Assembly: GCA_016699425.1 (NCBI GenBank)
Contig: CP064975.1
Location: forward strand, 923,957 to 987,956
Origin: Candidatus Moraniibacteriota bacterium
GTDB taxonomy: Bacteria; Patescibacteriota; Minisyncoccia; Moranbacterales; UBA1568
Reading direction: 5' to 3'
Length of the DNA: 64,000 nucleotides
Shown: positions 1-64,000 of the stretch, piece after piece
Position numbering within the stretch: position 1 is the stretch's first letter
How the letters are laid out: each line of letters starts with the position of its first letter
Program-made: the position numbers and the translations under genes
Notes under the pieces: generated by a model
The model's input: the letters and a program-made list of their open reading frames with translations, nothing else
Database searches by the model: none
What the model was told of the DNA's origin: nothing

Positions 1-1126
1 TCGCCCGACCTTCGCTCGCGAGGAGCACATCGATGATGACTTCCTCCGGCGGCTTGCTATGGAGATGTGCGATGTCGGAAACCTTGCGCCGAGTGAGCAT
101 TTTACCGATATTGGTCACCGACAGGATCATCGACGAGTAGTCGACCCCGTTCTTCTGCATCTCAGCGACGACCGCGCTCCGGACCTCCGGGTCACGGAGC
201 CGAGCGAGCATGAGTCGCGCGCCATTCTCTGTAATCCACGTCGGCAGGAAAGTGTACAGCACCGAACCGGTCGCCGTATACGGGTAAACATCGAAACTGA
301 TATCTAGCTGGTTCAAAGCCGCCGTCTCGATGAGATTAAACGCCTCATCCATGAGCGGCCAATTCTTCTCCCCCACCGCCTTGAGGTGCGAGATGTGCAG
401 CGGGACTTTCGATTTTTGAGCGACCGTCACGGCTTCTTCTACCGCCCCAACGAGACCCTCTCCTTCATTGCGGACATAGGTCGCATAGACACCCTTCTCG
501 CCCCGGAGCAGTTCCACGAGCCGGAGAATTTCATTGGTGTGGGCACCACGGGCATGCGTATAGAGGAGTCCGGTCGAGAAACCGATCGCCCCTTGGTGGA
601 GCGCTTGTTTCAAGAGTCGCTCCATCACTTCCACTTCGGCATCATGGATCGGTCGTGTTTCATCTTTCATCACGCCGCGACGGAGCGTCCCGTGCCCGAC
701 GAGGGTCGCGAAATTCACCGCCGGCCGGCGCTTCTCTACCGCCGAGAAAAATTCTTCCATCGTGAGCCAGTTGAAATTGACCCGGCTCACATCGGTCCAC
801 TTTTGGATCGAACGGATGATGTCGGCCCGGGTGAGCGGCGCTAGTGACGAGCCGGAGTTCCCTCCGACAATAGTGGTAACCCCCTGATAGAGGAGGCTCT
901 CTAATTCCGGAAAGGCCAGCAGTTCCCAATACGTGTCCGAGTGATTATTGACGTCGATAAACCCGGGGGTAACATATTTGCCCGTCGCATCGATGACCCG
1001 TTCCGCCGCACCGTTCACGTTGCCAATCGCGACGATCCGGTCCTCTTGGACGGCCAGGTCGCCCTGAAACATCGGCTCACCAGAGCCATCGATCAAAGTC
1101 CCGTTCTTGATAAGGACGTCATACAT
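1..1126 (-). CDS. Amidohydrolase, N-acyl-D-amino-acid deacylase (D-aminoacylase)-like; C-terminus beyond window start
   Basis: Manual minus-strand translation from the ATG at 1126 gives MYDVLIKNGTLIDGSGEPMFQGDLAVQEDRIVAIGNV...TPGFIDVNNHSD..., typical of the metal-dependent amidohydrolase/D-aminoacylase fold. It is open to position 1 and is absent from the ORF track because it runs off the edge. Confidence 0.6.
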   Translation of the reverse strand, partial: MYDVLIKNGTLIDGSGEPMFQGDLAVQEDRIVAIGNVNGAAERVIDATGKYVTPGFIDVNNHSDTYWELLAFPELESLLYQGVTTIVGGNSGSSLAPLTRADIIRSIQKWTDVSRVNFNWLTMEEFFSAVEKRRPAVNFATLVGHGTLRRGVMKDETRPIHDAEVEVMERLLKQALHQGAIGFSTGLLYTHARGAHTNEILRLVELLRGEKGVYATYVRNEGEGLVGAVEEAVTVAQKSKVPLHISHLKAVGEKNWPLMDEAFNLIETAALNQLDISFDVYPYTATGSVLYTFLPTWITENGARLMLARLRDPEVRSAVVAEMQKNGVDYSSMILSVTNIGKMLTRRKVSDIAHLHSKPPEEVIIDVLLASEGRA

Positions 1127-1147
1127 ATCGTCCCGCTGATTTTGTTT

Positions 1148-2152
1148 TTACTTCACCAAAGCCGCCATCTCGACGAGGCGGTTCGAGTAACCCCATTCAT
1201 TATCATACCACGCGACCACCTTCACCAGATCACCGTCCACCACCTTGGTAAGCGACAGGTCGACAATTGCTGAGTGCGGATTACCGATAAAGTCAGATGA
1301 AACCAGTGGCTCGTCCGTGACATCTAGTACATGGGCGAAGCGTGGATTGCGGCTCGCTTCGGTCAAGACCGTATTGATCTCTTCCACCGTTGTCTTCTGC
1401 TTCAGGAGAAACGTGAAATCAGTCAGTGATACGACGATGGTCGGGACACGAAACGAAAGCCCATCGAAACGCCCCTTGAGTTCCGGGATCACCTGCGTGA
1501 CAGCAATCGCTGCCCCAGTCGTCGTCGGAACGATATTCTGCGCGGCAGCCCGGGCTCGACGAAAGTCCTTGTGCGGGCCATCTTGCAGTGTCTGATCGGC
1601 CGTGTAGGAATGGATCGTGCTCATGAGCGCCTTCTCGATACCGAAGCGTTCATGAATCACTTTGGCGATCGGGGCGAGGGAATTCGTCGTGCAACTCGCA
1701 TTGGAGATGACGGTTTCGCCAGCGTACTGATCCGCATTGACACCCAGGAGAAAGGTCGGCACCGCTCCATCATCCCCCTTCGACGGGGCCGAGAGCACAA
1801 CACATTTCGCGCCGGCCGTGATGTGCTGCGCCGAAGCGTCTTTATCCGTGAAGCGGCCGGTGCATTCGAGCACGACATCCACCGCCAGGTCCTTCCAGGG
1901 AAGTTTCAGCGGGTCCGGCTCAGCATACACCGGGTAGTCCTTCCCATCGACCGTGAGCTTCTCTTCTCCGACCGTGACCGTCTTGGCGTAGTGGCCATAG
2001 GCCGTATCGTGAGCGAGGAGGTGGGCGAGTATAGATACCTCGGCCAAGTCATTGATAGCGACCACTTCCAGCTCCGGTTTTTCCAACGCGATCTTGAAAG
2101 CCGCTCGACCAATCCGCCCGAAACCGTTGATGGCGATCCGTTTCTTTTCCAT
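1148..2152 (-). CDS. gap: Glyceraldehyde-3-phosphate dehydrogenase
   Basis: 334 aa. N-terminal INGFGRIGR Rossmann motif and an SCTTN catalytic-Cys motif with canonical GAPDH length and layout. Confidence 0.95.
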   Translation of the reverse strand: MEKKRIAINGFGRIGRAAFKIALEKPELEVVAINDLAEVSILAHLLAHDTAYGHYAKTVTVGEEKLTVDGKDYPVYAEPDPLKLPWKDLAVDVVLECTGRFTDKDASAQHITAGAKCVVLSAPSKGDDGAVPTFLLGVNADQYAGETVISNASCTTNSLAPIAKVIHERFGIEKALMSTIHSYTADQTLQDGPHKDFRRARAAAQNIVPTTTGAAIAVTQVIPELKGRFDGLSFRVPTIVVSLTDFTFLLKQKTTVEEINTVLTEASRNPRFAHVLDVTDEPLVSSDFIGNPHSAIVDLSLTKVVDGDLVKVVAWYDNEWGYSNRLVEMAALVK

Positions 2153-2172
2153 AACCCTGTGTGTGTTTATGT

Positions 2173-3033
2173 TTAGGCTTTGCCGGTTGAACCGAAAAGG
2201 TCCATCTTCCGCTTCACCGCTTCACGGAAACTCTCCCGCGCAGGCATGAGAATTTTCCGGATATCCACCGCTTCGTTTGTCGGCAAGGTCTCACGCAAGG
2301 TCGTGATGAACGCTGTCTTGGTCGCCGTCTCGACATTGAAACAGGCGACGCCGAGCCCGATCACGCGCGCGACTTTTTCTCCTTCCCAATCCGATGCCCC
2401 ATGCAGGACGAGCGGGAGTTTGATGCGCTCACGGATCGCCGCCAACCGATCAAAATCCGGTTCTGATCGTTCAGGAAATGAACCATGCGCATTGCCGATG
2501 CCGACCGCCAGCGTATCCACCCCGGTCGTTCGAACATACGCATCGGCTTGGGCTGGATTCGTCATGTACTTGTCCCAGTCCATATGCTCCATATCCGTCA
2601 CTTCCCCCTTGTACGGCACATTGCCGAGCTCGCCCTGGACGGTCGCGCCCTTGGTATGGGCTTCACGGACGATCGTCGCGGTCGCCTCCATATTTTCTTC
2701 ATAGGGCAGGGTCGAGGCATCCATCATGACCGACTTGAAGCCGATCGCGAGCGCCTCACGGACCACTGCCAGGTTACGCCCATGATCGAGATGGATCGCT
2801 AGCGGGATATCGGGGAAATAAAAGTCGGCGATATTCTTCACGAGATGATACATCGCATGCCCTCCGCCATACTGAAATGTCTTCTCCGTCATTTGTACGA
2901 TGACCGGTGAATGTTTTTCGGCGGCCGCTTCCAGGATGGCCCACGTCGTCTCGAGATTGACAGTATTGAACGCGCCGACGGCATACCCTTTTGTCTGCGC
3001 TTCCGTGAGGATTTTCTTGGCCGAAATAATCAT
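2173..3033 (-). CDS. fba: Class II fructose-bisphosphate aldolase
   Basis: Class II FBA/tagatose-bisphosphate aldolase family motifs (HLDHG, GNAHG...). The track ORF starts at an upstream alternative codon. The internal ATG (MIISAKKIL) at 3033 overlaps the tpiA stop in an ATGA arrangement. Confidence 0.88.
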   Translation of the reverse strand: MIISAKKILTEAQTKGYAVGAFNTVNLETTWAILEAAAEKHSPVIVQMTEKTFQYGGGHAMYHLVKNIADFYFPDIPLAIHLDHGRNLAVVREALAIGFKSVMMDASTLPYEENMEATATIVREAHTKGATVQGELGNVPYKGEVTDMEHMDWDKYMTNPAQADAYVRTTGVDTLAVGIGNAHGSFPERSEPDFDRLAAIRERIKLPLVLHGASDWEGEKVARVIGLGVACFNVETATKTAFITTLRETLPTNEAVDIRKILMPARESFREAVKRKMDLFGSTGKA

Positions 3034-3821
3034 AGTGTTTGCGATACGGGGTGACTGAAGGTATGTTCCGCCTCGAGTAGCATCTTCACGAGTTCGCGCG
3101 GATAGAGACTCTCTCCGCCGACGAGGACACCGGACATCTCTGCTTCCCAAGACACTGACGCGAGAGCCGTCGCTTTGACTGATCCGCCATAGATCACCGT
3201 CATCCGCTCGGCAAACGCCGGATCATAAAGCCCGGAGAACAGCTTACGGAGGTACACCTTCACCTGAAGGATATCCGCGGTCGTCGGCGTCACGCCCGTC
3301 CCGATCGCCCAGCGCGGCTCATAGGCGATGATCACCCGCTGTGCTAAAAGCGGTGAGAGATCGTCGAACACGGTCCGTACCGTTCGCTCAATGACCGTTG
3401 TCGTCTGCTCACGCTGACGTTCCTCTGCCGTCTCGCCGAGGCAGACGATGGGAATGATTCCTTCTTTCAAGGCCAGTCTGGTTTTCTTCGCGACGAGCGC
3501 ATCCGTCTCACCGGCATACGCCCGGCGTTCGCTGTGACCGAGGATGACATGTCCGACACCGGCATCGCGCAGCATCGCAGGAGAGATCTCGCCCGTGAAG
3601 GCGCCTTTCAGTTCCCACCCCATTGTCTGTGCGGCCAATGTGAAACCCGCTGGCAAATGACTGAAAGCGTGGAGATGGATCGCGGGTGGCGCGATGATCC
3701 CCCGGCTATGGGCGAAGGTCTTGCCTACGGACTCCCGCCGCAGCTGGGACAAGTACTCATTCACCTCAGTATGGGTGAGGAGGTGCATCTTGAGATTGCC
3801 GATGACGAGAAACGGTGACAT
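3030..3821 (-). CDS. tpiA: Triosephosphate isomerase
   Basis: 263 aa. Contains IAYEPRWAIGTG (TIM active-site signature) and GHSERR. Confidence 0.93.
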   Translation of the reverse strand: MSPFLVIGNLKMHLLTHTEVNEYLSQLRRESVGKTFAHSRGIIAPPAIHLHAFSHLPAGFTLAAQTMGWELKGAFTGEISPAMLRDAGVGHVILGHSERRAYAGETDALVAKKTRLALKEGIIPIVCLGETAEERQREQTTTVIERTVRTVFDDLSPLLAQRVIIAYEPRWAIGTGVTPTTADILQVKVYLRKLFSGLYDPAFAERMTVIYGGSVKATALASVSWEAEMSGVLVGGESLYPRELVKMLLEAEHTFSHPVSQTL

Positions 3822-3824
3822 AGG

Positions 3825-4895
3825 CTACGCGCTCTCGAGTTTCTCCCGCAGGAAGGCGGCCGCCGTTTCCGGCTCGATCGAAGAGATCTCAATCCCCGTG
3901 GACAGCTCGAATCCTGCCCAGGTCGCTGTGTGCGGTGCGATCTCGATATGCCACTGAAAATGCGGGTATTCCTTGCCATCGCAAGGTGCGGTGTAGAGAT
4001 AAAAGTTGTACGCCGGATCGCCGAGACCACGATACAGTACTTGGAGCGCCTTCTGAAGGGCCTCACCGCAGGCGAATTTCTCCTCATCGGTAATGCGCTC
4101 GAAGTACGGGTTCGGACGCTTTCCCACGACCCACAATTCAAACGCGACCCGTGAAGCATACGGCGCAAAAACAACGAAGTCATCGTTTTCGAAGACGAGC
4201 CGTTTCTTTTTCTCGCGCTCATACTCAACCATTGTCCCGTAGACCCGCTGCCGGTGGCTCTTGTAGAAACGCTCCGCCCCCGAGAGAATCGACTCGACAT
4301 AGGGCGCGACTACCGGGATCGCCATCAGCTGCGAATGCGGATGCGGGACAGACGCCCCGGCCTCGTGGCCGTGATTATGGAAAATCTGAATATAATTCAC
4401 GCTCGCCTTGTTCATGAGCGAGAGGTAGCGATCCTGATAGGCATCGAGGAGTTCGGCCACTTGCCAGGTCTCGAGTTCGGCGATCGAGCGCAAGGCATCG
4501 CGCGTCACGATCACCTCATGGTACCCGACCGCTGACATGCCGAAATATGGACCGTCCGCGAGCGACTTGGGTCGCCCGTTCGAGCGCGACACGGCCGGAA
4601 ACTTATTCGGGAAGACACGCAAGCTCCAATCCCCGTCGGGACGCATATAGATGAGCATATCCTCCTCTTGGCCACTCGCTTTTGGGTCTTCGAAAATATC
4701 CGGACTCTCTATGCCCGTCACTCGGGGCGGCGTGACGAAATCATCCGGCCGCTTCCCTCGGGCGGTTGCGATGATGACCCAGTCCCCCGTCACGATATCC
4801 TGCCGGAGTTCTGATGTGGATCGCTGTTTTTTATCTTGTGACTTCTCTGCTTCGCCTGCCATGGCTTTTGTTCTTGTGTGTTTTTGGGTTCTCAC
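3825..4895 (-). CDS. galT: Galactose-1-phosphate uridylyltransferase family protein (HIT-like GalT)
   Basis: 356 aa. Two half-domains with an HPHSQ (HxHxQ-type) nucleotidyl-transfer motif and GalT-like spacing. Confidence 0.75.
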   Translation of the reverse strand: MRTQKHTRTKAMAGEAEKSQDKKQRSTSELRQDIVTGDWVIIATARGKRPDDFVTPPRVTGIESPDIFEDPKASGQEEDMLIYMRPDGDWSLRVFPNKFPAVSRSNGRPKSLADGPYFGMSAVGYHEVIVTRDALRSIAELETWQVAELLDAYQDRYLSLMNKASVNYIQIFHNHGHEAGASVPHPHSQLMAIPVVAPYVESILSGAERFYKSHRQRVYGTMVEYEREKKKRLVFENDDFVVFAPYASRVAFELWVVGKRPNPYFERITDEEKFACGEALQKALQVLYRGLGDPAYNFYLYTAPCDGKEYPHFQWHIEIAPHTATWAGFELSTGIEISSIEPETAAAFLREKLESA

Positions 4896-4920
4896 CGATG
4901 CCTCTGTCGGACATTTGTCC

Positions 4921-5685
4921 TCACTGGATCTTATACTGACCAGTCAGGAGTCGCCACTTCGTCTTGAAGAGATCAATCAAGACCTGGATGAAACCATTCG
5001 GACCCGTGAGACTCACCGTTGAGCCCTCCTCATTCATCCAGCGAACGGGGATCTGTTTGATCTTGAAACCAAGCTTCTCCGCTAGAATAATCAGTTCGAA
5101 ATCAAAACCGAAGCGGTCCACGACCATCCGACTCGCGACCGCGTCAGCCGCCTTGGCCGAGAGCGCCTTGAAGCCGCATTGCGTATCCGGGAAACTCCAG
5201 AGACCGAGCACAATACGGATGAGCCAGTTACCGCCTTCGCCCATAATTTCACGGTGACGGGGCTGATGGACTTGGATGAAGGAACCCTCGATCTTGCGCG
5301 AACCAATGACGACATCATAGCCTTCCTGAAAGAATGGAAGACAGGCATCGAGATGTGTGATAGCGGTCGAGCCGTCGGCATCGAGAAAGACCCGATACTC
5401 GCCCTTGCCCTCAAGCAGTGCCTGACGCACTACATAGCCCTTGCCATGATTCTCCGGATTATTGATGACGCGGAGGTTCGGAACCGTCAGCGCATAATTG
5501 CTCGCCACAGCGGCTGTGTTGTCGGGCGATCCATCGACGACGACGACGATTTCATACGTGAAGGACTTGCTCTTCAAATAACGGTCAATCTCGAGGAGGT
5601 TGTGCCCGATGCGCTCCCCTTCTTTGTATGCAGGAATCAGGACCGACAGATACGGGGTGGTCTCCATACGGACTAGCTCAATCAA
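4921..5685 (-). CDS. Family 2 glycosyltransferase (dolichyl-phosphate sugar synthase-like)
   Basis: 254 aa. Starts LSVLIPAYKE and contains VVVDGSPDNT and DAD motifs typical of GT2/DPM-synthase-like enzymes. Confidence 0.8.
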   Translation of the reverse strand: MIELVRMETTPYLSVLIPAYKEGERIGHNLLEIDRYLKSKSFTYEIVVVVDGSPDNTAAVASNYALTVPNLRVINNPENHGKGYVVRQALLEGKGEYRVFLDADGSTAITHLDACLPFFQEGYDVVIGSRKIEGSFIQVHQPRHREIMGEGGNWLIRIVLGLWSFPDTQCGFKALSAKAADAVASRMVVDRFGFDFELIILAEKLGFKIKQIPVRWMNEEGSTVSLTGPNGFIQVLIDLFKTKWRLLTGQYKIQ

Positions 5686-5745
5686 ATCTTATAGCTTTAT
5701 TGTACCATAATCAGCTTCTGCAAGCATCGAAGATGCCGGAAATTG

Positions 5746-5816
5746 TCGGGCTGCCGGGAATCGAACCCGGCCTACGTGCACCCCATGCACGCGTACTGCC
5801 GATATACTACAGCCCG
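5746..5816 (-). tRNA. tRNA-Pro (anticodon GGG)
   Basis: The reverse complement folds as a cloverleaf. It has a 7-bp acceptor stem (CGGGCTG/CAGCCCG), anticodon stem CGTGC/GCACG with loop ATGGGGT, and T-arm CCGGG-TTCGATT-CCCGG. No CCA is encoded. Confidence 0.8.
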
Positions 5817-6291
5817 TATTTTTGTTCCTCTCGATTGCCTTCTGAAACACAGTGAGGATATCAAACCGAAGGAGAAATGAAAAGGAGCCCGGATCGCGGT
5901 ACTCCTTCCTTCGCTGCAGCGCAGCTAGGTTCGCCACGGGTAGTGGCTGTGTCGCTCGTTCACGACTCTACACGTTCTTCTTCGAATCCGCACGATGCGC
6001 TTGCCAGCGCGTCGAGGGCTGAGTGCGGAGGTTGGGATTGGTCACCCCGGAGTCATCCACACACAGCCGTCTATTGATTATCTCGAGCGGCGACAACCAC
6101 TCCCCATCCAGAGCAACGACCGGCAGATCCAGACCACTAAGGTCACCTTCTTGTGCGTTCATTTTGCACTCCTTCTCACAAAACAAGAACCACAGCAGGT
6201 GCATATCTTCCGACAGCACCCACCACCTACTCCTCGATCACCCACCGAGAAATATACGCTATCCTATACCTCCTGGATTTTTTTGCAAGGG

Positions 6292-6321
6292 GATGAAAAA
6301 AGGACCCTGTCAAGGGCCCTG
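6292..6321 (-). terminator. Rho-independent terminator downstream of ndk
   Basis: Minus-strand reading shows GGGCCCTTGACAGGGTCC followed by TTTTTTT, directly after the ndk stop. Confidence 0.6.
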
Positions 6322-6339
6322 ATTTCCCGGCTTGGAGAC

Positions 6340-6948
6340 TTACTCCAGAATGCCGTCGAGGTTCACATCGTAGAGGATTTGCTCTTGGACGAGACGGTAG
6401 TTGATGAGCTCTTCGGGCGTAAACCAGATGGCAATTTCACGCTCGGCTTCCTCAGGACTGTCAGAACAATGAATGAGGTTACGCACGGCCCGGTTGTCGA
6501 TGGCCGATAGACTGTAGGTGTCGATGGTGAAATCCCCGCGGATCGTCCCGACATCGGATGTACTGGGTTCGGTACTCCCCACCAGCTTGGTCGTGATTGC
6601 GACTGAACCCAGCCCCTCCACTACGAGACCGAGTACTGGTCCGGATGTCATGTATTCGACGATGGTACGGATGATGTCTTTGCCGTATTCAAGCGGCTCC
6701 TGCTCAATCGGCAGATCATGAGCCTTGCGGTCATCGATGACGCGCTGCCCCTTCTTCAGATACCACTCCTCGTTCTTCTGATAGTGTTCCCAGCACTGTT
6801 CCTCTTTGGCGACCATGAATTTCACCGCCACGAGCTTCAACCCAGTCCGCTCGATCCGGCGGATGACCTCTCCGATGAGTGAGCGTTGGATGGCGTCTGG
6901 CTTCAGGATCACGAGAGTGCGTTCTTTCTTCGGATGTGCGACAGCCAT
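6340..6948 (-). CDS. ndk: Nucleoside diphosphate kinase (long form with insertion)
   Basis: 202 aa. Contains ERTLVILKPD and NLIHCSD (active-site His region). It is longer than the typical about 140 aa form. Confidence 0.88.
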   Translation of the reverse strand: MAVAHPKKERTLVILKPDAIQRSLIGEVIRRIERTGLKLVAVKFMVAKEEQCWEHYQKNEEWYLKKGQRVIDDRKAHDLPIEQEPLEYGKDIIRTIVEYMTSGPVLGLVVEGLGSVAITTKLVGSTEPSTSDVGTIRGDFTIDTYSLSAIDNRAVRNLIHCSDSPEEAEREIAIWFTPEELINYRLVQEQILYDVNLDGILE

Positions 6949-7077
6949 AGACCTTCCTTTTAGAGAAAACGATTACGCTGGGACTGTAACACGAAAGGTT
7001 GTTTTCTGCAAGACGTGACACTCCTTCTCGGAAAACAACACCCAACAGACGGTGTAGATGCCTTACGAGACGCAGGT

Positions 7078-7926
7078 TTATCGTTCCCGCTGACAGGCAT
7101 TTTCCCGACAGCGGTAGACGATATCGCCCTCCATGTCAGTCCGTGAGACATTGACCCCGTGTGTCTGGAGCCGCTCCAAGACGGCCGGATGAGGATGTCC
7201 GTACGTATTCTTCCCGACCGAAATGATCGCTGCCTCTGGCCGCACCAGATCTAGTAAGGCATCGCTGGTCGAATACCGCGAGCCGTGATGACCGGCTTTC
7301 AGCACATCGACCGGCGTGAGATCAGGGATAAACCGCTCCTCATCGGGGAGGTCGCCCGTGAAGAGGAAACTCGTCTCGCCGTACTCGAAGCGCGCCACCA
7401 CACTCCCCTCATTCGTCTCAGGCACATCGGCTGGCTCTGGCGCATACGGATAAACGACGGACAATGCCCCGCCACCCGGCAATGTCACGCTCGTACCGCG
7501 CAGTGCCGGGACCCGGTCCGCCCCCTCCTGTTCCAAGTCGCGATAAAAGAGAAAAGCCGACCGCGTATCCGTCCGGGCCCCCGTATCGAGCACGGTCTTC
7601 ACCCGGTAGCGTTCGAGGAGAGCGGACAACCCGCCGATATGGTCCGCATCGGGATGGGTCGGGATGAGGACTTCGATGGTCCGATCATAGAACGGCACAT
7701 GACGGCCGAGCCGCGAGAGGAGGAGTCGCCCATCGCGTCCACCATCGATGACGATTTGATTCATCCCCTGGCTGATGAGGATGGCATCTCCTTGGCCGAC
7801 CGAGAGGAAGACTACTTTCGTTTCAGCGGCATTGGTCTGGATGAAAAACAACCACAACCCGAAGGCGAGGGTAAATGTCGCCAGCGCGCCGATCAAAACT
7901 GATTTAGTGATCCATCCCCAATACAT
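7078..7926 (-). CDS. comEC: ComEC/Rec2 C-terminal metallo-beta-lactamase domain ORF (split comEC, part 2)
   Basis: TM helix followed by VVFLSVGQGDAILI...HPDADHIGG...KAGHHGS, the MBL-fold motifs of the ComEC C-terminal domain. The track ORF begins at a TTG at 7992. The first ATG is at 7926. Confidence 0.8.
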   Translation of the reverse strand: MYWGWITKSVLIGALATFTLAFGLWLFFIQTNAAETKVVFLSVGQGDAILISQGMNQIVIDGGRDGRLLLSRLGRHVPFYDRTIEVLIPTHPDADHIGGLSALLERYRVKTVLDTGARTDTRSAFLFYRDLEQEGADRVPALRGTSVTLPGGGALSVVYPYAPEPADVPETNEGSVVARFEYGETSFLFTGDLPDEERFIPDLTPVDVLKAGHHGSRYSTSDALLDLVRPEAAIISVGKNTYGHPHPAVLERLQTHGVNVSRTDMEGDIVYRCRENACQRER

Positions 7927-9412
7927 AGCGTTTCCGTATTCTTTCGAGCCCGTAGACGGCCAGTCCCAAACCGACATACCAGAGTACGGCAAAAGACGGT
8001 GTCATGTCGAGCCCTGACAGATTGGCCCAGGGGACAACCGCCAGCCCTTCGGCTAGCCGGATGATCAGAGCGAGTGGCAGCCAGACGAGCGGCATGAGGA
8101 GGAATCCCAAACTCGGTACCAGCGCGGCCAGTCCGATAGCGGCCATACCGACAAACATGGCGATCGGAACGAGTGGCAAGACGAGCGCATTCGCGAATGG
8201 CGCCACCAACGATACGGTCCCAAAGGCCGAGATGATGATCGGTAGCGTGAAGAGTTCTATCACGATCGTCGTGAGGAACAGCGCCGACAGCTTGCCGTAC
8301 CAGCGTCGGAAGAATGCAAAAGTCTCGAAATGTCGGGCGAAGACGAGGAGGGCGAGCGTCGCGAGAAATGACAATTGAAATCCGACATCAAAGCGGATGA
8401 GGAGCGGATTGAAGCAGAGCATCACGACCCCCGCGAGCAAGAGTCCGTTCCACGAAGCAGCCGGCCGACCGACGAAATAGGCTCCGAACGCGAGCCACGC
8501 CATGAGAGCGGCCCGGAGCGATGCAGCCGATCCGTCGATGATGAGGAGAAAGAGTGCAAGCCCGATGACTGCCAAACCGACGGCCAGGCGCCGCCACAGT
8601 CCCAGTACGAGCGAGAGGATGACGAGTCCCTCCGCGACCACGCTCATGTTATACCCCGACACCGCGACGATATGTGACAGTCCGGCCCGAGCAAAGGCCG
8701 CTTTCGTCTCCGGGGCGAGCGTATCACTCCCACCGATGAGGAGCCCGGACAAGAGCCCCGCCTCCGGTTCCGGGATGAGCGCCTTGATCCGGGCCTGGAG
8801 TCCCGACTGAATGGAAGCCAGCCTCTGCCGAAGACTGACCCCTTCGCTCGGCGAAAGACGGCTCTGGCCGCCGTGTTCGCAGACATATCCCACGCCCCGC
8901 GTCGCGAGGAGTAACCGATAGTCGAACCCTGGCTCGAAGTTCTCGGGACGCGATACGGCGCACTGGAAATCCCATTGCTCACCCGGCATTCCGACAACAT
9001 CAGTCGGGGAACGATAGAGGATGTCACCGCCCGACCATATGACGTCGATCGGCCGCAGCGTCATCGGTCGATAGAACACCTTCGCTTCGCCGCGCTCGAT
9101 GATTTCTACCGGACCCATAAACGCTACCGTTTCCGGCAACACGTACCAACGAGTGAAGGCCTGAGTATACAAAAACATCCCCGCCCCGAATGCGAGCGCG
9201 CTGATAATTCCCAGCATGATTCGTTCGCGACTCGGAAAGAGACTCGCTATGATGATCGCCACTACCAGGCCGAGGAGCGCCAACACGCGCGCTTCAGTCC
9301 CCGCCCACGCGGACAAGAGCATCCCCGCCGAGAGTCCGATCGCTATCCCCGTCACCCACCTGGACATATCCGTATCCGCTCGCTCCGCTCTGGCGCGCTC
9401 CCGCGTAGTCAT
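7904..9412 (-). CDS. comEC: ComEC/Rec2 competence-domain polytopic membrane protein (split comEC, part 1)
   Basis: 502 aa with many TM helices. Has an N-terminal DUF4131-like region and a competence-domain hydrophobic core. It ends 23 nt inside the downstream MBL ORF, in a different frame. Confidence 0.8.
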   Translation of the reverse strand: MTTRERARAERADTDMSRWVTGIAIGLSAGMLLSAWAGTEARVLALLGLVVAIIIASLFPSRERIMLGIISALAFGAGMFLYTQAFTRWYVLPETVAFMGPVEIIERGEAKVFYRPMTLRPIDVIWSGGDILYRSPTDVVGMPGEQWDFQCAVSRPENFEPGFDYRLLLATRGVGYVCEHGGQSRLSPSEGVSLRQRLASIQSGLQARIKALIPEPEAGLLSGLLIGGSDTLAPETKAAFARAGLSHIVAVSGYNMSVVAEGLVILSLVLGLWRRLAVGLAVIGLALFLLIIDGSAASLRAALMAWLAFGAYFVGRPAASWNGLLLAGVVMLCFNPLLIRFDVGFQLSFLATLALLVFARHFETFAFFRRWYGKLSALFLTTIVIELFTLPIIISAFGTVSLVAPFANALVLPLVPIAMFVGMAAIGLAALVPSLGFLLMPLVWLPLALIIRLAEGLAVVPWANLSGLDMTPSFAVLWYVGLGLAVYGLERIRKRYVLGMDH

Positions 9413-9415
9413 GAA

Positions 9416-9868
9416 TTACTGATCGAATTTCTCGAGCACTCGGCGGAAGCCCCGCGCGCTGCCGAACGACTGGTAGACGCTCGCGAAGCGGATATACGCC
9501 ACCTCATCGAGGTCTTTCAATTTATCCAAAATGATCGTGCCGATATCGCGGCTGGCGATTTGATTCTTCTTCGCCCGTTCAGCAATCGTGTATTCGATCG
9601 CCCCCAAGAGCTTCTCCAGTCGATCATCCCCCATCGGCCGCTTTTCGAAGGCCTTGCGCAGTCCCACTTCGATCTTCTTGCGCTCATAGGGTTGATGCGA
9701 GCCGTCTTTCTTCACCACCGACACCCGAAAGAGCTCGGCCTGTTCATGCGTCGAGAATCGCGCCTGGCACGACAGACACTCGCGGCGCCGGCGGATGACT
9801 CGGCCTTCAAGCGTCTCGCGTGAGTCCGTTACTTTGGATTCGGGGTGATTGCAAAAGGGGCAGCGCAT
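9416..9868 (-). CDS. nrdR: Transcriptional repressor NrdR
   Basis: 150 aa. Has an MRCPFCNHPESKVTDSRE...C..C zinc ribbon plus an ATP-cone domain. Confidence 0.93.
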   Translation of the reverse strand: MRCPFCNHPESKVTDSRETLEGRVIRRRRECLSCQARFSTHEQAELFRVSVVKKDGSHQPYERKKIEVGLRKAFEKRPMGDDRLEKLLGAIEYTIAERAKKNQIASRDIGTIILDKLKDLDEVAYIRFASVYQSFGSARGFRRVLEKFDQ

Positions 9869-9956
9869 AGGGACTCAGGGGTTAGCTTGTAGCTGGTAGG
9901 GGGGGGTTAGGGGGATGCGAATCAAAGATCGTCCTTCACTCTAGCAAATTGGCGTC

Positions 9957-9990
9957 AAAAGAAAAGGCCGCCCAGTGTTGCTAGGCGGCG
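9957..9990 (-). terminator. Terminator-like hairpin (copy 1 of an identical 34-nt element)
   Basis: Minus-strand reading shows a GCCGCC...GGCGGC stem followed by TTTTCTTTT, directly downstream of the 324-aa ORF. It is identical to 11057..11090. Confidence 0.5.
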
Positions 9991-10012
9991 GAGAGGGAAC
10001 GAGGCCCTCACT

Positions 10013-10987
10013 TCAGCCGAGCCGAAAGGAACGCGGTGGCTTCGGCCGTGAGACGACCGTGATCCGGCGCGGACTTCCCTTCCCCTCAGGGTAGTAGTCT
10101 CGTGTGAGCACGGTCTGATCGCAGCGGAAGGCGAGCGGACATGGGGCACAGCTCCGCCGAAAGCGGTTAATGGTCGCAGGATCCTTCCAATCAGTCTCGG
10201 GCTCATTGTTAGCCCACCGGCAGCCCTCGCGCGAGAGGATAAAGAGTAGCTCCGAGAACTTGACCGGATCCACTCCGGGGAAACGATCGAGGTAGGCCCG
10301 ACCGATAGCATCCCCCGCCGCCATGATCGATTTCGGATTGTACGAGCCATTCTCGAGCTTGAACATACCCGTCCCGATGAGGACTCGCGTATGATGAAAG
10401 TCCACCGGAAACGACATGCTGATCCGCCGGATGAAACCCGCCTGCATCAGGTTGATGGTGAGGAGGGCGCACATCTTCTCCTGAAACCCGTAGAACCCAC
10501 GTTCTCTGAGCGGTAGGGTGTCGTCGCCCTTGTTCATCACGCGGTCCCTGACCTCAACTTCGGTCGTGAGGCCCTCGTAGACCGCGAGGATATCACCACC
10601 CCAGGCGATGAGGATCTCGGAATTGCGCCGCCAAGCTTCGCCATAATGCTGCTGGGGCGGGACCGTCCCGAATACTTGCTCCAGTCGCCGATCAATTTCC
10701 GCTGCTGAAAACTTGGCAGCTTCATACGGATCAAAGAGCTCGGGGTGTTTCGCACGAAGCTCGATGGCTCGTGCGGTCGCCATATGGCTCTGCACCTTGC
10801 CCCGAAGGAGGTGCGTGGTATAGAACCAGTCATTGGCGGTCCAGTCAGGGAGCGCCTGCACATCCACCATGTGATGCGGCACTCGAGCGAGATGTTCGGG
10901 TTGATAGGGAAATTCCTGCCGCCGATAGGCGTCGAGAAGCAAGGCGAAATTGCCATACACTCGCTTCCAATTGATAAGGTTCTCCAT
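10013..10987 (-). CDS. Hypothetical protein (324 aa) with C-terminal CxxCx5C motif
   Basis: Long ORF with GC3-biased codon usage consistent with its neighbours. No recognisable family motif by eye. C-terminus reads SCAPCPLAFRCDQ. Confidence 0.55.
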   Translation of the reverse strand: MENLINWKRVYGNFALLLDAYRRQEFPYQPEHLARVPHHMVDVQALPDWTANDWFYTTHLLRGKVQSHMATARAIELRAKHPELFDPYEAAKFSAAEIDRRLEQVFGTVPPQQHYGEAWRRNSEILIAWGGDILAVYEGLTTEVEVRDRVMNKGDDTLPLRERGFYGFQEKMCALLTINLMQAGFIRRISMSFPVDFHHTRVLIGTGMFKLENGSYNPKSIMAAGDAIGRAYLDRFPGVDPVKFSELLFILSREGCRWANNEPETDWKDPATINRFRRSCAPCPLAFRCDQTVLTRDYYPEGKGSPRRITVVSRPKPPRSFRLG

Positions 10988-11056
10988 GACACTCCCCTTT
11001 CGGAAGTAGTTTGGTTGCCTCCGATTATACAGGAAAGTACCAGTAGGTCAACGCGA

Positions 11057-11090
11057 AAAAGAAAAGGCCGCCCAGTGTTGCTAGGCGGCG
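11057..11090 (-). terminator. Terminator-like hairpin (copy 2 of an identical 34-nt element)
   Basis: Same 34-nt sequence as 9957..9990 (AAAAGAAAAGGCCGCCCAGTGTTGCTAGGCGGCG). It lies directly downstream of the NADAR gene. Confidence 0.5.
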
Positions 11091-11114
11091 TGGATGACAG
11101 ACCGAGAGGCCTGC

Positions 11115-11786
11115 TCATGCAGGAAAGACTTCGTCTCGAATTTCCTCCCAGATCTTGCCAAGCCAATTCTGGCCGGACCAGTTCGGACCACGACCCCAGT
11201 AGTCATCCCTATGCGTGTCCTCGACCAACGTCATTCCATGACTCCTGGAAAGTATCTTCCGCACGTACTCGTGCTGGGCAAGCTTGGCTTGGAGGATTTC
11301 TTTCATCACGGGGCGCTTGACTTCATCCCAATCAAGACGGATATCGTCTTGATACATGGACTCATCCCCGATCTTCTTTGCCTCGTGAGCCGAACGCGCT
11401 TGGAAGATACGTTCGATAATGTCCGGTCGATCGTACTTAGCCGCCTGGTAGGCGTGTTCGACGGTCGACCAAACTCGGTCGCGCCATTCCACAGCGTAGG
11501 CCGAGAAATTTTGGAGGCAATCCCACTCGTCGGCATAAAAGAGTGCGCAGTCCCTCCCGAGGAAGTTTTGAACCGCCGGTACCTCCTTCATCAGAAGTTC
11601 CATGACCTGTTCGTCGATGATGGGGTCGGCCGGCCAGGTATCCTTGGATCCGCGTTCGAGACGGAGATGGGCGATGAGGATGGCTAGCGCAGTTGGCATA
11701 CCGACCAGTTTAGCTGCGTTACCCAGCCCCCAGTAACCATCCGATTCGATCTTCTGAGCGGCAACCTGAAGCAATAGAACGTCCAT
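11115..11786 (-). CDS. NADAR-domain protein (YbiA-like N-glycosidase family, DUF1768)
   Basis: Contains ...LQNFSAYAVEW...VEHAYQAAKY...WGRG...NWLGKIWEEIRDE, which fits the NADAR family. The track ORF starts at a TTG at 11867. The ATG at 11786 (MDVLLLQ) has an AGGAG 8 nt upstream. Confidence 0.75.
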   Translation of the reverse strand: MDVLLLQVAAQKIESDGYWGLGNAAKLVGMPTALAILIAHLRLERGSKDTWPADPIIDEQVMELLMKEVPAVQNFLGRDCALFYADEWDCLQNFSAYAVEWRDRVWSTVEHAYQAAKYDRPDIIERIFQARSAHEAKKIGDESMYQDDIRLDWDEVKRPVMKEILQAKLAQHEYVRKILSRSHGMTLVEDTHRDDYWGRGPNWSGQNWLGKIWEEIRDEVFPA

Positions 11787-12007
11787 GAGAAAGTCTCCTG
11801 GGTTGATTGGAAAAGGAGGCAACGTATGTCTCCGCACAAAAACCATGTCCGAAATCGGACTGCTCAAGATATCACGCCTCCACTCCTCTGTCTACCCACA
11901 CTCCCACTTTGTTGCAGCGCACACAGTCGTCATCCCGTCTCTCTAAAGACAAATGAAAACCGATCCCACATTTTGTGAGACCGGCTGCAGGACGATACCT
12001 GCGAATG

Positions 12008-12211
12008 TCAACGCGCCGCTTCCGATTGCGGTGGTTCGACGGGTTGTTCTCTCCACGCCACCCAGTGAGGATTCTTGGCAACCGTTTCCTCTAAATCTCT
12101 GGCAGAGAACGCATTCAGGAGGATGTTCGCCAACTGCTTCAAACAGCTCTGCTCCGTTCCGTAGTCGATACCACATTCCGCTTTTTGGAACGTATTGTGC
12201 TTATTGGCCAT
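12008..12211 (-). CDS. Small hypothetical protein (67 aa)
   Basis: ATG lies 10 nt downstream of the preceding gene's stop, suggesting possible translational coupling. No recognisable motif. Confidence 0.25.
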   Translation of the reverse strand: MANKHNTFQKAECGIDYGTEQSCLKQLANILLNAFSARDLEETVAKNPHWVAWREQPVEPPQSEAAR

Positions 12212-12220
12212 CCGGAGCTC

Positions 12221-13036
12221 TTATCGGATATACGGGCTATCGCTTGAATTGCTGCAGAACGCCAGTACGAACTCTTCGCGAGTGACAGATCCCTTGCGCC
12301 AGTTCTGATCCCGCTCTTCACCCCCGAAGAGAATACTCATACTAACGGGGATGCCGTGATACTGACCGACTGCTATACCATGGTCATTCTGGCCGATATA
12401 GAGCATAAGAAGCTCGCTCGTCACTGCCTCGATATCCATCCGCCACTCCACATCCGGCACATAACGTCTCGCGGAAGCGAGCTCGGCTGCGACATCTATC
12501 TTCTTATTCCCATACGTCTGCCAACGCGGCATAGTGACAGTCCAACTTTGGACAAAGGGGTCAAAAGAATCGTAACCGCCTTCATCTCGTGGGTATGTCG
12601 CCATCCCCTCAAAAATTTCGGTTGCGTTCCGATGGATCGCACCTTTGGCATCTTGCGGTTTGATGCCGATACCGTCACCGAAACGCTTCAGGTGCAAGAC
12701 GACGCCCGTCAAGCCGATGAAGATCTCCGTGGCATTGCCATGCTGCAGCTCATTGGCGATAGCCTTGATGCTGTCAGTCCCGAAAATATCCTTGCCGTTA
12801 CAGCCGGCCTGGATACCTTCGATGAGGGATTTAATCACCGCCTCGGTGTCTCCATCCTTCTTCGCGACGTTTTGTCGGATGTGCCGGCCGAGGTACTCGC
12901 TGATGATGTGTCGCACACGTTCTTCCCCGAACAGCTCTGGGGAACGATATGAAGCGAAGACATAGTCGAGCAGAAACGGGTACTCGTGGCGTCGCTTTTC
13001 CAAGATTGGTTCGTGATACTTATTAAGCGTAGTCAT
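12221..13036 (-). CDS. Hypothetical protein (271 aa) with internal duplicated motif
   Basis: Clean long ORF. Contains two copies of H-x-NATEIF-x-G (QHGNATEIFIG and IHRNATEIFEG). No family recognised. Confidence 0.55.
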   Translation of the reverse strand: MTTLNKYHEPILEKRRHEYPFLLDYVFASYRSPELFGEERVRHIISEYLGRHIRQNVAKKDGDTEAVIKSLIEGIQAGCNGKDIFGTDSIKAIANELQHGNATEIFIGLTGVVLHLKRFGDGIGIKPQDAKGAIHRNATEIFEGMATYPRDEGGYDSFDPFVQSWTVTMPRWQTYGNKKIDVAAELASARRYVPDVEWRMDIEAVTSELLMLYIGQNDHGIAVGQYHGIPVSMSILFGGEERDQNWRKGSVTREEFVLAFCSNSSDSPYIR

Positions 13037-13250
13037 GTTAAAGATCTCCGGAGAGAGTGATGAGTGCGGTTGCCCGCAGACCGCCCGGTTGCCCGGCCGG
13101 ATACGATAGGAGGATCCCGTCGTACCATGAGTACCGTAAAAGTCCTTACGCTACCGAGGTCGACATGATACGCAGTTCACGGTATTGAACACCAGGCCAG
13201 CCATATAGTCAACAACGAACAAAAGCGCCCCTCTCGGAGCGTTTTGACTA

Positions 13251-14507
13251 TTATTTCTTCATCTTGCGGCGGATGAAGGCCGGGATTTCGAGGTCTTCCT
13301 CCTCGACGATATCCCTGGATTCTTGCCGGAGGCCGAAGCTCTTGGGCTGGATCTTTTCTTCGATGATGAGCGGGGTCGGCTCGATAGCGCGGGACGTGAA
13401 TGTGCGGAGCTCTTCCGGTTCATCGGTCGATTCCGTCACCGGTTCCTCGCGGCGATAGCTCTGCGCGTGACTCTCTTTTTGGGTGAGCTGACCGATGGTC
13501 GGATTCGGCTTGGCGCGCTGCACGAGACCGATCGGCATCTCTTGGATCTTGCCGGAATCGAAGCCCGTCGCCACGACCGTGATCTGGATGTCGCCCTTGC
13601 GGATCTGATCATCCACCACTGCTCCAAAGATCACTTTCGCGTTGGGGTCGATATTTTCCGTGATGATATTGGCGGCTTCGTTGATCTCGAGCATCCCGAT
13701 ATCCGTCGAGCCCGAGATATTGAAGAGCACGCCCTTGGCCCCATCGATAGAGAGCTCGAGGAGTGGGCTATTGATGGCGGCCTTGGCGGCCTCGACGGCG
13801 CGGTTCTCGCCACTGGCGATACCGATACCCATGAGGGCCGAGCCCGAGTCCTGCATGATGGCACGGACATCGGCAAAGTCGACGTTCACGATGCCCGGGC
13901 GGGTGATGAGGTCCGAGATCCCCTGCACACCCTGGCGGAGCACATCATCCACGATACGGAAGGCGCTGATGAGCGAGGTCTTACGGTCGATGATCGAGAG
14001 GAGTTTGTCGTTCGGGATGGTGATGAGTGTATCGACGCGATCCTTCAGGTTGTTCAGCGCTTCTTCGGCGATGGCGCGACGCTGTGACCCTTCGAAGGCG
14101 AATGGGCGCGTGACGACTCCGACGGTGAGGGCGCCGAGTTCCTTGGCCGTCTCCGCAACGATCGGCGCAGCACCAGAACCAGTTCCCCCACCGAGACCAC
14201 AGGCGACGAACACCATGTCGGCACCCTTCAAGACTTCCTGAATTTCGTCACGGTTCTCTTCGGCGGCTTGACGACCGATCTCGGGATTCATCCCGGCACC
14301 GAGACCCTTGGTCAGGTTCTTGCCGATATGGACTTTCTCCTGCGCTTTGGAATGATGGAGTGCTTGCGCATCGGTATTGATAGCGACGAATTCGACGCCC
14401 TTGATCTTGGCATCGATCATGCGTGAAATTGCATTGTTACCCGAGCCACCCACGCCGACAACTTTGATCTTGGCGAATGTCTCGATGTCGGGTTTGATCT
14501 CGGCCAT
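13251..14507 (-). CDS. ftsZ: Cell division GTPase FtsZ
   Basis: Contains GVGGSGNNA (FtsZ-type G-box lacking the tubulin GGGTGSG motif) and NTDAQAL. Start placed at the ATG for MAEIKPD (14507). The track ORF begins at an upstream alternative codon. Confidence 0.95.
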
Positions 14508-14745
14508 ACGGGCTCTACTATCTAGCAATCGTCGAATTATGAGCATCCAGCACCCCACTCGGGCGAATGAGCGCACCCCGGGCAGTTCGGCTTGATGCAC
14601 CACTCTATCACGCGATCCGACAGAGTGTCAACCCCGCGAGAAACGTGGTTTTTCCTTTTAAGCAAGGCATTTTTCAAACCCGCTCCCGTCCCGCTCAATC
14701 ACTCGTTTTGTATTCGTAAAACTTCTCGGAAAGCCGAGTCTCGGG

Positions 14746-16014
14746 TTACGGGAGAAAGCGGCGGAAAATTCCTTTGGCTTTGCCGGCGAGATCACCCCAG
14801 TCACCCGGCAAGCGCTGCATGAGCTGCGAAGCACCTCCCAATGAAAACCGCTCATGCACATTCCCTTCCTCGAGCGAGAGGAGGAGTAGTCCGACGACCG
14901 TGGCCGAAGCCGGGCCGTCCACATGATCGAGGATGCCACCCAAGGGCTTCGGATAACCGATCTGGGCCGGGAGCCGAAGGTGCCGCTTCGCGAGCTCCAC
15001 CGCACCCGGGACGAGGATACCCCCGCCCGTGAGCATGACCCCCGCCGGTAAGAGCGCCTCACGCTGGATGCTCTTGAGTTCGAGATTCACGTAATGGAAA
15101 ATTTCTTCGAGCCGCGCTTCGATGATCTCGGCGACATGGTACCGCGACACCTCATCCATTTCCTGCGAGTCAAATTCGGAGAGATCGATCGCCTCTTTTT
15201 TCCCCACCTCGGCAGGGATCGCGTGGCCGTACTGCAGTTTCACCGCTTCAGCGACATCAATCGAGATCCGGAGACCAATCGCGATATCATTGGTGATATG
15301 GCTCCCACCAACCGGCAGGACAGCGAGATGCAGGAGATCTCCGTCTTCGAAGACGGCGAGCGACGTCGTGTTGGCACCGATATTCACCATGACCACCCCG
15401 AGTTCTTTCTGCTTGGCCGAGAGGATGGCTTCGGCGGAAGCGAGCGGTTCGGCGATGAAGTGATGCGCGGAAATGCCGGCGAGCTCCAGACTGCGGACCA
15501 GATTCTTCAGATGATTGCTGCCCGTCCCGATGACGAGTGACGAGAGTTCGAGGCGGACACCTCGGAGGCCCACCGGATCCTTTATCCCACCCTGATCATC
15601 GAGGCGATAGTGCTGCGGGACGACATGGAGGATTTCTTTGTTGGGGCCCAGCACGGTACGCGCCTGTGTCTCCTCGACGATGCGGCCGAGATCGTCTTCC
15701 GTCACTTCGCCATCCGCTTTACCGACGGCGATGACGCCGATCGCTGACTGGGCAAAGAGGTCTGCTCCCGAAACCGAACAGGCGACGCTGTCGACCGCGG
15801 CCCCGGCCATCCGTTCGGCGGCTTCCAGCGCGGCATTGATCGATTTGGCGACTTCTTCAGGCTGGACGACGATGCCCCGCCGGATACCCACCGAAGGGAC
15901 TGCCCCAACGCCGACGACCTTTACGGGACCGTCATCGCGCGGTAATTCGGCGATAACCGCCCGGACAGTCGCCGAGCCGATGTCGAGGCCGATAGTATAA
16001 TGTGTTTTCGCCAT
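14746..16014 (-). CDS. ftsA: Cell division protein FtsA
   Basis: Actin-like ATPase fold (IGLDIGS...; GGG...). Located immediately upstream of ftsZ. Start placed at the ATG for MAKTHYTIGLD (16014). The track start is a GTG. Confidence 0.9.
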   Translation of the reverse strand: MAKTHYTIGLDIGSATVRAVIAELPRDDGPVKVVGVGAVPSVGIRRGIVVQPEEVAKSINAALEAAERMAGAAVDSVACSVSGADLFAQSAIGVIAVGKADGEVTEDDLGRIVEETQARTVLGPNKEILHVVPQHYRLDDQGGIKDPVGLRGVRLELSSLVIGTGSNHLKNLVRSLELAGISAHHFIAEPLASAEAILSAKQKELGVVMVNIGANTTSLAVFEDGDLLHLAVLPVGGSHITNDIAIGLRISIDVAEAVKLQYGHAIPAEVGKKEAIDLSEFDSQEMDEVSRYHVAEIIEARLEEIFHYVNLELKSIQREALLPAGVMLTGGGILVPGAVELAKRHLRLPAQIGYPKPLGGILDHVDGPASATVVGLLLLSLEEGNVHERFSLGGASQLMQRLPGDWGDLAGKAKGIFRRFLP

Positions 16015-16107
16015 AAGTATCAAACCGTACCAAAAGAAGAGAGCCACCAGTGCCACTCATGCGCCTCATTATACAGGAAGAAAAACATCCCTGCCACCGA
16101 CCTTTGG

Positions 16108-16470
16108 CTAGACGATATGCGGCAGGAAGATGAGCGCTCCGATGATGGCCGCTCCGATCGCGCTGATGAGCACTGATCCGGCGACGAGGTCCTTGATCAC
16201 CCGAACATACGGGTGAATACGTGGCTTCGTCATATCCAGCATCCGTTCGAACGACGTATTCACGAGCTCGAGCGCGAGAACCAGCACGATAACAAGCGTC
16301 AGGATCGCCCGTTCGTCAGAGGAAAGTGGGAAATACCAGGCAAAAAAAGCCACCCCGATAGCGATCGCGAGCTCGATATGAAAATTCCGCTCTTCCCGGA
16401 TTGCATACGCAATGCCTGCGAGAGCGTGCCGGAAACTGCGAACGAATTTTTGTATACTTACCGGACTCAT
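16108..16470 (-). CDS. dgkA: Diacylglycerol/undecaprenol kinase (DgkA family)
   Basis: 120 aa with three TM helices. Prokaryotic DAGK family pattern (RNFHIELAIAIGV...ELVNTSFE). Confidence 0.8.
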   Translation of the reverse strand: MSPVSIQKFVRSFRHALAGIAYAIREERNFHIELAIAIGVAFFAWYFPLSSDERAILTLVIVLVLALELVNTSFERMLDMTKPRIHPYVRVIKDLVAGSVLISAIGAAIIGALIFLPHIV

Positions 16471-16946
16471 TGCATCGGCTCTGGAATAATAGGCGCGAGT
16501 ACATCCGTCACCGCGTCCTGGATATCAAACATCCGCTCCTCATGATCGAATCCGACCAGATGAAGCACGCCGTGGGAAAGCACGTATGTATACTCACGCT
16601 TCCATGATACACCATCCTCCTTGGCCGAACGAGCGATGAACTCGGGCGAGAGGATGATTTGACCGAGGTCGATCGCTCCTTTCTTTGGTAGAGCGAGCAA
16701 TGCGGTCAGTCCTTCGAAATGGCCGAAGGAAAGGATGTCCGTCGGTTGCGTTTTCTTCCGGTAGTCACGGTTGAGCTTGGCGATCTCTGTATCCGTGACA
16801 CAGGCGACATCTATGATAGCTGTCCGGTCCGGTGTAAATACCTGAGGGAAGGATCGGGTCAGGGTCTCACGGATCACCTTGCGGAGAAAAAATGCCGTCA
16901 GCCCATGGAGCGCCTCCTCTCCCCGAAGCGTCAGCTGGATCCGCAT
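16467..16946 (-). CDS. ybeY: rRNA maturation endoribonuclease YbeY
   Basis: Contains HGVLHLVGFDHE, the zinc-binding H3xH5xH motif of the YbeY family. Confidence 0.9.
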   Translation of the reverse strand: MRIQLTLRGEEALHGLTAFFLRKVIRETLTRSFPQVFTPDRTAIIDVACVTDTEIAKLNRDYRKKTQPTDILSFGHFEGLTALLALPKKGAIDLGQIILSPEFIARSAKEDGVSWKREYTYVLSHGVLHLVGFDHEERMFDIQDAVTDVLAPIIPEPMQ

Positions 16947-16948
16947 AC

Positions 16949-17401
16949 CTAGTGGAGTTTGGCCGAGACGAGCTCTCGGACGATTTCACCATCGGCTTGG
17001 CCGGCCACTTCTTTCATCACGGCTCCCATGACACGGCCTATGTCTTTCGCTGTGACACCCGGCATGCCAGCGAGCACACGATCGACGATCTCGGCCACCG
17101 CCTCACGCGACAGCTGCGCCGGCAGATAACCCTGGATGAGCGCCAATTCGGCTGATTCTTTCGCCACGAGGTCTTCGCGCTGCGCGGCCTGGTACTGCTC
17201 GATACTGTCTTTCCGTTGCTTCACCAGCCGCTTCACGACGTCTTGGACTTGAGCATCCGTAAGCTCCGTGACTGGGGTACGGGCTTCGATCGCCACATTT
17301 TTCACGGCACTCTGAAGGAAACGCAACGTATCGCGTTTCACCGTATCCCCGGCCTTCATCGCCAGCTTCAGTTCGTCGCCGATCTGTGTAATGAGAGACA
17401 T
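16949..17401 (-). CDS. GatB/YqeY domain protein
   Basis: 150 aa all-helical protein. YqeY-like pattern (LKLAMKAGD...RDTLRFLQSAVKN). Confidence 0.8.
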   Translation of the reverse strand: MSLITQIGDELKLAMKAGDTVKRDTLRFLQSAVKNVAIEARTPVTELTDAQVQDVVKRLVKQRKDSIEQYQAAQREDLVAKESAELALIQGYLPAQLSREAVAEIVDRVLAGMPGVTAKDIGRVMGAVMKEVAGQADGEIVRELVSAKLH

Positions 17402-17534
17402 AGAGTTTTGACAGGGCCTTTGAAGATTTCGATGGGACGCGCGAAGCTTTTGAGCAGTAAGCGAGGCGTATCAGGGGCATACGCCAAGCGAACGGCGCAG
17501 AAAGCGACAAAGCGGACCGCCGAATCCAAAAGAC

Positions 17535-17786
17535 TTAGCGAATCTTCTTCTTGATGTCACGCAGCGCATCATCATCGAACTTCCCAAGCTTTTTCAAGCG
17601 ACCGATCTCTTTCCTGATCTTCACTTTGTAGAGCGCCTCGTCGCGGCGCTTGGGACGACTCTGTTCCTCTTGGCGGAAACGGAGTTTACGGACACGTTTC
17701 AACACGCCCGACTGCTGGACGCGGCGTGAAAAACGCCGGATGAGACTTTCCGCGGTTTCCTTCTCTTTTCGTTTGATGTGAATCAT
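17535..17786 (-). CDS. rpsU: 30S ribosomal protein S21
   Basis: 83 aa basic protein. Begins IHIKRKEKETAESLIRRFSRRV, the S21 signature. Confidence 0.9.
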   Translation of the reverse strand: MIHIKRKEKETAESLIRRFSRRVQQSGVLKRVRKLRFRQEEQSRPKRRDEALYKVKIRKEIGRLKKLGKFDDDALRDIKKKIR

Positions 17787-17937
17787 AGTGACCTCCTTTC
17801 TCTGTTACGCGTTTACTCTTCGAGAGAGCTCGCGTGCTCGGGTTCGTTCCACAGAACGGACACAGACACGGGATACCTCTTTTATCTCACGGGGTTTACC
17901 CTGTGTAATTCCGCCGAGCGGACCGGCCAGAGCCGGA

Positions 17938-18285
17938 TTACACAGGGCGAATATTCTCCGTCAGTCGCGCGCCACCAATGAGATGGAGATGGAGATGCGG
18001 CACCTCCTGTCCCCCATGTTCCCCCACGCGAAAGAGCAGCTTATACCCACTTTCTGCAATCTGCAAGTCTCGGGCGACATCGCGCGCCACCCGAAACATC
18101 CGGCCCACCATCGGCACATCTTCATCGGCCAGGGTAGCGATCGAGACAATTACTTTCTTCGGGACGATGAGCACATGCACAGGGGCGATCGGGGCGACAT
18201 CGTAGAAAGCCATGATCTCATCATCCTCGTAGAGAAACTCTTTGGGGATTTCCCGGTCGCGAATTTTCTCAAAGACCGTCTTCAT
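17938..18285 (-). CDS. HIT family (histidine triad) nucleotide hydrolase
   Basis: 115 aa. Has the HLHLHLIGG histidine triad and the HVLIVPK motif. Confidence 0.9.
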   Translation of the reverse strand: MKTVFEKIRDREIPKEFLYEDDEIMAFYDVAPIAPVHVLIVPKKVIVSIATLADEDVPMVGRMFRVARDVARDLQIAESGYKLLFRVGEHGGQEVPHLHLHLIGGARLTENIRPV

Positions 18286-18291
18286 GATGGG

Positions 18292-19836
18292 TTATTCCTT
18301 GGCTTTATTGCGCTTCTCTTTTTCGAGACGTTCCTTTTCCTCTTCCTCTTCGTCGTCCTCATCCGGCTTCGGGAGGGCGATGCCGTTGGGTCCCATGAGT
18401 GCCGTGTTAGTTCTCAGGATCTTCTTGGCGGCTTCGACGAGCTTGTCTTGTATGACCGTCTCCTGCGTCCCGGAGACCATGTCCTTCACGATCGCCGTGC
18501 CGTCGAGCGCCTCTTTCTGTCCGATGATGATAGTGACTTCGACGCCGATGCGGTGCGCGACACGGAGCTGCGACTTCAGAGTCCCACGACCGAACGATTC
18601 TGCGATGAGAATACCATTTTTTTCAAGGTCGGCGAAGAGTCGGAGTGATTTCTTCTTGGCCATATCACCAAGCTGAGCGAGAAAAACTCGAGGTTTCGGC
18701 TCCACATACGGCTTCACCTGGGTACGCTTCATCTCCAGGATGATGCGATCGAGCCCGAGACCGAAGCCGATGGCGGGCGTCGCTTCGCCGCCGAGCGCCT
18801 GGACGAGACGGTCATAGCGGCCGCCGCCGCCGAGCGAGTAGGTCCGCCCCTCTTTGTCGGTTGAGCGGATCTCGAAGACAGTGCGCGTATAGTAATCGAG
18901 ACCACGGACAAGACGGGTGTTGATGACATACGGAAGCTCAAGCTCGTCGAGGTATTCGAGAAGCCGCTTGAAGTGGTCGCGGGATTCCTGATCGAGATAG
19001 TCGAGCGACTGCGGCGCATGGGTCGTGATCTGGATACACTTCTCCTCCTTGCAGTCGAGGATGCGCATTGGATTGGTGGCGAGACGCTCTTTGCAGTTCT
19101 GGCAGAGCCGGTGCTTCTGGCTCTCCAGGTATCGGACAAGTACTTTCTCATAGTCGCGGCGTGATTCCGGCGTCCCAATGGAATTCACCTGAAACTCGAT
19201 ATTCTTCAGCCCGAGATCGCGGACCACACGGAACGCGAGCTGGATCACCTGGGCATCGAGGATCGGATCCTCTTCGCCAAAGACATCAAAGTTCGCCTGG
19301 GTGTGCTCACGGTAACGCCCCTCCTGTGGACGATCGTAGCGGAAGAGCGACCCCATAGAGAACAGCTTGATCGGCTTCGGCAAGACGCTCATCCCGTGCT
19401 CGATATAGGCACGGCATAATCCTGCCGTCATTTCTGGCCGGAGGGCGACCCGGTCGCCGCCACGCGTATTGAAGACATACATCTCCTTGTCGATGATATC
19501 CGTCCCTTCGCCGAGCGTCCGGAGATAGAGATGAGCAAACTCGACCATGGGGAGATCGATACGGCGATACCCGTATTCGAGCTGAGCATGTCCGAGGATA
19601 CGGCGCACCCGCTCCCAATACGGCTGTTCGTCCGGCAGGATATCCCGCATCCCGCGAAGTGCCTGGAGGAGGATTTCTTCCTGTGGCACCACCGACGTCG
19701 GAGCGACCTTTTTGGCTGATTCAGATACCGCCGGCGGCACCGCTTTCCGGGCGGGCGCGACACTCCGAACCGAGGCTTTCGTTTTCTTCGTAGCCGAGGT
19801 CTTCTTCGTTTCCTTTGTCTTCATTGTCTTGGCCAT
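18292..19836 (-). CDS. hisS: Histidyl-tRNA synthetase with K/A-rich N-terminal and acidic C-terminal extensions
   Basis: Class II aaRS motifs (GMRDILP, RPEMTAG, LGGGGRYD) and a C-terminal anticodon-binding domain. Has an N-terminal extension of about 55 aa that is Lys-rich and a C-terminal tail of EDDEEEEEKERLEKEKR. Confidence 0.9.
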   Translation of the reverse strand: MAKTMKTKETKKTSATKKTKASVRSVAPARKAVPPAVSESAKKVAPTSVVPQEEILLQALRGMRDILPDEQPYWERVRRILGHAQLEYGYRRIDLPMVEFAHLYLRTLGEGTDIIDKEMYVFNTRGGDRVALRPEMTAGLCRAYIEHGMSVLPKPIKLFSMGSLFRYDRPQEGRYREHTQANFDVFGEEDPILDAQVIQLAFRVVRDLGLKNIEFQVNSIGTPESRRDYEKVLVRYLESQKHRLCQNCKERLATNPMRILDCKEEKCIQITTHAPQSLDYLDQESRDHFKRLLEYLDELELPYVINTRLVRGLDYYTRTVFEIRSTDKEGRTYSLGGGGRYDRLVQALGGEATPAIGFGLGLDRIILEMKRTQVKPYVEPKPRVFLAQLGDMAKKKSLRLFADLEKNGILIAESFGRGTLKSQLRVAHRIGVEVTIIIGQKEALDGTAIVKDMVSGTQETVIQDKLVEAAKKILRTNTALMGPNGIALPKPDEDDEEEEEKERLEKEKRNKAKE

Positions 19837-19878
19837 ACGCGTGGGATTAAAATAGGACTATTGAAACACCTGCGGGCA

Positions 19879-20511
19879 TCAATATAGCGTCAGTTCGGAA
19901 ACTGGCCAGGCTCTGAGGAGCACCCGCCCGATAACCGCTGTTTTCTTGATCGGACCGAAGACGCGCGAATCATAGCTGAAGGCTCGATTGTCACCCATGA
20001 CAAAGTATTCATTGTCGGCGACCTTGGTGGCACCTAAGTCTGAAGTTTTCACGGCAGCATCGAGATAGGCGGATTCATCGAGTGCGTAGCCGTCCGGATG
20101 TACATGGTTGTAAATATATACTCTGCCATTCTTGATTTCGACGGTTTCTCCTGGCAGGCCGATGACTCGCTTGATAAAGAACTGGGATGGATCACGCGGG
20201 AAACGGAAGACGATCGGTTCCTGACGGCTGAGATCGCGGAACGGATTGGTCTCGATATTTACCAGCGGGATTTTCGTGTGCTTCAGTCCAAACTCACTAA
20301 TGACGAGATACTCCCCATCATCGAAATTCGGCTCCATCGACGACCCCTGAACGAAAAACGGTTGGAACAAAAAGGCTCGAATCGGTATAATGACGACCGC
20401 GGCCAAGACGAGGATCTTCACCATTTCGAGTAACAACGCGCTCGTTGAGAGGTACTCTTCATCTGGTTCGACCGGAGTCGACGCCGTAGAGACAGATATT
20501 TTTTCCGACAT
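19879..20511 (-). CDS. lepB: Signal peptidase I
   Basis: Contains GSSMEPNF (catalytic Ser box) and GDNRAFSYDSR (Lys/box E region). Has an N-terminal TM anchor. Confidence 0.9.
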   Translation of the reverse strand: MSEKISVSTASTPVEPDEEYLSTSALLLEMVKILVLAAVVIIPIRAFLFQPFFVQGSSMEPNFDDGEYLVISEFGLKHTKIPLVNIETNPFRDLSRQEPIVFRFPRDPSQFFIKRVIGLPGETVEIKNGRVYIYNHVHPDGYALDESAYLDAAVKTSDLGATKVADNEYFVMGDNRAFSYDSRVFGPIKKTAVIGRVLLRAWPVSELTLY

Positions 20512-20664
20512 AGGTAGTCCGAAGAATCAAAGGGCCAAGGGAGGATAAAGATGCTATCGTTGAAGTGGCCGAACAAGCAACAAGCTAATACCGACAATAA
20601 AACAACCCGATTGTACCACCAATTCAACCCGAAATCAAGAGCGAAATAAGGCTTACTCAAAGCA

Positions 20665-22209
20665 ATGCACCCGAATCAGACCGAGAAAAATCTGGCCACA
20701 TCCCGACCCAAGGGCTTCTCGCTCGGGCAAGCCCCCGTCGAAGCCCCGGAACGGCTGGAGCACCGTTCCCATCGGCACGCTCTTCCGATCATCGCTCTCG
20801 GAATCGTGCTCGTCGTCGCTGGTATCTCGATCGTCATCGGCACTCGCTTCACACAGTCCCTCCATTTCGAAAATCATGAACTCTCCTTCTTCCAGGGGAT
20901 GCGCATCATCGGTGACTCATTCCTCGGCACGGGCCAAGCGCTCTCCGGCGAATCAGAGGGTCGGATAAACATCCTCCTCCTCGGGCGCGCTGGCGAACAA
21001 TACCCCGGCCGCAACCTGACCGATACTGTTATGCTCCTCTCGCTCGATATGGAGAAGAAGCGTGCCGGACTCCTCTCACTCCCCCGCGACCTCTTCGCTC
21101 CGATTCCCGGCACCGGACTTTCGACCAAACTGAATTCGCTCTATCAGATCGGGATCAATGATGGTGTCGGCACCGAGATCCTGCGCAAGAGCGTCGCCGA
21201 AATAACCGGCCTCCCGATCCACTACTCTGTGATGATCGATTTCGATGGTTTCGAACGCATGATTGACGCCCTGGGCGGCATCCGAGTCGACGTCCAGCGC
21301 GATATTCATGATGAACGCTATCCGGGCAAGAATTACAGTTATGAAACCTTTGAGCTCCGGAAAGGCTGGCAGAAACTCGATGGTAAAACGGCCTTGAAGT
21401 ATGTGCGAGAACGCCACGATGACCCCGAAGGTGACTTCGGCCGAGCCAAACGACAGCAAGCGACGATGCAGGCGGTCCGAGAAAAAGCCTGGTCCATTCC
21501 CACTTTTCTCAACCCCTTCGCGCTTTCCGGTTTTCTCGAAAGCCTCGGGGACAGCATCACCACCGACATCCCGCCCGAAGCGATCGGCCGTTTCATCGAG
21601 CTCGCCCGCCTCTTTGATACGAAAAATATCTCGACCGTCGTCGTCGATGCATGGAAGAAAGAAAGCCTCTTGCGGGTCAGCCATATCGAATCAGGTGGTC
21701 TCCGCGCCTTTATCCTCGTCCCCCGAAGCGGCACATGGGACGAAATCCACGATGTCGCCGCGCACCTCTTCGAAGAACGGAAACGGGAGCAGCGTCGGAC
21801 TGAGATGGAACACGAATCCGCCCGGATCGTCATCCTTACCTCCCCGCGGTACCGCGCTGGGGCCGAAGCACTCGCTGCTGACATCCGCGAGACCTTCCCG
21901 GCCGAATCAGTAAAACTCCAAAGCGACAGCTGTTTGGATGCGAACCAGGGAACCGCTATGATACAAGATACGAGCGGTCTCCGGACGCCATACACGCTCG
22001 ACAGTCTCGTCGCCCGCTACGGACTCACACCAGGGACGCTGCCGCCTGATACTCGGGTACTCTCAGACGAAGCAGACCTCGTCGTGCTCTACCTCAGAAC
22101 TGATACACTCACTCTCCCCACGCTTGACCGCGCCGACTCCTCCCTCGGCGATACGGATTTCCAAGAACCGCTCACCCCTCAGAAAACACCCTCACTTCCC
22201 AGTCTATGA
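20665..22209 (+). CDS. LytR-CpsA-Psr (LCP) family cell-envelope phosphotransferase
   Basis: N-terminal TM helix, then ILLLGRAG...TDTVMLLSLD...LPRD and a C-terminal LytR_C-like region. Confidence 0.85.
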   Translation: MHPNQTEKNLATSRPKGFSLGQAPVEAPERLEHRSHRHALPIIALGIVLVVAGISIVIGTRFTQSLHFENHELSFFQGMRIIGDSFLGTGQALSGESEGRINILLLGRAGEQYPGRNLTDTVMLLSLDMEKKRAGLLSLPRDLFAPIPGTGLSTKLNSLYQIGINDGVGTEILRKSVAEITGLPIHYSVMIDFDGFERMIDALGGIRVDVQRDIHDERYPGKNYSYETFELRKGWQKLDGKTALKYVRERHDDPEGDFGRAKRQQATMQAVREKAWSIPTFLNPFALSGFLESLGDSITTDIPPEAIGRFIELARLFDTKNISTVVVDAWKKESLLRVSHIESGGLRAFILVPRSGTWDEIHDVAAHLFEERKREQRRTEMEHESARIVILTSPRYRAGAEALAADIRETFPAESVKLQSDSCLDANQGTAMIQDTSGLRTPYTLDSLVARYGLTPGTLPPDTRVLSDEADLVVLYLRTDTLTLPTLDRADSSLGDTDFQEPLTPQKTPSLPSL

Positions 22210-22799
22210 CCACCCTCCTCGTCGGCCTCGGCAATCCCGGACCAGAATACGTACGGACTCGCCACAATCTCGGTTTTCTCGCACTCGACTGGCTCCGGGA
22301 ACGGTTCGACGCGCCTGCGTTCCAGCCGGAAGCAAAATTTTTCGCCGACCTCTCGTCCGTGATGCAAGAGGGAAACAAGTTTATCCTCGCCAAGCCGACG
22401 ACCTTCATGAATGAATCCGGCCGGTCTGTCCGCGCTATCCTCGACTACTACAAACTCGGAATCGATACACTCATCGTCATTCACGACGATCTCGACATCG
22501 CACCCAGCACGCTCCGTACCACCGACTCATCGCGCGCTGCCGGACACAATGGCGTGCAGGATATCATCGACACGCTCGGGACTCAGGATTTCTTCCGTAT
22601 CCGCCTCGGCATCGGCCGGCCCGCAGAAGTGGAAGGTGTCTGCCCGCCCGAAACGCTCCGAGAGCCAGGCGTATCGGTGCGGGCGGGCATCCCGAGCCAC
22701 GACTATGTGCTCGGACATCTTTCGGACGAAGAATACACGAAACTCGAGGCGCTGTTCACCGAGATGGAGAAAGTACTCCGATCCCGCCTCGCGACTTGA
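22206..22799 (+). CDS. pth: Peptidyl-tRNA hydrolase
   Basis: LVGLGNPGPEYVRTRHNLGF is the Pth signature. It overlaps the upstream stop by 4 nt (ATGA). Confidence 0.93.
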   Translation: MTTLLVGLGNPGPEYVRTRHNLGFLALDWLRERFDAPAFQPEAKFFADLSSVMQEGNKFILAKPTTFMNESGRSVRAILDYYKLGIDTLIVIHDDLDIAPSTLRTTDSSRAAGHNGVQDIIDTLGTQDFFRIRLGIGRPAEVEGVCPPETLREPGVSVRAGIPSHDYVLGHLSDEEYTKLEALFTEMEKVLRSRLAT

Positions 22800-22828
22800 T
22801 TCGATAGAAATAAGAGTGGACAAAAAAA

Positions 22829-22850
22829 GCCGGCCGATGGCCGGTTTAAT
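22829..22850 (+). terminator. Rho-independent terminator after pth
   Basis: GCCGGCC-GAT-GGCCGG hairpin followed by TTTAAT, about 30 nt after the pth stop. Confidence 0.55.
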
Positions 22851-23080
22851 AGTGTCTTTGAAGAACAGGATTCCGCCGACAGCCGAAGAAAAGTCTGTTT
22901 GCACAGGCCTGACTTCGCAAGGGACGGGTGATAGGAGGGTATCACCCGAACGCTCTCGGCGGAAGCCTATACTCCAAGCCACTTCTCATAGAGACCGTTT
23001 TATTTTCCCCCCACCCTAGCGCGAGTGGGCCGTCCTGTCAATCCAAGCAAAGAAGAAGGCCGACAGTGGGGAGCTGTCGG

Positions 23081-23494
23081 CTAATGCGCGTGGCGCAAAT
23101 TTTTCAGACTGTCCGTTGCTGTACTGCCTCGTGGAATACTACTTTGTAGACCGCGAGTGCCGCGATAATGGCAAGGATGAAGAGACTGAGGCCGATCGGC
23201 ACTGCGACGAACGCGGTGACAACGATGATGACCAGTGGTAAAAAAAATGAAGGTCAGTACCTGGTGTAGTATGGACTTCGTCTCCTCGCTGACCCACAGG
23301 ATCCCCCAGATGATGCCGAGATAGGCGGCTGTCCCCATGAACAAAGCCTGGAGTTCCGCCCACTGGCTCACTTCCCCGGCCGCCATGTTGTGGTCATAGA
23401 CCACGTAGCCAACCATGACCGAAACCATCACGATGCAGATGCCCGTTGACAGCGCGACTACCCCCTTGACAAGGGTCCTACCGATTATTCCCAT
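23081..23494 (-). CDS. Small polytopic membrane protein, frame-disrupted at an A8/T8 homopolymer
   Basis: N-terminal about 90 aa shows 3 TM helices (MGIIGRTLVKGVVALSTGICIVMVSV...). After the A8 run at about 23232-23239 the +1 frame encodes a fourth clean TM helix (PLVIIVVTAFVAVPIGLSLFILAIIAALAVYKVVFHEAVQQRTV*). The current frame gives Arg/His-rich nonsense instead. Confidence 0.5.
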   Translation of the reverse strand: MGIIGRTLVKGVVALSTGICIVMVSVMVGYVVYDHNMAAGEVSQWAELQALFMGTAAYLGIIWGILWVSEETKSILHQVLTFIFFTTGHHRCHRVRRSADRPQSLHPCHYRGTRGLQSSIPRGSTATDSLKNLRHAH

Positions 23495-23613
23495 GACTTT
23501 CCTCCTCTGAGTAAAATGGGCCGCCTGATAGTTACATTTCTCAAGCGGTTTGTCAATGAATAAAGAAGGAGCCCCGAGCGGGCCTCTTCTTTGCTAGATT
23601 GAGAAGGGAGAGA

Positions 23614-24309
23614 TTATTTCTTCTCCTCTTTCTTGGCGTCCACCTTGCCACCTTCGGCTGGAGCCGCCCCTTCCGGCGTCTCTTTTACGACGCCCTCCAC
23701 CTTGGTCACATCCATCTCGACTTTTTCTTCGAGGGACGACATCTCGGCATCGGTGCGCGGCCGCATGACCGTCGCGACGATCGCATCGAGAGCGTCGAGC
23801 ATCTCCACACCCTCCGGCAAAGGAATATCGGAAACTTTCACCTGACTGTCAAAGTCCACGAGCTGAGCAAGATCGATAACAAATGAGTGGGGCAAATTTT
23901 TCGGGAGACACTTTACCTTCACTTCATCGAGGTTCCGGATGAGCACGCCGCCGAGTGCCTTCACCGCCGGAGACTCACCGACGAATTCAAGTGCGACTTC
24001 CGTCTCGATTTCTTCGTCCATGTTTACCTGGTAGAAGTCGATATGGGTGAAACGCCCGGAGAGCGGGTCAACCTGGACATCATGGATAAGCGTATTCACC
24101 GGTTTCTGCCCAGCAAAAGAAAGTTCGACAAGCGTACTTTCACCCGCCGCTTTATACAACTTTGAAAAATCTATGTATGGGACCGAGAGATTCACCGAAT
24201 CCTTGCCATGCCCATACCGAACTGCCGGGATGAGACCGTCCTTGCGAAGCTTCGCGAGTGCCTTGCCTGATTCCTTTCGTTCGAGCACATTCAGTTTCAA
24301 GATGTCCAT
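23614..24309 (-). CDS. rplY: 50S ribosomal protein L25 / general stress protein Ctc
   Basis: 231 aa. N-terminal L25 domain (LKLNVLERKESGKALAKLRKDGLIPAVRYG), a Ctc-type C-terminal domain, and a Lys/Glu tail. Confidence 0.88.
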   Translation of the reverse strand: MDILKLNVLERKESGKALAKLRKDGLIPAVRYGHGKDSVNLSVPYIDFSKLYKAAGESTLVELSFAGQKPVNTLIHDVQVDPLSGRFTHIDFYQVNMDEEIETEVALEFVGESPAVKALGGVLIRNLDEVKVKCLPKNLPHSFVIDLAQLVDFDSQVKVSDIPLPEGVEMLDALDAIVATVMRPRTDAEMSSLEEKVEMDVTKVEGVVKETPEGAAPAEGGKVDAKKEEKK

Positions 24310-24350
24310 AAATAGGTATCGATCAGTTTACAAAAATTGCTCTGGCTTGT

Positions 24351-24674
24351 CTAACGGATGAGTTCGTCGACACCGCCATGATGTTCCTTCAGGAACTGGT
24401 GGACCGTCAGCACTTCATCACTCGAGATCGCTTCACCTTTGAAGAGCCGTTTGGCCTCGCTCTGCTCCAGGTCCGTCAGCACCCCCATGGAGATGACCCC
24501 GACGGGCGACATCGAGACATAGACGAGGGTCGAGGCACCACAAGCCTCACAGGTGAGATGCAAGGTCGATCGCTTGTCTTCCTGATCGAGGAGCAGCATC
24601 TTGGCCGGCCGGTACTCCTTGTTGCAGACGGGGCAACGGACGAGTGCCTTCAGATTTTCGAGATTGGGTTTCAT
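24351..24674 (-). CDS. Hypothetical zinc-ribbon protein
   Basis: 107 aa with two CxxC pairs (CPVCNKEY ... CEACGAS). Confidence 0.5.
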   Translation of the reverse strand: MKPNLENLKALVRCPVCNKEYRPAKMLLLDQEDKRSTLHLTCEACGASTLVYVSMSPVGVISMGVLTDLEQSEAKRLFKGEAISSDEVLTVHQFLKEHHGGVDELIR

Positions 24675-24893
24675 GCTGTTATTTTAGCAAAAAATGCTTT
24701 GCAACAGCAATTTTCGAGTTTACCACCACACCAATAGCCCGCTCCGACACCCTCGGATTATCCCATCGACAAGCGTTTCATTGGTGTGGTGGCGAGAAGC
24801 AGTGTACCAAAAGGAACCCCTTGGGTCAACCCCAATCCAAAAAAATACGAGAGCTGGTCAGGCTCTCGGAAATCTTTACGACCGTTTGGGTTG

Positions 24894-25418
24894 TTACTCC
24901 GTCCAATTACACGCTTCGAGGAGTGGCCGCAGGTGCGGATTACGCTTCGGACTAATGTGTCGGAAGACCGTCTCCCGGCTGATCCAGCCAAGCTTGATGG
25001 CGAGAACGAACATCGCCGCTTCGTCCCACTTCTCGGGGAAGCCAGAGAATGACAGCAGATATTTACCCGCTCGGATCGCCCCGCCAAAACGCGGACATGG
25101 CACCTCTTTGCCGTCGATCACAATCGTGGCCTTGGGATTGCGTGTCCGGTAGCTCGTGAGGTGAAGGTTGTAGAGAGCAAGACGGGTCGGTTTTTCGAGC
25201 GCGAACTCTTGGCGCTTCGCTGTCTTTTCGAGTGGCATTTCGCCCCACATGAGACCAGCAATGATCGGCGTGCCGTCAGCAAAAGTCCAGGCTAGGTAAC
25301 CTCCCGAACAATCCGGTCGACCACCCGCGTGCACCATCTCCCGTGCCTTCGCTAGGACCTGGTCCGCGGTCCGGACGACACGGAGGACAAGATCACTCGA
25401 GATCGTAACAGTACTCAC
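24894..25418 (-). CDS. Hypothetical protein (174 aa)
   Basis: Clean ORF with codon usage like its neighbours. No recognisable motif. Confidence 0.45.
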   Translation of the reverse strand: MSTVTISSDLVLRVVRTADQVLAKAREMVHAGGRPDCSGGYLAWTFADGTPIIAGLMWGEMPLEKTAKRQEFALEKPTRLALYNLHLTSYRTRNPKATIVIDGKEVPCPRFGGAIRAGKYLLSFSGFPEKWDEAAMFVLAIKLGWISRETVFRHISPKRNPHLRPLLEACNWTE

Positions 25419-25537
25419 TTTGTCACCCCTTTCGGTTGGTTGAAGAACTCGTCCTTGATTTCAAGGAATCCGTACTCTACTCGCCTCCCCCCATTTCGTC
25501 AATATGAAAAGCTTTTCGAACTCTCTCCCCTTGTAGG

Positions 25538-25783
25538 TCAAGCGAGGGTAAAGCGCGTGACTGATTTTTCCTCCCACGCGACCATCTCGCGCCACTCACG
25601 GAGCGGCCGGGTGAAGAGCGGCGCATCCGGATGCTCATACAGCGGTTCATACACTACCATCCACTCCTCATCATTGGAATGCAAGGCGAGAGACTTCACA
25701 CGATACGAGTCACCCTTGTAGTGACGATAGATCTCACCCTCTTTCGGGGCACCTGCGGGTAGTGGTACGACATGGCCTTTCAT
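25538..25783 (-). CDS. DUF1653 family protein
   Basis: 81 aa. Matches the DUF1653 pattern YRHYKGDSYRV...HSNDEEWMVVYEPLY. Confidence 0.65.
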   Translation of the reverse strand: MKGHVVPLPAGAPKEGEIYRHYKGDSYRVKSLALHSNDEEWMVVYEPLYEHPDAPLFTRPLREWREMVAWEEKSVTRFTLA

Positions 25784-25795
25784 AATCGAAGCGCT

Positions 25796-27859
25796 TTACA
25801 CATCCAGGTTCTTTACGTTCTTCGCATGCGTCTGGATGAAGCGACGGCGCGGTTCGACCTCATTGCCCATGAGGACATCGAAGAGGCGATCGGCTTCCTC
25901 TGCATCATCAATCGTGACCTGGAGCATCAGTCGACGATCCGGATCCATGGTCGTCTCCCAGAGCTGCTCCGGGTTCATTTCTCCGAGACCTTTGTAGCGC
26001 TGGATATTGATACCGAAGACGTTTTCTCCGCCCTCACTGTTGGCCTCAGCGTTCTCCGGGACCTCGGCGACAATTTCTTCCTTCGCTTCGGCGACTTTCT
26101 TCTTGGCCGCTTTGGCAGTCTTGTTCGCTTCCGCGATCGCCTTCATGTCTTCGACGACGCGATCCTTTTCTTCTTCGGTATAGGCGTATCGGATGTCTTT
26201 CGCTTTCTGGAGACGATAGAGCGGCGGCTGTGCGATATAGATATACCCACCCCGGACCAGGGATTCATAGTAGCGGTAGAAGAATGTGAGGAGCAGCGTC
26301 CGGATATGCGAACCGTCGACGTCGGCGTCCGCCATGATGATGACTTTGTGGTAACGGAGGCGTGAGATGTCGAGCGTCTCACCGATCCCGACACCGAGTG
26401 CGATGATGATCGGCTTCAGTGTATCCGACTTCACGACCTTGTCGATTGTCGTCTTCTCCACATTCACCAATTTGCCGCGCAAAGGCAGTATCGCCTGGAA
26501 CTCGCGGTTGCGCCCCTGCTTGGCACTGCCACCGGCCGAATCTCCCTCGACGATGTACACTTCGGATCGGCTCGCATCCCGGCTCGAGCAGTCAGCAAGC
26601 TTGCCCGGCAAGGTCATGCCCTCGAGCGCGCCTTTTCGAATGACCGCGTCCTTGGCAGCACGAGCGGCGATTCGAGCACGGACGGTCAGAACACATTTGT
26701 CGACGATGGCTCGTGCATTGTTCGGGTGTGTCTCGAGATAGTCAGCAAAGGCTTCGGCGACGACGGACTGCACTGCCCCACGGACTTCGGAATTATTGAG
26801 CTTGTCCTTGGTCTGTCCCTCGAACTGTGGGTTCGCGAGCTTCACCGAGACGACGGCCGTCAGTCCCTCACGGAGATCTTCGGCGGAAAACGCCCCTTCC
26901 TTCTCCTTGATCAGGTTGTTCTTTTTCGCATAGTCATTCATGACGCGAGTCAGTGCCATCTTGAATCCGGTAACATGCGTGCCGCCGCCCGGGTTCACGA
27001 TATTATTGGCAAACGAAAACAGGTGTTCTTTGAAACTATCCGTATACTGAAGCGACGCCTCGACAAAGATATCGTCGACGGTCTTCTCGACATAGAACGG
27101 CATGTCGTTCTTCACATCCTTACCACGGTTCAGAAACTTCACAAACGAGATGATACCTGAATCGAAGTAAAAGCCGTGCCGGACGGCGAGGTGCTCATCC
27201 TTTTCGGTCACAACCTTCCGCCGATCCTCACAGAGTATCTTCACACCCTTGGTCAGGAATGCCTGATAACGGACATACTCGAGAATCTTGCTCCAAGAAT
27301 ATTCGATTTCCGGGAAGATTTCCGGGTCAGCCTGAAACGCCACTGTCGTACCAGTCTTATCGGTCTTGCCAATCGCTTTCACGCTCGCTTTTGGTTTACC
27401 CTGCTTGAATTCCTGTACCCAGATCTTGCCCTGCAGCTCGACGGTCACGCGCGTGTGGAGAGACAAGGCATTCACGACAGATACGCCGACACCATGGAGG
27501 CCGCCGGAGATCTTGTAGCCGCCCTCGCCGCCGAACTTACCACCGGCATGCAATACCGTGAGCACCGTCTCAAGCGTGGATTTTTTGGTCTGAGGGTGGA
27601 TCTCTACCGGGATGCCGCGACCATTGTCGATCACTTCGACCCAATTATCCGGCAGGAGCCGCACGACGATGTCCGTCGCATATCCAGCCATCGCCTCGTC
27701 GATCGAATTGTTCACGACTTCCCAGATGAGATGGTGCAGACCCTCGGGCGAGGTGCCGCCGATATACATACCGGGACGCTTCCGCACCGGATCAAGCCCT
27801 TCCAGGACCTGGATGGACTTCGCATTATAATTGCTGTCTACGGTTTTTGGTTTGGCCAT
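25796..27859 (-). CDS. gyrB: DNA gyrase subunit B
   Basis: 687 aa. Has the GHKL ATPase N-terminus (MYIGGTSPEGLHHLIWEVVNNSIDE), the TOPRIM region (EGDSAGGSAKQGR) and a C-terminal tail. It is of the short form lacking the E. coli insertion. Confidence 0.95.
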   Translation of the reverse strand: MAKPKTVDSNYNAKSIQVLEGLDPVRKRPGMYIGGTSPEGLHHLIWEVVNNSIDEAMAGYATDIVVRLLPDNWVEVIDNGRGIPVEIHPQTKKSTLETVLTVLHAGGKFGGEGGYKISGGLHGVGVSVVNALSLHTRVTVELQGKIWVQEFKQGKPKASVKAIGKTDKTGTTVAFQADPEIFPEIEYSWSKILEYVRYQAFLTKGVKILCEDRRKVVTEKDEHLAVRHGFYFDSGIISFVKFLNRGKDVKNDMPFYVEKTVDDIFVEASLQYTDSFKEHLFSFANNIVNPGGGTHVTGFKMALTRVMNDYAKKNNLIKEKEGAFSAEDLREGLTAVVSVKLANPQFEGQTKDKLNNSEVRGAVQSVVAEAFADYLETHPNNARAIVDKCVLTVRARIAARAAKDAVIRKGALEGMTLPGKLADCSSRDASRSEVYIVEGDSAGGSAKQGRNREFQAILPLRGKLVNVEKTTIDKVVKSDTLKPIIIALGVGIGETLDISRLRYHKVIIMADADVDGSHIRTLLLTFFYRYYESLVRGGYIYIAQPPLYRLQKAKDIRYAYTEEEKDRVVEDMKAIAEANKTAKAAKKKVAEAKEEIVAEVPENAEANSEGGENVFGINIQRYKGLGEMNPEQLWETTMDPDRRLMLQVTIDDAEEADRLFDVLMGNEVEPRRRFIQTHAKNVKNLDV

Positions 27860-27874
27860 ATGAGAGTAGTGAAA

Positions 27875-28252
27875 CTATGAGCGATGAAATTGACGGGCCG
27901 TGAATTCGAGGAGGAGGATGAGGGCCAGTGCAAGGAGCGCCACCCACCAGACCAGGTAACCGAGGAATTGGGCGAGGGCCAGGCTAGCGACATAAATTCC
28001 GACGAGCACACCTTGGCGCACGGCACCGGGGAGATAGGCTCGTGCCGCTGATTCATCGAGGAATCGACTGGCGAGCGAGAGGAGCCCGAGTGTCACACCA
28101 GCCGCCACCAAGAGCCACAATGCGAAGAAAAAGAGCCCTTGTCCCGCGATCGTAAGCGTCACCGGATCGACTCCAAAAATGAAAACGCCGAGGACGCCGA
28201 GGGCCGCGAGCAGGGTGAGCCGAAGGATGTTGAGCCAGGTGTGGAGATGCAT
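27875..28252 (-). CDS. Hypothetical membrane protein (4 TM)
   Basis: 125 aa made entirely of hydrophobic helices. Confidence 0.5.
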   Translation of the reverse strand: MHLHTWLNILRLTLLAALGVLGVFIFGVDPVTLTIAGQGLFFFALWLLVAAGVTLGLLSLASRFLDESAARAYLPGAVRQGVLVGIYVASLALAQFLGYLVWWVALLALALILLLEFTARQFHRS

Positions 28253-28423
28253 CGGAGAAAGGTACTTGCCTTCACGAACACTGGTTCCAGTATACGGTTT
28301 TTCGGCCCACTTAGCAAGGCTTCTCTTGGCTTATATAAAGGAAAACCCACTCGTTTCCTGGCGAGCGGAGGCTATTTTTTGGAGCTCTGATTTCTCTCGC
28401 CTCAAAGCCTATCCCGATCGGGT

Positions 28424-28981
28424 CTAAGCTCGCGAGACGTAGGTCCCCTTTTCCGTATTCACGATCACTCGGTCTCCCGTCTTGATGAAGAGTGGGGTGG
28501 TGAGTGTCATGCCTGTCTCGAGCGTCACGACCTTGTCCCCGCCCGAAGCCGTATCCCCTTTGAGCCCCGGCGGGGCATCGGCGACGGTGAAGGTCATCTT
28601 GATGGGGAGCTCGATATTGAGCGGCTGGCCGTTCCAATTCAGCATCGTGACTTCCGTCCCATCGATGAGGTATTCGGCCAATGGTCCGAGCGTATCCTTG
28701 TCGAGGGTGAACTGGTCATAGTCCGCCATATCCATGAAGGAGTACTCGTCGCCCGTGTGATAGAGGTACTGCGCCTTCGACTTCGCCACTTCCGCCTCCT
28801 CTACCTTATCTTTGTCCTGAAAGGTGTAGTCGATGATCGCGCCCGAGAGCAGATTTTTCAACTTCGTCCGCATCACCGCCCCGCCGCGGCCGAGAAAGCT
28901 GTGCTGGTATTCCACGACGACATACGGCTCCTCGTTCCAGAGAATCCTCTTACCCGTTTTAATTTCAGTCAGATTGAGCAT
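28424..28981 (-). CDS. efp: Elongation factor P
   Basis: Three OB/KOW-like domains with EF-P family layout. Starts at the ATG for MLNLTEIKTGK. The track ORF starts 7 codons upstream. Confidence 0.88.
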   Translation of the reverse strand: MLNLTEIKTGKRILWNEEPYVVVEYQHSFLGRGGAVMRTKLKNLLSGAIIDYTFQDKDKVEEAEVAKSKAQYLYHTGDEYSFMDMADYDQFTLDKDTLGPLAEYLIDGTEVTMLNWNGQPLNIELPIKMTFTVADAPPGLKGDTASGGDKVVTLETGMTLTTPLFIKTGDRVIVNTEKGTYVSRA

Positions 28982-29019
28982 ATGTTTAAACCGACAACTC
29001 ACAACCTACGACCTACAAT

Positions 29020-29355
29020 TTATGAATCCAATTTCTTCTTGAAACCACCGATTTGGTTTGCTATCACGCTCACCCTCTCACGTATTTGGGAAAATTCATC
29101 TTCATCAACCAGTTTCATCTCTTTGAATGTTTCAACGGCTGCAAGCGTTTCGTAGAGCGAGCCGAGAGCGATCTCGAGAAAGCGGTTCATCTCTCTGTCC
29201 GATGCTTTGCCGCTTCCTTCAGCGATATTCAACACTACTGATAATGACGAGCGGACGAGCTGGCTACCGAGTTCGTAACGATATTCCTTCGGCAATCCAC
29301 GAACCAGTTTCAGTATCGTGGCAATAGTTCTTGAGCCGAGCGATATACTGGCCAT
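29020..29355 (-). CDS. Four-helix-bundle protein (23S rRNA intervening-sequence protein family, TIGR02436-like)
   Basis: 111 aa. Has the NIAEG motif and the typical helical layout of this family. Confidence 0.8.
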   Translation of the reverse strand: MASISLGSRTIATILKLVRGLPKEYRYELGSQLVRSSLSVVLNIAEGSGKASDREMNRFLEIALGSLYETLAAVETFKEMKLVDEDEFSQIRERVSVIANQIGGFKKKLDS

Positions 29356-29419
29356 TCCAGAAACCGAAACTGTTTCATATCTCGTTGTCGGTTGTCAGTC
29401 GTTGGTTGTCGGTAGTAAG

Positions 29420-29620
29420 TTACTTCACGACGTACGGGATCAGCGCCATAAACCGCGCCCGCTTGATCGCGAGCGAGAGATTGCGTTGCTCCGTCGAAGT
29501 CAAACCGAAACGCTTCGGTGGATAGATCTTGCCTTGGGAATTGAGAAAGCGCCGGAGAAAGTATGCATCCTTGTAGTCGATGCGGCCGAGCTTCTTTCGT
29601 GAGTCTTGGTCGAGGGTCAT
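29420..29620 (-). CDS. rpsR: 30S ribosomal protein S18
   Basis: 66 aa. Contains IDYKDAYFLRRFLNSQGKIYPPKRFGLT, a conserved S18 motif. Confidence 0.9.
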   Translation of the reverse strand: MTLDQDSRKKLGRIDYKDAYFLRRFLNSQGKIYPPKRFGLTSTEQRNLSLAIKRARFMALIPYVVK

Positions 29621-29656
29621 AAAAATTCAGAGGTGAGGGATTAGGGAGAGTAGCGG

Positions 29657-30133
29657 TTAGAACGGGACGTCTTCGATCTTGATTTCCTTCTCATCGTCGA
29701 GATTGATGGTCGGGATCTCCTCTTCATTGATCGGTGCAGCATTCTTGGGCGCTGCGGCCGAACCGCTCGACTGTGGCCGCGGAGCACTACCCGCCGATGC
29801 GCCCTGGGCTCGCGAACCAAGCTGCATAGTCTCGCCGACGACCTCGGTGACGCGGCGCTGACTGCCGTCCTTGGCGGTGTACTCGCGTGTCTGGAGCCGC
29901 CCCTCGATGAAGCACTCCTGCCCCTTGGTCAGGTACTGCCCGGCGATCTCTGCTTGCCGCCCCCAGAGGATGACGGTGTGGAATTCAGTCTTCTCCTGCT
30001 TCTGACCACCCTTGTCCGTCCAGAAATTATTGGTCGCCATGCCGATAGTCGCGACACTCTGCCCCGTCGGTGTCGTGCGGATCTCCGGATCACGAGTCAG
30101 TCGACCGACGAGGATGACTTTGTTCACGTTCAT
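29657..30133 (-). CDS. ssb: Single-stranded DNA-binding protein
   Basis: OB fold (NKVILVGRLTRDPE...FHTVILWGRQAE), a Gly/Ser/Ala linker and an acidic DVPF tip. Confidence 0.9.
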   Translation of the reverse strand: MNVNKVILVGRLTRDPEIRTTPTGQSVATIGMATNNFWTDKGGQKQEKTEFHTVILWGRQAEIAGQYLTKGQECFIEGRLQTREYTAKDGSQRRVTEVVGETMQLGSRAQGASAGSAPRPQSSGSAAAPKNAAPINEEEIPTINLDDEKEIKIEDVPF

Positions 30134-30179
30134 AGCCTTGTTTGCTAAGAATTATGTTATGCGCAGAGAGCACAATGAA

Positions 30180-30707
30180 TTAGATATCTAGTTTTGCCTT
30201 CAACTGAGCATCGATTTCCTCTTTGCTCGCCTCTTTGGCAGGTGCCACTGGGGTAGGTGCTGGCGATGTGGTCGCACTGTGTGCATCACCTGTCGGCCGT
30301 TCGCGACGGAAGTTGCCCCGGGCGCGCGGGTCTTTCTTCGTGTATTCGGTCCGCTCGATCGGCTTCAGTTCCGGCAACGTGTCCGCCCGCATGATGAGCA
30401 CGCGTAGCACGGTCTTCGACAACGCAAACTTCCGGTTCATCCGCGTGATCGCATCACCCTTCGCCATTTCAACCTCAAACTCTTTCGCCGAGAGCTCACT
30501 CTTGTCTGGCAATGTGAAACGGCGGGCGATATAGATACCCCGTGTCTCATCTCCGACCTCATAGGCGAGCTTGCGCTTGTCCTGAGTCTCTGGCGCGAGA
30601 AACTCTGCTCCTTCCTCGCGACAGATTGCCTCGACCTCGGTTCGAATCGCATCGAGGCTCGGCTCCTTGCTCTCTCCGATCAAATAAAATAGTTCGTACT
30701 CGCGCAT
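30180..30707 (-). CDS. rpsF: 30S ribosomal protein S6 with C-terminal extension
   Basis: Contains MREYELFYLI...RKLAYEV, the S6 signature. First gene of the rpsF-ssb-rpsR cluster. Confidence 0.9.
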   Translation of the reverse strand: MREYELFYLIGESKEPSLDAIRTEVEAICREEGAEFLAPETQDKRKLAYEVGDETRGIYIARRFTLPDKSELSAKEFEVEMAKGDAITRMNRKFALSKTVLRVLIMRADTLPELKPIERTEYTKKDPRARGNFRRERPTGDAHSATTSPAPTPVAPAKEASKEEIDAQLKAKLDI

Positions 30708-31607
30708 ACTAGATCAGCTGATTATGTGGTTACTCTGCAGTATAAATAAAAAACCCAAGAACAATCGGGAAAGTCAGTGGGACGGGCGGACTCCTATCCA
30801 GTTCAGACCCTTCCCCGCCAGCTGGCGGATCAGGACTCACAGGCGGGAATCTCTCGGACTTTCTCAGTTGTTTCCAGAGTGTAGCCGATAATCCCGACCT
30901 TGGCAAGGCGCTAGTCATGAGTGACTCTCCTGAGTGATGCCGCCCGCAACCTGTGGAGAAATGATGCTGCCCCGGGATCGAATCGATCCTCGGGGCATGG
31001 TACTGCTTACTTCGGGTCTCGCCCTGAGGAGGACGAGACCATTGCCGATGTTATTCAGCTTCTTCGCGCAGCGTCGACCTGGCCGGATGCACCTGCATTC
31101 ACGCCCGAATGCGGCGAATCGTGGGTCTGCTCGTGTTGCCGGTGGACAGTCGCGCTTGACATCGCCTTGGCGCCATTCTCGAAGCGCAATGCCGGGGAGC
31201 CCCGAGGGGCCGATTTGATTCTGTGTTTCATACTCGCCTCTCCTTTAGAGACTGATGAAAACGAAATGACGCAGAACCTCTGGAAGATGCACCCGCTGGG
31301 ACACTACATGCTTCACGAGAGGCTTGCGCCGCCAACTGCCTCGATACAACCGAGAACAGCAGGGAAAGGAGAACCATGTTTCTACTCTCTCCGCTGCCCT
31401 CGACTCTTCGCCACGAAAAAGAACTCTGGACACAGTATAAGGAAAATCAGGATAGCGAGTCAAGAAGCTCCCCCAAGAACTCTGATGCTTTCAAGAAACC
31501 TATCTCCGAGAGTATTGCCCTGTCCGATTCTAATCCTCCTCCGAGATCACTCGACATTGAACCCCGTTGGCGCAGTGGGTGGTGTGGTGTCGCCTCAGAA
31601 CTCATCC

Positions 31608-32864
31608 TCAGAACAGTTTCTTGTAATTGTCCGCCCAGTAGAGGACGCCGTTGATATAGGGGGCATAGCTCGTGCCGAGGTAGGAGGCGGCTGCTTTCTT
31701 CCAGGCACTCCGACTGCCACTCGTGACACCCGGCGTCTTGGACAATTTGGTGGCCATCGCCATGACGCCATCGGTCAGGTTCCACGGGTCCGGCGGATTG
31801 TGTCCGGTCTTTGACGCGACCTGGGATTTGTACCCCATCCAGGTGTCCGGCATGAACTGCGCCACCCCCATCGCACCGCCGGTCCCCGTGTAGCCACTCG
31901 GATTACAGGAAACTTTTTTCTTTTTGTAATCGTAACCGAGTTCCTTCGTGATCGACTTGAAGACTTCGCGTCGACGCTGAAACGTCGCCCAGGAAGCCTT
32001 GGAAAGTTTCCCTGACTTGTAGCGTGCTTCCGCTCCCTTCTCCACCTCGGCATAGGTGCAACCACCGACGTTTTTTCCGAGGTTGGTCTCCATCTTCAGC
32101 ATCCCCATGAGGAAGCCCTTCGGGACACCGGTCTTCCCACTGGCATAGGTGACGGCTTCCTTGATGTCCCCTGCATCATATGACCCGCCTGTCAAGGCAT
32201 TCAAGTCGCTCTGCAATTCATTCAGCTCCTTCTGGAGACGAGACACCGTCTTGGCGACATCTTCGACATCCTCAAGCGTCTCCTGCTGATCAGAAACGAG
32301 TACATTCTTCTCGATGGCCTTTTTCTGAAGGAGCGTCTCATGATCCTTCTTCGCATCCTCAAGTGAGAGCTTTTCGGATTCCGTATCTGCCTGAGTCAGC
32401 GAGAGCGATTCGAGCATGGAAGAAATCTTCTCTCCGACAGTCAAGAGCTTGTCCGGATCATTGACCACATCCGTGAACCGCTCCTCGGCGACCAGGACAC
32501 GAGGCAAAGGCCACTCCCCCTGGTAGTACAATTCCCGCATGAGGCCAGTGATGAGCTCCTTCTTATCTACGATCTGTTCTTCGAGCAAAGCAACCTCGGC
32601 TTCTTTCCGCTCGATGGTATTCGCCGCCTGCTGGATCTTGATCTGTGTTTCCGCGATCGCGCGCTGCGTCGACGAGAGCGAGGCATTGATGCCGGCGAGT
32701 TCGGATTCGAGCGCTTTCTTTTTGGCTTCTGCCGCCTTGAGCTTCTTCTCGACATCGGAAATATCATCTTTGATCTCACCCGAATCAGCGGCAGCCAAAA
32801 CTGGCGGAGCCGAAGAAACGATGCTGCCCAGCATCAGGAGAGACAAGAAAAGAAAACCAAGCAA
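31608..32864 (-). CDS. Secreted coiled-coil protein with C-terminal lytic transglycosylase (SLT-like) domain
   Basis: Signal peptide or TM helix, about 200 aa of heptad-rich coiled coil, then GGAMGVAQFMPDTW, an SLT-type catalytic region. Confidence 0.7.
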   Translation of the reverse strand: MLGFLFLSLLMLGSIVSSAPPVLAAADSGEIKDDISDVEKKLKAAEAKKKALESELAGINASLSSTQRAIAETQIKIQQAANTIERKEAEVALLEEQIVDKKELITGLMRELYYQGEWPLPRVLVAEERFTDVVNDPDKLLTVGEKISSMLESLSLTQADTESEKLSLEDAKKDHETLLQKKAIEKNVLVSDQQETLEDVEDVAKTVSRLQKELNELQSDLNALTGGSYDAGDIKEAVTYASGKTGVPKGFLMGMLKMETNLGKNVGGCTYAEVEKGAEARYKSGKLSKASWATFQRRREVFKSITKELGYDYKKKKVSCNPSGYTGTGGAMGVAQFMPDTWMGYKSQVASKTGHNPPDPWNLTDGVMAMATKLSKTPGVTSGSRSAWKKAAASYLGTSYAPYINGVLYWADNYKKLF

Positions 32865-32943
32865 TGCTTGTTTGTTTTGATATGCATGTTCCTATTATAC
32901 CCCATACAAAAAGAGGCTCGGATGAGCCTCTTTTCCTGTTTTC

Positions 32944-33882
32944 CTACTTGGAAGACTCGACTTCGATCTCCTTTACCCGCTTCCAGATAGCCTTCTCAAT
33001 TTCTTTGCCAACTTTCGGATTCTCCTTGAGGAACGCTCGTGTCTGCTCCCGGCCGACGCCAAGCTTCACCTCACCAAAGGAATGCGTGTTCCCCTGCTTC
33101 TTGATGACTTCATATTTCACCCCGGTATCGAGCACGTCATCGCTCCACGAGATACCTTCGTTGTACATGATGAAGAACGATGTCGTCCGGAACGGCGGGG
33201 CCACTTTGTTCTTCACAACTTTCACATTGACCTGATTGCCGACGACTTCCTCACCCTTCTTCACCTGAGCACTCTTCCTGACTTCGATCCGGACGGATGA
33301 GTAAAATTTCAACGCATTGCCGCCGGTCGTTGTCTCGGGATTGCCGAACATGACGCCGATCTTCATGCGCAACTGATTGATGAAAACGACGACGACATTG
33401 GAGCGCGAGATAATAGCGGTCAATTTCCGGAGTGCCTGACTCATGAGTCGCGCTTGCCGGCCGACATGCTGATCACCCATCTCCCCCTCGATTTCCGCCC
33501 GCGGCACGAGCGCGGCGACCGAGTCGACGACGATGATATCGACGGCGTTCGAACGCACGAGTGTCTCGACGATATCGAGCGCCTGCTCGCCTGAATCCGG
33601 CTGAGAAATAAGCAGTTCGTTTACATTCACGCCGATGCGCTTTGCATACTCCGGATCGAGTGCATGTTCCGCATCGATGAAGGCTGCAACACCCCCCGCC
33701 TTCTGGGCATTGGCAATCGTGTGCAGCGTCAAGGTCGTCTTGCCTGAAGACTCCGGACCATAGACTTCGACGATACGGCCGCGCGGGACGCCACCGATAC
33801 CGAGCGCGATGTCGAGCGACAGCGATCCCGTCGGAATCGCCTCGACATCCACCTTCCGGACATCGCCGAGTTTCATGATCAT
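32944..33882 (-). CDS. recA: Recombinase RecA (N-terminal helix apparently frame-disrupted)
   Basis: Has the [10 protein letters not shown] Walker A, the L1/L2 loops and a C-terminal domain. The ORF begins at MIMKLGD, but the conserved QGKFGEG that precedes it is in-frame without a start codon. The first about 20 aa of a RecA N-terminus ([23 protein letters not shown]) are encoded in another frame from an ATG at 33965. Confidence 0.93.
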
Positions 33883-33977
33883 CCCCTCACCGAACTTCCC
33901 TTGATCTCGTCGACAACCGCGTCGACGCTCTTCCTCCCATTACTGACTGCTTTTTCCTTGGCCATACACATGTGGAT

Positions 33978-34964
33978 TTATGGATTAGCACTGACCGCAT
34001 CCTTTGTATATATCTTCCCACTGACGGGGACGGCTTCTTTCCCAACCAGCTCAGCTGGACCATCATCGAAACTTGTCTCCGTGTGCGACGCATCGTCGGT
34101 CGACAGTCGCACTGGATCAATGAGGCCAGCAAACCGCTGCTCCTTCCCAGGGAGCAAGGTGCCACTATACAACACTGTCTCACCGCTCGCAAGAGTCACA
34201 TCCACCGCCTCCGCGACGGCACGGACTGTGAACACAAAGCCTGGCAGGTGAGTCTCTGTCACGGCCGGTTCAGAAGTATGGCTCTCCGTTCGGCTTTCGA
34301 TCGCCACAGTCTCCTCTTTCGTCTTGTCAAACCGGTTGGTCGCCCGGATGACGATGCGGTTCATACCCTGTTGGAGAGTGATTTCTTCATTGAACTCACC
34401 CGCACTCCCGACAAAAACCGGCTCGCCATTCGCTGTAACAACAGTCCCGGGATCGGTCTGGCCACGCAGGGCGATGACAGACCCGTCTATTGTAGCACCT
34501 GAGATCGGGTCACTGATGACGAGACGCGGCTCAGCTACAAAGCTCCGAAATTCAGAAAACAGATACGCAAACGTCCCACCGAGGACCAGCACGAGGAGCG
34601 TGACGAGCAAAGTCCGCGGGGTGATGATCCATGCGTTCATTGCCGGATACCGGACCGATTCCTTGGGCCCTGGCTCATGGCCGAGGTTCATCCGGATATG
34701 TCGCTCTTTGTCATACAACTTCAAAAACGCACCCTCCTCGAGGCCGAGATGCCGCGCATAGCTCTTCAGAAACCCTCTGACATACACCTCGGCTGGCAAC
34801 TTCCCGTATTCCCCGTTCTCAAGATACTCCAAATACTTCGCCTGAATCCGAGTTGCCTTGGCGATCTCGGTATAGCTCATGCGGTACTGCTGGCGGAGTT
34901 TCTTCAACTTCTCTCCCAGGGTCAGCGATTCGACTTTCTTTCGGATAAAACCATCATTCACCAT
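33978..34964 (-). CDS. rodZ: RodZ-like cytoskeleton protein (HTH_XRE, TM helix, C-terminal DUF4115-like domain)
   Basis: N-terminal HTH (LGEKLKKLRQQYRMSYTEIAKATRIQAKYLEYLENGEY), a single TM helix and a C-terminal beta-rich periplasmic domain. Confidence 0.7.
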   Translation of the reverse strand: MVNDGFIRKKVESLTLGEKLKKLRQQYRMSYTEIAKATRIQAKYLEYLENGEYGKLPAEVYVRGFLKSYARHLGLEEGAFLKLYDKERHIRMNLGHEPGPKESVRYPAMNAWIITPRTLLVTLLVLVLGGTFAYLFSEFRSFVAEPRLVISDPISGATIDGSVIALRGQTDPGTVVTANGEPVFVGSAGEFNEEITLQQGMNRIVIRATNRFDKTKEETVAIESRTESHTSEPAVTETHLPGFVFTVRAVAEAVDVTLASGETVLYSGTLLPGKEQRFAGLIDPVRLSTDDASHTETSFDDGPAELVGKEAVPVSGKIYTKDAVSANP

Positions 34965-35060
34965 ATCAGATACTTTTCAGCTGTTTAGCTTTTTGGCTTC
35001 CTAGCTTACAACAACCCCGCTCTCCCTACAAGCTACGAGCTAAAGAGCTACCCGCTATCC

Positions 35061-37496
35061 TCACAGCTGCCACTTTTCTCGCTCCGCCTGATCCGACAGC
35101 GGATCGTCACCATACTGTTTCCCCTCCTCGAGAGTTTTCAGGATCACCTCGCGCTTCTTGTTCACCTCCGGCCCGACGACACCGCGCTGCTCGAGCGTCT
35201 GCATGACCCGTGCCGCTTTCGGATAGCCGATTTTGAGAAATGTCTGGAGATACGTCGTCGACGCACGCTGCGTTTCCACAACAAGTTTTTTTGCGGCTTG
35301 ATAGATCGGATCATGTTCATCCTCATCCGCTTCACCGACACCGTCGAGGTCGATCGGGTGTTCATCTCCCCCGCCGAAATCCTCACCGATCTCATCCATT
35401 CCTTTTTCAACTTTTTGTCGCTCGAGAAAACGCACCACCTTTTCAACTTCATCCTCCGAAACAAATACGCCCTGAATACGTTGAAGAGTCGATGTCTCGG
35501 CCGAAGAATAGAGCATATCACCATTGCCCAGAAGTTTCTCGGCTCCACCCGTATCGAGGATGGTGCGCGAATCGACATTGGACTTGAGCTTGAAGGAAAT
35601 CCGGGCCGGCATGTTCGCCTTGATGAGACCCGTGACGACATTTACCTCGGGACGCTGGGTTGCAAGCACCAGGTGGATACCCGCTGCCCGACCTTTCTGA
35701 GCGAGGAGGATGATGGATGACTCGACCTCTTTCCCATGGGCGACCATAAGGTCAGCCATCTCATCGATGACGATGACGACCTGTGGCATCGGGGCAAGTT
35801 CCTCTTCTCGGACTTCACTCGTCTCAGTATCGACGACGCGCTTCTTCTCGCCGCGGGCAATTTTTTCCCGGTAGGAGGAAATATCCCGCGACCCGACAGC
35901 CTCGAGCGCTTTGTATCGCCGCTCCATCTCACCGACAGTCCATTTCAGAGCGTTCACGACTTTGTGATTATCAACAATGACATCAGTCTTCAGGTGCGGG
36001 ATCCCCTTGTACAGCGACAACTCGACGCGCTTCGGATCAACGAAGATAAACTTCAGATCCTCGGGTGAATTCTGATAAAGGAGCGAGAGGATGAGGGTAT
36101 TGATACAGACGCTCTTGCCGGACCGGGTCGTCCCCGCGATGAGGAGGTGCGGCATGCGTCCCAGGTCGGCATAGACGTAGCGGCCTGAGACGTCCTGACC
36201 GAGAATGATGGTCAGGTTCGAGTGCCGCGCACGGAATTCTTTCGATTGGAGGAATTCGCGGAGACGGACATTCACCTTCGCCTTGTTCGGCACCTCGATA
36301 CCGATGAGCGACTTCCCAGGGATCGGTGCTTCGATCCGGATATGCTGCGCGGCAAGGGCGAGGGCGAGATCATTGTGGAGCGGCGTGATACTTGAAATCT
36401 TCACACCAACCGCCGGCCGGAAAGTGTACTGGGTCACCGTCGGGCCGACTTGGACTTCGCCCGGCTCCACATCGATATGGAAATGCTTCAGGGTCCGGAT
36501 GATGATGTCTTTATTCTGTTCGATATCGCCGCCACCACCCTTGGCATCGGACGCTGCGAGGAGCTCGAGTGGCGGGAGTTCCCACTGCACTCGTCGTCGC
36601 TTCGGCCGGATAAAAGCCGGGACCAGAACCGTCTCTTCTTCCCCATTCCCATTGGACATTCCCTCAACACCCTTCACAGCTGCTGTGGCTGTCTCTGTTG
36701 ATTCGTTCTCAGCAAAGCGGATATTTTGGATATTGCCGGCTGTTTGTTCGGCAGGTGCATCCACCTTCCCCTCGATCGTCTCCGGTACAGGTTCTGATAT
36801 CTCGGCCGACTTCAATGCCCCTTCGAGCGAAAGCGCTGCGTCGGCTACCGCCGGTGATATAAGCGCCGATTCCTGTCCATCGATCGACACCTCTTCGGTT
36901 GGTTCCTTTCGGAAACGCGCCGTCACATGCTCGAACCAATGCAGGAGCGACACATTGAATGCCGCGATGACTCCCGAGACGAAGAGCGTGAAGAGGACGA
37001 CGAACGCAGCAATCTTTCCCATCGCACCCGAAAGAAGACTCGCGAAGAGATAGCCGATGAAGCCGCCGCCCTCGCGTGCGAGCGCCACGGATCGCAATTC
37101 CTTGGCGGTGTCCCCGAGGAAGAGATGCGACAAACCAAGGAAGGCGAAGAACGCGAAGCCTAATCCGAAATACCGGATGATATCAGAGAGATTCGTCGCA
37201 TGTCGCCGGATAATGAAGTAACCAATGAGCGGTAACAGTGGGATAAGTAACCACTTGCTCCAACCCACGGTCACCCCCACCCACTGATCGACGTTCAGAC
37301 CGAAAGACCCTGCCTGCCCGATGAACGAGAGGAGGAAGAGGATAGCGAAGGCCAGGAGAAACAAAGCAGCGATACCGCGTTTGGCATCACTCCCGAGCGC
37401 TTCTCGCCGTTTCTCATCCGGCTTTTTTTCGGATTGATCTTTCTTTTTCCGCCCCATATATCTAATAGTATAGCAGCCCAATTGCAGTCGAATCAA
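35061..37496 (-). CDS. ftsK: DNA translocase FtsK/SpoIIIE
   Basis: N-terminal 4-5 TM helices, linker, motor domain with Walker A (GTTRSGKSV) and Walker B, and a C-terminal gamma winged-helix domain. Confidence 0.9.
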   Translation of the reverse strand: MIRLQLGCYTIRYMGRKKKDQSEKKPDEKRREALGSDAKRGIAALFLLAFAILFLLSFIGQAGSFGLNVDQWVGVTVGWSKWLLIPLLPLIGYFIIRRHATNLSDIIRYFGLGFAFFAFLGLSHLFLGDTAKELRSVALAREGGGFIGYLFASLLSGAMGKIAAFVVLFTLFVSGVIAAFNVSLLHWFEHVTARFRKEPTEEVSIDGQESALISPAVADAALSLEGALKSAEISEPVPETIEGKVDAPAEQTAGNIQNIRFAENESTETATAAVKGVEGMSNGNGEEETVLVPAFIRPKRRRVQWELPPLELLAASDAKGGGGDIEQNKDIIIRTLKHFHIDVEPGEVQVGPTVTQYTFRPAVGVKISSITPLHNDLALALAAQHIRIEAPIPGKSLIGIEVPNKAKVNVRLREFLQSKEFRARHSNLTIILGQDVSGRYVYADLGRMPHLLIAGTTRSGKSVCINTLILSLLYQNSPEDLKFIFVDPKRVELSLYKGIPHLKTDVIVDNHKVVNALKWTVGEMERRYKALEAVGSRDISSYREKIARGEKKRVVDTETSEVREEELAPMPQVVIVIDEMADLMVAHGKEVESSIILLAQKGRAAGIHLVLATQRPEVNVVTGLIKANMPARISFKLKSNVDSRTILDTGGAEKLLGNGDMLYSSAETSTLQRIQGVFVSEDEVEKVVRFLERQKVEKGMDEIGEDFGGGDEHPIDLDGVGEADEDEHDPIYQAAKKLVVETQRASTTYLQTFLKIGYPKAARVMQTLEQRGVVGPEVNKKREVILKTLEEGKQYGDDPLSDQAEREKWQL

Positions 37497-37548
37497 AATT
37501 CCCCAAGATGCCTTCGGGCTCAGAGGTAGTCAGTATGTATATCGGTAC

Positions 37549-39267
37549 CTACGGCGCTGTCCCACTGACGCACGGGCCGAAGCCATGCACGACCGTGACA
37601 CCATTGACATTCACACAGCTCGGTGAGAAGGCGGTCTGGACAGCAGAGAGGCTGGTATAGGTGGTGCCATGAATCGTCCAGGGGAAAGCGGGGGTACTGT
37701 TCGTGCCTGTACCACTCCCACCACCGCCACTTCCACTCCCCGAACCTGAGCCTGAACCACTCCCACTGCCGGCGGCACAGCTCACCGTGGTGCCACCCAA
37801 GACAGGAGGCTCTACGATTGAGACGCGACAGAGTGAATTCGTGCAACCGGAATCACTTCGGACATTGAGGTAATACAAACTACCGGAAATGACGGGACAA
37901 CCCGTTGGTCCAATGAGAATGCGGGGGTGACCACCTGGGTCAGCAGTCTGGGTACAGGCGGCCGAAGTCGAAAAATCATTGGGTCGAGTGGAAAGTGAGA
38001 TGGTGGTGCGTCCGGTCACGCCATCCCCGCTCCCAGTACCTCGGTGGACGTTTATATACTGCCCCGAAGATGGCATGGTTGTCGCGACATAACGTACCGC
38101 AACGACATGTCCATTGTCGAGAGTCATGCCATTAGGTGAAGCCCCGGGACAATTGAAGGCAAAGTTTATCCCATTTGGACAACCTGGGATAGCTGTATTA
38201 CTACCCGCGCCACCAAGACTGCTTTGATCCACCACCCAAACATTCGTCATGCCACTCGGTCGCCATGTGCCGCTCCCAAATCCCGGATCCCCTGGCGCAC
38301 CAGCCGAGCAGGACGCGGTTGTGCCTGTCCCCACAGTCGGTGCCGGACATGCTGCACCGGCATGCGGGTCACCGTTTTGAATATTGATGCCGACAGGCAG
38401 AATCGCAAACATACATGCTCTACTTCCTTGCCCACACCCACTGAGTGTGAAGTTAACATAGCCGGTTGCTGGAGGAACACAGTGTGTGTCATCAAGGATA
38501 ACCGTACCTCCAACGCCACTCGTACATTCAGGTGTTGCTCCGCCGCCGGGTGTTGAGGATAGGGATATTCTCGCGAGGCCAGCAGACCCGGCACCATCCC
38601 ACCACCGCGTTTGCACATTGCCTGTACCGGTTCGAGTATACGGAATAGAGACGATCCCCCCTACTACTCCCCACACATATACTTTCGATTCGACATCAAA
38701 ATATTGAAAGGGTGCGGTTGGAAAATCATAGACATTTGATGAAACAAGGGCCGTCCCAATCCGACAATTCCCCACCCCAGGGAGATAGACTCCTCCATCC
38801 GTCCCCCCACTCCCTCCACCCCCATCACTCCCACTCCCTCCCGAACACGCCCCCGTGACAAAGTTCTGCCCCTGGAAGGTCATCGTGGCACTCGTCCTTG
38901 GGGTGTAGGAAAGGATCGAAGCATTGAGGGTCACTTCACAGTAGTTGCCCTGAGCATTCGTCAGGCGTTGGGTCCCCGGACTCAAGACCTGGAAGGAGCT
39001 GCCTGTGACACTCCCAATGGGGACGGTGATCTGAGGGGACAGATCAGCTCCCCAGCCGAGGAGACTCATCCGACAGGTGACTCGATAGGTGAGCTGGTTG
39101 TTGGCATCAACACTCACTTCCCAACGGACGGGCAGGTTGTTGCCGGCTTGGGTGAAATCACTCACCCAGCTCTTGCCATACAGGAATTGGAGAGATCCTG
39201 GATCGGGACACATCGCCCCGGTCCCCGGTGTACTCCCAGGATTGGCAGGTGTCGTCACTCCCACCAC
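37549..39267 (-). CDS. Large secreted G/S/T- and Cys-rich protein fragment (carries the C-terminal half of an FN3 domain plus a (GS)n linker)
   Basis: 572 aa. Low-complexity Gly/Thr/Ser with many Cys, and GSGSGSGSGSGSGSGGGGSG near the C-terminus. The frame is open upstream of the GTG start and reads ...LTPGTSYSYHVRAITSAGVSTWSNV, which is the FN3 strands E-G. Confidence 0.6.
   Translation of the reverse strand: MVGVTTPANPGSTPGTGAMCPDPGSLQFLYGKSWVSDFTQAGNNLPVRWEVSVDANNQLTYRVTCRMSLLGWGADLSPQITVPIGSVTGSSFQVLSPGTQRLTNAQGNYCEVTLNASILSYTPRTSATMTFQGQNFVTGACSGGSGSDGGGGSGGTDGGVYLPGVGNCRIGTALVSSNVYDFPTAPFQYFDVESKVYVWGVVGGIVSIPYTRTGTGNVQTRWWDGAGSAGLARISLSSTPGGGATPECTSGVGGTVILDDTHCVPPATGYVNFTLSGCGQGSRACMFAILPVGINIQNGDPHAGAACPAPTVGTGTTASCSAGAPGDPGFGSGTWRPSGMTNVWVVDQSSLGGAGSNTAIPGCPNGINFAFNCPGASPNGMTLDNGHVVAVRYVATTMPSSGQYINVHRGTGSGDGVTGRTTISLSTRPNDFSTSAACTQTADPGGHPRILIGPTGCPVISGSLYYLNVRSDSGCTNSLCRVSIVEPPVLGGTTVSCAAGSGSGSGSGSGSGSGGGGSGTGTNSTPAFPWTIHGTTYTSLSAVQTAFSPSCVNVNGVTVVHGFGPCVSGTAP
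37711..37770 (-). repeat. Coding (GGN-AGY)n microsatellite encoding a (GS)n linker
   Basis: Tandem ccact/cc(a/g)ct hexamer-like repeats on the + strand. It is translated as GSGSGSGSGSGSGSGGGG. Confidence 0.5.
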
Positions 39268-39605
39268 ATTCGACCAGGTTGAGACTCCAGCTGAGGTGAT
39301 CGCACGGACATGGTAGGAATAGCTGGTACCGGGAGTGAGGGTGGTGTCGGTAAAACTCGTGGTATTGGACGTACCCAGGAGGTAAAGACGGTACAGGTCA
39401 GTCCCGTACAGCGTTCCACCTCATACCCGGTCGCTCCAGGCACTGCTCCCCATGAGAGGATTGCACTCGAAGCAGACGGAGCCGTCACACCAAGGCTCGC
39501 TGGCGAAGCGATGGGAGCAACAATGACCGCGCCGGATGTATCTCTGGGCAAGGTGACGAGATCACCTCCACCTCCCAGGCCCTCCACCCGTGCCACTCGC
39601 TCCAC
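39255..39605 (-). CDS. ORF fragment encoding the N-terminal half of an FN3 domain (probably part of a frame-disrupted surface-protein gene)
   Basis: Contains ...AILSWGAVPGATGYEVERCTG, which is FN3 strands A-C. The rest of the domain continues in another frame (the 37549..39267 ORF). The start codon is GTG. Confidence 0.4.
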   Translation of the reverse strand: MERVARVEGLGGGGDLVTLPRDTSGAVIVAPIASPASLGVTAPSASSAILSWGAVPGATGYEVERCTGLTCTVFTSWVRPIPRVLPTPPSLPVPAIPTMSVRSPQLESQPGRMWWE

Positions 39606-40104
39606 CTCCGCCCGTACTAGGGGTGGGGGTGGTTGTAGCCACCGCTCCCGTCGAGAGGGATGTGGTACTACAGCTCACCGTATCCCAACCGGTACGGATG
39701 AGACCGGTTGTAGTATTGATGATGGGAAGCGTCAAGATGAAGTTGACCGTGACCCAGGCTAAGAGGACGACACCGAGTCCAATCAAAGCCGCGAACATGC
39801 CTCCTTTGGCAAAGGTCATGCGACCTTCATTCCCCCCTGAGGTGAGGTAGATGATGGCCATCGCGACCAAGACGGCGACCGCGACTGCGGCCATGATGTT
39901 TCGGAGGAAGACGACGATGCGACTGATCCCCACCAAGAGATGGCAGAGGGTGCAACGTTCTGTCCCTCCTCCGGGGATATCGGGGTCTGGGGTGGAGAGG
40001 CCGCAGGGAATGAGGCCTGCGTGGAGAGACGTGGTGGGGACGAGGGAGAGGGTCGTGGTAGCGAGAATGAAGAGAGCGAGGAAGATGAGAAGGGAGCGGG
40101 GCAT
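39562..40104 (-). CDS. TrbC/VirB2-like pilin ('CPR pilin' family), possibly the N-terminal part of a longer frame-disrupted gene
   Basis: Signal peptide (MPRSLLIFLALFILATTTLSL), a conserved Cys pair region (PCGLS...CTLCHL) and two TM helices (VAVAVLVAMAIIYL / ALIGLGVVLLAWVTV). This is the layout of T4SS-type pilins common in Patescibacteria. A G/T/S tail runs into the next ORF in a different frame. Confidence 0.65.
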   Translation of the reverse strand: MPRSLLIFLALFILATTTLSLVPTTSLHAGLIPCGLSTPDPDIPGGGTERCTLCHLLVGISRIVVFLRNIMAAVAVAVLVAMAIIYLTSGGNEGRMTFAKGGMFAALIGLGVVLLAWVTVNFILTLPIINTTTGLIRTGWDTVSCSTTSLSTGAVATTTPTPSTGGGGASGTGGGPGRWR

Positions 40105-40278
40105 TTTTTTGAGAGGTGGGTTTTTGGGTAGTGTAGCACTCTTTTGGACATTCGGTCAGGGGGTCATCAAGGTCTCAAGCGGGTCACCATGGGCCTAAGC
40201 TAGCTTTTCCTGGGTAACAAAATCACCCTGGCATGCACCAGGGTGATTTTTGTCGTCAGACTCTCCTCGCAGGAAAAC

Positions 40279-43200
40279 CTAGCGTTTCTCCTGACCTTCG
40301 CGGTAGCCCGTCCCAGCCGGGATGAGTCGTCCGATGATGACGTTCTCCTTCAGGCCACGGAGTCGGTCCTCGCGACCCTGAACAGCTGCATTGATGAGGA
40401 CACGGGCGGTTTCCATGAAGGACGCCGCCGAGAGGAAAGACTCGGTCGAGAGCGCAACCTTCGTGATACCGAGCACCATGACTTCGCCGGTCGCTTTCGT
40501 TCCACCCGTTTTTTCAATCTCTTCGTTGGCTTCGTGGAATTGATCCTTCTCAACGATATCGCCTGGGAGGAGCATCGTGTCGCCCGGATCAGCCACTCGC
40601 ATACGTGAGAGCATCTGACGGATGATGACTTCGATATGCTTGTCATTGATACCTTCACCCTGCGCTGCATAAATCTCTTCGATCTCACGGATGATGTAGC
40701 GATGGACGGCTTCCTCACCCATGACTTCATGAAGCTTCTTCAGATCGACATGTCCTTCAGAGAGGATGGAGCCCTTGCCGATGAGGTCGCCAACTTTCAC
40801 TTTCACCGCAGCATTGGCTGGAGCTGAATACTCGTGTTCGACTTTCGCTTCATCAAGGACGGTAACTTTCACCACTTTCACTTCTTTCTCAATGGATGTC
40901 ACTTGACCATCGACCTCCGAGAGAATCGCTTCAGTCTTTGGTGTCCGAGCCTCAAAGATCTCTTCCACCCGTGGGAGTCCCTGGGTGATGTCGGACCCAG
41001 CCACTCCACCGACGTGGAAGGTACGCATAGTCAGCTGTGTCCCCGGCTCACCAATCGCCTGAGCCGCGACAACACCGACAGAAACACCAAGCTCGACCAA
41101 GGCATTGCGACCCAAATCGATACCGTAGCATTTCTGACAGACACCGCGCCGAGACTTACAGGTGACAAGTGAACGGACTTTGACCTTTGGAATCGCCTTG
41201 TTCGTCTCAATTTCCTTGCCCTTGGCACGAGAGATGAGCTCATTCTTCTTGGCGATAATGTCGCCCGAGGCCGGATCCTTGATCGTCTCAGCGGCGTAAC
41301 GGCCTTCGATACGACTCGCATAGGACATGCCGATCTTGTCGGAATCCTCGCGATAGAGATAGGCACCCGTCGTATCGGCACAGTCGTTCTCACGGACGAT
41401 GATATCCTGAGACACATCGACCAGACGACGGGTGAGATAGCCGGCAGTCGCCGTCCGGAGTGCGGTGTCGGCCATACCCTTACGTGCACCGTGGGTCGAG
41501 ATGAAGTACTCCAACACATTGAAACCATCCTTGAAGTTCGACTTCACTGGAAGCTCGATGGTTTCCCCAGTTGGGCCAGCCATGAGCCCCTTCATACCGG
41601 TCATCTGCACGACAACGGATTCCGAACCGCGCGCCTTGGAATAGACCATGGCATAGACTGGGCCTTCCTTGTCGAGCGTCGCGCGAACGGCGTCCGTGAT
41701 CTGATTCTTCGTCTCATTCCAAACTTCGATGACTCGACCCTTACGTTCTTCATTGGTGAGGAGCCCCATATTGAACTGATCCTTCACCAGTTTCACTTTT
41801 TCTTCAGCCAGACGGATCAGCTCATTCTTTTCTTTCGGCACCTTCAGATCATCCATGCCCCAGCTAAACCCTGACTTCGAAACCGACTTGAAGGCGAGAT
41901 CCTTCAAACGGTCAGCGAAGAGCGCTGCCTCATCCTGACCGAGCGTCTCGAGAATCCGCGAGATGAGCACTTTCAGGTCTTTCTTCGTCATTTCTTCGTT
42001 CACGAAGCGGAGTTCGGGTGGCAAGATATCATTCAGGAGAATCCGACCGACCGATGTCTCGATGATCGCGCCCGCCCAAGAGAGACGGACCAGGGCATTG
42101 ATCGCGATCGCCCCAGTGTCATAGGCAAGGATGGCTTCATCCATCGTCCCAAACGCTTTCCCTTCACCCTTGGCCGACACTTTGGTATGCGTCAGGTAAT
42201 AGGCACCGAGCACCATATCGAGAGTGGCCGACACGATCGGTTCACCAGAGGCTGGTTTCAAGAGGTTCTTGGAAGAAAGCATGATCGTCGCACACTCACC
42301 GCGCGCTTCGGCGGTCAGCGGCACATGGACCGCCATCTGATCACCATCGAAGTCAGCATTGAAGGCAGAGCACACCATCGGGTGAAGACGAATCGCCTTC
42401 CCTTCGATGAGGACCGGCTGGAACGCCTGGATCGAGAGACGATGGAGCGTCGGGGCGCGGTTCAGGAGCACATAGTGCTGCGGGATGATTTCGTCGAGGA
42501 TTTCATAGGCTTCTTCGCTCTCGGCATCCACCATCCGACCCGCGGTGCGGACATTGTGAGCATGTTCCTTCTCGATGAGTTTGTTGATGATGAACGGCTT
42601 GAAGAGTTCGAGCGCCATCTTCTTCGGGAGACCACACTGGTAGAGTTTGAGTTTCGGTCCGACGACGATGACCGAGCGGCCAGAGTAGTCAACCCGCTTA
42701 CCCAACAGGTTCTGACGAAAACGTCCCTGCTTACCCTTGAGGGCATCAGCGAGCGAGCGGAGTGGTCGGCGCTGGCCGGTCGATGCAGCAGTCGAAGCCT
42801 GTCCACGACGGGCCGAGTTGTCGAAGAGCGCATCGACAGCTTCCTGGAGCATGCGCTTCTCATTGCGCGTGATGACTTCCGGCGCACCGATCGCCAAGAG
42901 CTTCTTCAGCCGATTGTTGCGATTGATGATGCGACGGTACAGGTCATTCAGGTCAGATGTCGCGAACCGGCCGCCATCGAGCGCGACCATCGGACGGAGA
43001 TCTGGCGGGATAACCGGAATCGCGGTTGGCAACATCCACTCCAGACGCAGGTTGGCCTTCTGGAAGCCTTGGTAGACTTTCAATCGCTGGAGAAGTTTCT
43101 TCTGATCGACGGACTCATCCTCAGAAAGTTCTTTCTTCAGGATGTCCACCATGTCCGGGATATCCATCTTCTCGAGAATCTTGCGGATGGCCTCGGCACC

Positions 43201-43866
43201 AATACCGGCGGTGAAGACCTGACCGAAGCGACTCGAGAGATTGAAGTACTCCACTTCCGACAAGATCTGATTTGGACGCAAGTTCTTGATATCGTCCTTC
43301 GTGGTCCGATACTGCTCCTTCAGGTCTTCAAGTGCTTTCTCAAGTTTCGTTTCGTCTTTCTCGGCGGCCCGGATCTCTTTGGTCTTGGCCTTGTACTCCT
43401 TCTCGAGTGCTTCAAGCGTCTGCTCTTTCAGGGCTTCCTTCACCTCCATGATGATGTACGAGGAGAAATAGATGACGCGTTCCAAATCCTGCGGCGAGAT
43501 CCCGAGAGCGAGGCCGATCTTGGACGGCACACCACGGAGGAACCAGATGTGAGAAACCGGAGTCGCCAGTTTGATGTGGCCCATGCGTTCACGGCGAACG
43601 ATGGCGCGTGTCACTTCGACGCCGCACTTGTCGCAGACGATTCCCTGGTAGCGGATCCGCTTGTACTTGCCGCAGTAGCACTCCCAGTCTTTCGACGGGC
43701 CGAAGATCTTTTCACAGAAAAGTCCATCCGGTTCATACCGCTGGGTTCGATAGTTGATGGTCTCAGGCTTGGTGATTTCGCCTTTGGACCATTCGAGGAT
43801 GTCAGCGGGCGAGGCGAGCGTCAGTTTGACTGAGTCGAAATCGCTAACTTTGGTGATGTTTTCCAT
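40279..43866 (-). CDS. rpoC: DNA-directed RNA polymerase subunit beta'
   Basis: 1195 aa. Zn-finger CxxC...CxxC near the N-terminus, the NADFDGD catalytic motif, and the trigger loop. Confidence 0.97.
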   Translation of the reverse strand: MENITKVSDFDSVKLTLASPADILEWSKGEITKPETINYRTQRYEPDGLFCEKIFGPSKDWECYCGKYKRIRYQGIVCDKCGVEVTRAIVRRERMGHIKLATPVSHIWFLRGVPSKIGLALGISPQDLERVIYFSSYIIMEVKEALKEQTLEALEKEYKAKTKEIRAAEKDETKLEKALEDLKEQYRTTKDDIKNLRPNQILSEVEYFNLSSRFGQVFTAGIGAEAIRKILEKMDIPDMVDILKKELSEDESVDQKKLLQRLKVYQGFQKANLRLEWMLPTAIPVIPPDLRPMVALDGGRFATSDLNDLYRRIINRNNRLKKLLAIGAPEVITRNEKRMLQEAVDALFDNSARRGQASTAASTGQRRPLRSLADALKGKQGRFRQNLLGKRVDYSGRSVIVVGPKLKLYQCGLPKKMALELFKPFIINKLIEKEHAHNVRTAGRMVDAESEEAYEILDEIIPQHYVLLNRAPTLHRLSIQAFQPVLIEGKAIRLHPMVCSAFNADFDGDQMAVHVPLTAEARGECATIMLSSKNLLKPASGEPIVSATLDMVLGAYYLTHTKVSAKGEGKAFGTMDEAILAYDTGAIAINALVRLSWAGAIIETSVGRILLNDILPPELRFVNEEMTKKDLKVLISRILETLGQDEAALFADRLKDLAFKSVSKSGFSWGMDDLKVPKEKNELIRLAEEKVKLVKDQFNMGLLTNEERKGRVIEVWNETKNQITDAVRATLDKEGPVYAMVYSKARGSESVVVQMTGMKGLMAGPTGETIELPVKSNFKDGFNVLEYFISTHGARKGMADTALRTATAGYLTRRLVDVSQDIIVRENDCADTTGAYLYREDSDKIGMSYASRIEGRYAAETIKDPASGDIIAKKNELISRAKGKEIETNKAIPKVKVRSLVTCKSRRGVCQKCYGIDLGRNALVELGVSVGVVAAQAIGEPGTQLTMRTFHVGGVAGSDITQGLPRVEEIFEARTPKTEAILSEVDGQVTSIEKEVKVVKVTVLDEAKVEHEYSAPANAAVKVKVGDLIGKGSILSEGHVDLKKLHEVMGEEAVHRYIIREIEEIYAAQGEGINDKHIEVIIRQMLSRMRVADPGDTMLLPGDIVEKDQFHEANEEIEKTGGTKATGEVMVLGITKVALSTESFLSAASFMETARVLINAAVQGREDRLRGLKENVIIGRLIPAGTGYREGQEKR

Positions 43867-43970
43867 ATGATGATAACTGACAACTTACGACTGACTACCT
43901 ACAACAATTTGATTCTGAGAAGTATTTGTTGAGAGCAGTGGTTGGTTGTGGGTTGTTCGTTGTTAGTTAA

Positions 43971-46900
43971 TTATACGGTTTCAATATCATCCTCCCCGTC
44001 GATCGAGATTGTCTTTGCCCCCTTCAATTCGACATTGAGGCAGAGACCCTTGAGTTCGTTCACCAACACATGGAAGGAAGCCGGGATATTCGGACTCTTG
44101 ATCGCCTCTCCCTTGATGATGGACTCATAGGCTTTCGAACGGCCGAGCACATCATCACTCTTGATCGTAAGCATTTCCTGGAGGGTATGCGCCGCGCCGT
44201 AACCTTCGAGCGCCCATACTTCCATTTCACCGAAGCGCTGCCCACCGAACTGCGCCTTGCCACCGAGTGGCTGCTGCGTGATGAGCGAGTAGGGTCCGAT
44301 GGAGCGCATGTGGATCTTGTCGTCGACCAAATGGTTGAGCTTCATGATGTACATGACACCGACAGTCGACTCATTGTCATACGAATCCCCTGTCTTGCCA
44401 TTTACGAGGCGGATCTTACCTGATTCCGGCAGGCCCGCTTCTTTCAGTTGTGCCTTGATGTCGGTCTCCGAGACACCGTCGAGCGATGAGCTGGCAACCT
44501 TATAACCGAGGGTCGAAGCCGCCCAGCCGAGATGCGTCTCGAGGATCTGACCGATGTTCATACGCGAGGCGACACCGAGCGCGTTCAGGATAACGTCGAC
44601 GGGCGTACCATCCGGGAGGTACGGCATGTCCTCGACAGGAGCGACATGCGAGATGACGCCCTTGTTACCGTGACGACCGGCGAGTTTGTCGCCGACTTGG
44701 ATCTTCCGAAGCTGTGCGACGGAAATTTGGATTTGTTCGAAGACACCCATCGGGAGCTTGTCGCCCTTGTCACGGGAGAAAATCTTTACATCGACGACCT
44801 TGCCGTGCTCACCGTGCGGGAGGTAGAGGGACGAGTCCTTCACATCACGCGATTTCTCGCCGAAGATGACGCGCAGGAGTCGCTCTTCCGCGGTCAGATC
44901 ACCTTCACCTTTCGGGGTAATCTTGCCGCAGAGGATATCGCCGGACGACACTTCCGCTCCGATGCGGATGATGCCGTTCTCGTCCAAGTTCTTCAGGCGG
45001 TCTTCGCCGATGTTCGGGATGTCGCGAGTCACGACTTCCGGTCCAAGCTTCGTGTCACGCACGTCGATAGAGAAGTCTTCGATATGGATGGAACTCCAAC
45101 GGTCACGCTGGACGACGCGTTCGGAAATGATGATCGCATCTTCGTAGTTGTAACCCTCCCATGGGATGAATGCGACGAGCATGTTCTGGCCGAGGGCGAG
45201 TTCACCCTGCTCGGTCGAAGCGCCGTCCGCGAGGAGATCGCCTTCCTCGACTTTCTGGCCCTTGGTTACCCGGGGCACCTGGTTCATGGAAGTGAAGGCG
45301 TTTGATTTTTCGAAGCTCTGAAGCGGGTACTCACGATCGAGGTGTTCCTTCTTGGAGCCGACTGGGGCCTTGGAGCGGACTGTGATGTGATCCGCATCGA
45401 CAGCCACGACTTCGCCGCCATCGAGGGCGAGGACGACCTGACCCGAGTCACGAGCTGCCTTGTCTTCGATCCCCGTACCGATCACCGGCGACTCTGGGAC
45501 GACACACGAGACAGCCTGGCGCTGCATGTTCGAACCCATGAGCGCCCGGTTGGCATCATCGTGTTCGAGGAACGGGATGAGTGCCGTCGCGATCGAGATA
45601 CACTGCTTCACCGAGACATCGATATAGTCGACGGCTTCGGCCTCGATTGTTTCGGGGTGACCCTTCACGCGGGCTTCGACCTGCATTCCAGTAATATTTC
45701 GGTAGTCGTCGAGAGAAATCCCGGCATGCGCGATAATTTTGCGGTCTTCAACGATCGCATTCAAGTATTCGATTTCGAGCGAGACGAACGGCATCACGTC
45801 GACTGTTTTGCCTTTTTTCTTGGCCGCGACTTTTTCGGCGATTTCTTCGGTCAAGAGCTCGCCCTTCTTGGCCACACCCTCAACAGTCTCGCGGAGGATA
45901 CGGTGCACGAGCTCCTCTTTCTTTGCCGCGACTTCATGCTTCACGATGAGGTACGGCGTCTCGAGGAAACCGTATTCATTCACCCGAGCATAGGTCGCCA
46001 AGTGACCGACGAGCCCGATGTTCGGACCTTCCGGTGTCTCGATCGGACAGATCCGACCGTAGTGGCTGTGATGGACATCGCGCACTTCGAAGCCGGCGCG
46101 CTCGCGAGTGAGACCGCCGGGCCCCATGGCAGACAGACGGCGCTTGTGTTCGAGCTCGGCGAGCGGGTTGACCTGGTCCATGAACTGCGACAATTGCGAG
46201 CTGGAGAAAAATTCCTTCACGGCCGCCGCGACTGGACGCGGATTGATGAGTTGTCCCGGGACGACGGTCTCGACATCACAGGTGCTCATGCGATCCTTGA
46301 TGTTACGCACCATGCGGTAGAGTCCGACACGCAGCTTGTTCTGAATGAGTTCGCCCACGGCGCGGACGCGACGGTTGCCGAGGTGGTCGATATCGTCGGC
46401 CTTGCCTTCCGGATCATTGTTGAGGCGGATGACCTCGCGAATGATGAGGATGAGATCGTCGAGATTCAGGACACGATTCTCTTCCTTGTCGGGACGATCG
46501 ACTTCCAGGCGCTGATTCAAGCGATAGCGGCCAACCGCACCAAAGTCATAGCGCTCGTAATTGAAGAACATGCCATCGATCATCTGCTTGGCGTTTTCCT
46601 CGGTGGCGAGGTCCCCCGGGCGGAGACGTTTGTAGACCTCGCGATAGGCTTCGCCCTGGTTAGCCGCGCCGTCCTTGGCCAGAGTCGTCTCGATATAATG
46701 AATGTCTCCCTTGTCGATATCGGTAAAGGCCTTACGGATGTCCTTTTCGGTCAGGCCAAATGCCTTGAGGAGTGCGGTCACAGCGAGCTTACGCTTGCGA
46801 TCAATTTTCACAGACAAGACGCCATCGAGGTCAGTCTCAATCTCGAGCCAAGCCCCACGATTCGGGATGATTTTCGCACCGAAGAGCTTCTTGCCCTTCT

Positions 46901-47375
46901 GGTACTCCATGGTGAAAAACACGCCTGGGGAGCGGATAAGCTGGGAGACGACGACACGCTCCACACCATTGATGATGAAAGTACCGCGCTCAGTCATGAG
47001 CGGGACTTCGCCGAGATAGATCTCTTGCTCTTTCACTTCGCCTGTCTTCTTCATGAGCAAAGTCGCCTTTGCGCGAAGCGGCGCCTCATAGGAGATATTC
47101 TTGTCTTTCGCCACGCTCGCAATATATTTCGGCTCATCGAGGTAGTACCCATTGAGAGAGAGCTCCAGGTCCTTGCCGGTAAAGTCCGTCACCGGGTTAA
47201 TCTCATCGAGGAGCTCTTGGAGGCCTTTCTTCCAGAACCAGTCGTACGAAGCCGTCTGCACTTCGATGAGGTCCGGTAGGGACACGGTGATGCGGTTCTT
47301 GAAGAATCGACGCTTCTTCAATGAGGAACCGGTGCTGATAGCGTCCTTGACACGCAGCGCTTTGCCCTTGGTCAT
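43971..47375 (-). CDS. rpoB: DNA-directed RNA polymerase subunit beta
   Basis: 1134 aa. Rif-cluster-like region and canonical beta-subunit motifs. Lies immediately upstream of rpoC. Confidence 0.97.
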   Translation of the reverse strand: MTKGKALRVKDAISTGSSLKKRRFFKNRITVSLPDLIEVQTASYDWFWKKGLQELLDEINPVTDFTGKDLELSLNGYYLDEPKYIASVAKDKNISYEAPLRAKATLLMKKTGEVKEQEIYLGEVPLMTERGTFIINGVERVVVSQLIRSPGVFFTMEYQKGKKLFGAKIIPNRGAWLEIETDLDGVLSVKIDRKRKLAVTALLKAFGLTEKDIRKAFTDIDKGDIHYIETTLAKDGAANQGEAYREVYKRLRPGDLATEENAKQMIDGMFFNYERYDFGAVGRYRLNQRLEVDRPDKEENRVLNLDDLILIIREVIRLNNDPEGKADDIDHLGNRRVRAVGELIQNKLRVGLYRMVRNIKDRMSTCDVETVVPGQLINPRPVAAAVKEFFSSSQLSQFMDQVNPLAELEHKRRLSAMGPGGLTRERAGFEVRDVHHSHYGRICPIETPEGPNIGLVGHLATYARVNEYGFLETPYLIVKHEVAAKKEELVHRILRETVEGVAKKGELLTEEIAEKVAAKKKGKTVDVMPFVSLEIEYLNAIVEDRKIIAHAGISLDDYRNITGMQVEARVKGHPETIEAEAVDYIDVSVKQCISIATALIPFLEHDDANRALMGSNMQRQAVSCVVPESPVIGTGIEDKAARDSGQVVLALDGGEVVAVDADHITVRSKAPVGSKKEHLDREYPLQSFEKSNAFTSMNQVPRVTKGQKVEEGDLLADGASTEQGELALGQNMLVAFIPWEGYNYEDAIIISERVVQRDRWSSIHIEDFSIDVRDTKLGPEVVTRDIPNIGEDRLKNLDENGIIRIGAEVSSGDILCGKITPKGEGDLTAEERLLRVIFGEKSRDVKDSSLYLPHGEHGKVVDVKIFSRDKGDKLPMGVFEQIQISVAQLRKIQVGDKLAGRHGNKGVISHVAPVEDMPYLPDGTPVDVILNALGVASRMNIGQILETHLGWAASTLGYKVASSSLDGVSETDIKAQLKEAGLPESGKIRLVNGKTGDSYDNESTVGVMYIMKLNHLVDDKIHMRSIGPYSLITQQPLGGKAQFGGQRFGEMEVWALEGYGAAHTLQEMLTIKSDDVLGRSKAYESIIKGEAIKSPNIPASFHVLVNELKGLCLNVELKGAKTISIDGEDDIETV

Positions 47376-47681
47376 AGAAAAACACTCACGCCGCTCCGTC
47401 TTATCAGGCGAGATGATAAGCCGGGGGTATGAGGATTACGTTATTTACTTGTCCCAACGATGGTCGAATTGTTCGAGCACTCGACTGTATGCATCACCCG
47501 TGCCTTAGCGAGTAAGCCTATCGAGAAACCACTTCCCTCTTGAAAACAGCTTTTCGACAGACCTCGTTCCAGAAATCGAAAACTTTCTCTAAAGTACTTG
47601 TGAGTGTAGCAAGAGCTAAAAATCCTGTCAAATAGGACAGAAAAACCCCTGGCTCTGGTTGAGTCCTGGGTCGGTTTTCAG

Positions 47682-48002
47682 CTACTTTTTGTCTGTTTTT
47701 CCTTCACTCAGCGTCACAGTGTCGCGAAGTTTCCCTTCGCTCACTGCCCAAGTATACACTCCTGCCACCGTCTCAGCAATTTTCACCGAGGTGAAGTTGT
47801 CAGAAACGGTTGTTTCAAGCCGAAAATCGCTCACATCCCCAGGATGCAGGTTGTTTCCCGAGAGCAGCGCCTCGATCCCCTCAAACAGCTGCCGCCCCAA
47901 GTCCCGGCTCTCGGCCCAGCTTTTTTCCGCGACAACCTCCCCATCCTTCATAAGAACGAGCCGGGCATCAGTCTTGGTGAGAGTGAGAAGGAAAGAGTTC
48001 AT
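47682..48002 (-). CDS. Truncated TsaB/YeaZ-like (inactive Kae1 paralogue) N-terminal domain protein
   Basis: 106 aa. Pattern LLTLTKTDARLVLMKDGEVV...SDNFTSVKIAETVAGV resembles the N-terminal half of TsaB (GPGSFTGxRIG region). Confidence 0.45.
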   Translation of the reverse strand: MNSFLLTLTKTDARLVLMKDGEVVAEKSWAESRDLGRQLFEGIEALLSGNNLHPGDVSDFRLETTVSDNFTSVKIAETVAGVYTWAVSEGKLRDTVTLSEGKTDKK

Positions 48003-48251
48003 AGTATATAAAAAAGTATTGGCCCTGTGTCAGTTGTACTGTATCACGGAGCCAGGGTGAATCAAGCTGTGGCACGCTTAGACTTATAAGCACACCGATT
48101 GACCTTTCGGCTTTGTCATTAAACTTATGCTTTCTGTTAAATTTTTCGCTTTCTTACTGCTACAATGGGCCTGGATGCGTTCACCGTCAATATGTTAAGA
48201 ATATTGCAACAACAATCCGAGGGGGGGAACATCATCAAACAAGACTGATTT

Positions 48252-49970
48252 ATGAAGTTGCACAGCTTTGTAAAGAATTTTTCCTATCAACAATTTACTT
48301 ACCTGTTGGTAGGGCTCACTGTTCTTGTTTACCTAAACGGATTATTCGGCGAATTTCTTTCAGACGATCGGAAGCAAATCCTCGATAATCCGATCGTGCA
48401 TTCCTTTTCAAACTTCTTTACTTTTTTCCAAGGAAGTACCTTTGATGCTGGCGACGGGACTTTGGTCGGGCTGTTCTATCGTCCCTTGCAGACCATCTAC
48501 TTTTCTCTTCTTTGGAGCATTTTTGGAGCCCAGCCCGTCTTTTTCCATTTTTTTCAGCTCATCATTCATATCATCAATGGTCTTCTTGTTTTTTTTATTT
48601 TTAAGCACTGCTTTAGTAAAGTACTCGCTTTTTCCCTCAGCCTCATATTCATGATTCATCCAATGAATGTAGAGGCTGTTGCATACATATCGTCTTCAGG
48701 GGTCATACTGTCCCTTCTATTCGGCCTACTTGCATTCAGGATTGTTATCAGAAACAATATCAGGCCAAGGGATTACGCCCTACTTTCGAGTTTCTTGTTA
48801 CTCTCAGTCTTATCTCATGAAATTGGCTCCCTATTCATCCCCATTATCCTGTCATTTAAATTCTTATACGATAAGAAAAACGTATTCTCATGCGCTGGTA
48901 GTTTAGTATTTGTGGTGATTGTCTACGCCATCCTACGGTTTGGTGTTGGGCATGTCTATTTTCCTGAGGTTCATCAGTCGCCCATCATGACAATGTCTTT
49001 GATTGAAAGACTCCTGCACATTCCGAAAATTCTCATAACCTACCTCGGCACCTTCTTATTCCCGCTTCACCTGAGTTTTTCACAAGTCTGGACGATTCCA
49101 GAGATTGGATTCAGCAATTTTTACATACCATTGATGATTTTGCTCATTTTACTGGCTGGAAGCATTATCTTTACGCACCATCTCTACAAATCAAAAAGTG
49201 GCGAGTTTATCCTCTTCATATTTTTTGCGACTTGGTTACTCATAGGACTAATTCTTTTTATCCAAATAATTCCCGCTGAGCAAACCGTATCAGAGAGATG
49301 GTTCTATTTCCCGATGATAGGATTTCTCGGATTATTGGGGGTACTAGCGCAATACTTTATCGAAAAAAGGAATGGGGGTGTCATCAATTACCTGGCAATC
49401 ACCGTCTCTATCATTATTGTTCTCCTATCAGTCAGGACTATCGTGAGAAATAATGATTGGAGTGATGAGTTCACTTTAGCCAAACATGATATAAAGCACG
49501 ATCCAAATAACTATATACTTGCCAATGCGGTGGGCGCAGAATATCTCAGACGTGGCGACGCAAATAACGCAATCGGCTTCTTAGAGAAGTCTTCATCCCA
49601 CTTTACCGACGCCCAGACACTTAGCAATCTCGGTGCTGCGTACCTCATGCTGGGGAATTATTCAGAATCAAAAGAAGCATTGCAGAAATCCATAGAGATA
49701 AATGAGCTCAGCGACACTGTTACAAATATGGCATGGTTACTGGCAACGAGGGGTGATCCTGTAGAAGCGGAGGCTTTCATACGAAACAAACTCGACAAAT
49801 ATCCGCAGCTTTGGAAGCTTTGGATGGATTTGGCAATAGCAGAATATAAACTAAGTAAAAGAGATGAGGCATTACAGGCAGCTAAGCAAGCCTATTCATT
49901 GGCTCAAAACGGAGAAACGGCCTACCTCTATAACCAGATCAGTAAAAATCTCCCCTTGAAAATAGATTAG
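48252..49970 (+). CDS. GT39/PMT_2-like polytopic membrane glycosyltransferase with C-terminal TPR repeats
   Basis: 572 aa. About 11 TM helices in the N-terminal two thirds, then TPR-like helical repeats (...LGAAYLMLGNYSESKEALQKSIE...). The gene is markedly AT-rich (about 40% GC) compared with its surroundings. Confidence 0.7.
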   Translation: MKLHSFVKNFSYQQFTYLLVGLTVLVYLNGLFGEFLSDDRKQILDNPIVHSFSNFFTFFQGSTFDAGDGTLVGLFYRPLQTIYFSLLWSIFGAQPVFFHFFQLIIHIINGLLVFFIFKHCFSKVLAFSLSLIFMIHPMNVEAVAYISSSGVILSLLFGLLAFRIVIRNNIRPRDYALLSSFLLLSVLSHEIGSLFIPIILSFKFLYDKKNVFSCAGSLVFVVIVYAILRFGVGHVYFPEVHQSPIMTMSLIERLLHIPKILITYLGTFLFPLHLSFSQVWTIPEIGFSNFYIPLMILLILLAGSIIFTHHLYKSKSGEFILFIFFATWLLIGLILFIQIIPAEQTVSERWFYFPMIGFLGLLGVLAQYFIEKRNGGVINYLAITVSIIIVLLSVRTIVRNNDWSDEFTLAKHDIKHDPNNYILANAVGAEYLRRGDANNAIGFLEKSSSHFTDAQTLSNLGAAYLMLGNYSESKEALQKSIEINELSDTVTNMAWLLATRGDPVEAEAFIRNKLDKYPQLWKLWMDLAIAEYKLSKRDEALQAAKQAYSLAQNGETAYLYNQISKNLPLKID

Positions 49971-50014
49971 CCCATTTCATTTGCTCTTTTAAAAACCCGC
50001 AGCAGTATAAACAA

Positions 50015-50791
50015 TTATTTCAGCCTCTTCCAGTCGAATTTCCAGGGGTCAGACTTCCGGCCAGGGGCGATATCGGCGTGGCCAACGACAGACTTTATCT
50101 TGTAGCGGCTCTTGATATCCCCGACGAGCGCGTTCACGGCTGCGTACTGCTTGTCCGTGTAGCCGCTTTCCTCGGTCGCGATGATCTCGATGCCGATAGA
50201 GAAATCATTTACGTTCTTGCGGCCGTCGGGCATTTTCGATGCCCCCGCGTGGTAGGCAATGTTTACTTCCTCGATGAGGCGGTAGACTGTGCCCGTCCGG
50301 TCGATCAGATAATGAGCGCCAACGCCGTCGCCTTCATACTCGGTGATGACTTTGTCCACCAGATACGGGTCCCCGCCGAGCGCATTGTACGACGAATGCA
50401 AGACGATGGTGTCGATACTGCGCGGGGCCGGCGGGACACGATAGCCAAAACGCAAGAGCCGAGGCTGAACCGATAGACCGCTTGTCGCATTTGGCTCCGG
50501 TGTGGCTGCCTCCGCTGGCTTCACGGCTGCCGCTTCTCCGGTCGGCTTCTGCGACTCAGGGGGTCTTTCTGGCTCTGAGGCAGGTGCGGGAGCGCTCGCC
50601 TGGGGCGCTACCGATTCCGTCAACGGAGTATCGGTCGGCTGCGGTTCTAGAGTGAGCGGGGCGTTTTCGAATGCGGTCTCATCGAGTGGGGTACTGTCTG
50701 AAAAACTGTACCACAACCCACCTGCGGAAGTCGCCAGGAAACCGACAATAACGAGGAAAAGGCGAAGCATAGGGTATGGCTCTCTCTGCAC
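50015..50791 (-). CDS. N-acetylmuramoyl-L-alanine amidase (Amidase_2/PGRP fold), secreted
   Basis: N-terminal TM or signal, a Pro/Ala/Glu-rich linker, then IVLHSS...AHYLIDRTG...NIAYHAG...FSIGIEI...VVGHADI, the zinc-amidase motifs. Confidence 0.8.
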   Translation of the reverse strand: MQREPYPMLRLFLVIVGFLATSAGGLWYSFSDSTPLDETAFENAPLTLEPQPTDTPLTESVAPQASAPAPASEPERPPESQKPTGEAAAVKPAEAATPEPNATSGLSVQPRLLRFGYRVPPAPRSIDTIVLHSSYNALGGDPYLVDKVITEYEGDGVGAHYLIDRTGTVYRLIEEVNIAYHAGASKMPDGRKNVNDFSIGIEIIATEESGYTDKQYAAVNALVGDIKSRYKIKSVVGHADIAPGRKSDPWKFDWKRLK

Positions 50792-50885
50792 CGATTATAC
50801 CCCAATGGAAAAACTCGAGGAAACCCGCCTCATGTACCCCGACGGATGACGGCAAACACCCGGGAACATAACAAGGCTTATCACT

Positions 50886-51221
50886 CTAGTGCCGGCGCGA
50901 AGCAAGCCAGACGATACCCGTCACGAGCAATGTGAGCGAGCCAAGGACAATTTGTCCGATACCGGGGAACTGCACGATATGGTCGATGACCCGGACCCCT
51001 CCTGTCAAGAGGAAAATGATACCAATGACGAGGAACAAACATAGGAGGAGACGCGACACGACCAGACTGATGACTGCGAGTGCCCGGTCCTCAGCGATGC
51101 CTGAAACTCGGTCGATGAAACGCTCGACGGCACCAAACAGGTGCTCGATGAAGCGCGGAACAAAACTCGTGTGTTCCGCATCATCTTCCGTGACTCTCAT
51201 TCTTTTTTTCTTTTCGGACAT
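50886..51221 (-). CDS. Hypothetical membrane protein
   Basis: 111 aa. Acidic N-terminus followed by two TM helices. Confidence 0.45.
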   Translation of the reverse strand: MSEKKKRMRVTEDDAEHTSFVPRFIEHLFGAVERFIDRVSGIAEDRALAVISLVVSRLLLCLFLVIGIIFLLTGGVRVIDHIVQFPGIGQIVLGSLTLLVTGIVWLASRRH

Positions 51222-51236
51222 ATTTCTTAGTCACTC

Positions 51237-52616
51237 TCAGCGTCGGTTGAGTTGGGTGTATCGGCTATCGAGTATCGAAAGGGCTTCGCTGACCGTCCGT
51301 TCACCGCGCACCACCGCGCTGATCGTCTCGACGAGCAGTCCCTCCGCCTGTTCAATATTCCCCGGCTTCCAACTCTTCGCGATGAGGTTGCCGGCGACGA
51401 ACGGACTGAGGACGACATCGTCCTTTTGAGCATCGATGAGATCTCGGCGCGCCGCTGGTTTCTTCGTCAGTTCGATATATTTTTTGGCTGGGTCGATGGG
51501 GAGAGGAAAGTCCGCCGTCTTCCCCGAAAAGGCATTGGCAAGCTGCAGCACCCCAGTCGGATGGGGCAAGGTCAAGTATGACAGGAACTGCCATGCCTCA
51601 TGCACCCGAGCCTGTTGGTAATTCTCGGTCGAGAGTGTCGCCTGTGGCCGCGAGAGATCAGCGACCTGAGTCTTGTTCTTGGTGACAGCGAAACCCCAAT
51701 AGTTGGCGAAGTTCACTGGGGCACGATCCCTGAATTGGGGCAGTGGCGCGATGGCAAAGTTCAGCTTCGCGTTCTTCTGTTTTATCGTCGAGTAGTGATA
51801 TGAGTAGTTGATCATCATCCCGAGCGTCCCCTCATAAAACGCATCAATCGAGTAGTGCTGCCGTTGGTTCCAGGTATAGGTCGGCAGACCGAGTCGGGCA
51901 AACTGCGTATAAAACTCGAGCGCCTGCCGATTCAGCTGGTCGCCGAAGTGCGGATCCGTTATCGGTGCCCCGTACTGCTGCATCAGATTGAGCAGGATAT
52001 CGGAAGAACGATTCACATTTTCGCCCGCCCCGAGCGCGATCGCGGCCTGATTGATATTGCCGAACTCATCCTGCTTGACGAGGAGTGGGACCATCGCGAC
52101 GAGCTCCTCCCAGGTCTTGGGTGGCGCCGTGATGCCCGCCGCATTGAAGATATCCTTGTTGTAATAGAGCGCGAGTGAATCGACCGACAGAGGGACCGCC
52201 ATCACCTGCTTGTCCGCGTTGAGGAAATCGTCGGCCACGACATCGACGAACGAGTCACGGACGGTCTTTTCGGTCAGGAAATTGGCCGGGGCCGGGATCG
52301 CCTTGTCAGCAAAACTAGAAAGCCAGGTATTGCGAAGCATGAAGATATCTGGCCCATTGCCCGAAGCCATCGCGTCGAGCAAGTCTTCCTTGTACGTCTC
52401 GGGAGCGATCTTGCGATACTTGATCTGCTTTACATAGGGGTTGAGCTTCGTGTATTCGTTGGCAATCTGATTGAACGCATCAGAATCATCAAATGTCCCC
52501 CAGATTTCAAGAGAAACCTCGTACGGTACAGAATCCGGCCCGCCACAACCAGAGAGCGTGAGCAGAGAACCACCGAGGAGAACGAGGGAGGCGAAGAGTG
52601 ATATACGACGTTTCAT
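51237..52616 (-). CDS. ABC transporter substrate-binding lipoprotein (extracellular solute-binding protein family 1, sugar type)
   Basis: Lipoprotein signal with lipobox (LLTLSGCGG). 459 aa with the SBP_bac_1-like two-lobe composition. No cognate permease or ATPase genes are adjacent. Confidence 0.8.
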   Translation of the reverse strand: MKRRISLFASLVLLGGSLLTLSGCGGPDSVPYEVSLEIWGTFDDSDAFNQIANEYTKLNPYVKQIKYRKIAPETYKEDLLDAMASGNGPDIFMLRNTWLSSFADKAIPAPANFLTEKTVRDSFVDVVADDFLNADKQVMAVPLSVDSLALYYNKDIFNAAGITAPPKTWEELVAMVPLLVKQDEFGNINQAAIALGAGENVNRSSDILLNLMQQYGAPITDPHFGDQLNRQALEFYTQFARLGLPTYTWNQRQHYSIDAFYEGTLGMMINYSYHYSTIKQKNAKLNFAIAPLPQFRDRAPVNFANYWGFAVTKNKTQVADLSRPQATLSTENYQQARVHEAWQFLSYLTLPHPTGVLQLANAFSGKTADFPLPIDPAKKYIELTKKPAARRDLIDAQKDDVVLSPFVAGNLIAKSWKPGNIEQAEGLLVETISAVVRGERTVSEALSILDSRYTQLNRR

Positions 52617-52619
52617 AGG

Positions 52620-53228
52620 CTAGTGTTTCTTCTCAACCAGAAAAGCGTAGTGGAAGCCACCGACCGGCGGCTCTTCGACGACCTCCAGTCCGGCATCTGC
52701 AATGACGCGTTTCATTTCATCTGGCTTGATGCGCAGTCCTCTTTCGGGACCGACAATCGATTCATCCGGGTCCCATTCGACGATGAGTGCTCGACCGGTG
52801 GGCTTCAGGATACGGGCCACCTCGCGCATGATGACGCCTTTGTCTTTGTTCTGGAGCAACACATCCTTGGCGATAACCCAATCGACAGACGCTGCGCCGA
52901 GACCGGATCCGTTCGCGCGCTCCAAATTGCAGCGCTGCGCGACAACATTGCCGAGTCCGAGCGTCTTGGCCTGGCTCGTGATCGCCTCCAGGGCTGAAGG
53001 CAAGACATCGAGCGCGTAGACCGTACCATCAGACCCGACCGCCCGGGCGAATTCGAACGAGAAGTGCCCTGATCCCGCGCCAAAATCTGCAACGGTGTCC
53101 CCCATGCCGACCGGTAAAGCGCGAATCACTACGCGCGGCTCGACGAAGGTCAGTGTTTTCGGTACATCCATAGTTTTGTTTGCTTTCTCTTCCTCTTCAA
53201 TTGTACAACGAAAGAAGCGGGTTTCCAA
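52620..53228 (-). CDS. Class I SAM-dependent methyltransferase
   Basis: Contains VADFGAGSGHFS (motif I) and ALDV (motif II), a Methyltransf_11/25-like fold. Confidence 0.85.
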   Translation of the reverse strand: METRFFRCTIEEEEKANKTMDVPKTLTFVEPRVVIRALPVGMGDTVADFGAGSGHFSFEFARAVGSDGTVYALDVLPSALEAITSQAKTLGLGNVVAQRCNLERANGSGLGAASVDWVIAKDVLLQNKDKGVIMREVARILKPTGRALIVEWDPDESIVGPERGLRIKPDEMKRVIADAGLEVVEEPPVGGFHYAFLVEKKH

Positions 53229-53375
53229 CGCTCCTCATGGCCACGGTTGCCCTCGAGCCATTCTTTCGCTAGACTGTGCTCGTTACAAATGGAAAGGTGG
53301 CCTCCGCCCAAGACGGACCGGCCTTGGGTCGGGAATGGTTCTGAATAGATTGTACTTGAGAAAATTTACGCAGCT

Positions 53376-53425
53376 GGAAAGGTGGCCGAGTCCCGCCAGA
53401 GGCGGGCAAGGGTTTAAGGTCTTGT
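53376..53425 (+). other. tRNA-Ser 5'-end partial duplicate fused to a GC hairpin
   Basis: GGAAAGGTGGCCGAGT matches the first 16 nt of the downstream tRNA-Ser at 15 of 16 positions. It is followed by a CCCGCC-AGAG-GCGGG hairpin. There is no T-arm or acceptor 3' strand. Confidence 0.4.
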
Positions 53426-53491
53426 TTGTTACCAATTTGTCGAAAATTGAAGAAACAATTTTTGGTATATAATTGAAATCCGCCTTAGAGC

Positions 53492-53576
53492 GGAAGGGTG
53501 GCCGAGTGGTTGAAGGCACACGCTTGGAAAGCGTGCATACCGCAAGGTATCGCGGGTTCGAATCCCGCCTCTTCCG
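53492..53576 (+). tRNA. tRNA-Ser (anticodon GGA)
   Basis: Cloverleaf with acceptor GGAAGGG/CTCTTCC, D-arm, anticodon stem CACGC/GCGTG with loop TTGGAAA, a long variable arm, and T-arm GCGGG-TTCGAAT-CCCGC. The acceptor stem is extended by the flanking agagc/gctct. No CCA is encoded. Confidence 0.85.
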
Positions 53577-53583
53577 CTCTGTG

Positions 53584-53670
53584 GCGGAGAAAGCCAGTCA
53601 CGTCGTTCGCGAACGACGTGACAAGCGTATGAGCAATCGTACCGGGGATTCGAATCCCCCTTTTTCCGCA
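53584..53670 (+). other. Non-canonical tRNA-like element (acceptor-like stem, T-arm and a 13-bp perfect palindrome)
   Basis: GCGGAGAA pairs with TTTTCCGC. The T-arm GGGGATTCGAATCCCC matches the tRNA-Ser 3' region at about 21 of 26 positions. A GTCACGTCGTTCG/CGAACGACGTGAC palindrome sits in the middle. No standard D or anticodon arm. Confidence 0.35.
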
Positions 53671-53853
53671 GAGAGCGGAGCGAACAAGGAATGGAGCACG
53701 CCAACTGCTTGGCGTGCGTGGGGGATGAGAATGACGGAGCACTGCCGAACAAGCATGAAATTTTATCGCATCAAACATTCAGAATTGAGGATAACGCGGG
53801 TGTTTTGAACGAACTATCCCGGATGGAATCACTACTGCAGCCAGCGTGATTTA

Positions 53854-55740
53854 GTGGTAAAATACAATTACAAAAGAAAACAAATGCTTTCTGCGAATCA
53901 TCATCAGGGCTTGCTTGTCTTTGAAAGAGGTGGCCGAGTGTATCTTTTTTGGCGTTCTGCCGAGCGCTCGATGCCGGGCATCTTCTCGGTCGAGAGTCCG
54001 GATGGCAGAAAATTCAAGAAAACACTTTCTTTCGTCGCTCTGTACCGTCCAGACGGCACCAAGACCGTGCTGGGTTCCTCGCCCGAACTCCGCGCCGGCT
54101 CGCTCGGCACCAAGACGCTGCTCAGCTTCCTCGATGAACGGAAGAACACACTCTTCGCCGCGATTGAAAAGGATGGTGCATGGAAGATCATTGCTGCCAC
54201 CGATAGCTTCCGTGCCCCGAGTGTCGTACTTGCTCCGAAGTCAACCCTGACCGCAAAAAGTCCGGCGCTCGCCTTCTTCAGCCGAGATGGCCGGATCATC
54301 TCGCTCGCCCGATCAACTGGCGACCTAACCCGCTGGAAGGACCTCGGTGATGTCCTCACTGTTCGGCCGAACAACTTTGATGCAGCGAATCTCTCTCCCC
54401 TGCATGCCGAAATCACTGTGCAAGGCACCCTCCTCGTCTACTCGGCTCAGGACCGCTCCGGCCAGATCGTCATCGGCGCCGCACTTTTCGATCGCAAGCA
54501 TCCGACGACCACATTGTGGCGCAGTGATCATGCTTTGTGGACCGCACCGATCGATACGCCACCAGACGCTGCGATCATCGGCGGAGGGAACATCGGGAAA
54601 TACTTCTCGATCTATCTCCAGTCAGCGGAACACGGCATTGAATCATACCCGATCGCTCGCTACTGGGAAACGTACCGGCAGCGCGTTCGACCGGCACTCC
54701 CCCTGCCGCCACGCATACCGGGTATACGCATCCCGATCGAGCGTTTCGCCCAAAATCCGATCATCGAACCAGTCGTCAGACATTCCTGGGAGGCCTTCGC
54801 GACCTTCAATCCGGCTGCCATCTGCCTCGACGGACGCATCCATCTCCTCTATCGGGCACAAGGCTATGACGGACAGTCCGTTCTCGGGTATGCCTCGAGC
54901 GGAGACGGTGTCCACATTGATGAACGACACGCCAACCCCGCCTTCGTCCCGTCTCGTGCTGCCGAGTCAGCGGCTCGGACACACGCACTGTCCTTTGTCT
55001 CCGGCGGTGGGACGGGCGGATGCGAAGATCCGCGACTCGTCGAAATCGATGGGGTGGTCTATCTCATCTATGTCGCTTTCGATGGCGCCAATCCCCCCGG
55101 TGTCGCGCTCACACATATTGCCAAAGCCGATTTCCTTGCGAAGCGCTGGGAGTGGGCCCGACCGAAGCTCATCTCGCTGCCGGGAGAAATTCAGAAAAAC
55201 TGGGTTCTCTTCCCAGAGCAAATCAATGGAAAATACGCGATCATCCACGGTCTGAGCCCTGAAATCCGGATTGAATATGTTGACAGCCTGAAAAGACTTG
55301 GGGATGGCCACTATATCCGAAGTCTCAAGTCGCATGGTGGCCGCGGCTATATCGAGCCGGCTCGGCTGCGTGCCTGGGACAATATCGTCCGTGGGGTCGG
55401 CGCACCACCCATCAAGACCGCGTATGGCTGGCTCGTGTTCTACCATGGTATGGATCTGCGGGACCCGGGTAAATACAAAGTCGGCGTCATGCTCCTCGAC
55501 CTCGAACACCCCGAGAAAATTCTCCGACGTGCCCTAGAACCGGTACTCGAGCCGGAAACCTTCTACGAAAACAGCGGCCACAAGCCTGGTGTCATCTATG
55601 TCTGCGGTGCCGTCATTAAAGACAAGAAGCTCCTCGTTTATTACGGAGCAGCTGATCGCAGTACGGGGGTCGCGATGGCCGATCTCGACTCCTTCCTCGG
55701 TGATCTCTTGAAAAATACGCCCCCACCCTCACGAAGATGA
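53854..55740 (+). CDS. Glycoside hydrolase family 130 (DUF377) protein with extra N-terminal domain
   Basis: 628 aa. The C-terminal about 320 aa show GH130 hallmarks (FNPAAI..., GCEDPRLVEIDGVVYLIY, GWLVFYHGMD...KYKVGVMLLD, LVYYGAADR). The N-terminal about 300 aa are beta-rich and may be a degenerate GH130 or other beta-propeller domain. Confidence 0.75.
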   Translation: MVKYNYKRKQMLSANHHQGLLVFERGGRVYLFWRSAERSMPGIFSVESPDGRKFKKTLSFVALYRPDGTKTVLGSSPELRAGSLGTKTLLSFLDERKNTLFAAIEKDGAWKIIAATDSFRAPSVVLAPKSTLTAKSPALAFFSRDGRIISLARSTGDLTRWKDLGDVLTVRPNNFDAANLSPLHAEITVQGTLLVYSAQDRSGQIVIGAALFDRKHPTTTLWRSDHALWTAPIDTPPDAAIIGGGNIGKYFSIYLQSAEHGIESYPIARYWETYRQRVRPALPLPPRIPGIRIPIERFAQNPIIEPVVRHSWEAFATFNPAAICLDGRIHLLYRAQGYDGQSVLGYASSGDGVHIDERHANPAFVPSRAAESAARTHALSFVSGGGTGGCEDPRLVEIDGVVYLIYVAFDGANPPGVALTHIAKADFLAKRWEWARPKLISLPGEIQKNWVLFPEQINGKYAIIHGLSPEIRIEYVDSLKRLGDGHYIRSLKSHGGRGYIEPARLRAWDNIVRGVGAPPIKTAYGWLVFYHGMDLRDPGKYKVGVMLLDLEHPEKILRRALEPVLEPETFYENSGHKPGVIYVCGAVIKDKKLLVYYGAADRSTGVAMADLDSFLGDLLKNTPPPSRR

Positions 55741-55772
55741 ACGTAAAAAAACTATCCTCCTAATCTCTCCTT

Positions 55773-57695
55773 ATGCCATTCTTCAAACGCTCGTTCGAAA
55801 ACCCAATCCTCGTACCACAGAATGACCTCCCTTGGGAGTCTGATGGGGCCTTCAATGGATCGGCCATTCGGGAGAAAGGCAAGACCCGTCTTCTTTATCG
55901 AGCGCAGTCTCTCCCGCTCCTCCACGACGATGGGCCGTGGCTCTCCCTTTCATCCATTGGCCACGTCGAGAGTACTGATGGGATACATTTCAAGAATCAC
56001 CGCCAGGTCATCAAGCCAGAACTGCACTGGGAACGCTATGGCTGCGAAGATCCCCGAGTCACAAAATGCGATGGCAAATATTATGTGTTCTATACAGCAC
56101 TCTCGGAATTCCCCTTCCGCGCCGAGGGCATCTCGGTCGGTCTCGCCATCACCAAGAACTTCAAAACGTTCGAGAAACATCACATCACACCCTTCAATGC
56201 GAAAGCGATGACGCTTTTCCCGGAGCGAATCGGTGGCAAACTCTGGGCGATACTCTCAGCCAATACCGATCAGCCACCTGCGACCATCGCGCTCGCTTCC
56301 TTTGACGATGAGACCGACCTCTGGGATCAGGCGCGTTGGCAGGCCTGGTATCAGGAATTAGACCAGCACGGACTCGAACTCCAGCGGACCGATAATGATC
56401 ACGTCGAGATCGGTGCGGCGCCGATCAAAACCAAGGAAGGCTGGCTGCTCCTCTATTCCTATATCCAGCAGTACCATACCGCCTCCCCCATTTTCACGGT
56501 CGAAGCCGTGCTCCTCGATCTCGAGAATCCTCGGAAAATCATCGCCCGAACTGATGTGCCACTCCTCGTCCCAGAGGAAGAGTATGAACACTACGGCAAG
56601 GTGAAGGATATCGTCTTCCCGACTGGAGTTGTGCTACGCGGTGACTCACTGTTTCTCTACTACGGTGCGGCTGACACAACCACCTGCGTCGCCATCGGGA
56701 GCTTGAAGACAATACTGAAGGAGATGCGATCCGACCCCAAACGGCGACCGCAATTTGAGCGCTATGGGCACAATCCCGTGCTCGCACCCGTCGCGAAACA
56801 TGACTGGGAAGCCAAAGCAGTCTTCAACCCCGCTGCTATCGACGTCCCAGGGAAAACAGTCATCCTCTACCGTGCGATGTCCGCCGATGACACCTCTGTC
56901 CTCGGGTACGCGGAAAGCAAGAATGGTTTCCGTATCAACCGCCGCCTCCCCGATCCGGTCTATATCCCCCGCGCGCCGTTTGAAACAAAGAACGCGCCGG
57001 GTAATTCCGGTTGCGAAGATCCCCGCCTTACGCGTTTCAACGATACCTACTACATGCTCTACACCGCGGTTGATGCCGCTACCCCGCCGCGCGTCGCGCT
57101 TACGACTATCCCAGTCGATGATTTCCTCGCCGAACGTTTCGAACGTTTCTCCGATCCAGTCCTCATCTCGCCGCCGGGCATCGATGACAAAGACGCCTGC
57201 CTCTTTCCGGAGAAAATCGGTGGCAAGTATGTCGTCCTGCATCGCATCCAGCCCTCGATCGACATCAATTTTCTCGATGACCTTGCCTTCGACGGCACCT
57301 CGCGATTTCTGATGCATCGTCCGTTCATCTTCCCACGGCGCGGCATGTGGGATAGCCGAAAGATCGGCATCAACACCGCCCCGATACGAACTAAAGCTGG
57401 CTGGCTCATCCTCTACCACGGTGTCTCTGAGTACGATGGTCACTACCGTGTCGGGGCGATTCTCCTAGATCTCGAAAATCCCGAACGCATCATCGGCCGC
57501 AGCCGGCACCCGCTCTTCAGCCCCGAGGAAGACTATGAACGCGTGGGGGTTGTCCCCAATGTCGTCTTCCCTTGCGGTGCGGTCGTCCGCGGGACCAAGC
57601 TCATCACCTACTACGGCGGGGCTGACCGTGTCGTCGGTGTTGCATCCATCGCGCTGCCCAAACTCTTGAAGTCCCTCCTCGCTGATGGCGTGTAG
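55773..57695 (+). CDS. Tandem-GH130 (two DUF377 glycosidase/phosphorylase domains) protein
   Basis: 640 aa. Two homologous halves each carry FENPIL/GHNPVL, (Y)GCEDPR, GWL(L/I)LY...Y and (Y)YGAAD/YYGGAD, the mannoside-phosphorylase-type GH130 motifs. Confidence 0.82.
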   Translation: MPFFKRSFENPILVPQNDLPWESDGAFNGSAIREKGKTRLLYRAQSLPLLHDDGPWLSLSSIGHVESTDGIHFKNHRQVIKPELHWERYGCEDPRVTKCDGKYYVFYTALSEFPFRAEGISVGLAITKNFKTFEKHHITPFNAKAMTLFPERIGGKLWAILSANTDQPPATIALASFDDETDLWDQARWQAWYQELDQHGLELQRTDNDHVEIGAAPIKTKEGWLLLYSYIQQYHTASPIFTVEAVLLDLENPRKIIARTDVPLLVPEEEYEHYGKVKDIVFPTGVVLRGDSLFLYYGAADTTTCVAIGSLKTILKEMRSDPKRRPQFERYGHNPVLAPVAKHDWEAKAVFNPAAIDVPGKTVILYRAMSADDTSVLGYAESKNGFRINRRLPDPVYIPRAPFETKNAPGNSGCEDPRLTRFNDTYYMLYTAVDAATPPRVALTTIPVDDFLAERFERFSDPVLISPPGIDDKDACLFPEKIGGKYVVLHRIQPSIDINFLDDLAFDGTSRFLMHRPFIFPRRGMWDSRKIGINTAPIRTKAGWLILYHGVSEYDGHYRVGAILLDLENPERIIGRSRHPLFSPEEDYERVGVVPNVVFPCGAVVRGTKLITYYGGADRVVGVASIALPKLLKSLLADGV

Positions 57696-57867
57696 GCTAG
57701 CGTGCAAGACTATACATTGAGTCTTGAATAAACTTTGTTATTTATTGGTTCAACCGAGCGGACAGGTGAGGCTTTGAATCGAGAGGGTCTAGGTAAGGAT
57801 AATCAGAAATCCGAACCAGTGTCGATAAAAAACAGAAGACCCGGAGGAGCAGTCTTCTGCTCGCGGG

Positions 57868-58251
57868 TCACTTCTTCCGCAATGGTTGGGCATGCCGCCA
57901 CTGTACGACGCATGGCTCCGGTTCGTCCAAGTGGTGACGCACTGTCACACCTCGACCATCGGCCGACAGACAAAGCTGAGTCCCTCTGACTACCTGAAAA
58001 CCGTGGTCATCATCCGGTCCCTCGTGGCACGTGATTGCGCCCTCCAGATGGATGTAGCAGTCACCGCCACCCATCTCACCAACGTATGGTCCAGAGACAT
58101 CAGCGGACTCACCGGGCTGGATGGTAACGTCCTCGGCATAACCTTGTTCAACGTGGTAACCGAAAGCGATGATGGGATACGATGTCTTGTTAATGACCTT
58201 CATGCTTCTACCTCCCTCGATGTAGGTTGGATAATCTGTCCTCGAGCTCAA
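57868..58251 (-). CDS. Hypothetical small protein
   Basis: Track ORF of 127 aa. A likely start is the internal ATG (MKVINKTSYPII) at about 58203. No recognisable motif. Confidence 0.4.
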   Translation of the reverse strand: MSSRTDYPTYIEGGRSMKVINKTSYPIIAFGYHVEQGYAEDVTIQPGESADVSGPYVGEMGGGDCYIHLEGAITCHEGPDDDHGFQVVRGTQLCLSADGRGVTVRHHLDEPEPCVVQWRHAQPLRKK

Positions 58252-58510
58252 GGACTTATCAGACTACTTACTTTAGCAACTTTAGTCAATACATGATGTT
58301 TGAATCCCATCCGTGATAACAATAAATAAGGCTGTTACAGCCCTTCTTTGAGAGTATTCCCTCTAGTGAACAAACTTAGGACTTTGGATTGGAGAAGTAT
58401 TGGGAAGATGGTGGGAGAGATGGGGACAGTTTTAGCGTAAAAAAGGGAGTGGGTATTGCCGTGTTAGGCTCACCACTCCTTTGTTCGTCTCGGCCGCTGC
58501 CACGCTTGCT

Positions 58511-58648
58511 TTAGGCAAAAATGCAGTTAGCGACCCAGATGAGGGCGCCTAGAACGCCCGATATGAACGCCATCAGTCCGACGTTCTTTTCCTGCCACGC
58601 TTGGCGCAGAGAAATCTTTGGGGTACACAGATACGCGTTCGGTATCAT
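58511..58648 (-). CDS. Candidate small membrane peptide (45 aa)
   Basis: Found by manual translation. GAGAGGAG Shine-Dalgarno sits 6 nt upstream of the ATG. A single C-terminal TM helix (GLMAFISGVLGALIWVANCIFA). Too short for the ORF track. Confidence 0.3.
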   Translation of the reverse strand: MIPNAYLCTPKISLRQAWQEKNVGLMAFISGVLGALIWVANCIFA

Positions 58649-58806
58649 GCTCAACTCCTCTCGTAAAAAATGATTGCTTTACCCTAACCAATTCACCTCC
58701 TACTCATGTCCAAACTGGACTGAACATACTATCAGAGTTTTACATAAAGTCAACAGAGGGCAACAAAAAAGGTTCCACTTTAGAGCATTACCCATCTCGA
58801 AATAAT

Positions 58807-59511
58807 TCAGCGCCTTAACATCTTTTGAAAAAGGGGCTTAAACATATCATCCTCGATATCAATGTGAAGCTCATTCCGATTCACTCTTTCACAAAACTCT
58901 ACTGGCACATCCTGAATAAGAGCGAGTGGTTGTTTTTCGTCTCCCTCGCCCATAAGGAGAACTGCCGCGGTTGCCAAACTATCCGCCACATCAGTACTCG
59001 AGAACTTGAGCTTTCGACCATAGATATCCGGTTTCCCTCGGTAATCTCTGAGACCGCGAAAGCCCGCATACCCCAGCGCTATTCCGACCACACCGGAGCG
59101 GAGCGGCATCGTTCTGCTATCCGTCAAAATGATCCCCAGGTTTTTCACTCTGTAATATTTCTGTAGCTTCATGCGGATGAGAGAGGCAGATCGAAAGCTA
59201 TCCTTTGGTAACAGAATGAGTTTGCCATTGGCATTTGATTCATCGATGCCGGCTGAGGGCAGGATCATCCCATCTTTGATAGTAAGCCAAACGTATTTCG
59301 TCTTCAGTGCAAAGCTACTTTCAGCACGGATCGCTTCCTCTTTCGTTTTGGAATCCTTGATAATCACCGTTCTTCTTTCTGCAAGAGCAACTATTTTGGA
59401 AGTAATAACAATGACTGACTTCTCAGGAATTTTTTCAATATAAGAAGTTATAAATGGTAGAAGATTCTCTCCTTCCAAAAACGTCCGAGTTTTTATGGCT
59501 TGAGTATGCAT
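58807..59511 (-). CDS. CofE-like F420-0:gamma-glutamyl ligase family protein
   Basis: 234 aa. Contains SKIVALAERR, AGIDESNANGKLILLP and TDSRTMPLRSGVVGIALGYAGF, the CofE family pattern. The gene is AT-rich. Confidence 0.7.
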   Translation of the reverse strand: MHTQAIKTRTFLEGENLLPFITSYIEKIPEKSVIVITSKIVALAERRTVIIKDSKTKEEAIRAESSFALKTKYVWLTIKDGMILPSAGIDESNANGKLILLPKDSFRSASLIRMKLQKYYRVKNLGIILTDSRTMPLRSGVVGIALGYAGFRGLRDYRGKPDIYGRKLKFSSTDVADSLATAAVLLMGEGDEKQPLALIQDVPVEFCERVNRNELHIDIEDDMFKPLFQKMLRR

Positions 59512-59528
59512 ATAGATGAAGGTACTGA

Positions 59529-60167
59529 TTATTGTTCATTATCTTTGAGGAGATGAATCCCTATGTAGGAAAGGGGCGTATAGAGCATCCCCATTGCGAC
59601 CTTATACAACCACCAGGAGAAAATAATGCTCACCAACGTGGAAGCGCTGTAGACACCAGCAAAGGCAATGACCATAAAAATAGTCGTATCCAGCAATTGC
59701 GACCACAGATTAGACAGAGATGAGCGGAGCCAGAAATACTTTATTTTCAGCTTGTTTCGAAAGAAAAAGAAGGAGAAGACATCTTGATACTGTGCGATCA
59801 AGAATGCGGCGAGTGAAGCAAGAGCAATCCGTACCGAAACCCCGAAGACTTGATCATAGCCATCCCGTACCCAGCCCCCAGCCTCAGACCAGGGCATAAC
59901 AAGCGACACAAGTGAATATGCGATGAACAGTGCCGTACTCAAAAACCCAGCGAGAACGAAATATTTTGCCATGCTCTTCCCATATACTTCGCCGATTACG
60001 TCATTCATCAAGAACACGATGGGGAATGAAAACACTGCGACAGAGAGATGAGACCCAAAAATGAAGGGCATAATTTTCAGGCCCAATGTGTTGGCCGCGA
60101 ATAATGAAGTCAGATATATGGCCAGTGCGATTATAAGCTTTCTGAACGAGCGGTCAGTAAGAATCAT
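59529..60167 (-). CDS. yhhQ: Queuosine-precursor transporter family protein (YhhQ/VUT, DUF165)
   Basis: 212 aa with 6 TM helices. Contains FPIVFLMNDVIGEVYG, the VUT family signature. The gene is AT-rich. Confidence 0.78.
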   Translation of the reverse strand: MILTDRSFRKLIIALAIYLTSLFAANTLGLKIMPFIFGSHLSVAVFSFPIVFLMNDVIGEVYGKSMAKYFVLAGFLSTALFIAYSLVSLVMPWSEAGGWVRDGYDQVFGVSVRIALASLAAFLIAQYQDVFSFFFFRNKLKIKYFWLRSSLSNLWSQLLDTTIFMVIAFAGVYSASTLVSIIFSWWLYKVAMGMLYTPLSYIGIHLLKDNEQ

Positions 60168-60180
60168 ATTTTAAGAGAGT

Positions 60181-60210
60181 AAAGAATAAATAAAACCGCC
60201 TGACAGGCGG
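60181..60210 (-). terminator. Hairpin plus T-run immediately upstream of the yhhQ start (terminator or attenuator)
   Basis: Minus-strand reading shows CCGCCTGTCAGGCGG followed by TTTTATTTATTCTTT. It ends about 15 nt before the yhhQ ATG. Confidence 0.45.
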
Positions 60211-60665
60211 AACTGAAAAGGCTAAAATTTCCGCTCTATCAGGATAGGATTGCGGTATTGTGGACAAAGCCGGACCAGGTTTTCGTGTATCGATTGTGGA
60301 GCATGAAAAGACTATACCAGGATTGATAGTGAAATTCAAATCGGGTCCTTTATAAGACTCTATTTGAATTTGCTCCGACGACAGACCCGAACCCCCGAGA
60401 GGAGAAGTTCGCTTAGAGTCCCAACACATCCGTGCTTCAAACCCTGGAATTACTCGCGGTCCGTAGATAGCCCATCTAGTTCGGGAGAAGAATCGGGCCG
60501 AGGGCGACCCCGAGAAAATACGGCCAAAGGATGACGGCCAAGATTCCCTGCCCAAACGTCAGGTGCAAGAAACCAATCGTGAAAAGCCAGCCAACACACC
60601 ACAGCCCGCCAGAGAAAACATGATTTTCCACCTTGATTTTCTCCACACGACGCCAGATTACATGA

Positions 60666-60902
60666 TTACGGTCTGGATGATTCGGATGCGGTGCGTTCCG
60701 CGTGCTTTACAGGCACGATAAAAATTGCGAGGACATAGGCGATGACACCCGGTGCAAATCCCGTAAAGACGGTGACGAGAATCCACAACAGTCGCAACAC
60801 CACCGGATCGACGGCCCAGTATTCACCCAGACCACCGCAAATTCCTGCCAGAACTTTATTCGACTGACTTCGTAGATGCTTCGTTGGTGCTCCTGTTTCC
60901 AC
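60666..60902 (-). CDS. PspC-domain membrane protein
   Basis: 78 aa. Contains KVLAGICGGLGEYWAVDPVVLRLLWILVTVF, the PspC domain signature, followed by a TM helix. Confidence 0.75.
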   Translation of the reverse strand: METGAPTKHLRSQSNKVLAGICGGLGEYWAVDPVVLRLLWILVTVFTGFAPGVIAYVLAIFIVPVKHAERTASESSRP

Positions 60903-60981
60903 ATCGTTAGATTAATTTTTTCAGATCCGCGTGAATCCTTTCCCCCATCCATCGGAAACGCACGCGCCCCTGACTCTCCCG

Positions 60982-61650
60982 CTACTGTACGGGAGCCGGC
61001 GCGCTCGGGAGCGTCATCCCGGCCGGCAACTTATCCTTCATTTCTTGCATGAGTTTCGTCGACTGCTCCAGCATCGCGCACTGGTCAGTGAACGTGACAT
61101 CCTTCGGGATCGTGAAATCAGCACCCGATGCCGGTTCACATTTCACGTTCTTGGCCATATCGAACGCCTTCTCCATATCCTGAGGCTCAGCTGGAGTCGG
61201 TGCCCCAGCAGGCTTGGGCAGATCCTTCACACTCGTCTGAAGCTTCTCGAGACAGGCCTTGGACATCCGCATGCCGGTCTTGGAAGCACTCGTCCACGAA
61301 TACTGGTTTTCACCATCCATGAGCGAGTACATCGTCATATCACCCACGGTCGTTGTCGACTTCACCTTGCTGCCTTCGATGAAAACGGTTGACACAACCT
61401 GATCATCCCCTTTGCTCATCGCATAGGTGCACTGCATCTTCTGACCGAGCCCCATCGCTTCTTTGAGGGAGGACACCATACCTTTCTCCTCCGCCATGGG
61501 AGTTGGATTCTTGGCAGCCACTTCATTGTTCGGATCCATTTGACCCGCCAGCGGCATATCGTTCGCAACCGGTTTCGGCCGGCTATTCCAGTAGAGGAAC
61601 CCGCCAATGAGGAGCACTGCCACCACGACCAGCCCGATGATTTTTCCCAT
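60982..61650 (-). CDS. Hypothetical membrane-anchored/secreted protein
   Basis: 222 aa. N-terminal TM helix (IIGLVVVAVLLIGGFLY), then a polar extracellular region with several Cys. Confidence 0.5.
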   Translation of the reverse strand: MGKIIGLVVVAVLLIGGFLYWNSRPKPVANDMPLAGQMDPNNEVAAKNPTPMAEEKGMVSSLKEAMGLGQKMQCTYAMSKGDDQVVSTVFIEGSKVKSTTTVGDMTMYSLMDGENQYSWTSASKTGMRMSKACLEKLQTSVKDLPKPAGAPTPAEPQDMEKAFDMAKNVKCEPASGADFTIPKDVTFTDQCAMLEQSTKLMQEMKDKLPAGMTLPSAPAPVQ

Positions 61651-61688
61651 AGTTATACGTTAATTGTTTCCAGTATACCACCCCACTA

Positions 61689-62009
61689 ATGTACTGGCGG
61701 AGCGGTCACTCGAGGTTCTCACAGGCAGTGTACAATAGAATTATGAAGAAAACCTCTCCTGATTCTCTCCAATCTATCCCCGGCATCGGTCCAAGCCTAG
61801 CCCGAGACCTCCGCGATCTCGGGATAAAACGCCCGAGCTGTCTGAATCGCGAAGATCCGGAACGGCTCTATCGCAAGCTGGAACGGCTCCGCGGTACTCA
61901 TATCGACCGTTGTGTCCTCTATGCCTTCCGCTGTGCCGTCTACTATACTTCCCACCGACAGCATGATCCGGAAAAGCTCAAGTGGTGGCATTGGAAAGAT
62001 GCAAAATGA
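61689..62009 (+). CDS. Helix-hairpin-helix domain protein
   Basis: Contains LQSIPGIGPSLARDLRDLGI, an HhH motif. An alternative start is at 61743 (MKKTSPD). Confidence 0.5.
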   Translation: MYWRSGHSRFSQAVYNRIMKKTSPDSLQSIPGIGPSLARDLRDLGIKRPSCLNREDPERLYRKLERLRGTHIDRCVLYAFRCAVYYTSHRQHDPEKLKWWHWKDAK

Positions 62010-62087
62010 GGCTCTGAGGGACAGCCTCCCCCGACTCGACCTGGTTTACAGCGCGCCGTATTCCTGCTAGGCTCCCCGTACAGGCCT

Positions 62088-62603
62088 ATGCTCGCGCGAC
62101 TCCTCGAACCGACCCTTCTTCTCGCCTGTCTGGGCGTTTTTTTCCTTTTATTGGGTGGACTCGCCATCTGGATGGCGCTACTCGCCCGGAAACTCCGAGA
62201 CCAAGAGAAGAAGCTCGGCATCTTTTTTTCCGGCAAAGAGGCAAAGGATCTCGAAACACTCCTGCTCGAAGAGAAAGCGCTCATCGCCTCAGTCGATGGC
62301 GACGTCCAGGAACTCTTTGAGATTTCGAATACGCTCCATCAACTCGGGGGCCGGAGCCTCCACAAGTGTGCAGTCCGGCGTTTCAACCCCTTCTCGGAGA
62401 CTGGCAGCCATCAGAGTTTCGCCGTGGCGCTCCTCGATGGCAAAGGCTCGGGTGTCGTGCTCTCTTCGCTCCACACCCGCGAAGGCACCCGCGTCTTCGC
62501 CAAACCAGTCAAACAGGGCGAGGCCGATGGCTACCCCTTCACCGAGGAAGAGAAGGCCGTGATCCGAGAAGCAGAACAAAGTGCCACCGAAAAGAAAGTC
62601 TGA
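62088..62603 (+). CDS. DUF4446-like membrane protein
   Basis: 171 aa. N-terminal TM helix, then RFNPFSETGSHQSFAVALLD...VVLSSLH, a pattern recalled for DUF4446. Confidence 0.5.
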   Translation: MLARLLEPTLLLACLGVFFLLLGGLAIWMALLARKLRDQEKKLGIFFSGKEAKDLETLLLEEKALIASVDGDVQELFEISNTLHQLGGRSLHKCAVRRFNPFSETGSHQSFAVALLDGKGSGVVLSSLHTREGTRVFAKPVKQGEADGYPFTEEEKAVIREAEQSATEKKV

Positions 62604-62655
62604 ACTCACCGAACGCCTCCCATCATTAATTTACTCACCCGACCCATCAACCACC

Positions 62656-64000
62656 ATGAGCACACCCGAGACTGAACCCATGAAGTCCGTCGCCCTGCCC
62701 GAAACCATGACCGTCAAGAAATTGGCGGAGTTTCTGCATGTCCCGGTCTCGAATGTCATCATGGAGCTCATGAAGAACAAGATCATCGCGACGATTAACG
62801 AAGAGATCGACTTTGACACGGCTTCCATCATCGCTAACGATCTCGGCTTCCAGACAACCGCCGATACGGAGGAGAAGGCCGGCTCACTCACACTCGTCGA
62901 CCTGGCCCGGATTGTCGCAGCTGAAAAAACCGAGGCAGATCGCAAGCTCGTTCCCCGCTCGCCAATCGTCACCATCCTCGGCCACGTCGATCATGGCAAG
63001 ACGACTCTGCTCGACACCATCCGCAAGGCAAATGTCGCCGCCGGTGAAGCAGGTGGTATTACCCAAAAGATCAGCGCTTATCAGGTGAAGAAGCACGGCC
63101 AGCTCATCACCTTCATCGACACGCCCGGACACGAGGCCTTCTCTGGTATGCGCGAACGCGGCGTCTCGATCGCCGACATCGCCATCCTCGTCGTCGCCGC
63201 CGACGATGGCGTCCGACCTCAGACGAAAGAAGTCATCCAGTTCATCAATGAGAAGAAGCTCCCCGTCATCGTCGCCATCAACAAGATCGACAAGCCCGAG
63301 GCCAAGGCTGATCGGGTCAAGCAAGAGCTCGCTGAAAATGGTCTCCTCTTTGAAGGCTGGGGAGGGGATGTCATGTGTGTCGAAGTCAGCGCCAAAGGCA
63401 ATATCAACATCGACAAGCTCCTCGATGCAATCCTCCTCGTGGCCGAAGTCGAAGAGTTCACCGCCGATGAAAAGCGCGATGGTCTCGCTGTCATACTTGA
63501 ATCCCACCTCGATCCCCAAAAGGGTCCCGTCGCGACGGTGCTCGTGAAAACGGGCACGCTCAAAGTCGGCCAGGATATCATCGCTGGTTCAGCGTTCGGC
63601 CGCGTCCGCCGACTGGAGGATTTCACCGGCAAGAATCGTGAGTCAGCCGGTCCGTCGGTCCCCGCCATTCTCTATGGTTTCAGCGATGTCCCCCAAGTGA
63701 ACGATGTGGTCCAGGTCGTCAGTGGCAAGTCGCTCGCCCGGATGAAGTCTCAGGAAGCGCTTCTCAAGGAAGGTGAAGTGAAGAAAGTGATCCGAAAGGA
63801 AGACGAGAATGTGAAGCGTTTTGCCATCATCATCAAGGCTGACGTCCAGGGCTCACTTGAGGCGCTCCAGCAAATCCTCAGCGCTATCGAACATCCGGAA
63901 GTTGCACTCGATGAGATCGCGTCAGGCGTCGGTAGCATCACGGAATCCGATGTGAAACTCGCCGCCTCGAGCAGCGCAAAGATTTTCGGGTTCAATGTCG
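62656..64000 (+). CDS. infB: Translation initiation factor IF-2 (N-terminal 448 aa; continues beyond window end)
   Basis: G domain with GHVDHGKTTLLD, DTPGHEAF and NKID motifs, followed by domain II. Open to the window edge, so it is absent from the ORF track. Confidence 0.93.
   Translation, partial: MSTPETEPMKSVALPETMTVKKLAEFLHVPVSNVIMELMKNKIIATINEEIDFDTASIIANDLGFQTTADTEEKAGSLTLVDLARIVAAEKTEADRKLVPRSPIVTILGHVDHGKTTLLDTIRKANVAAGEAGGITQKISAYQVKKHGQLITFIDTPGHEAFSGMRERGVSIADIAILVVAADDGVRPQTKEVIQFINEKKLPVIVAINKIDKPEAKADRVKQELAENGLLFEGWGGDVMCVEVSAKGNINIDKLLDAILLVAEVEEFTADEKRDGLAVILESHLDPQKGPVATVLVKTGTLKVGQDIIAGSAFGRVRRLEDFTGKNRESAGPSVPAILYGFSDVPQVNDVVQVVSGKSLARMKSQEALLKEGEVKKVIRKEDENVKRFAIIIKADVQGSLEALQQILSAIEHPEVALDEIASGVGSITESDVKLAASSSAKIFGFNV

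What the first reader, a model, noticed from the sequence alone, without database searches (positions are those of the whole stretch)
9955..11114. Two-gene unit (324-aa hypothetical plus NADAR) in which each gene is followed by an identical 34-nt terminator hairpin
The sequence AAAAGAAAAGGCCGCCCAGTGTTGCTAGGCGGCG occurs twice, at 9957..9990 and 11057..11090. In both cases it sits immediately 3' of a minus-strand gene. Read on the minus strand it is a GC stem followed by a T-run.

Exact repetition of a terminator within 1.1 kb suggests a recent duplication or insertion of a gene plus terminator cassette, or a genome-wide repeated terminator module.

The genes are:
- A NADAR-domain protein. This family has been linked to reversal of nucleobase ADP-ribosylation and to NAD/ADP-ribose metabolism.
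- An unrecognised 324-aa protein ending in CxxCx5C.

A function for the partner in ADP-ribosylation, toxin-like activity or nucleoside salvage is worth testing.
Basis: seen in the sequence. Interest (0 to 1): 0.55.

Follow-up and report, generated by a model that had tools for sequence, protein, structure and literature searches.

The report
Duplicated terminator brackets inserted glycosylase gene
An exact 34-base transcription-stop hairpin occurs twice because a self-contained gene module for an unnamed iron-sulfur, DNA-glycosylase-like enzyme lies beside an unrelated NADAR gene in a swap-prone gap of a tiny (CPR) bacterial genome; the two genes look like chance neighbours, not a working pair.

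Summary
The 34-mer occurs exactly twice in the window (9957-9990 and 11057-11090). On the minus strand each copy is a strong intrinsic terminator, 23-25 nt after a stop codon.

The "two-gene unit" reading does not hold. A near-consensus promoter lies between the NADAR terminator and the 324-aa gene, so the two genes are probably separate transcription units. In eleven related loci the two genes are never adjacent. Relatives carry ftsZ-324-T-nrdR, ftsZ-X-324-T or NADAR-T-nrdR.

The ftsZ-nrdR gap is therefore a variable slot, and this genome holds both alternative occupants. The repeated hairpin has the stem type found after the 324 gene in relatives. The copy after NADAR is therefore a recent local duplicate, and the two copies bracket an 1100-bp promoter-leader-gene-terminator module.

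The 324-aa protein belongs to an unnamed family of about 360 clusters, mostly from CPR bacteria. It has the HhH-GPD DNA-glycosylase fold, an invariant Lys, an Asp that aligns with the AGOG catalytic Asp, and an EndoIII-like four-cysteine loop.

Its promoter and leader are more conserved than its coding sequence. The gene upstream of NADAR is broken by a stop codon.

Overall this is an ordinary rearrangement scar plus a new glycosylase subfamily, of moderate interest.

The parts
13226..13241 (-). ftsZ terminator hairpin (CGCTCCGAGAGGGGCG + CTTTTG). It forms the left border of the variable slot.
   Evidence: The same hairpin follows ftsZ in L001.
12008..13036 (-). 342-codon gene of unknown function, interrupted by an in-frame TAA at 12221-12223. 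The ORF finder lists it as separate 271-aa and 67-aa ORFs. It is a probable pseudogene or a sequencing error.
   Evidence: Read-through translation aligns end to end with intact ~335-aa homologues, which have Tyr at the stop position. The family has no Pfam match and no PDB-fold match. Elsewhere it is solitary and never next to NADAR.
11958..11986 (-). Terminator-like hairpin after the 342-codon gene.
11115..11789 (-). NADAR (YbiA-type) gene with an uncharacterised N-terminal extension of about 80 aa.
   Evidence: PF08719 at 8.7e-27. TIGR02464 scores 95.6 bits against a cut-off of 73.7. Closest homologues are 57-64% identical.
11057..11090 (-). T1, the copy of the 34-nt terminator after NADAR. 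Inferred to be the derived copy.
   Evidence: Its stem is of the type found after the 324 gene in L001, L011 and L013. It differs from the stems found after NADAR in L006 and L008.
11024..11051 (-). Promoter of the 324-aa gene: TTGACC, 16-nt spacer, TATAAT (11 of 12 consensus positions).
   Evidence: The TTG of the -35 and the TATAaT of the -10 are invariant in 8 homologous loci.
10988..11023 (-). Conserved leader CGGAGGCAACCAAACTACTTCCGAAAGGGGAGTGTC, which includes the Shine-Dalgarno sequence GGGGAG.
   Evidence: The -50..-1 region is 84-96% identical to L004, L014 and L024, whose coding sequences are 55-60% identical to the window's. There is a single copy in the window, no Rfam match and no covariation support.
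10013..10987 (-). 324-aa protein with the HhH-GPD glycosylase fold and a C-x23-C-x2-C-x5-C loop. Residues of note are K171, D196, C256, C280, C283 and C289.
   Evidence: AF2 model with pLDDT 88.7. Foldseek top hits are EndoIII, MUTYH and Mig. Invariant residues were found across 92 sequences. D196 aligns with Pae-AGOG D172 (PMC9638937).
9957..9990 (-). T2, the resident copy of the 34-nt terminator after the 324-aa gene, immediately upstream of the nrdR promoter.
   Evidence: Terminators sit at the same position in L001 and L011 with different stem sequences but the same tail.
9938..9946 (-). Inferred nrdR extended -10 promoter, TGCTAGAGT.
   Evidence: Conserved about 15 nt after the T-run in the window, L008 and L011, with a variant in L001. 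The promoter function itself is inferred.
9416..9868 (-). nrdR, the right border of the variable slot.
   Evidence: PF22811 and PF03477. Synteny is shown.

Best explanation
The 34-mer is an intrinsic transcription terminator present in two copies.

The resident copy (T2, 9957-9990) ends the 324-aa gene. It also insulates the nrdR promoter that follows it. A second, exact copy (T1, 11057-11090) ends the NADAR gene.

Between the copies lies a complete, autonomous expression module of 1100 bp start-to-start. It consists of a near-consensus sigma-70-type promoter, a conserved 36-nt leader, the 324-aa ORF and the terminator.

The gap between ftsZ and nrdR is a variable slot in this Moraniibacteriota lineage. 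Some relatives hold the 324 module there and others hold NADAR. This genome holds both, plus a stop-interrupted third gene.

The structure is therefore best read as the scar of a recent local recombination event. That event joined two unrelated single-gene units and copied the 324 gene's own terminator to the 3' end of NADAR.

The route is inferred, not shown. Candidates are:
- one homologous crossover plus one illegitimate crossover at the terminator T-runs between slot variants;
- template switching at the hairpin;
- integration of a circular module through the 34-bp identity.

The genes are probably transcribed separately and are not a functional pair.

The 324-aa protein is most likely a [4Fe-4S] DNA glycosylase/AP-lyase of the HhH-GPD superfamily, with Lys171 as nucleophile and Asp196 as catalytic acid. 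Its substrate is unknown.
For: Terminator:
- Exact 34-nt repeat with strong hairpins and U-tracts after both stop codons.
- Five terminators at equivalent positions in relatives fold equally well (-15 to -20 kcal/mol) with different stem sequences and the same tail.

Separate units:
- A TTGACC-16-TATAAT promoter lies between T1 and the 324 start codon. Its -35 and -10 elements are conserved in 8 loci.

Variable slot:
- L001: ftsA-ftsZ-324-T-nrdR-comEC.
- L011: ftsZ-160aa-398aa-324-T-nrdR.
- L013: ftsZ-AAA_33-71aa-324-T.
- L006/L007: ftsZ-NADAR-T-nrdR.
- L008: response regulator-NADAR-T-nrdR.
- Housekeeping identities confirm these loci are relatives.
- The 324 gene appears without NADAR in L002, L004, L014 and L024-L027. 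NADAR appears without 324 in L010.

Direction of copying:
- The window's stem (GCCGCC...GGGCGGC) matches the post-324 terminators of L001, L011 and L013. It does not match the post-NADAR ones of L006 and L008.

Recency:
- The two copies are identical, whereas orthologous stems differ between genomes.

Protein:
- AF2 model with pLDDT 88.7 and pTM 0.85.
- All significant Foldseek PDB hits are HhH-GPD enzymes, with EndoIII best at 2.5e-4.
- K171 and the four Cys are invariant, and D196 is at least 90% conserved, in 92 sequences reaching down to ~21% identity.
- The family profile hits only Pae-AGOG in the PDB (E = 0.0022), aligning D196 with catalytic D172.
- The CxxCx5C motif aligns with the EndoIII cluster loop.

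Feasibility:
- Natural competence and recombination have been shown in CPR bacteria (PMC10633639), and comEC lies next to the slot.
Against: - The copy number of the 34-mer in the other 95% of the 1.2-Mb genome could not be checked. The genome is absent from the searchable collections.
- No population variant or donor sequence was found, so the recombination route is unresolved. No microhomology beyond the T-run and no second flanking repeat could be shown.
- Transcription start sites and termination are predicted, not measured. Read-through from NADAR into the 324 gene cannot be excluded.
- Both slot occupants hydrolyse N-glycosidic bonds, which leaves room for a functional connection.
- The Lys171 assignment rests on position and invariance, not on a residue-level alignment.
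- No Pfam HhH-GPD model matches the protein.
- GC3 differences between the genes are small.
Confidence: 0.62

Rival explanations
1. NADAR and the 324-aa protein form a functional pair. Examples would be reversal plus excision of ADP-ribosylated DNA bases, or a toxin-antitoxin-like unit.
For: The genes are adjacent and on the same strand. Both belong to families that cleave N-glycosidic bonds. NADARs reverse guanine ADP-ribosylation (PMC11543638 and PMC11125620). In relatives, either gene can occupy the position directly upstream of nrdR.
Against: The adjacency occurs in this genome only, among eleven distinct loci. A terminator and a conserved promoter lie between the genes. No ART or toxin was recognised nearby by Pfam, PADLOC or fold search. 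The slot also hosts unrelated genes.
Confidence: 0.07
2. The 34-mer is a genome-wide repeated terminator or REP-like element, and two copies happen to lie close together.
For: The full genome could not be searched. The T-run motif TTTTCTTTT recurs after several genes in related loci.
Against: The 64-kb window holds only these two copies, even at 3 mismatches, and they are 1.1 kb apart. Other terminators in the window have unrelated stems. In relatives a similar hairpin occurs once, at the orthologous site. A degenerate pattern found no match in 185,579 genomes.
Confidence: 0.1
3. The hairpin is a site-specific recombination site (att- or attC-like). The 324 module is then a cassette moved by a recombinase encoded elsewhere.
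For: An 1100-bp single-gene module flanked by exact 34-bp direct repeats that contain an inverted repeat is what Campbell-type integration produces. The gene sits in many unrelated contexts, always with its own promoter.
Against: Other copies of the module are not flanked by such repeats, and their terminators differ in sequence. The hairpin lacks the integron core GTTRRRY, as read directly from the sequence. The module carries its own promoter, unlike integron cassettes. No recombinase was seen next to it. The protein has no match on plasmids or phages.
Confidence: 0.08
4. NADAR-T-324-T-nrdR is ancestral. Relatives lost one gene or the other, and the two terminators stay identical through gene conversion.
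For: Recombination between the direct repeats would delete exactly the 324 module. That would give the NADAR-T-nrdR arrangement seen in L006 and L008.
Against: Orthologous terminator stems diverge quickly between genomes, so long-term identity of a 34-nt tract with unrelated flanks is unlikely. NADAR and 324 similarities are discordant with the housekeeping genes. Four relatives place other genes, or none, upstream of the 324 promoter.
Confidence: 0.1
5. The repeat is an assembly or polishing artefact of the metagenome-assembled genome.
For: The sequence comes from a MAG. A nearby gene has an in-frame stop that could be a sequencing error.
Against: Both flanking genes are intact and have homologues. 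The junctions coincide with functional boundaries: stop codon, terminator, then promoter. The contig is 1.2 Mb long.
Confidence: 0.03

Closest known systems
Rho-independent (intrinsic) terminators
   Same: A G+C-rich 9-bp stem with a 5-nt loop and a U-rich tail, 23-25 nt after the stop codons on the coding strand. Relatives keep the hairpin while changing its sequence.
   Different: Two exact copies lie 1.1 kb apart and bracket a whole gene module. Termination itself was not measured.
Endonuclease III / MutY (HhH-GPD glycosylases with a [4Fe-4S] cluster loop)
   Same: These are the best structural matches: 8a5f at 2.5e-4, 3n5n and 1kea. The family has four conserved Cys, with the last three spaced C-x2-C-x5-C and aligned to the EndoIII loop. 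An invariant Lys and a conserved Asp sit in helix-hairpin-helix / "GPD" positions.
   Different: There is no sequence-level match to Pfam HhH-GPD or NCBIfam models. The first Cys spacing is 23 residues rather than 6. The protein has about 100 extra residues, and TM-scores are only 0.45-0.6. The hairpin is GFYGF-like rather than LPGVG.
AGOG, the archaeal 8-oxoguanine glycosylase/lyase (PF09171; PDB 1xqo)
   Same: AGOG is the only PDB sequence hit of the family profile (E = 0.0022). The motif P-V-D-F/Y-H/R aligns, with D196 matching the catalytic D172 (PMC9638937). Three distant family members give weak AGOG hits.
   Different: The Pfam scores (15.8-16.9 bits) fall below the gathering score of 26.1, and the window protein gives no hit at all. 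By my own knowledge AGOG has no Fe-S cluster; this was not checked here.
Qng1 / DUF2419, the queuosine-5'-monophosphate nucleosidase
   Same: Same superfamily fold and similar length. Foldseek E-values are 7e-3 to 5e-2.
   Different: It is a weaker match than EndoIII and MutY. There is no Pfam hit. The four-Cys loop and the basic C-terminal tail point to DNA binding.
DarT-NADAR and YarT-YbiA toxin-antitoxin operons
   Same: A NADAR/YbiA-type gene is present.
   Different: No ADP-ribosyltransferase neighbour is present. In relatives NADAR is solitary. The neighbouring proteins show no ART features.
Integron gene cassettes / Campbell-type insertions flanked by direct repeats
   Same: A single gene is bounded by identical hairpin-containing direct repeats in a locus whose content varies between strains.
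   Different: The module has its own promoter and a 34-nt site. There is no GTTRRRY core, no integrase nearby, and no similar flanking repeats at other copies.

Membership tests
Intrinsic terminator | G+C-rich stem-loop followed directly by a U-tract on the transcribed strand | tested here: met
   9-bp stem with 7 G-C pairs, 5-nt loop, then CUUUUCUUUU. Free energy is -17.5 kcal/mol with z = -4.8.
Intrinsic terminator | Position just downstream of a stop codon, with the hairpin kept at orthologous sites | tested here: met
   Stems start 23 and 25 nt after the stop codons. Five relatives keep a hairpin with different stem sequences.
Intrinsic terminator | Transcripts actually end there | not testable with these tools
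   Needs Term-seq, 3'-RACE or in vitro transcription.
HhH-GPD DNA glycosylase superfamily | Two-domain helical fold with a helix-hairpin-helix | tested here: met
   AF2 model with pLDDT 88.7. The top 33 Foldseek PDB hits are all HhH-GPD-fold proteins, and four have E <= 1e-3.
HhH-GPD DNA glycosylase superfamily | Conserved catalytic Asp at the start of the helix after the HhH | tested here: met
   D196 is at least 90% conserved. It aligns with Pae-AGOG D172, which is essential for catalysis (PMC9638937).
HhH-GPD DNA glycosylase superfamily | Match to the curated sequence models (Pfam PF00730 and NCBIfam nth/mutY) | tested here: not met
   No Pfam or NCBIfam family matches at E <= 1.
Bifunctional glycosylase/AP-lyase (EndoIII/AGOG type) | Catalytic Lys at the C-terminal end of the HhH hairpin | tested here: inconclusive
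   K171 is invariant in 92 sequences. It lies at the start of helix 170-182, 25 residues before D196. No residue-level alignment to K120 or K140 was obtained.
EndoIII/MutY [4Fe-4S] cluster loop | Four Cys with spacing C-x6-C-x2-C-x5-C | tested here: inconclusive
   The four Cys are invariant, but the spacing is C-x23-C-x2-C-x5-C. The last three align to the EndoIII loop. Metal content cannot be tested here.
AGOG (PF09171) | Score above the Pfam gathering threshold | tested here: not met
   The window protein gives no hit. Distant members score 15.8-16.9 bits against a threshold of 26.1.
Qng1 / DUF2419 | Match to the DUF2419 sequence model, with Qng1 as the best structural match | tested here: not met
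   No Pfam hit. Qng1 structures rank below EndoIII and MutY.
NADAR (PF08719), for the upstream gene | Score above the curated thresholds | tested here: met
   PF08719 scores 94.8 bits against 35.1. TIGR02464 scores 95.6 against 73.7.
DarT-NADAR / ART-YbiA toxin-antitoxin operon | An adjacent ADP-ribosyltransferase toxin gene | tested here: not met
   The neighbours are a stop-interrupted protein of unknown fold and an HhH-GPD protein. NADAR homologues are solitary.
Integron cassette | attC with R''/R' core sites (GTTRRRY) and a promoterless ORF | tested here: not met
   Neither strand of the 34-mer contains GTTRRRY (sequence). The ORF has its own conserved promoter.
Integron cassette | An integron integrase (IntI) next to the array | not tested
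   Only the genes from 7 to 16 kb were identified. The rest of the window was not screened for recombinases.

The most novel reading that the evidence does not exclude
In these ultra-small bacteria the ftsZ-nrdR gap may be a dedicated landing pad. Terminator hairpins there would double as recombination sites, so that complete promoter-gene-terminator modules are swapped in and out. The NADAR and the Fe-S glycosylase would be interchangeable or complementary tools against the same DNA-base adducts, such as ADP-ribosylated bases. The ultra-conserved leader would be their shared control element.
Probability: 0.07. Interest if true: 0.7.

Novelty: new variant of a known kind. Interest (0 to 1): 0.36.

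Why it matters
The repeat itself is a small rearrangement scar. It does give a dated, base-resolution snapshot of how single-gene accessory modules accumulate in the streamlined genomes of CPR bacteria, at one hot spot beside essential division and dNTP-control genes.

The more useful product is the 324-aa protein. It defines an unannotated family of about 360 clusters at 50% identity, named only "hypothetical" in the source records. The family combines an AGOG-like catalytic core with an EndoIII-like cysteine loop. It may be a base-excision enzyme in organisms whose DNA repair is poorly known.

Its promoter and leader are more conserved than the protein. That makes them a compact candidate cis-regulatory element that can be tested with a reporter.

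Tried and rejected
- **Sequence models for the 324-aa protein.** Pfam, NCBIfam, PHROGs, PADLOC and PDB sequence searches with the single protein gave no hit. Only a profile of 92 members reached AGOG.
- **Genome-wide copy number.** A degenerate hairpin pattern found nothing in genome contigs, so the source genome is not in that collection.
- **Leader as a regulon signal.** The leader motif was scanned in JGI metagenomes. One true hit lay upstream of a 324 homologue, and two were chance hits. There is no evidence that it precedes other genes.
- **Leader as a structured RNA.** There is no Rfam match. Folding z-scores are only -1.3 to -1.8. Neither the SD-sequestering hairpin nor the alternative upstream hairpin shows covariation. 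This remains unproven rather than refuted, because only 8 sequences were available.
- **A second direct repeat flanking the 342-codon gene and NADAR block.** The sequence after the ftsZ terminator was compared with the sequence after T1. The similarity is not significant (p ~0.64), so the idea was rejected.
- **The 342-codon protein as an ART toxin partner of NADAR.** There is no Pfam, PADLOC or PDB-fold support, and its homologues are never next to NADAR. Rejected.
- **Mobile-element origin.** The protein has no match on plasmids or phages, and no significant match among predicted viral protein structures.
- **Composition.** The 324 gene has a GC3 of 0.70, like its neighbours (0.68-0.74). NADAR (0.64) and the 342-codon gene (0.62) are slightly lower. 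All are within the window's range, so this is not decisive.
Full report
**Observation**

The 34-mer AAAAGAAAAGGCCGCCCAGTGTTGCTAGGCGGCG occurs at 9957-9990 and 11057-11090 without mismatch. No third copy appears at up to 3 mismatches, and none is expected by chance. It is the only exact long direct repeat in the window.

On the minus strand each copy is a 9-bp stem (7 G-C pairs) with a 5-nt loop, followed by CUUUUCUUUU. The free energy is -17.5 kcal/mol with z = -4.8. The stems begin 23 nt after the stop codon of the 324-aa ORF (10013-10987) and 25 nt after that of the NADAR ORF (11115-11789). Identity ends abruptly at both borders, and the flanks are not significantly similar.

**Anatomy of the region**

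All genes lie on the minus strand. In order they are:

- ftsA and ftsZ, with the ftsZ hairpin at 13226-13241
- a 342-codon gene (12008-13036), with a terminator-like hairpin at 11958-11986
- NADAR
- T1
- a promoter TTGACC-16-TATAAT (11051-11024; 11 of 12 consensus positions)
- a 36-nt leader
- the 324-aa ORF
- T2
- nrdR and comEC

The repeat therefore brackets a complete promoter-leader-gene-terminator module of 1100 bp start-to-start. NADAR and the 324-aa gene are predicted to be separate transcription units.

The window comes from a 1.217-Mb contig of a Candidatus Moraniibacteriota MAG, a member of the CPR/Patescibacteria.

**Comparative genomics**

The 324-aa gene and NADAR are never adjacent elsewhere.

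| Locus | Arrangement |
|---|---|
| L001 (324 protein 79% identical) | ftsA-ftsZ-324-T-nrdR-comEC |
| L011 / L017 | ftsZ-160aa-398aa-324-T-nrdR |
| L013 | ftsZ-AAA_33 kinase-71aa-324-T |
| L006 / L007 | ftsZ-NADAR-T-nrdR |
| L008 / L009 | response regulator-NADAR-T-nrdR |

Housekeeping identities show that these loci are relatives. NrdR is 63-92% identical, FtsZ 84-92% and ComEC 40-71%.

More distant 324 homologues sit in unrelated contexts without NADAR (L002, L004, L014, L024-L027). One NADAR homologue sits elsewhere without the 324 gene (L010).

The ftsZ-nrdR gap is therefore a variable slot. This genome holds both of its recurrent occupants.

**Which copy is the original**

A terminator with the tail GGCCTTTTCTTTT, followed by a conserved TGCTAGAGT (probably an extended -10 promoter for nrdR), precedes nrdR in every relative, whichever gene lies upstream.

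The stems differ between genomes but all fold strongly, at -15 to -20 kcal/mol. This is the pattern expected of working terminators.

The window's stem (GCCGCC...GGGCGGC) resembles the stems after the 324 gene in L001, L011 and L013. It does not resemble those after NADAR in L006 and L008. L008 is as close to the window as L011 by housekeeping genes. T2 is therefore the resident terminator of the 324 gene, and T1 is a copy of it.

The two copies are identical although orthologous stems diverge between genomes, so the copying was recent.

**How the copy arose**

How the copy arose is inferred, not shown. Three routes would give this product:

- One homologous crossover plus one illegitimate crossover at the T-runs, between slot variants. 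This is homology-facilitated illegitimate recombination, a mechanism I know from the literature on naturally transformable bacteria. CPR bacteria are naturally competent (PMC10633639).
- Template switching at the hairpin during repair.
- Integration of a circularised module through the 34-bp identity.

A candidate second flanking repeat was tested and rejected. The direct repeats predict that recombination between them would delete exactly the 324 module. That would give the NADAR-T-nrdR arrangement seen in L006 and L008.

**The 324-aa protein**

It has no match in Pfam, NCBIfam, PHROGs, PADLOC or PDB sequences. The word-indexed search found 19 close homologues. A profile search found 358 cluster representatives at E <= 1e-3. 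Every sampled member that carries a source name is called "hypothetical", from Moraniibacteriota or Saccharibacteria MAGs.

The AlphaFold model is confident, with pLDDT 88.7 and pTM 0.85. Its top 33 PDB matches are all HhH-GPD-fold proteins. In order, these are Endonuclease III (2.5e-4), MUTYH and Mig thymine glycosylase. DUF2419/Qng1, MagIII and Ogg follow.

Across 92 members, down to ~21% identity, the invariant residues are K171 and C256, C280, C283 and C289. D196, H198 and R201 are at least 90% conserved.

The family profile's only PDB hit is Pyrobaculum AGOG (E = 0.0022). The alignment places D196 on D172, a residue essential for catalysis (PMC9638937). K171 lies at the start of the helix after the hairpin, 25 residues upstream of D196. 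This is where EndoIII and AGOG carry their nucleophilic lysine. This assignment rests on position and invariance.

The first spacing is 23 residues instead of 6.

My best reading is a [4Fe-4S] bifunctional DNA glycosylase/AP-lyase of unknown lesion specificity. A Qng1-like nucleotide hydrolase is the main alternative.

**NADAR and its upstream neighbour**

NADAR is YbiA-type. TIGR02464 scores 95.6 bits against a cut-off of 73.7. It has an uncharacterised N-terminal extension of about 80 aa. Its closest homologues are solitary.

The 271-aa and 67-aa ORFs upstream are one gene. It is broken by a TAA at 12221-12223, where homologues have Tyr. That family has no Pfam match and no PDB-fold match. 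It is never next to NADAR elsewhere. Nothing nearby resembles an ADP-ribosyltransferase.

**Promoter and leader**

The 50 nt before the start codon are 84-96% identical between the window and L004, L014 and L024. The coding sequences of those loci are only 55-60% identical at the nucleotide level and 40-54% at the protein level. Sequence further upstream is at background, about 49%.

The motif is absent from L002/L012 and from L025-L027. In JGI metagenomes the only genuine match preceded a 324 homologue. Two other matches showed no such gene and look like chance.

There is no Rfam family. The predicted hairpin that sequesters the Shine-Dalgarno sequence is not statistically supported, and it shows no covariation with only 8 sequences. 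The element is real as a conserved sequence. Its mode of action (operator, translation signal or small RNA switch) is open.

**Comparison with known systems, and novelty**

The repeat is a standard intrinsic terminator that has been duplicated. The structure is a recombination scar in a variable slot, not a new kind of element.

It does not meet the integron criteria: there is no GTTRRRY core and the module has its own promoter. It does not meet the DarT-NADAR criteria either, because there is no ART.

The protein is a new, unannotated branch of a known superfamily. It combines AGOG-like and EndoIII-like features. It fails the sequence-model membership tests for PF00730, PF09171 and DUF2419.

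**Limits**

- The other 95% of the genome could not be searched for the 34-mer.
- No population data were available.
- Promoters, terminators and enzyme activity are predictions.

Noticed in passing
window 12008-13036 (minus); stop at 12221-12223: The 271-aa and 67-aa ORFs are one 342-codon gene interrupted by an in-frame TAA where intact ~335-aa homologues have Tyr. This is a pseudogene or a sequencing error. The family is restricted to CPR-type contexts, has no Pfam or PDB-fold match, and is solitary elsewhere.
   Followed up: yes
window 10988-11051 (minus); also L004, L014, L024, L013, L011, L001 upstream of the 324 homologues: The promoter and 36-nt leader (TTTCCTGTATAAT-CGGAGGCAACCAAACTACTTCCGAAAGGGGAG) are 84-96% identical in L004, L014 and L024, whose coding sequences are only 55-60% identical to the window's. 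There is no Rfam match and no covariation evidence, and the mode of action is unknown.
   Followed up: partly
window 9869-9930 (minus), between T2 and the nrdR start codon: The nrdR leader carries a C-rich stretch of about 60 nt (…CATCCCCCTAACCCCCCCCTACCAGCTACAAGC…). It is absent from L001, L008 and L011, where the gap from the conserved TGCTAGAGT to the ATG is only about 10-25 nt.
   Followed up: no
L013 (CAZOFS010000003.1), 2173-6981: This record is labelled "uncultured Bdellovibrionales bacterium". Yet it carries an FtsZ 89% identical to this Moraniibacteriota window and the same ftsA-ftsZ-X-324 synteny. The taxonomic label, or the binning, is probably wrong. The same caution applies to L012 and L014.
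   Followed up: partly
window 9900-13250; L001, L006-L008, L011, L013: The ftsZ-nrdR gap is a hot spot for unrelated single-gene insertions. Its contents are: nothing; two unknown proteins; an AAA_33 kinase plus a 71-aa protein; the 342-codon gene plus NADAR; or NADAR alone. comEC lies immediately downstream of nrdR in the window, L001, L006, L008 and L011.
   Followed up: partly
window 11790-11867 (minus): The NADAR ORF can be extended to a TTG start at 11867, giving 250 aa. The source record annotates 223 aa. Only a weak promoter-like site (TAGACA-17-TATCTT, 11894-11866) precedes it, so its true start and promoter are uncertain.
   Followed up: no

Follow-up and report, generated by a model that had tools for sequence, protein, structure and literature searches.

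A conserved leader RNA upstream of rpsF-ssb-rpsR in Moranbacteria, a probable transcription attenuator

INTRODUCTION

The ribosomal proteins S6 and S18 together bind the leader of rpsF (PMC3854524); S6:S18 autoregulates rpsF in Escherichia coli and binds the leader in Bacillus subtilis (PMC4647458, PMC3895269). The binding motif, S6S18CBM (Rfam RF02893, RpsF_leader), sits directly on the ribosome-binding site, with a CCR trinucleotide 2–3 nt upstream of a Shine-Dalgarno (SD) sequence that is sequestered in a stem, and control is translational (PMC3854524, PMC3895269, PMC4647458). In 16S rRNA, the bulged CCG at C719-C720-G721 is read by S18 residues K60 and R63 (E. coli numbering; PMC3854524). 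The Chlorobi lack the standard motif, and an S6:S18 ribosomal-protein leader (r-leader) has been proposed as a lineage-specific replacement in that group (Eckert and Weinberg 2020, PMC7247131).

Regulatory RNAs of CPR bacteria are almost unexplored, and a literature search returned no paper tying Moranbacteria or CPR bacteria to ribosomal-protein leaders. Ribosomal proteins can also act on transcription, the L20 infC leader of B. subtilis being a ribosomal-protein-dependent transcription attenuator. Attenuation mediated by a ribosomal protein is likewise known for the L10(L12)4 rplJL leader of B. subtilis (Yakhnin 2015, PMC4538822).

Here, we analyze a 64-kb stretch of Moranbacteria DNA (the window), in which an earlier note had flagged 900 bp between an SLT-domain gene and rpsF as a highly structured region that could hold an rpsF leader of the kind known to bind S6:S18, another structured RNA and/or a small protein. 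We find that what stands out is a unit of promoter and leader, ~160 bp long, at 30748-30906 on the minus strand; the signal above chance is evolutionary and is confined to this unit. We consider it fairly probable that 30748-30906 comprises the promoter and 5′ leader of rpsF-ssb-rpsR and acts as an attenuator, which probably senses S6:S18. The leader is most likely a previously undescribed, Moranbacteria-specific RNA and a new structural variant of the S6/S18 regulatory idea.

RESULTS AND DISCUSSION

A single conserved element precedes rpsF

The local genes all lie on the minus strand, in the order recA (32944..33882), a gene for an SLT-domain coiled-coil protein (31608..32864), rpsF (30180..30707), ssb (29657..30133), rpsR (29420..29620), a 23S-IVP four-helix-bundle gene and efp. 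The flagged 900 bp are therefore the rpsF upstream region, to be read on the minus strand. The elements picked out in the earlier note all exist, but at positions 7–10 nt away from those it gave.

Loci for comparison were collected through RpsF. A scan of species-representative genomes gave 18 loci and a scan of metagenomes nine more, all of the Candidatus Moranbacteria type (CPR) except two Peptococcaceae loci; five more distant Moranbacteria loci (RpsF ~50% identical) were added through a protein search and exact-protein look-ups. The RpsF of the window itself has no exact-protein record. Several of the metagenome-assembled genome (MAG) records are titled 'Bdellovibrionales'.

When the intergenic region was compared by blastn with the first 18 loci, only ~30741-30907 matched. 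A covariance model, built from a MAFFT alignment of 25 sequences that had not been fitted to structure, matched the window at 30749-30871 (83.7 bits, E = 1e-15). It identified exactly one copy per locus, upstream of rpsF and on the same strand, in 30/30 distinct Moranbacteria loci whose RpsF identities range from 97% down to ~44%; all five of the more distant loci bear the element. Neither the rest of the 64-kb window nor the ~235 kb of flanking DNA from these RpsF-collected loci yielded a further match, and there was none in the Peptococcaceae and E. coli controls. Within this sample, the element thus occurs exclusively upstream of rpsF. The synteny recA-SLT-[variable]-leader-rpsF is conserved, the immediate upstream neighbor being variously SLT, a secreted-protein gene, a GIY-YIG gene or an NAD-binding gene, and rpsF-ssb-rpsR follows downstream in the window and in those loci long enough to show it.

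Known RNA families do not account for the element. Rfam searches returned nothing relevant, either at the gathering threshold across the window or at E ≤ 10 in 30500-31800 and in six loci, and an ARAGORN scan for tRNAs and tmRNA found only two distant tRNAs, neither of them in the region. RNase P, tmRNA, 6S, SRP and tRNA were likewise without an Rfam or ARAGORN match in the region. We had considered GAAAGUCCG as a CR-I element of RNase P, a likeness by eye only, which was dropped as there was no Rfam match, the sequence is that of the 5′ strand of helix P1 (see below) and the RNA, at only 124 nt, is three times too short for RNase P.

Anatomy of the leader RNA

The rpsF upstream regions share a common layout. 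A TTGCCA/TTGACA-17-TAnnCT promoter is followed, after a gap of 6–7 nt, by ACAACUGAGAAAGUCC; (N)UCCCGCY, a variable hairpin, GAGAUAGGA and the complement of the 5′ end come next, and a G+C-rich hairpin with a U-run then precedes the ATG. In the window, a promoter scan placed the −35 hexamer TTGCCA, which is conserved as TTGCCA/TTGACA across loci, at 30901..30906 (minus strand, as are all leader features below) and the −10 hexamer TACACT at 30878..30883, ending 6 nt before ACAAC, where transcription is predicted to start (~30871). In all loci inspected, the hexamers are separated by 17 nt and stand at a fixed 6–7 nt from the start of the RNA.

Based on the covariance model and on covariation, the whole leader RNA would span 124 nt, beginning with ACAAC and ending with a U-tract (30748..30871). 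Its outer helix, P1, is formed by ACAACUGAGAAAGUC (30857..30871) and GACUUUCCCGAUUGU (30761..30775). The earlier note had already recognized part of this helix as a long-range pairing, which it placed at 30760-30768 and 30847-30855; the pairing elements are GGGAAAGTCAG at 30767-30777 and GACTTTCTC at 30857-30865, and the pairing holds as helix P1 of a covarying minus-strand RNA. At the P1/P2 junction lies a CCG (30855..30857), a candidate S18 recognition site, which reads CC[A/G] in 29/30 sequences. In helix P2, GAUUCC (30846..30851) pairs with 30789-30794.

P2 is separated from a third helix, P3, by an asymmetric internal loop, in which UCCCGC stands opposite GAUAGG. UCCCGC (30843..30848) makes up the top of P2 and the 5′ side of the loop, while the 3′ side is contributed by GAUA, followed by GGAGUC as the 3′ strand of P2 (30789..30798). 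The invariant nucleotides of the RNA cluster here: UCCCGC is invariant in one of our alignments (A1), CCCGC is exact in 28/30 sequences, GAUAGGA is nearly invariant and a G.U pair within the loop is kept in 28/30 sequences. P3 (30799..30842) is a variable hairpin with covarying pairs and an apex of ~10 to ~75 nt, differing among loci. Its apical extension UCCGCC-AGCU-GGCGGG (30814-30829) is specific to the window and corresponds to the perfect palindrome CCGCCAGCTGGCGG of the earlier note, located at 30815-30828.

The 3′ strand of P1 overlaps a hairpin, CCCGAUUGUUCUUGGG (30754..30769), which was picked out by a terminator scan and is followed by the U-tract UUUUUU (30748..30753). Between the U-tract and the rpsF ATG, 40 nt of 5′ UTR remain (30708..30747), which lack an SD sequence and leave too little space for a second promoter.

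The leader structure is supported by covariation

On the 25-sequence MAFFT alignment, 84% of the cells could be paired according to the P1/P2/P3 model, compared to 35–53% in slid controls; on a 30-sequence alignment, the value was 89.6%, compared to 37–56%. In the 30-sequence alignment, compensatory changes were found in 11 pairs, and the observed covariation score was reached by 0/500 shuffles. P1 contains changes from G-C to U-A (16 versus 8 sequences) and from A-U to G-C (21 versus 6), P2 contains two pairs with 4–6 pair types each, and a P3 pair covaries between U-A and C-G (19:10). In addition, RNAalifold recovered P2 and the base of P3 unaided. The covariation analysis that the earlier note had suggested, carried out here on rpsF upstream regions, supports all three helices, and these comparisons indicate that the 5′ UTR of this ribosomal-protein operon contains a conserved, covarying RNA structure.

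The description 'highly structured' did not survive as a thermodynamic statement. The folding energy of the leader is no better than that of shuffled sequences (z = +0.43), and the spacer between the leader and the SLT gene shows no significant deviation either (z = −1.64 on the minus strand and −0.66 on the plus strand). As judged by conservation, the structured RNA within the flagged 900 bases is limited to ~125 bases, the other ~700 being fast-evolving spacer.

A terminator competes with the outer helix

A hairpin of 5–13 bp followed by a U-run ends the leader in 25 listed loci. The stems of these putative terminators differ by subgroup (CCCAC/GUGGG, CCAGCC/GGUUGG, UCCGCC/GGCGGA, CACAGAC/GUUUGUG), and that of the window is weak, with 5 bp, one of them G.U. 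In the 30-sequence terminator set, in which the model matches of loci L025 and L042 stop before the terminator, the terminator hairpin encompasses the 3′ strand of P1 in 28/30 sequences, and paired nucleotides are common to both structures in 30/30. As the overlap is present in every sequence, the two predicted folds are mutually exclusive. Unconstrained minimum-energy folding yielded the P1 fold in some orthologues and the terminator fold in others. In the subgroup of the window, the two folds lie within ~3 kcal/mol of each other (−36.5 versus −33.4 for the window itself). These energies come from enforced-pair folding, a procedure that gives too low a stability for P1 wherever the model alignment is out of register.

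The U-tract and the ATG are 17–40 nt apart in most loci and rarely up to 166 nt (40 nt in the window). This stretch cannot accommodate a separate rpsF promoter, and none is conserved there in relatives. Moreover, no GGAG-like SD motif precedes rpsF. Most genes of the genome lack an SD motif, and SD occlusion is therefore unavailable as a control mechanism. With neither a promoter nor an SD sequence of its own, rpsF would depend on read-through for its expression. Sigma-70-like promoters and intrinsic terminators are commoner in the genome than in shuffled sequence. Taken together, the promoter, the overlap of P1 and terminator, the near-equal folds and the lack of a separate rpsF promoter constitute the anatomy of a transcription attenuator. 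The predicted terminator, by overlapping P1, is an expression platform that could change with protein binding, and in our model regulation most likely acts through this terminator, switching transcription off.

A small-RNA gene, too, would have a full promoter, a defined 5′ end and a terminator, and the element might be an independent gene of this type that merely adjoins rpsF, acting in trans or binding a protein for a purpose other than rpsF control. The invariant internal loop, which resembles a protein-binding site, would fit such a gene, as would the terminator fold being predicted to be stabler than P1 in many orthologues, from which mostly a terminated short RNA would result. We nevertheless regard an independent small RNA as distinctly unlikely. 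In 30/30 loci, the element precedes rpsF and is oriented like it, despite a varying upstream neighbor; the 17–40 nt gap between U-tract and ATG is too small for an rpsF promoter, and none is conserved; and covariation is seen in P1 as well as in the terminator although only one of them can form at a time, the design expected of a switch rather than of a stable small RNA.

Proposed mechanism

We therefore favor an attenuator and suggest that it would work as follows. Transcription would begin at ~30871, and the first ~124 nt could adopt two mutually exclusive folds. In fold A, P1 closes over P2, the asymmetric internal loop UCCCGC/GAUAGG and the variable hairpin P3; in fold B, the 3′ strand of P1 is taken into, or enclosed by, the intrinsic terminator hairpin with its U-tract. 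By default, P1 would form first and serve as antiterminator. Once the S6:S18 dimer outnumbers free 16S rRNA, it would bind the leader, the likely site being the P2/internal-loop module and the adjacent CCR trinucleotide. The bound dimer would keep the 5′ strand of P1 from its partner, allowing the terminator to form, and transcription would stop before rpsF. This direction of the switch is argued from feedback logic only.

S6:S18 is the presumed ligand by analogy with known rpsF leaders. The operon codes for both S6 and S18, and the S18 of the window keeps K and R of the CCR-reading AIKRAR segment, which are equivalent to E. coli K60 and R63. In analogy with C719-C720-G721 of 16S rRNA, the leader CCR may be the site contacted by S18. 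Three CC-containing elements compete for this role: the CCR at the P1/P2 junction (J1/2), UCCCGC, and a CCR in the 3′ junction (J2/1). The two junction CCRs occur in 29/30 sequences each and neither is accompanied by an SD sequence; the J2/1 copy and UCCCGC are as plausible contacts as the J1/2 CCR. The J2/1 copy doubles as part of the 5′ arm of the terminator, so that S6:S18 bound there would antiterminate, opposite to what feedback requires. Smith-Waterman alignment of the leader halves with E. coli 16S rRNA gave chance-level scores and did not pick out the S6:S18 site (h22/h23 junction, C719-G721; region 673-721). A mimicry seen by eye, GAGAU..GGAG..CCG versus 16S 703-721, was dropped, as these alignments were at chance level.

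These observations leave some room for a cis-acting attenuator that senses something other than S6:S18, such as SSB, another ribosomal protein, an assembly factor, or a small molecule or ion in the manner of a riboswitch. S6:S18 is proposed from gene association only, the 16S site has no sequence mimic in the leader, SSB is encoded in the same operon, and the G.U pair in the invariant loop is flanked by unpaired A residues, a motif recognized by several ribosomal proteins. However, no riboswitch family matched at E ≤ 10, and ~20 strictly conserved nucleotides at one loop look more like a protein site than like a metabolite pocket. Moreover, every characterized rpsF-operon leader binds S6:S18 (PMC3854524, PMC3895269, PMC4647458), and there is no established exception to ligand conservation across ribosomal-protein leaders (PMC7247131). 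We thus consider a different ligand unlikely. A bolder version, in which the leader does not sense S6:S18 but, as a new class of attenuator or riboswitch or as a dual-function small RNA, couples the S6-SSB-S18 operon to a different signal, appears to us slightly less probable still. The signal would then be, for instance, a small molecule, an alarmone or a CPR-specific ribosome-assembly factor, and UCCCGC/GAUAGG would be the ligand pocket.

Comparison with known leaders

An attenuator responding to S6:S18, the reading we prefer, would share several features with S6S18CBM. Both elements belong to the 5′ UTR of an operon with rpsF as its first gene and rpsR among the others, both have an outer helix around a hairpin of variable length with a conserved base and a conserved CC(R) in an unpaired junction, and for both autogenous feedback by S6:S18 is presumed, S18 retaining its CCR-reading residues. 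The Moranbacteria RNA differs in having no SD sequence; instead, its outer helix is opposed by a terminator located 40 nt ahead of the ATG, which would place control at the level of transcription. Of its CCRs, the best conserved lies 5′ of the inner hairpin, and the RNA possesses an additional invariant internal loop, UCCCGC/GAUAGG, with no counterpart in S6S18CBM. The RF02893 model had no match in 30500-31800 at E ≤ 10, nor in the whole window at the gathering threshold. As a positive control, it recovered the E. coli leader with 110.1 bits; the model is narrow, as it also fails to detect a hairpin of visibly canonical form at the Peptococcaceae locus L018. Due to the missing RF02893 match, the lack of an SD sequence and the terminator read-out, we did not file the element under the RpsF_leader family. 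Hence, the earlier suggestion of an rpsF leader is borne out insofar as a structured leader is present, but it is not of the kind known to bind S6:S18.

The r-leader of the Chlorobi offers a second parallel, being likewise a lineage-restricted replacement upstream of rpsF-ssb-rpsR in the absence of the standard motif and of an operon SD, and neither RNA shows obvious rRNA mimicry. The lineage differs (CPR/Moranbacteria), and the Moranbacteria leader has no match among Rfam 15 families at E ≤ 10, so that homology in sequence or structure was not detected; the Chlorobi leader was compared by its description. With the B. subtilis attenuators, the element shares its expression platform: the leader of a ribosomal-protein operon contains an antiterminator helix opposed to an intrinsic terminator, with excess protein favoring termination. 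The protein, the RNA fold and the phylum differ, and in the present case the direction of the switch and the binding are inferred.

Rfam 15 holds no family matching the Moranbacteria rpsF leader. If our interpretation is true, Moranbacteria keep S6/S18 feedback but have replaced the widespread SD-hiding motif by a terminator-based RNA, which would add a further clear example of a ribosomal-protein leader reinvented by convergence and would provide a compact RNA-protein pair for studying RNA recognition by S6:S18. The covariance model can be used to annotate the element in Moranbacteria MAGs, where gene callers place spurious hypothetical ORFs across it.

The remaining upstream region is a lineage-specific spacer

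Sequence comparison among strains and relatives indicates that the ~700 bp at 30908-31607 are a lineage-specific spacer, consisting of a gene stump left by a deletion, a rapidly diverging stretch and two strain-conserved hairpins. The spacer is shared by strains with 97% identical RpsF. Among close strains, 31504-31050 is ~78% identical with many indels, while 31036-30691 shows 0–4 mismatches, fewer than the adjoining rpsF codons. The stump at 31547..31591 (minus strand) encodes the last 14 codons and the stop of a secreted-protein gene (DTTPPTAPTGFNVE*), as revealed by tblastn to the C-termini encoded at loci L001, L002 and L019. In relatives, the variable slot holds intact secreted-protein genes of 300–475 aa. 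We also considered the whole spacer as a degraded copy of these inserted genes; only the last 14 codons match.

Between the SLT gene and rpsF there is no convincing protein gene, as the earlier note had stated. Every ORF of 49–297 aa in the region has a codon usage within the wrong-frame distribution and below ~99% of real-gene segments. There was no Pfam match for the six ORFs scanned out of eight (49, 55, 58, 62, 72, 92, 94 and 297 aa; the scan covered all except those of 55 and 62 aa), and tblastn of the ORFs showed no conservation beyond overlaps with leader or SLT DNA. The 297-aa plus-strand ORF overlaps the SLT gene in antisense and scores as non-coding, in agreement with its earlier dismissal as spurious. 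A 92-aa plus-strand ORF was discarded as well, its ATG being absent from the closest strains.

The small-protein candidate of the earlier note is a 58-codon ORF in the fast-evolving spacer (31055..31231, minus strand; 31046..31222 in the earlier note), with an SD-like AAAGGAGAGG at 31237-31246. In all three strain haplotypes its frame is open and its ATG follows a GGAG-rich motif, a conserved promoter-like site lies upstream (31463..31434), and one 57-aa homologue was found in a database of 5.8 billion proteins, an unnamed protein that is the sole member of its cluster. However, dN/dS values of 1.18 and 0.94 and an even spread of substitutions over codon positions (11/16/12 and 15/15/15) point to neutral evolution. 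In addition, its codon usage scores −0.16, lower than 99% of real-gene segments, no Pfam family matches, the ATG is out of the conserved frame in the L030 strain group (five independent assemblies) and none of the more distant relatives has the ORF. SD sequences being rare in this genome also argues against it and, by our own estimate, ~1 in 8 frames would contain a 58-codon open frame by chance at this G+C content. Based on these comparisons, the ORF is probably not a functional protein gene, and we hold it very improbable that a small protein is what makes the region interesting.

The near-perfect 26-nt palindrome described in the earlier note is at 30970..30995 (given there as 30961-30986), outside the conserved family element. 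It is single-copy, which argued against a repeated or mobile element; only the closest strains have an identical copy, and other Moranbacteria lack it. As neither Rfam nor ARAGORN gave a tRNA-like match, we abandoned its reading as T-loop-like. A second single-copy hairpin, GGUCUCG...CGAGACC (31015..31040, minus strand), is also restricted to the closest strains. In the L030 strain group, it carries one compensatory change from U-A to C-G and one change from C-G to U.G, which favor a minus-strand RNA for 31015-31040. Upstream of the 58-codon ORF, the promoter scan detected a promoter-like site, TTGACT-18-TATACT (31434..31463, minus strand), whose hexamers are kept in the closest strains, with a varying spacer between them. 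The palindrome and the hairpin at 31015-31040 may form the 3′ end of a transcript starting from this site.

Conserved non-coding sequence upstream of the rpsF leader

Compared with the closest strains, the non-coding block at window positions 30691–31036, which contains a palindrome, a hairpin, the leader promoter and the leader itself, shows only 0–4 base differences, as against about 20 in the first ~90 nt of rpsF (30603–30690). The low divergence of the block reflects either a recombination mosaic or constraint that reaches beyond the leader promoter by 140 nt on its upstream side. The hairpin, GGUCUCG...CGAGACC (31015–31040, minus strand), bears a compensatory U-A to C-G change and one C-G to U·G change in the L030 strain group; these substitutions favor a putative function in the minus-strand RNA. 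No U-tract follows the hairpin.

Further upstream, a promoter-like site, TTGACT-18-TATACT, matches at 10 of 12 positions (31434–31463, minus strand). Both hexamers are kept in the closest strains, with a spacer that varies between them. A transcript predicted to start here would first cross the 58-codon ORF, which shows no constraint, and then approach the two hairpins formed by the palindrome and the 31015–31040 element. Between the SLT-domain gene and the leader also lies the stump of a deleted gene for a secreted, polysaccharide-lyase-like protein, of which the last 14 codons and the stop codon remain (DTTPPTAPTGFNVE*; 31547–31591, minus strand). Its intact counterpart, 300–405 aa long, occupies the interval between the SLT gene and the rpsF leader in the relatives' loci L001, L002, L019 and L029–L035.

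Translation-start signals

Of the 30 presumed gene starts across the whole window, only 7 are preceded by GGAG, GAGG, AGGA or AAGG, and the starts of rpsF, ssb and rpsR are among those lacking any of these motifs; Shine-Dalgarno sequences seem to be little used in this lineage. A short recurrent motif, UAAMC-NN-YUAAG (30715–30735, minus strand), sits between the terminator and the rpsF start codon, 15–22 nt before the ATG, and is found at the same place in L001–L007, L014 and L020. It may serve as a translation-initiation signal in a Shine-Dalgarno-poor genome.

At the leader 3' junction, CCGCCCGUCCCAC (30776–30788, minus strand) is identical to 16S rRNA positions 1399–1411 at 12 of 13 bases. 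This resemblance, with a shuffle-test p of ~0.03–0.04, uncorrected, is confined to the window's subgroup and is most likely due to chance.

Comparison with related rpsF loci

Downstream, between rpsR and efp, the window encodes a 23S_rRNA_IVP four-helix-bundle protein (29020–29355, minus strand; Pfam E = 1e-23). The gene is present at this position in some relatives only: tblastn among L001–L027 matched it in L002 and L020, and gene calls place it identically in the closest strains, L029–L033.

The Peptococcaceae rpsF loci L018 (~1020–1075) and L027 (~2445–2500) carry canonical-looking S6:S18 hairpins (…AGUCCGGGGGGAGGAGG-ATG) that went undetected by the Rfam RpsF_leader model RF02893, in L018 even at E ≤ 10. 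The model appears to be narrow.

Many of the relatives' TPA_asm MAG records (L001, L004–L006, L008–L013, L015 and L017) are named "uncultured Bdellovibrionales bacterium". By gene order, protein identity and rpsF leader, these loci are clearly of the Moranbacteria type, and their titles look taxonomically wrong.

Follow-up and report, generated by a model that had tools for sequence, protein, structure and literature searches.

Three consecutive open reading frames (ORFs) at positions 37549-40104 of a Candidatus Moraniibacteriota genome segment are, judged by comparison with related sequences, pieces of one surface-protein gene of about 850 codons (~2.56 kb). We consider the best explanation to be that this is a single pilin-anchored ectodomain gene, one of a four-member family, which appears broken through two consensus errors in the deposited sequence, and we give this explanation as a whole a probability of roughly three in four. 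The gene family itself is real and moderately novel, combining a VirB2-like pilin hairpin with an FN3 domain and four uncharacterised, Cys-paired beta-sandwich modules. Positions are those of the window, by which we mean the whole 64,000-nucleotide stretch of DNA that was analysed, and the ORFs, the domains within them and the terminator described below are all on the minus strand.

Genomic locus

An earlier note on this DNA, made from the sequence, reported three ORFs overlapping by 13 and 44 nt in different frames; these coordinates and frames are correct, the frames being 2, 0 and 2. ORF1 (39562..40104, 180 aa) is an exact match to GenBank QQR78420.1 (IPJ68_05070) and contains a Sec-type signal peptide, a PCG...CTLCH cysteine motif, two hydrophobic helices, Cys145 and a T/P/G-rich linker; its stop codon is a TGA made by the frameshift at site 1. 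Frame analysis of ORF2 (39255..39605, 116 aa) indicates that only the middle part, approximately 39379..39579, is genuine coding sequence, comprising the linker and FN3 strands A-C, and that the remainder is out-of-frame read-through; across the junction in this region the orthologue sequence is ...CTVFTSLGTSNTT.... ORF3 (37549..39267, 572 aa) has a GTG start, its frame being open upstream to 39420, and encodes FN3 strands E-G and the entire Cys-rich ectodomain. It ends in ...GFGPCVSGTAP, a family-typical C-terminus that is kept in P0001, P0002, P0025 and P0026.

The position directly downstream of rpoC (40279..43866) is likewise as first described, and ftsK lies on the other side of the gene, as it does after P0001. 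Directly 3' of the rpoC stop codon, and so between the two genes, there is a strong terminator-like hairpin with a U-tract (40216..40254; RNA fold -26.3 kcal/mol, z = -4.3 against shuffles), which suggests that the pilin-adhesin gene may form a separate transcription unit. A search of all six-frame ORFs with the family HMM found no second pilin gene in the window besides ORF1.

Domain architecture of the frame-corrected protein

The frame-corrected protein has 852 aa, of which 16% are G, 12.6% T and 10.7% S, with 26 Cys distributed in an even count per module and two Gly/Ser linkers, in agreement with the G/S/T- and Cys-rich sequence and (GS)n linker noticed originally. Profile searches of the frame-corrected pieces, which the earlier note had proposed, place both the pilin and the FN3 domain above threshold. 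ORF1 matches PF18895 (T4SS_pilin) at 32.4 bits against a cut-off of 26.6 (E 1e-7, profile positions 9-71 of 71), which bears out its identification as a pilin; the relative L009 scores 32.2 bits. The N-terminal signal peptide is MPRSLLIFLALFILATTTLSLVPTTSLHA, and the hydrophobic helices lie by sequence at approximately residues 66-87 and 103-126 with the loop SGGNEGRMTFAKGG between them, while in the AF2 pilin model the helices span residues 47-88 and 93-125 (pLDDT 75-81). ORF1 hence has the signal peptide and the two hydrophobic helices, separated by a short polar/basic loop, that mark members of PF18895. Four Cys are invariant in the family alignment (C34, C51, C54 and C145).

A single FN3 domain (39262..39506) is broken by frameshift site 2. 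On the frame-corrected construct it matches PF00041 over positions 2-81 of 84 at 38.6 bits (E 1.3e-9, cut-off 25), whereas in the uncorrected sequence only its C-terminal half does so (positions 45-81, 26.5 bits). Since joining the ORF2 frame to the half upstream of ORF3 completes the profile, one FN3 is truly split by the frame change, as had been proposed.

The remainder of the ectodomain consists of four modules. Module A (38857..39210) is a beta-sandwich of ~120 aa with 4 Cys, including C192 in the adjoining linker, modelled by AF2 at a pLDDT of ~90; it is the final part of the constant region common to the paralogues and has homologues in P0003, P0004, P0025, P0055 and L009, and no match to it was found in Pfam or NCBIfam. 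It is followed by the first Gly/Ser linker (GGSGSDGGGGSGGTDGG, 38791..38856), delimited by block-wise identities, where DNA identity to L001 falls; because the near-identity of both paralogues and orthologues ends here, we take this linker to be the cassette junction. Module B (38383..38790) is a variable beta-sandwich cassette with 6 Cys, including C358 in the adjoining linker (AF2 pLDDT ~80), with relatives in P0001, P0005, P0038 and L009. Module C (37780..38313) is a beta-sandwich of ~180 aa whose 8 Cys include C548 in the adjoining linker; this domain, widespread but uncharacterised, has the signature GDPGxGxGTWxPxG...VVDQS...PGC...SLSxxPxDF...YYLN...C..C. The second linker (37696..37779) reads (GS)n and then GGGGSGTGTNS, with an AF2 pLDDT of <50, and leads to module D (37552..37695), a C-terminal unit of ~45 aa with 2 Cys and the signature FPWTIxGxxYxSLxAxxxAFxPxCVNVNGxxVxxGFGPC, which is kept in P0001, P0002, P0025, P0026, P0029 and L009 and occurs as tandem repeats in P0034 and P0076. 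When the corrected protein was searched against Pfam and NCBIfam the only ectodomain match was fn3, and modules A-D belong to no Pfam family; in a fold search the best matches to the ectodomain model were beta-sandwich binding domains (collagen-binding/PPC, C-CPE, CBM).

Relatives encode a single protein

P0001, from another species of Moraniibacteriota, aligns with 92% of the corrected protein at 75% identity and carries PF18895 and PF00041 within one ORF. Among more distant homologues, which include L009, a single ORF of 854 aa is also found in P0002, where it is identical across 4 independent contigs, and pilin, FN3 and Cys-rich ectodomain are likewise encoded in one ORF in P0003-5, P0025, P0205, P0226 and L009; the order rpoB-rpoC-pilin is kept in L011. 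Two readings had been offered, a single large pilin-anchored gene or a pilin gene beside a separate frameshifted adhesin, and because every relative examined encodes a single ORF, the former is right and the latter is contradicted. Nor do the orthologues resolve into three independent small genes. ORF1 does have its own start, its own stop and a complete pilin domain, as a stand-alone pilin next to an independent adhesin, or one of three small genes, should have; yet no signal peptide precedes the disulfide-rich extracellular domains of ORF2 and ORF3, a single FN3 is divided between the two, and the orthologues and paralogues of intact sequence are all single ORFs, so that separate genes are scarcely credible here.

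A family of four paralogues

Including the window gene, there are four family members in this 1.2-Mb genome, which are 98-100% identical over residues 1-445 (~1.3 kb of the 5' region) and unrelated thereafter. Judged from these sequences, each family member is a constant 5' region joined at the Gly/Ser linker to a differing 3' domain cassette, and the pattern of identities suggests that cassettes have been exchanged at the linker. Both indels fall within the block common to all four copies. Paralogue P0226 (746 aa, QQR78749.1) is intact, P0227 (IPJ68_01865) reads ...CTVFTSWVRPIP... with the same -1 at site 2 as the window gene, and P0206 (IPJ68_03950) reads ...CTVFTSPGYVQY... with a +1 at site 2; P0227 and P0206 are both correct at site 1. 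The state of site 2 in the four copies is therefore -1, -1, +1 and intact.

The two frameshift sites

DNA alignments to L001 and L089 locate both changes. At site 1 (39580..39582) there is one additional base, the window having GGG where intact alleles have GG (GGA GGC CTG GGA, encoding G G L G), and ORF1 ends six codons further on; the intact protein reads GTGGGLGGGGDL at this point in P0001, P0081, P0084, P0205, P0206, P0226 and P0227. At site 2 (39378..39379) one base is missing, the window having ACCTC^CTGGG against ACTTCTCTGGG (T S L G) in L001 and L089, from both of which it differs by a substitution besides the deletion. The earlier note placed the frame changes in GGG/CCC runs, which holds for site 1, whereas site 2 is not inside a homopolymer of at least 3 bases. 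Over 39700-38900 the window and L001 are 99-100% identical and the sole gaps are the one extra G and the one missing base; the same two gaps, and no more, separate the window from L089, which SPAdes assembled from short reads of a population that matches it at 97.5% of nucleotides across the 1,010 nt aligned. The longest runs in 39250-39700 are C5, C4, G4 and T4, none of them at either site.

Both indels in the window adjoin CCTGG, and just 1.6-2% of positions are equally close to a CCWGG. Methylation at this motif was considered as a cause of the indels; intact relatives read CTCTGG at site 2, and we do not rely on the proximity because the motif there may be a product of the error itself.

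Origin of the frameshifts

The source sequence, CP064975, is EsbW_18-Q3-R4-48_MAXAC.278_cln, a wastewater Patescibacterium metagenome-assembled genome (MAG) in a single circular contig of 1,217,328 bp. It was assembled from Nanopore reads with CANU, followed by Racon, medaka and one Illumina round of Racon, at a coverage of 9.8x Illumina and 18.4x Nanopore. Among the ~40 other window genes scanned, none has a domain split across adjacent frames, and those fully listed cover their profiles from end to end (rpoB, rpoC, ftsK, gyrB, ftsZ, ftsA, hisS, recA and others). We judge it likely, on circumstantial grounds, that the two 1-nt frameshifts are assembly artefacts in the form of uncorrected Nanopore consensus errors, given the Nanopore-first, low-coverage source, the location of the indels in the shared block, the pattern among the paralogues and the unbroken state of the other window genes. 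Reads from the shared block find their best alignment on the error-free paralogue, and short-read polishing would have missed both sites for that reason. Weighing against an artefact, site 2 is no homopolymer and has a substitution in addition to its deletion. Hence, where the earlier note allowed either an authentic pseudogene or indel errors, the nature of the source, the four-copy block and the pattern at site 2 favour the errors and disfavour the pseudogene.

An authentic, recent pseudogene would imply that the window copy and two paralogues are decaying while QQR78749.1 supplies the function, and that the product of ORF1 may still be a simple pilin of 180 aa. In its favour, the deposited genome shows these frames after polishing and the fragments are entered in GenBank as separate proteins, the truncated product is close in length to ordinary family pilins (135-170 aa), and the MAG has a high strain heterogeneity (StrHet 100, polymorphic rate 0.0043), so that a genuine null allele, whether minority or majority, could exist; moreover, a true mutational hot spot, or a true lesion spread by gene conversion, could underlie the changes at site 2 in three paralogues. 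We nevertheless think decay unlikely, since there is none beyond the two indels (a 623-codon frame is open, and neither any of the 26 Cys nor the conserved C-terminus has been lost) and three paralogues changed at one site in opposite directions are not readily expected from independent random events. Furthermore, the near-identical short-read assembly P0205/L089 is intact at both sites, short-read P0081 and P0084 are intact at site 1 (both end before site 2), and both lesions lie in a multi-copy block of an ONT-first assembly with Illumina coverage of only 10x.

Surface adhesins of host-dependent bacteria are classically targets of phase variation, and +/-1 indels at a hot spot in the FN3-coding region might switch the paralogues so that one of four cassettes is expressed. 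Four paralogues that keep their 5' region constant and differ in their 3' cassettes, just one of them in frame, and shifts of -1, -1 and +1 at site 2 in the other three, are what such a system would produce; but the repeats at both sites are too short for slipped-strand mispairing (GG/GGG at site 1, CTTCTCT at site 2), two separate events are required in the window copy, and sequencing error is a simpler account of the pattern, all of which makes phase variation very improbable. We would also attach little weight to its broader form, a switchable repertoire of pilin-anchored adhesins in an episymbiont, in which a constant VirB2-like anchor with an FN3 and module A stalk would stand in, or tip, the Patescibacterial T4SS pilus, C-terminal cassettes setting host specificity would be swapped at the Gly/Ser linker both inside a species and across species, and indels would act as on/off switches with only one cassette expressed at any time. 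Programmed ribosomal frameshifting, +1 and then -1 across the two sites, would exploit the fact that the shifts are mutually compensating, but is next to inconceivable given that intact alleles have neither shift, that neither a slippery heptamer nor a stimulatory structure was seen, and that two opposite programmed shifts in one gene would be unprecedented.

If consensus error is the correct explanation, IPJ68_05070 and its neighbours in CP064975 should become one merged gene and two further paralogues need similar repair. The locus is also an example of how multi-copy blocks can escape short-read polishing in Nanopore-first MAGs and give rise to false 'pseudogenes' or small ORFs.

Other overlapping ORFs in the window were considered as frame breaks. 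In comEC, an ORF with the Competence domain (7904..9412) and an MBL ORF (7078..7992) overlap in different frames and match the two halves of TIGR00361; the MBL part occurs as a separate protein of ~282 aa in >100 independent clusters from Moraniibacteriota and Patescibacteria, and the split is thus natural and uninformative on assembly errors. The pairs and groups TIM/FBA, DAGK/YbeY/YqeY and LytR/Pth are complete, separate genes.

Predicted topology and function

From the order of domains we infer a topology and an adhesion or pilus-display function. The protein would begin with the Sec signal peptide, a short Cys-bearing extracellular segment and the two transmembrane helices of the VirB2-like 'T4SS_pilin' hairpin, and continue with the fourth conserved Cys, the T/P/G linker, FN3, module A and the Gly/Ser linker, then modules B and C, the (GS)n linker and module D. 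The inter-helix loop, with its Arg and Lys, is predicted to face the cytoplasm, which would put the N-terminal segment and all that follows helix 2 on the extracellular side, held together by the four invariant Cys; this arrangement would display a disulfide-rich ectodomain of ~670 residues on the cell surface. In family members the payloads that follow the hairpin include extracytoplasmic domains (SLT lytic transglycosylase, CARDB). The modelled ectodomain most plausibly binds a host or surface ligand.

Display on a pilus would follow if the predicted hairpin polymerises through a Patescibacterial T4SS. No T4SS gene was found among the ~40 housekeeping genes of the window scanned over 64 kb, nor adjoining L002 or L009, and linkage to virB4, virB6, virD4 or other T4SS genes was absent at the loci examined. 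Foldseek comparison of the pilin model (pLDDT 60.7) with the PDB returned generic helical hairpins only, a class of fold that discriminates poorly (best E 3.2), and no pilin was matched in a profile search of PDB sequences. Polymerisation is therefore unsupported by any significant fold or profile match to solved VirB2/TraA pilins.

Comparison with known systems

VirB2-like pilins are found across Patescibacteria, where Ca. Southlakia epibionticum and TM7x have pilin arrays belonging to their T4SS, the array is essential in one cultured species and the role of the pili is unsettled (PMC12102498, PMC12857230). The window protein resembles these in its above-threshold PF18895 match, signal peptide, two hydrophobic helices and short basic loop, as well as in its Patescibacterial host and the presence of several sequence-variable paralogues per genome. 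Whereas the described pilins are small, however, it carries its ~670 residues of ectodomain after the hairpin; its gene is between rpoC and ftsK rather than by virB4 or in a tandem array, and its paralogues keep a constant region and swap C-terminal cassettes, while the arrays diverge throughout.

In modular type IV pilins, such as PilB and PilC of Streptococcus sanguinis, an adhesive module is grafted onto the pilin module (PMC8179133, PMC9934059). The arrangement of an N-terminal pilin or anchor and a C-terminal adhesion module, by which a monoderm would lend function to a filament or surface, is common to both; but the pilin superfamily is different, the window protein having a Sec signal peptide and a two-helix hairpin anchor, without a class III (prepilin peptidase) signal or N-methyl motif (Pfam gives no N_methyl match), and its incorporation into a filament is hypothetical. 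PrgB/aggregation substance is the cell-wall-anchored conjugation adhesin of Gram-positive T4SSs (PMC12857230). Here too a candidate surface adhesin is tied by an anchor domain to a monoderm-type T4SS lineage, although the anchor in our case is an N-terminal membrane hairpin, and both an LPxTG sorting signal and a polymer adhesin domain are absent (the C-terminus is ...HGFGPCVSGTAP, and Pfam and NCBIfam give only fn3). The pilE/pilS genes of Neisseria are a surface-protein family built from constant regions and variable cassettes, and like them the four copies have a near-identical 5' block, differing 3' cassettes and a junction at a low-complexity linker; unlike them, all copies look like full genes, and it is from the identity patterns that exchange is suggested.

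Recent work on Patescibacteria detected no adhesins (PMC12102498), a gap that proteins of this family could fill. Four swapped-cassette genes in one 1.2-Mb Moranbacterales genome are candidate factors for host attachment or cell-envelope remodelling in an episymbiotic lifestyle.

Hairpin-anchored proteins beyond this locus

The earlier note regarded a pilin coupled to an FN3/Cys-rich ectodomain beside rpoC as an unusual surface module. The coupling stands, but it is not singular, since among CTLCH-type pilins sampled from metagenomes roughly one in two has a C-terminal extension (FN3, SLT, CARDB and others). Nor is adjacency to rpoC functionally telling, as relatives sit among other housekeeping genes (YchF/GroEL for L002, ATP synthase/LeuRS for L009) and one paralogue (L090) adjoins a type IV pilus cluster. 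The VirB2-like hairpin frequently serves as N-terminal anchor for larger extracellular proteins, and the domains found on them comprise SLT lytic transglycosylases, a metalloprotease-like domain and CARDB besides FN3 and beta-sandwich binding modules; in P0013 a large domain precedes the hairpin.

One gene across three ORFs

Downstream of rpoC, three minus-strand ORFs follow one another: ORF1 (39562..40104; 180 aa, frame 2), ORF2 (39255..39605; 116 aa, frame 0, its frame open from 39674) and ORF3 (37549..39267; 572 aa, frame 2, open from 39420). The layout in the earlier note was confirmed, with overlaps of 44 nt (ORF1/ORF2) and 13 nt (ORF2/ORF3), as was its pilin call: ORF1, an exact match to GenBank QQR78420.1 (IPJ68_05070), matches Pfam T4SS_pilin (PF18895) at 32.4 bits, above the curated cut-off of 26.6. 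Upstream of the ORF3 start, Pfam matched the C-terminal half of fn3 alone (positions 45-81, 26.5 bits); when the ORF2 frame is spliced to the upstream frame of ORF3, the match covers fn3 positions 2-81 of 84 at 38.6 bits, bearing out the suggestion of a single FN3 domain split by the frame change. Neither ORF2 nor ORF3 has a signal peptide, despite coding for disulfide-rich extracellular modules. Directly after rpoC lies a strong terminator-like hairpin (40216..40254, minus strand; -26.3 kcal/mol, z = -4.3), which a simple terminator scan overlooked.

Two readings had been offered: one pilin-anchored adhesin gene, or a pilin gene plus a separate frameshifted adhesin. When databases were searched with the 852-aa protein obtained by correcting the frames, a Moraniibacteriota MAG protein (P0001) matched 92% of the query at 75% identity; one ORF encodes both its PF18895 and its fn3 domain. 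Its contig continues with ftsK, a RodZ-like gene and recA in the same order as in the window, and on the other side of the gene the order rpoB-rpoC-pilin is kept in a second related contig, L011. Distant relatives are also single ORFs with the same logic, namely P0002 (854 aa, the same in each of four contigs of independent origin), P0025 (737 aa), P0003-5 and the product of locus L009 (668 aa from Met, complete). Because the relatives are single ORFs and ORF2 and ORF3 lack signal peptides, we conclude that the locus is one pilin-anchored gene, and reject both the two-gene reading and three independent small genes.

Protein architecture

The N-terminal module comprises a Sec signal peptide, a PCG...CTLCH motif and two hydrophobic helices with a basic loop, a fourth Cys following just after helix 2; all four Cys are invariant in divergent relatives. 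AF2 predicts a helical hairpin with moderate confidence. Comparison with solved pilins gave no significant match by fold or by profile, so the basis for the label 'VirB2-like' is the Pfam family together with published work on Patescibacterial pilins (PMC12102498, PMC12857230).

The ectodomain consists of FN3 and modules A-D, and was modelled at a mean pLDDT of 71.7, with modules A and C at about 90 or above. Modules A (about 120 aa), B and C (about 180 aa) contain 4, 6 and 8 Cys respectively, one of them in each case in the adjoining linker, and module D (about 45 aa) contains 2; profile searches of Pfam and NCBIfam returned no family for any of the four. Module C is widespread, occurring also in hypothetical proteins of Deltaproteobacteria and Oligoflexia. 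Two such MAG proteins are P0034, which has module D in three tandem copies, and P0028; these lineages include a class of predatory bacteria. Both modules are extracellular domains that are as yet uncharacterised.

The frame breaks and their intact counterparts

In DNA alignment with the related contig L001, identity is about 85% in flanking genes and the pilin helices, and 99-100% over approximately 39700-38900. The sole gaps in this block are the two frame breaks, an extra G at site 1 (39580-39582, minus strand; GGAGG[G]CCTGGG) and a missing base at site 2 (39378/39379, minus strand; ACCTC^CTGGG), where a T-to-C difference lies three bases away. The earlier attribution of the frame changes to GGG/CCC runs holds for site 1 and fails for site 2, which is outside a homopolymer run. 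A similar pattern of identity to L001 was observed in ftsK (35156..36556), where blocks of 95-100% nucleotide identity (36556-36356 and 35656-35156) interrupt a level of about 85%; this suggests frequent recombination among Danish Moranbacterales lineages, or MAG mosaicism.

L089, a contig that SPAdes built from short reads in an ENA assembly, is 97.5% identical to the window over 1010 nt. These two gaps, and no further ones, appear in that alignment as well, and the L089 product (P0205) runs in one frame from Met1 via the pilin and FN3 into module A. Site 1 is also read through in P0081 and P0084, two proteins of a further MAG whose population is near-identical (about 97% at the nucleotide level). 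The end of L089 (1063..1102) translates to SLIHISEPTRPY at the P0205 C-terminus, a peptide characteristic of read-through into the Illumina Nextera adapter; this would be a contaminated contig end.

At least three further copies of the gene are present in the same genome. One (P0226, QQR78749.1, 746 aa) is intact across both sites. The others are correct at site 1 and disrupted at site 2: P0227 (IPJ68_01865) reads ...CTVFTSWVRPIPRVL..., -1 as in the window, and continues as P0023 (IPJ68_01870), which begins at the same GTG as ORF3, while P0206 (IPJ68_03950) reads ...CTVFTSPGYVQYHEF..., +1. Residues 1-445 (pilin, linker, FN3 and module A) are 98-100% identical among copies; similarity ends exactly at the first Gly/Ser linker, beyond which the copies are unrelated. 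The shared block of ~1.3 kb contains both window lesions. In short-read MAGs of related populations, contigs break inside the gene (P0001, P0081-84, L007, L011), as expected for a repeat.

Probable origin of the frame breaks

The source is a circular MAG of 1,217,328 bp, EsbW_18-Q3-R4-48_MAXAC.278_cln (CP064975; Singleton et al. 2021, Supplementary Data 3), classified as Patescibacteria, Paceibacteria_A, Moranbacterales, UBA1568, with coverage of 9.8x Illumina and 18.4x Nanopore, a strain heterogeneity of 100 and a polymorphic rate of 0.0043. The assembly was built from Nanopore reads with CANU; polishing comprised Racon (ONT), medaka run twice and a single Racon pass using Illumina data (Singleton et al. 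2021). Our Pfam scan of about 40 other genes across the 64-kb window, including rpoB, rpoC, ftsK, gyrB, ftsZ, ftsA, hisS and recA, found no domain split over adjacent frames. One candidate, a ComEC Competence-domain ORF (7904..9412, minus strand) overlapping a separate MBL-fold ORF (282 aa, ATG at 7926; the pair spanning 7078..9412), resembled a second frameshift at a GGGG run and was rejected as a natural split, kept in more than 100 Moraniibacteriota/Patescibacteria protein clusters.

Frame disruptions in the window are confined to the multi-copy block, the same site is disrupted in three of four copies and in both directions, and the disruptions are missing from short-read assemblies of near-identical populations. 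For these reasons residual Nanopore consensus error is the simplest account, and we put the probability of an assembly artefact at roughly 0.8. Short reads from the shared block would align best to an error-free copy, so that erroneous copies may stay uncorrected. Set against the same observations, a real and recent pseudogene is unlikely; a phase-variation switch, which would suit one in four copies being in frame but has no supporting repeat tract, is very improbable. Of the earlier interpretation, the single gene and its real domain architecture stand, and the frame breaks are probably artefactual.

A family of pilin-anchored proteins

Scanning metagenomes with the pilin alignment gave 80 loci. 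Complete ORFs carrying the CxxCH motif, 58 in all, were classified as 23 plain pilins, seven intermediates (141-230 aa after the motif) and 28 proteins extended at the C-terminus by at least about 130 aa; in four of the 28, more than 400 aa follow the motif. Among the extensions are SLT lytic transglycosylase (three loci), CARDB, FN3 with modules A/B, Cys-rich repeats and an HExxH-containing domain; in P0013 a large domain precedes the hairpin. Extracellular placement of both termini fits payloads on either side of the hairpin and payloads acting on peptidoglycan. The family consists of adhesin-like proteins that are anchored by a VirB2-like pilin and swap cassettes, and the 1.2-Mb genome encodes four of them. 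The literature that could be searched yielded no account of this family, which is of moderate relevance to Patescibacterial host-interaction biology.

Among individual loci (L035, L069, L078, L045, L049), the T4SS_pilin hairpin is fused to SLT, resembling a VirB2-VirB1 fusion, to CARDB, or, in a protein of 957 aa, to Cys-rich repeats and a HELGH metalloprotease-like motif. Loci with readable flanks (L002, L009) show no linkage of family genes to T4SS genes. A PilB-like ATPase lies ~5 kb downstream of the homologue in L002, and in L090 (1..7774; JBATAY010000091.1, from a MAG about 97% identical over the gene) a paralogue is transcribed divergently from a type IV pilus cluster of PilM, two T2SSE ATPases, T2SSF and an N_methyl pilin.

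Other features of the window

Two low-GC islands, 48001..50000 (41%) and 58001..61000 (45-49%), both set against about 56% elsewhere, are possibly acquired DNA; the first contains a 573-aa TPR-repeat protein (48249..49967, plus strand). Downstream of its SLT_2 gene, L001 has a hypothetical 344-aa gene (8411..9445) with no nucleotide-level counterpart at 30800..31560 of the window; the genomes are syntenic otherwise, and this spot is variable between them. For a genome of 1.2 Mb, the tandem pair of 643-aa paralogues at 53809..57692 (plus strand), both with GH130 (beta-1,4-mannooligosaccharide phosphorylase) domains, is an unusual investment.
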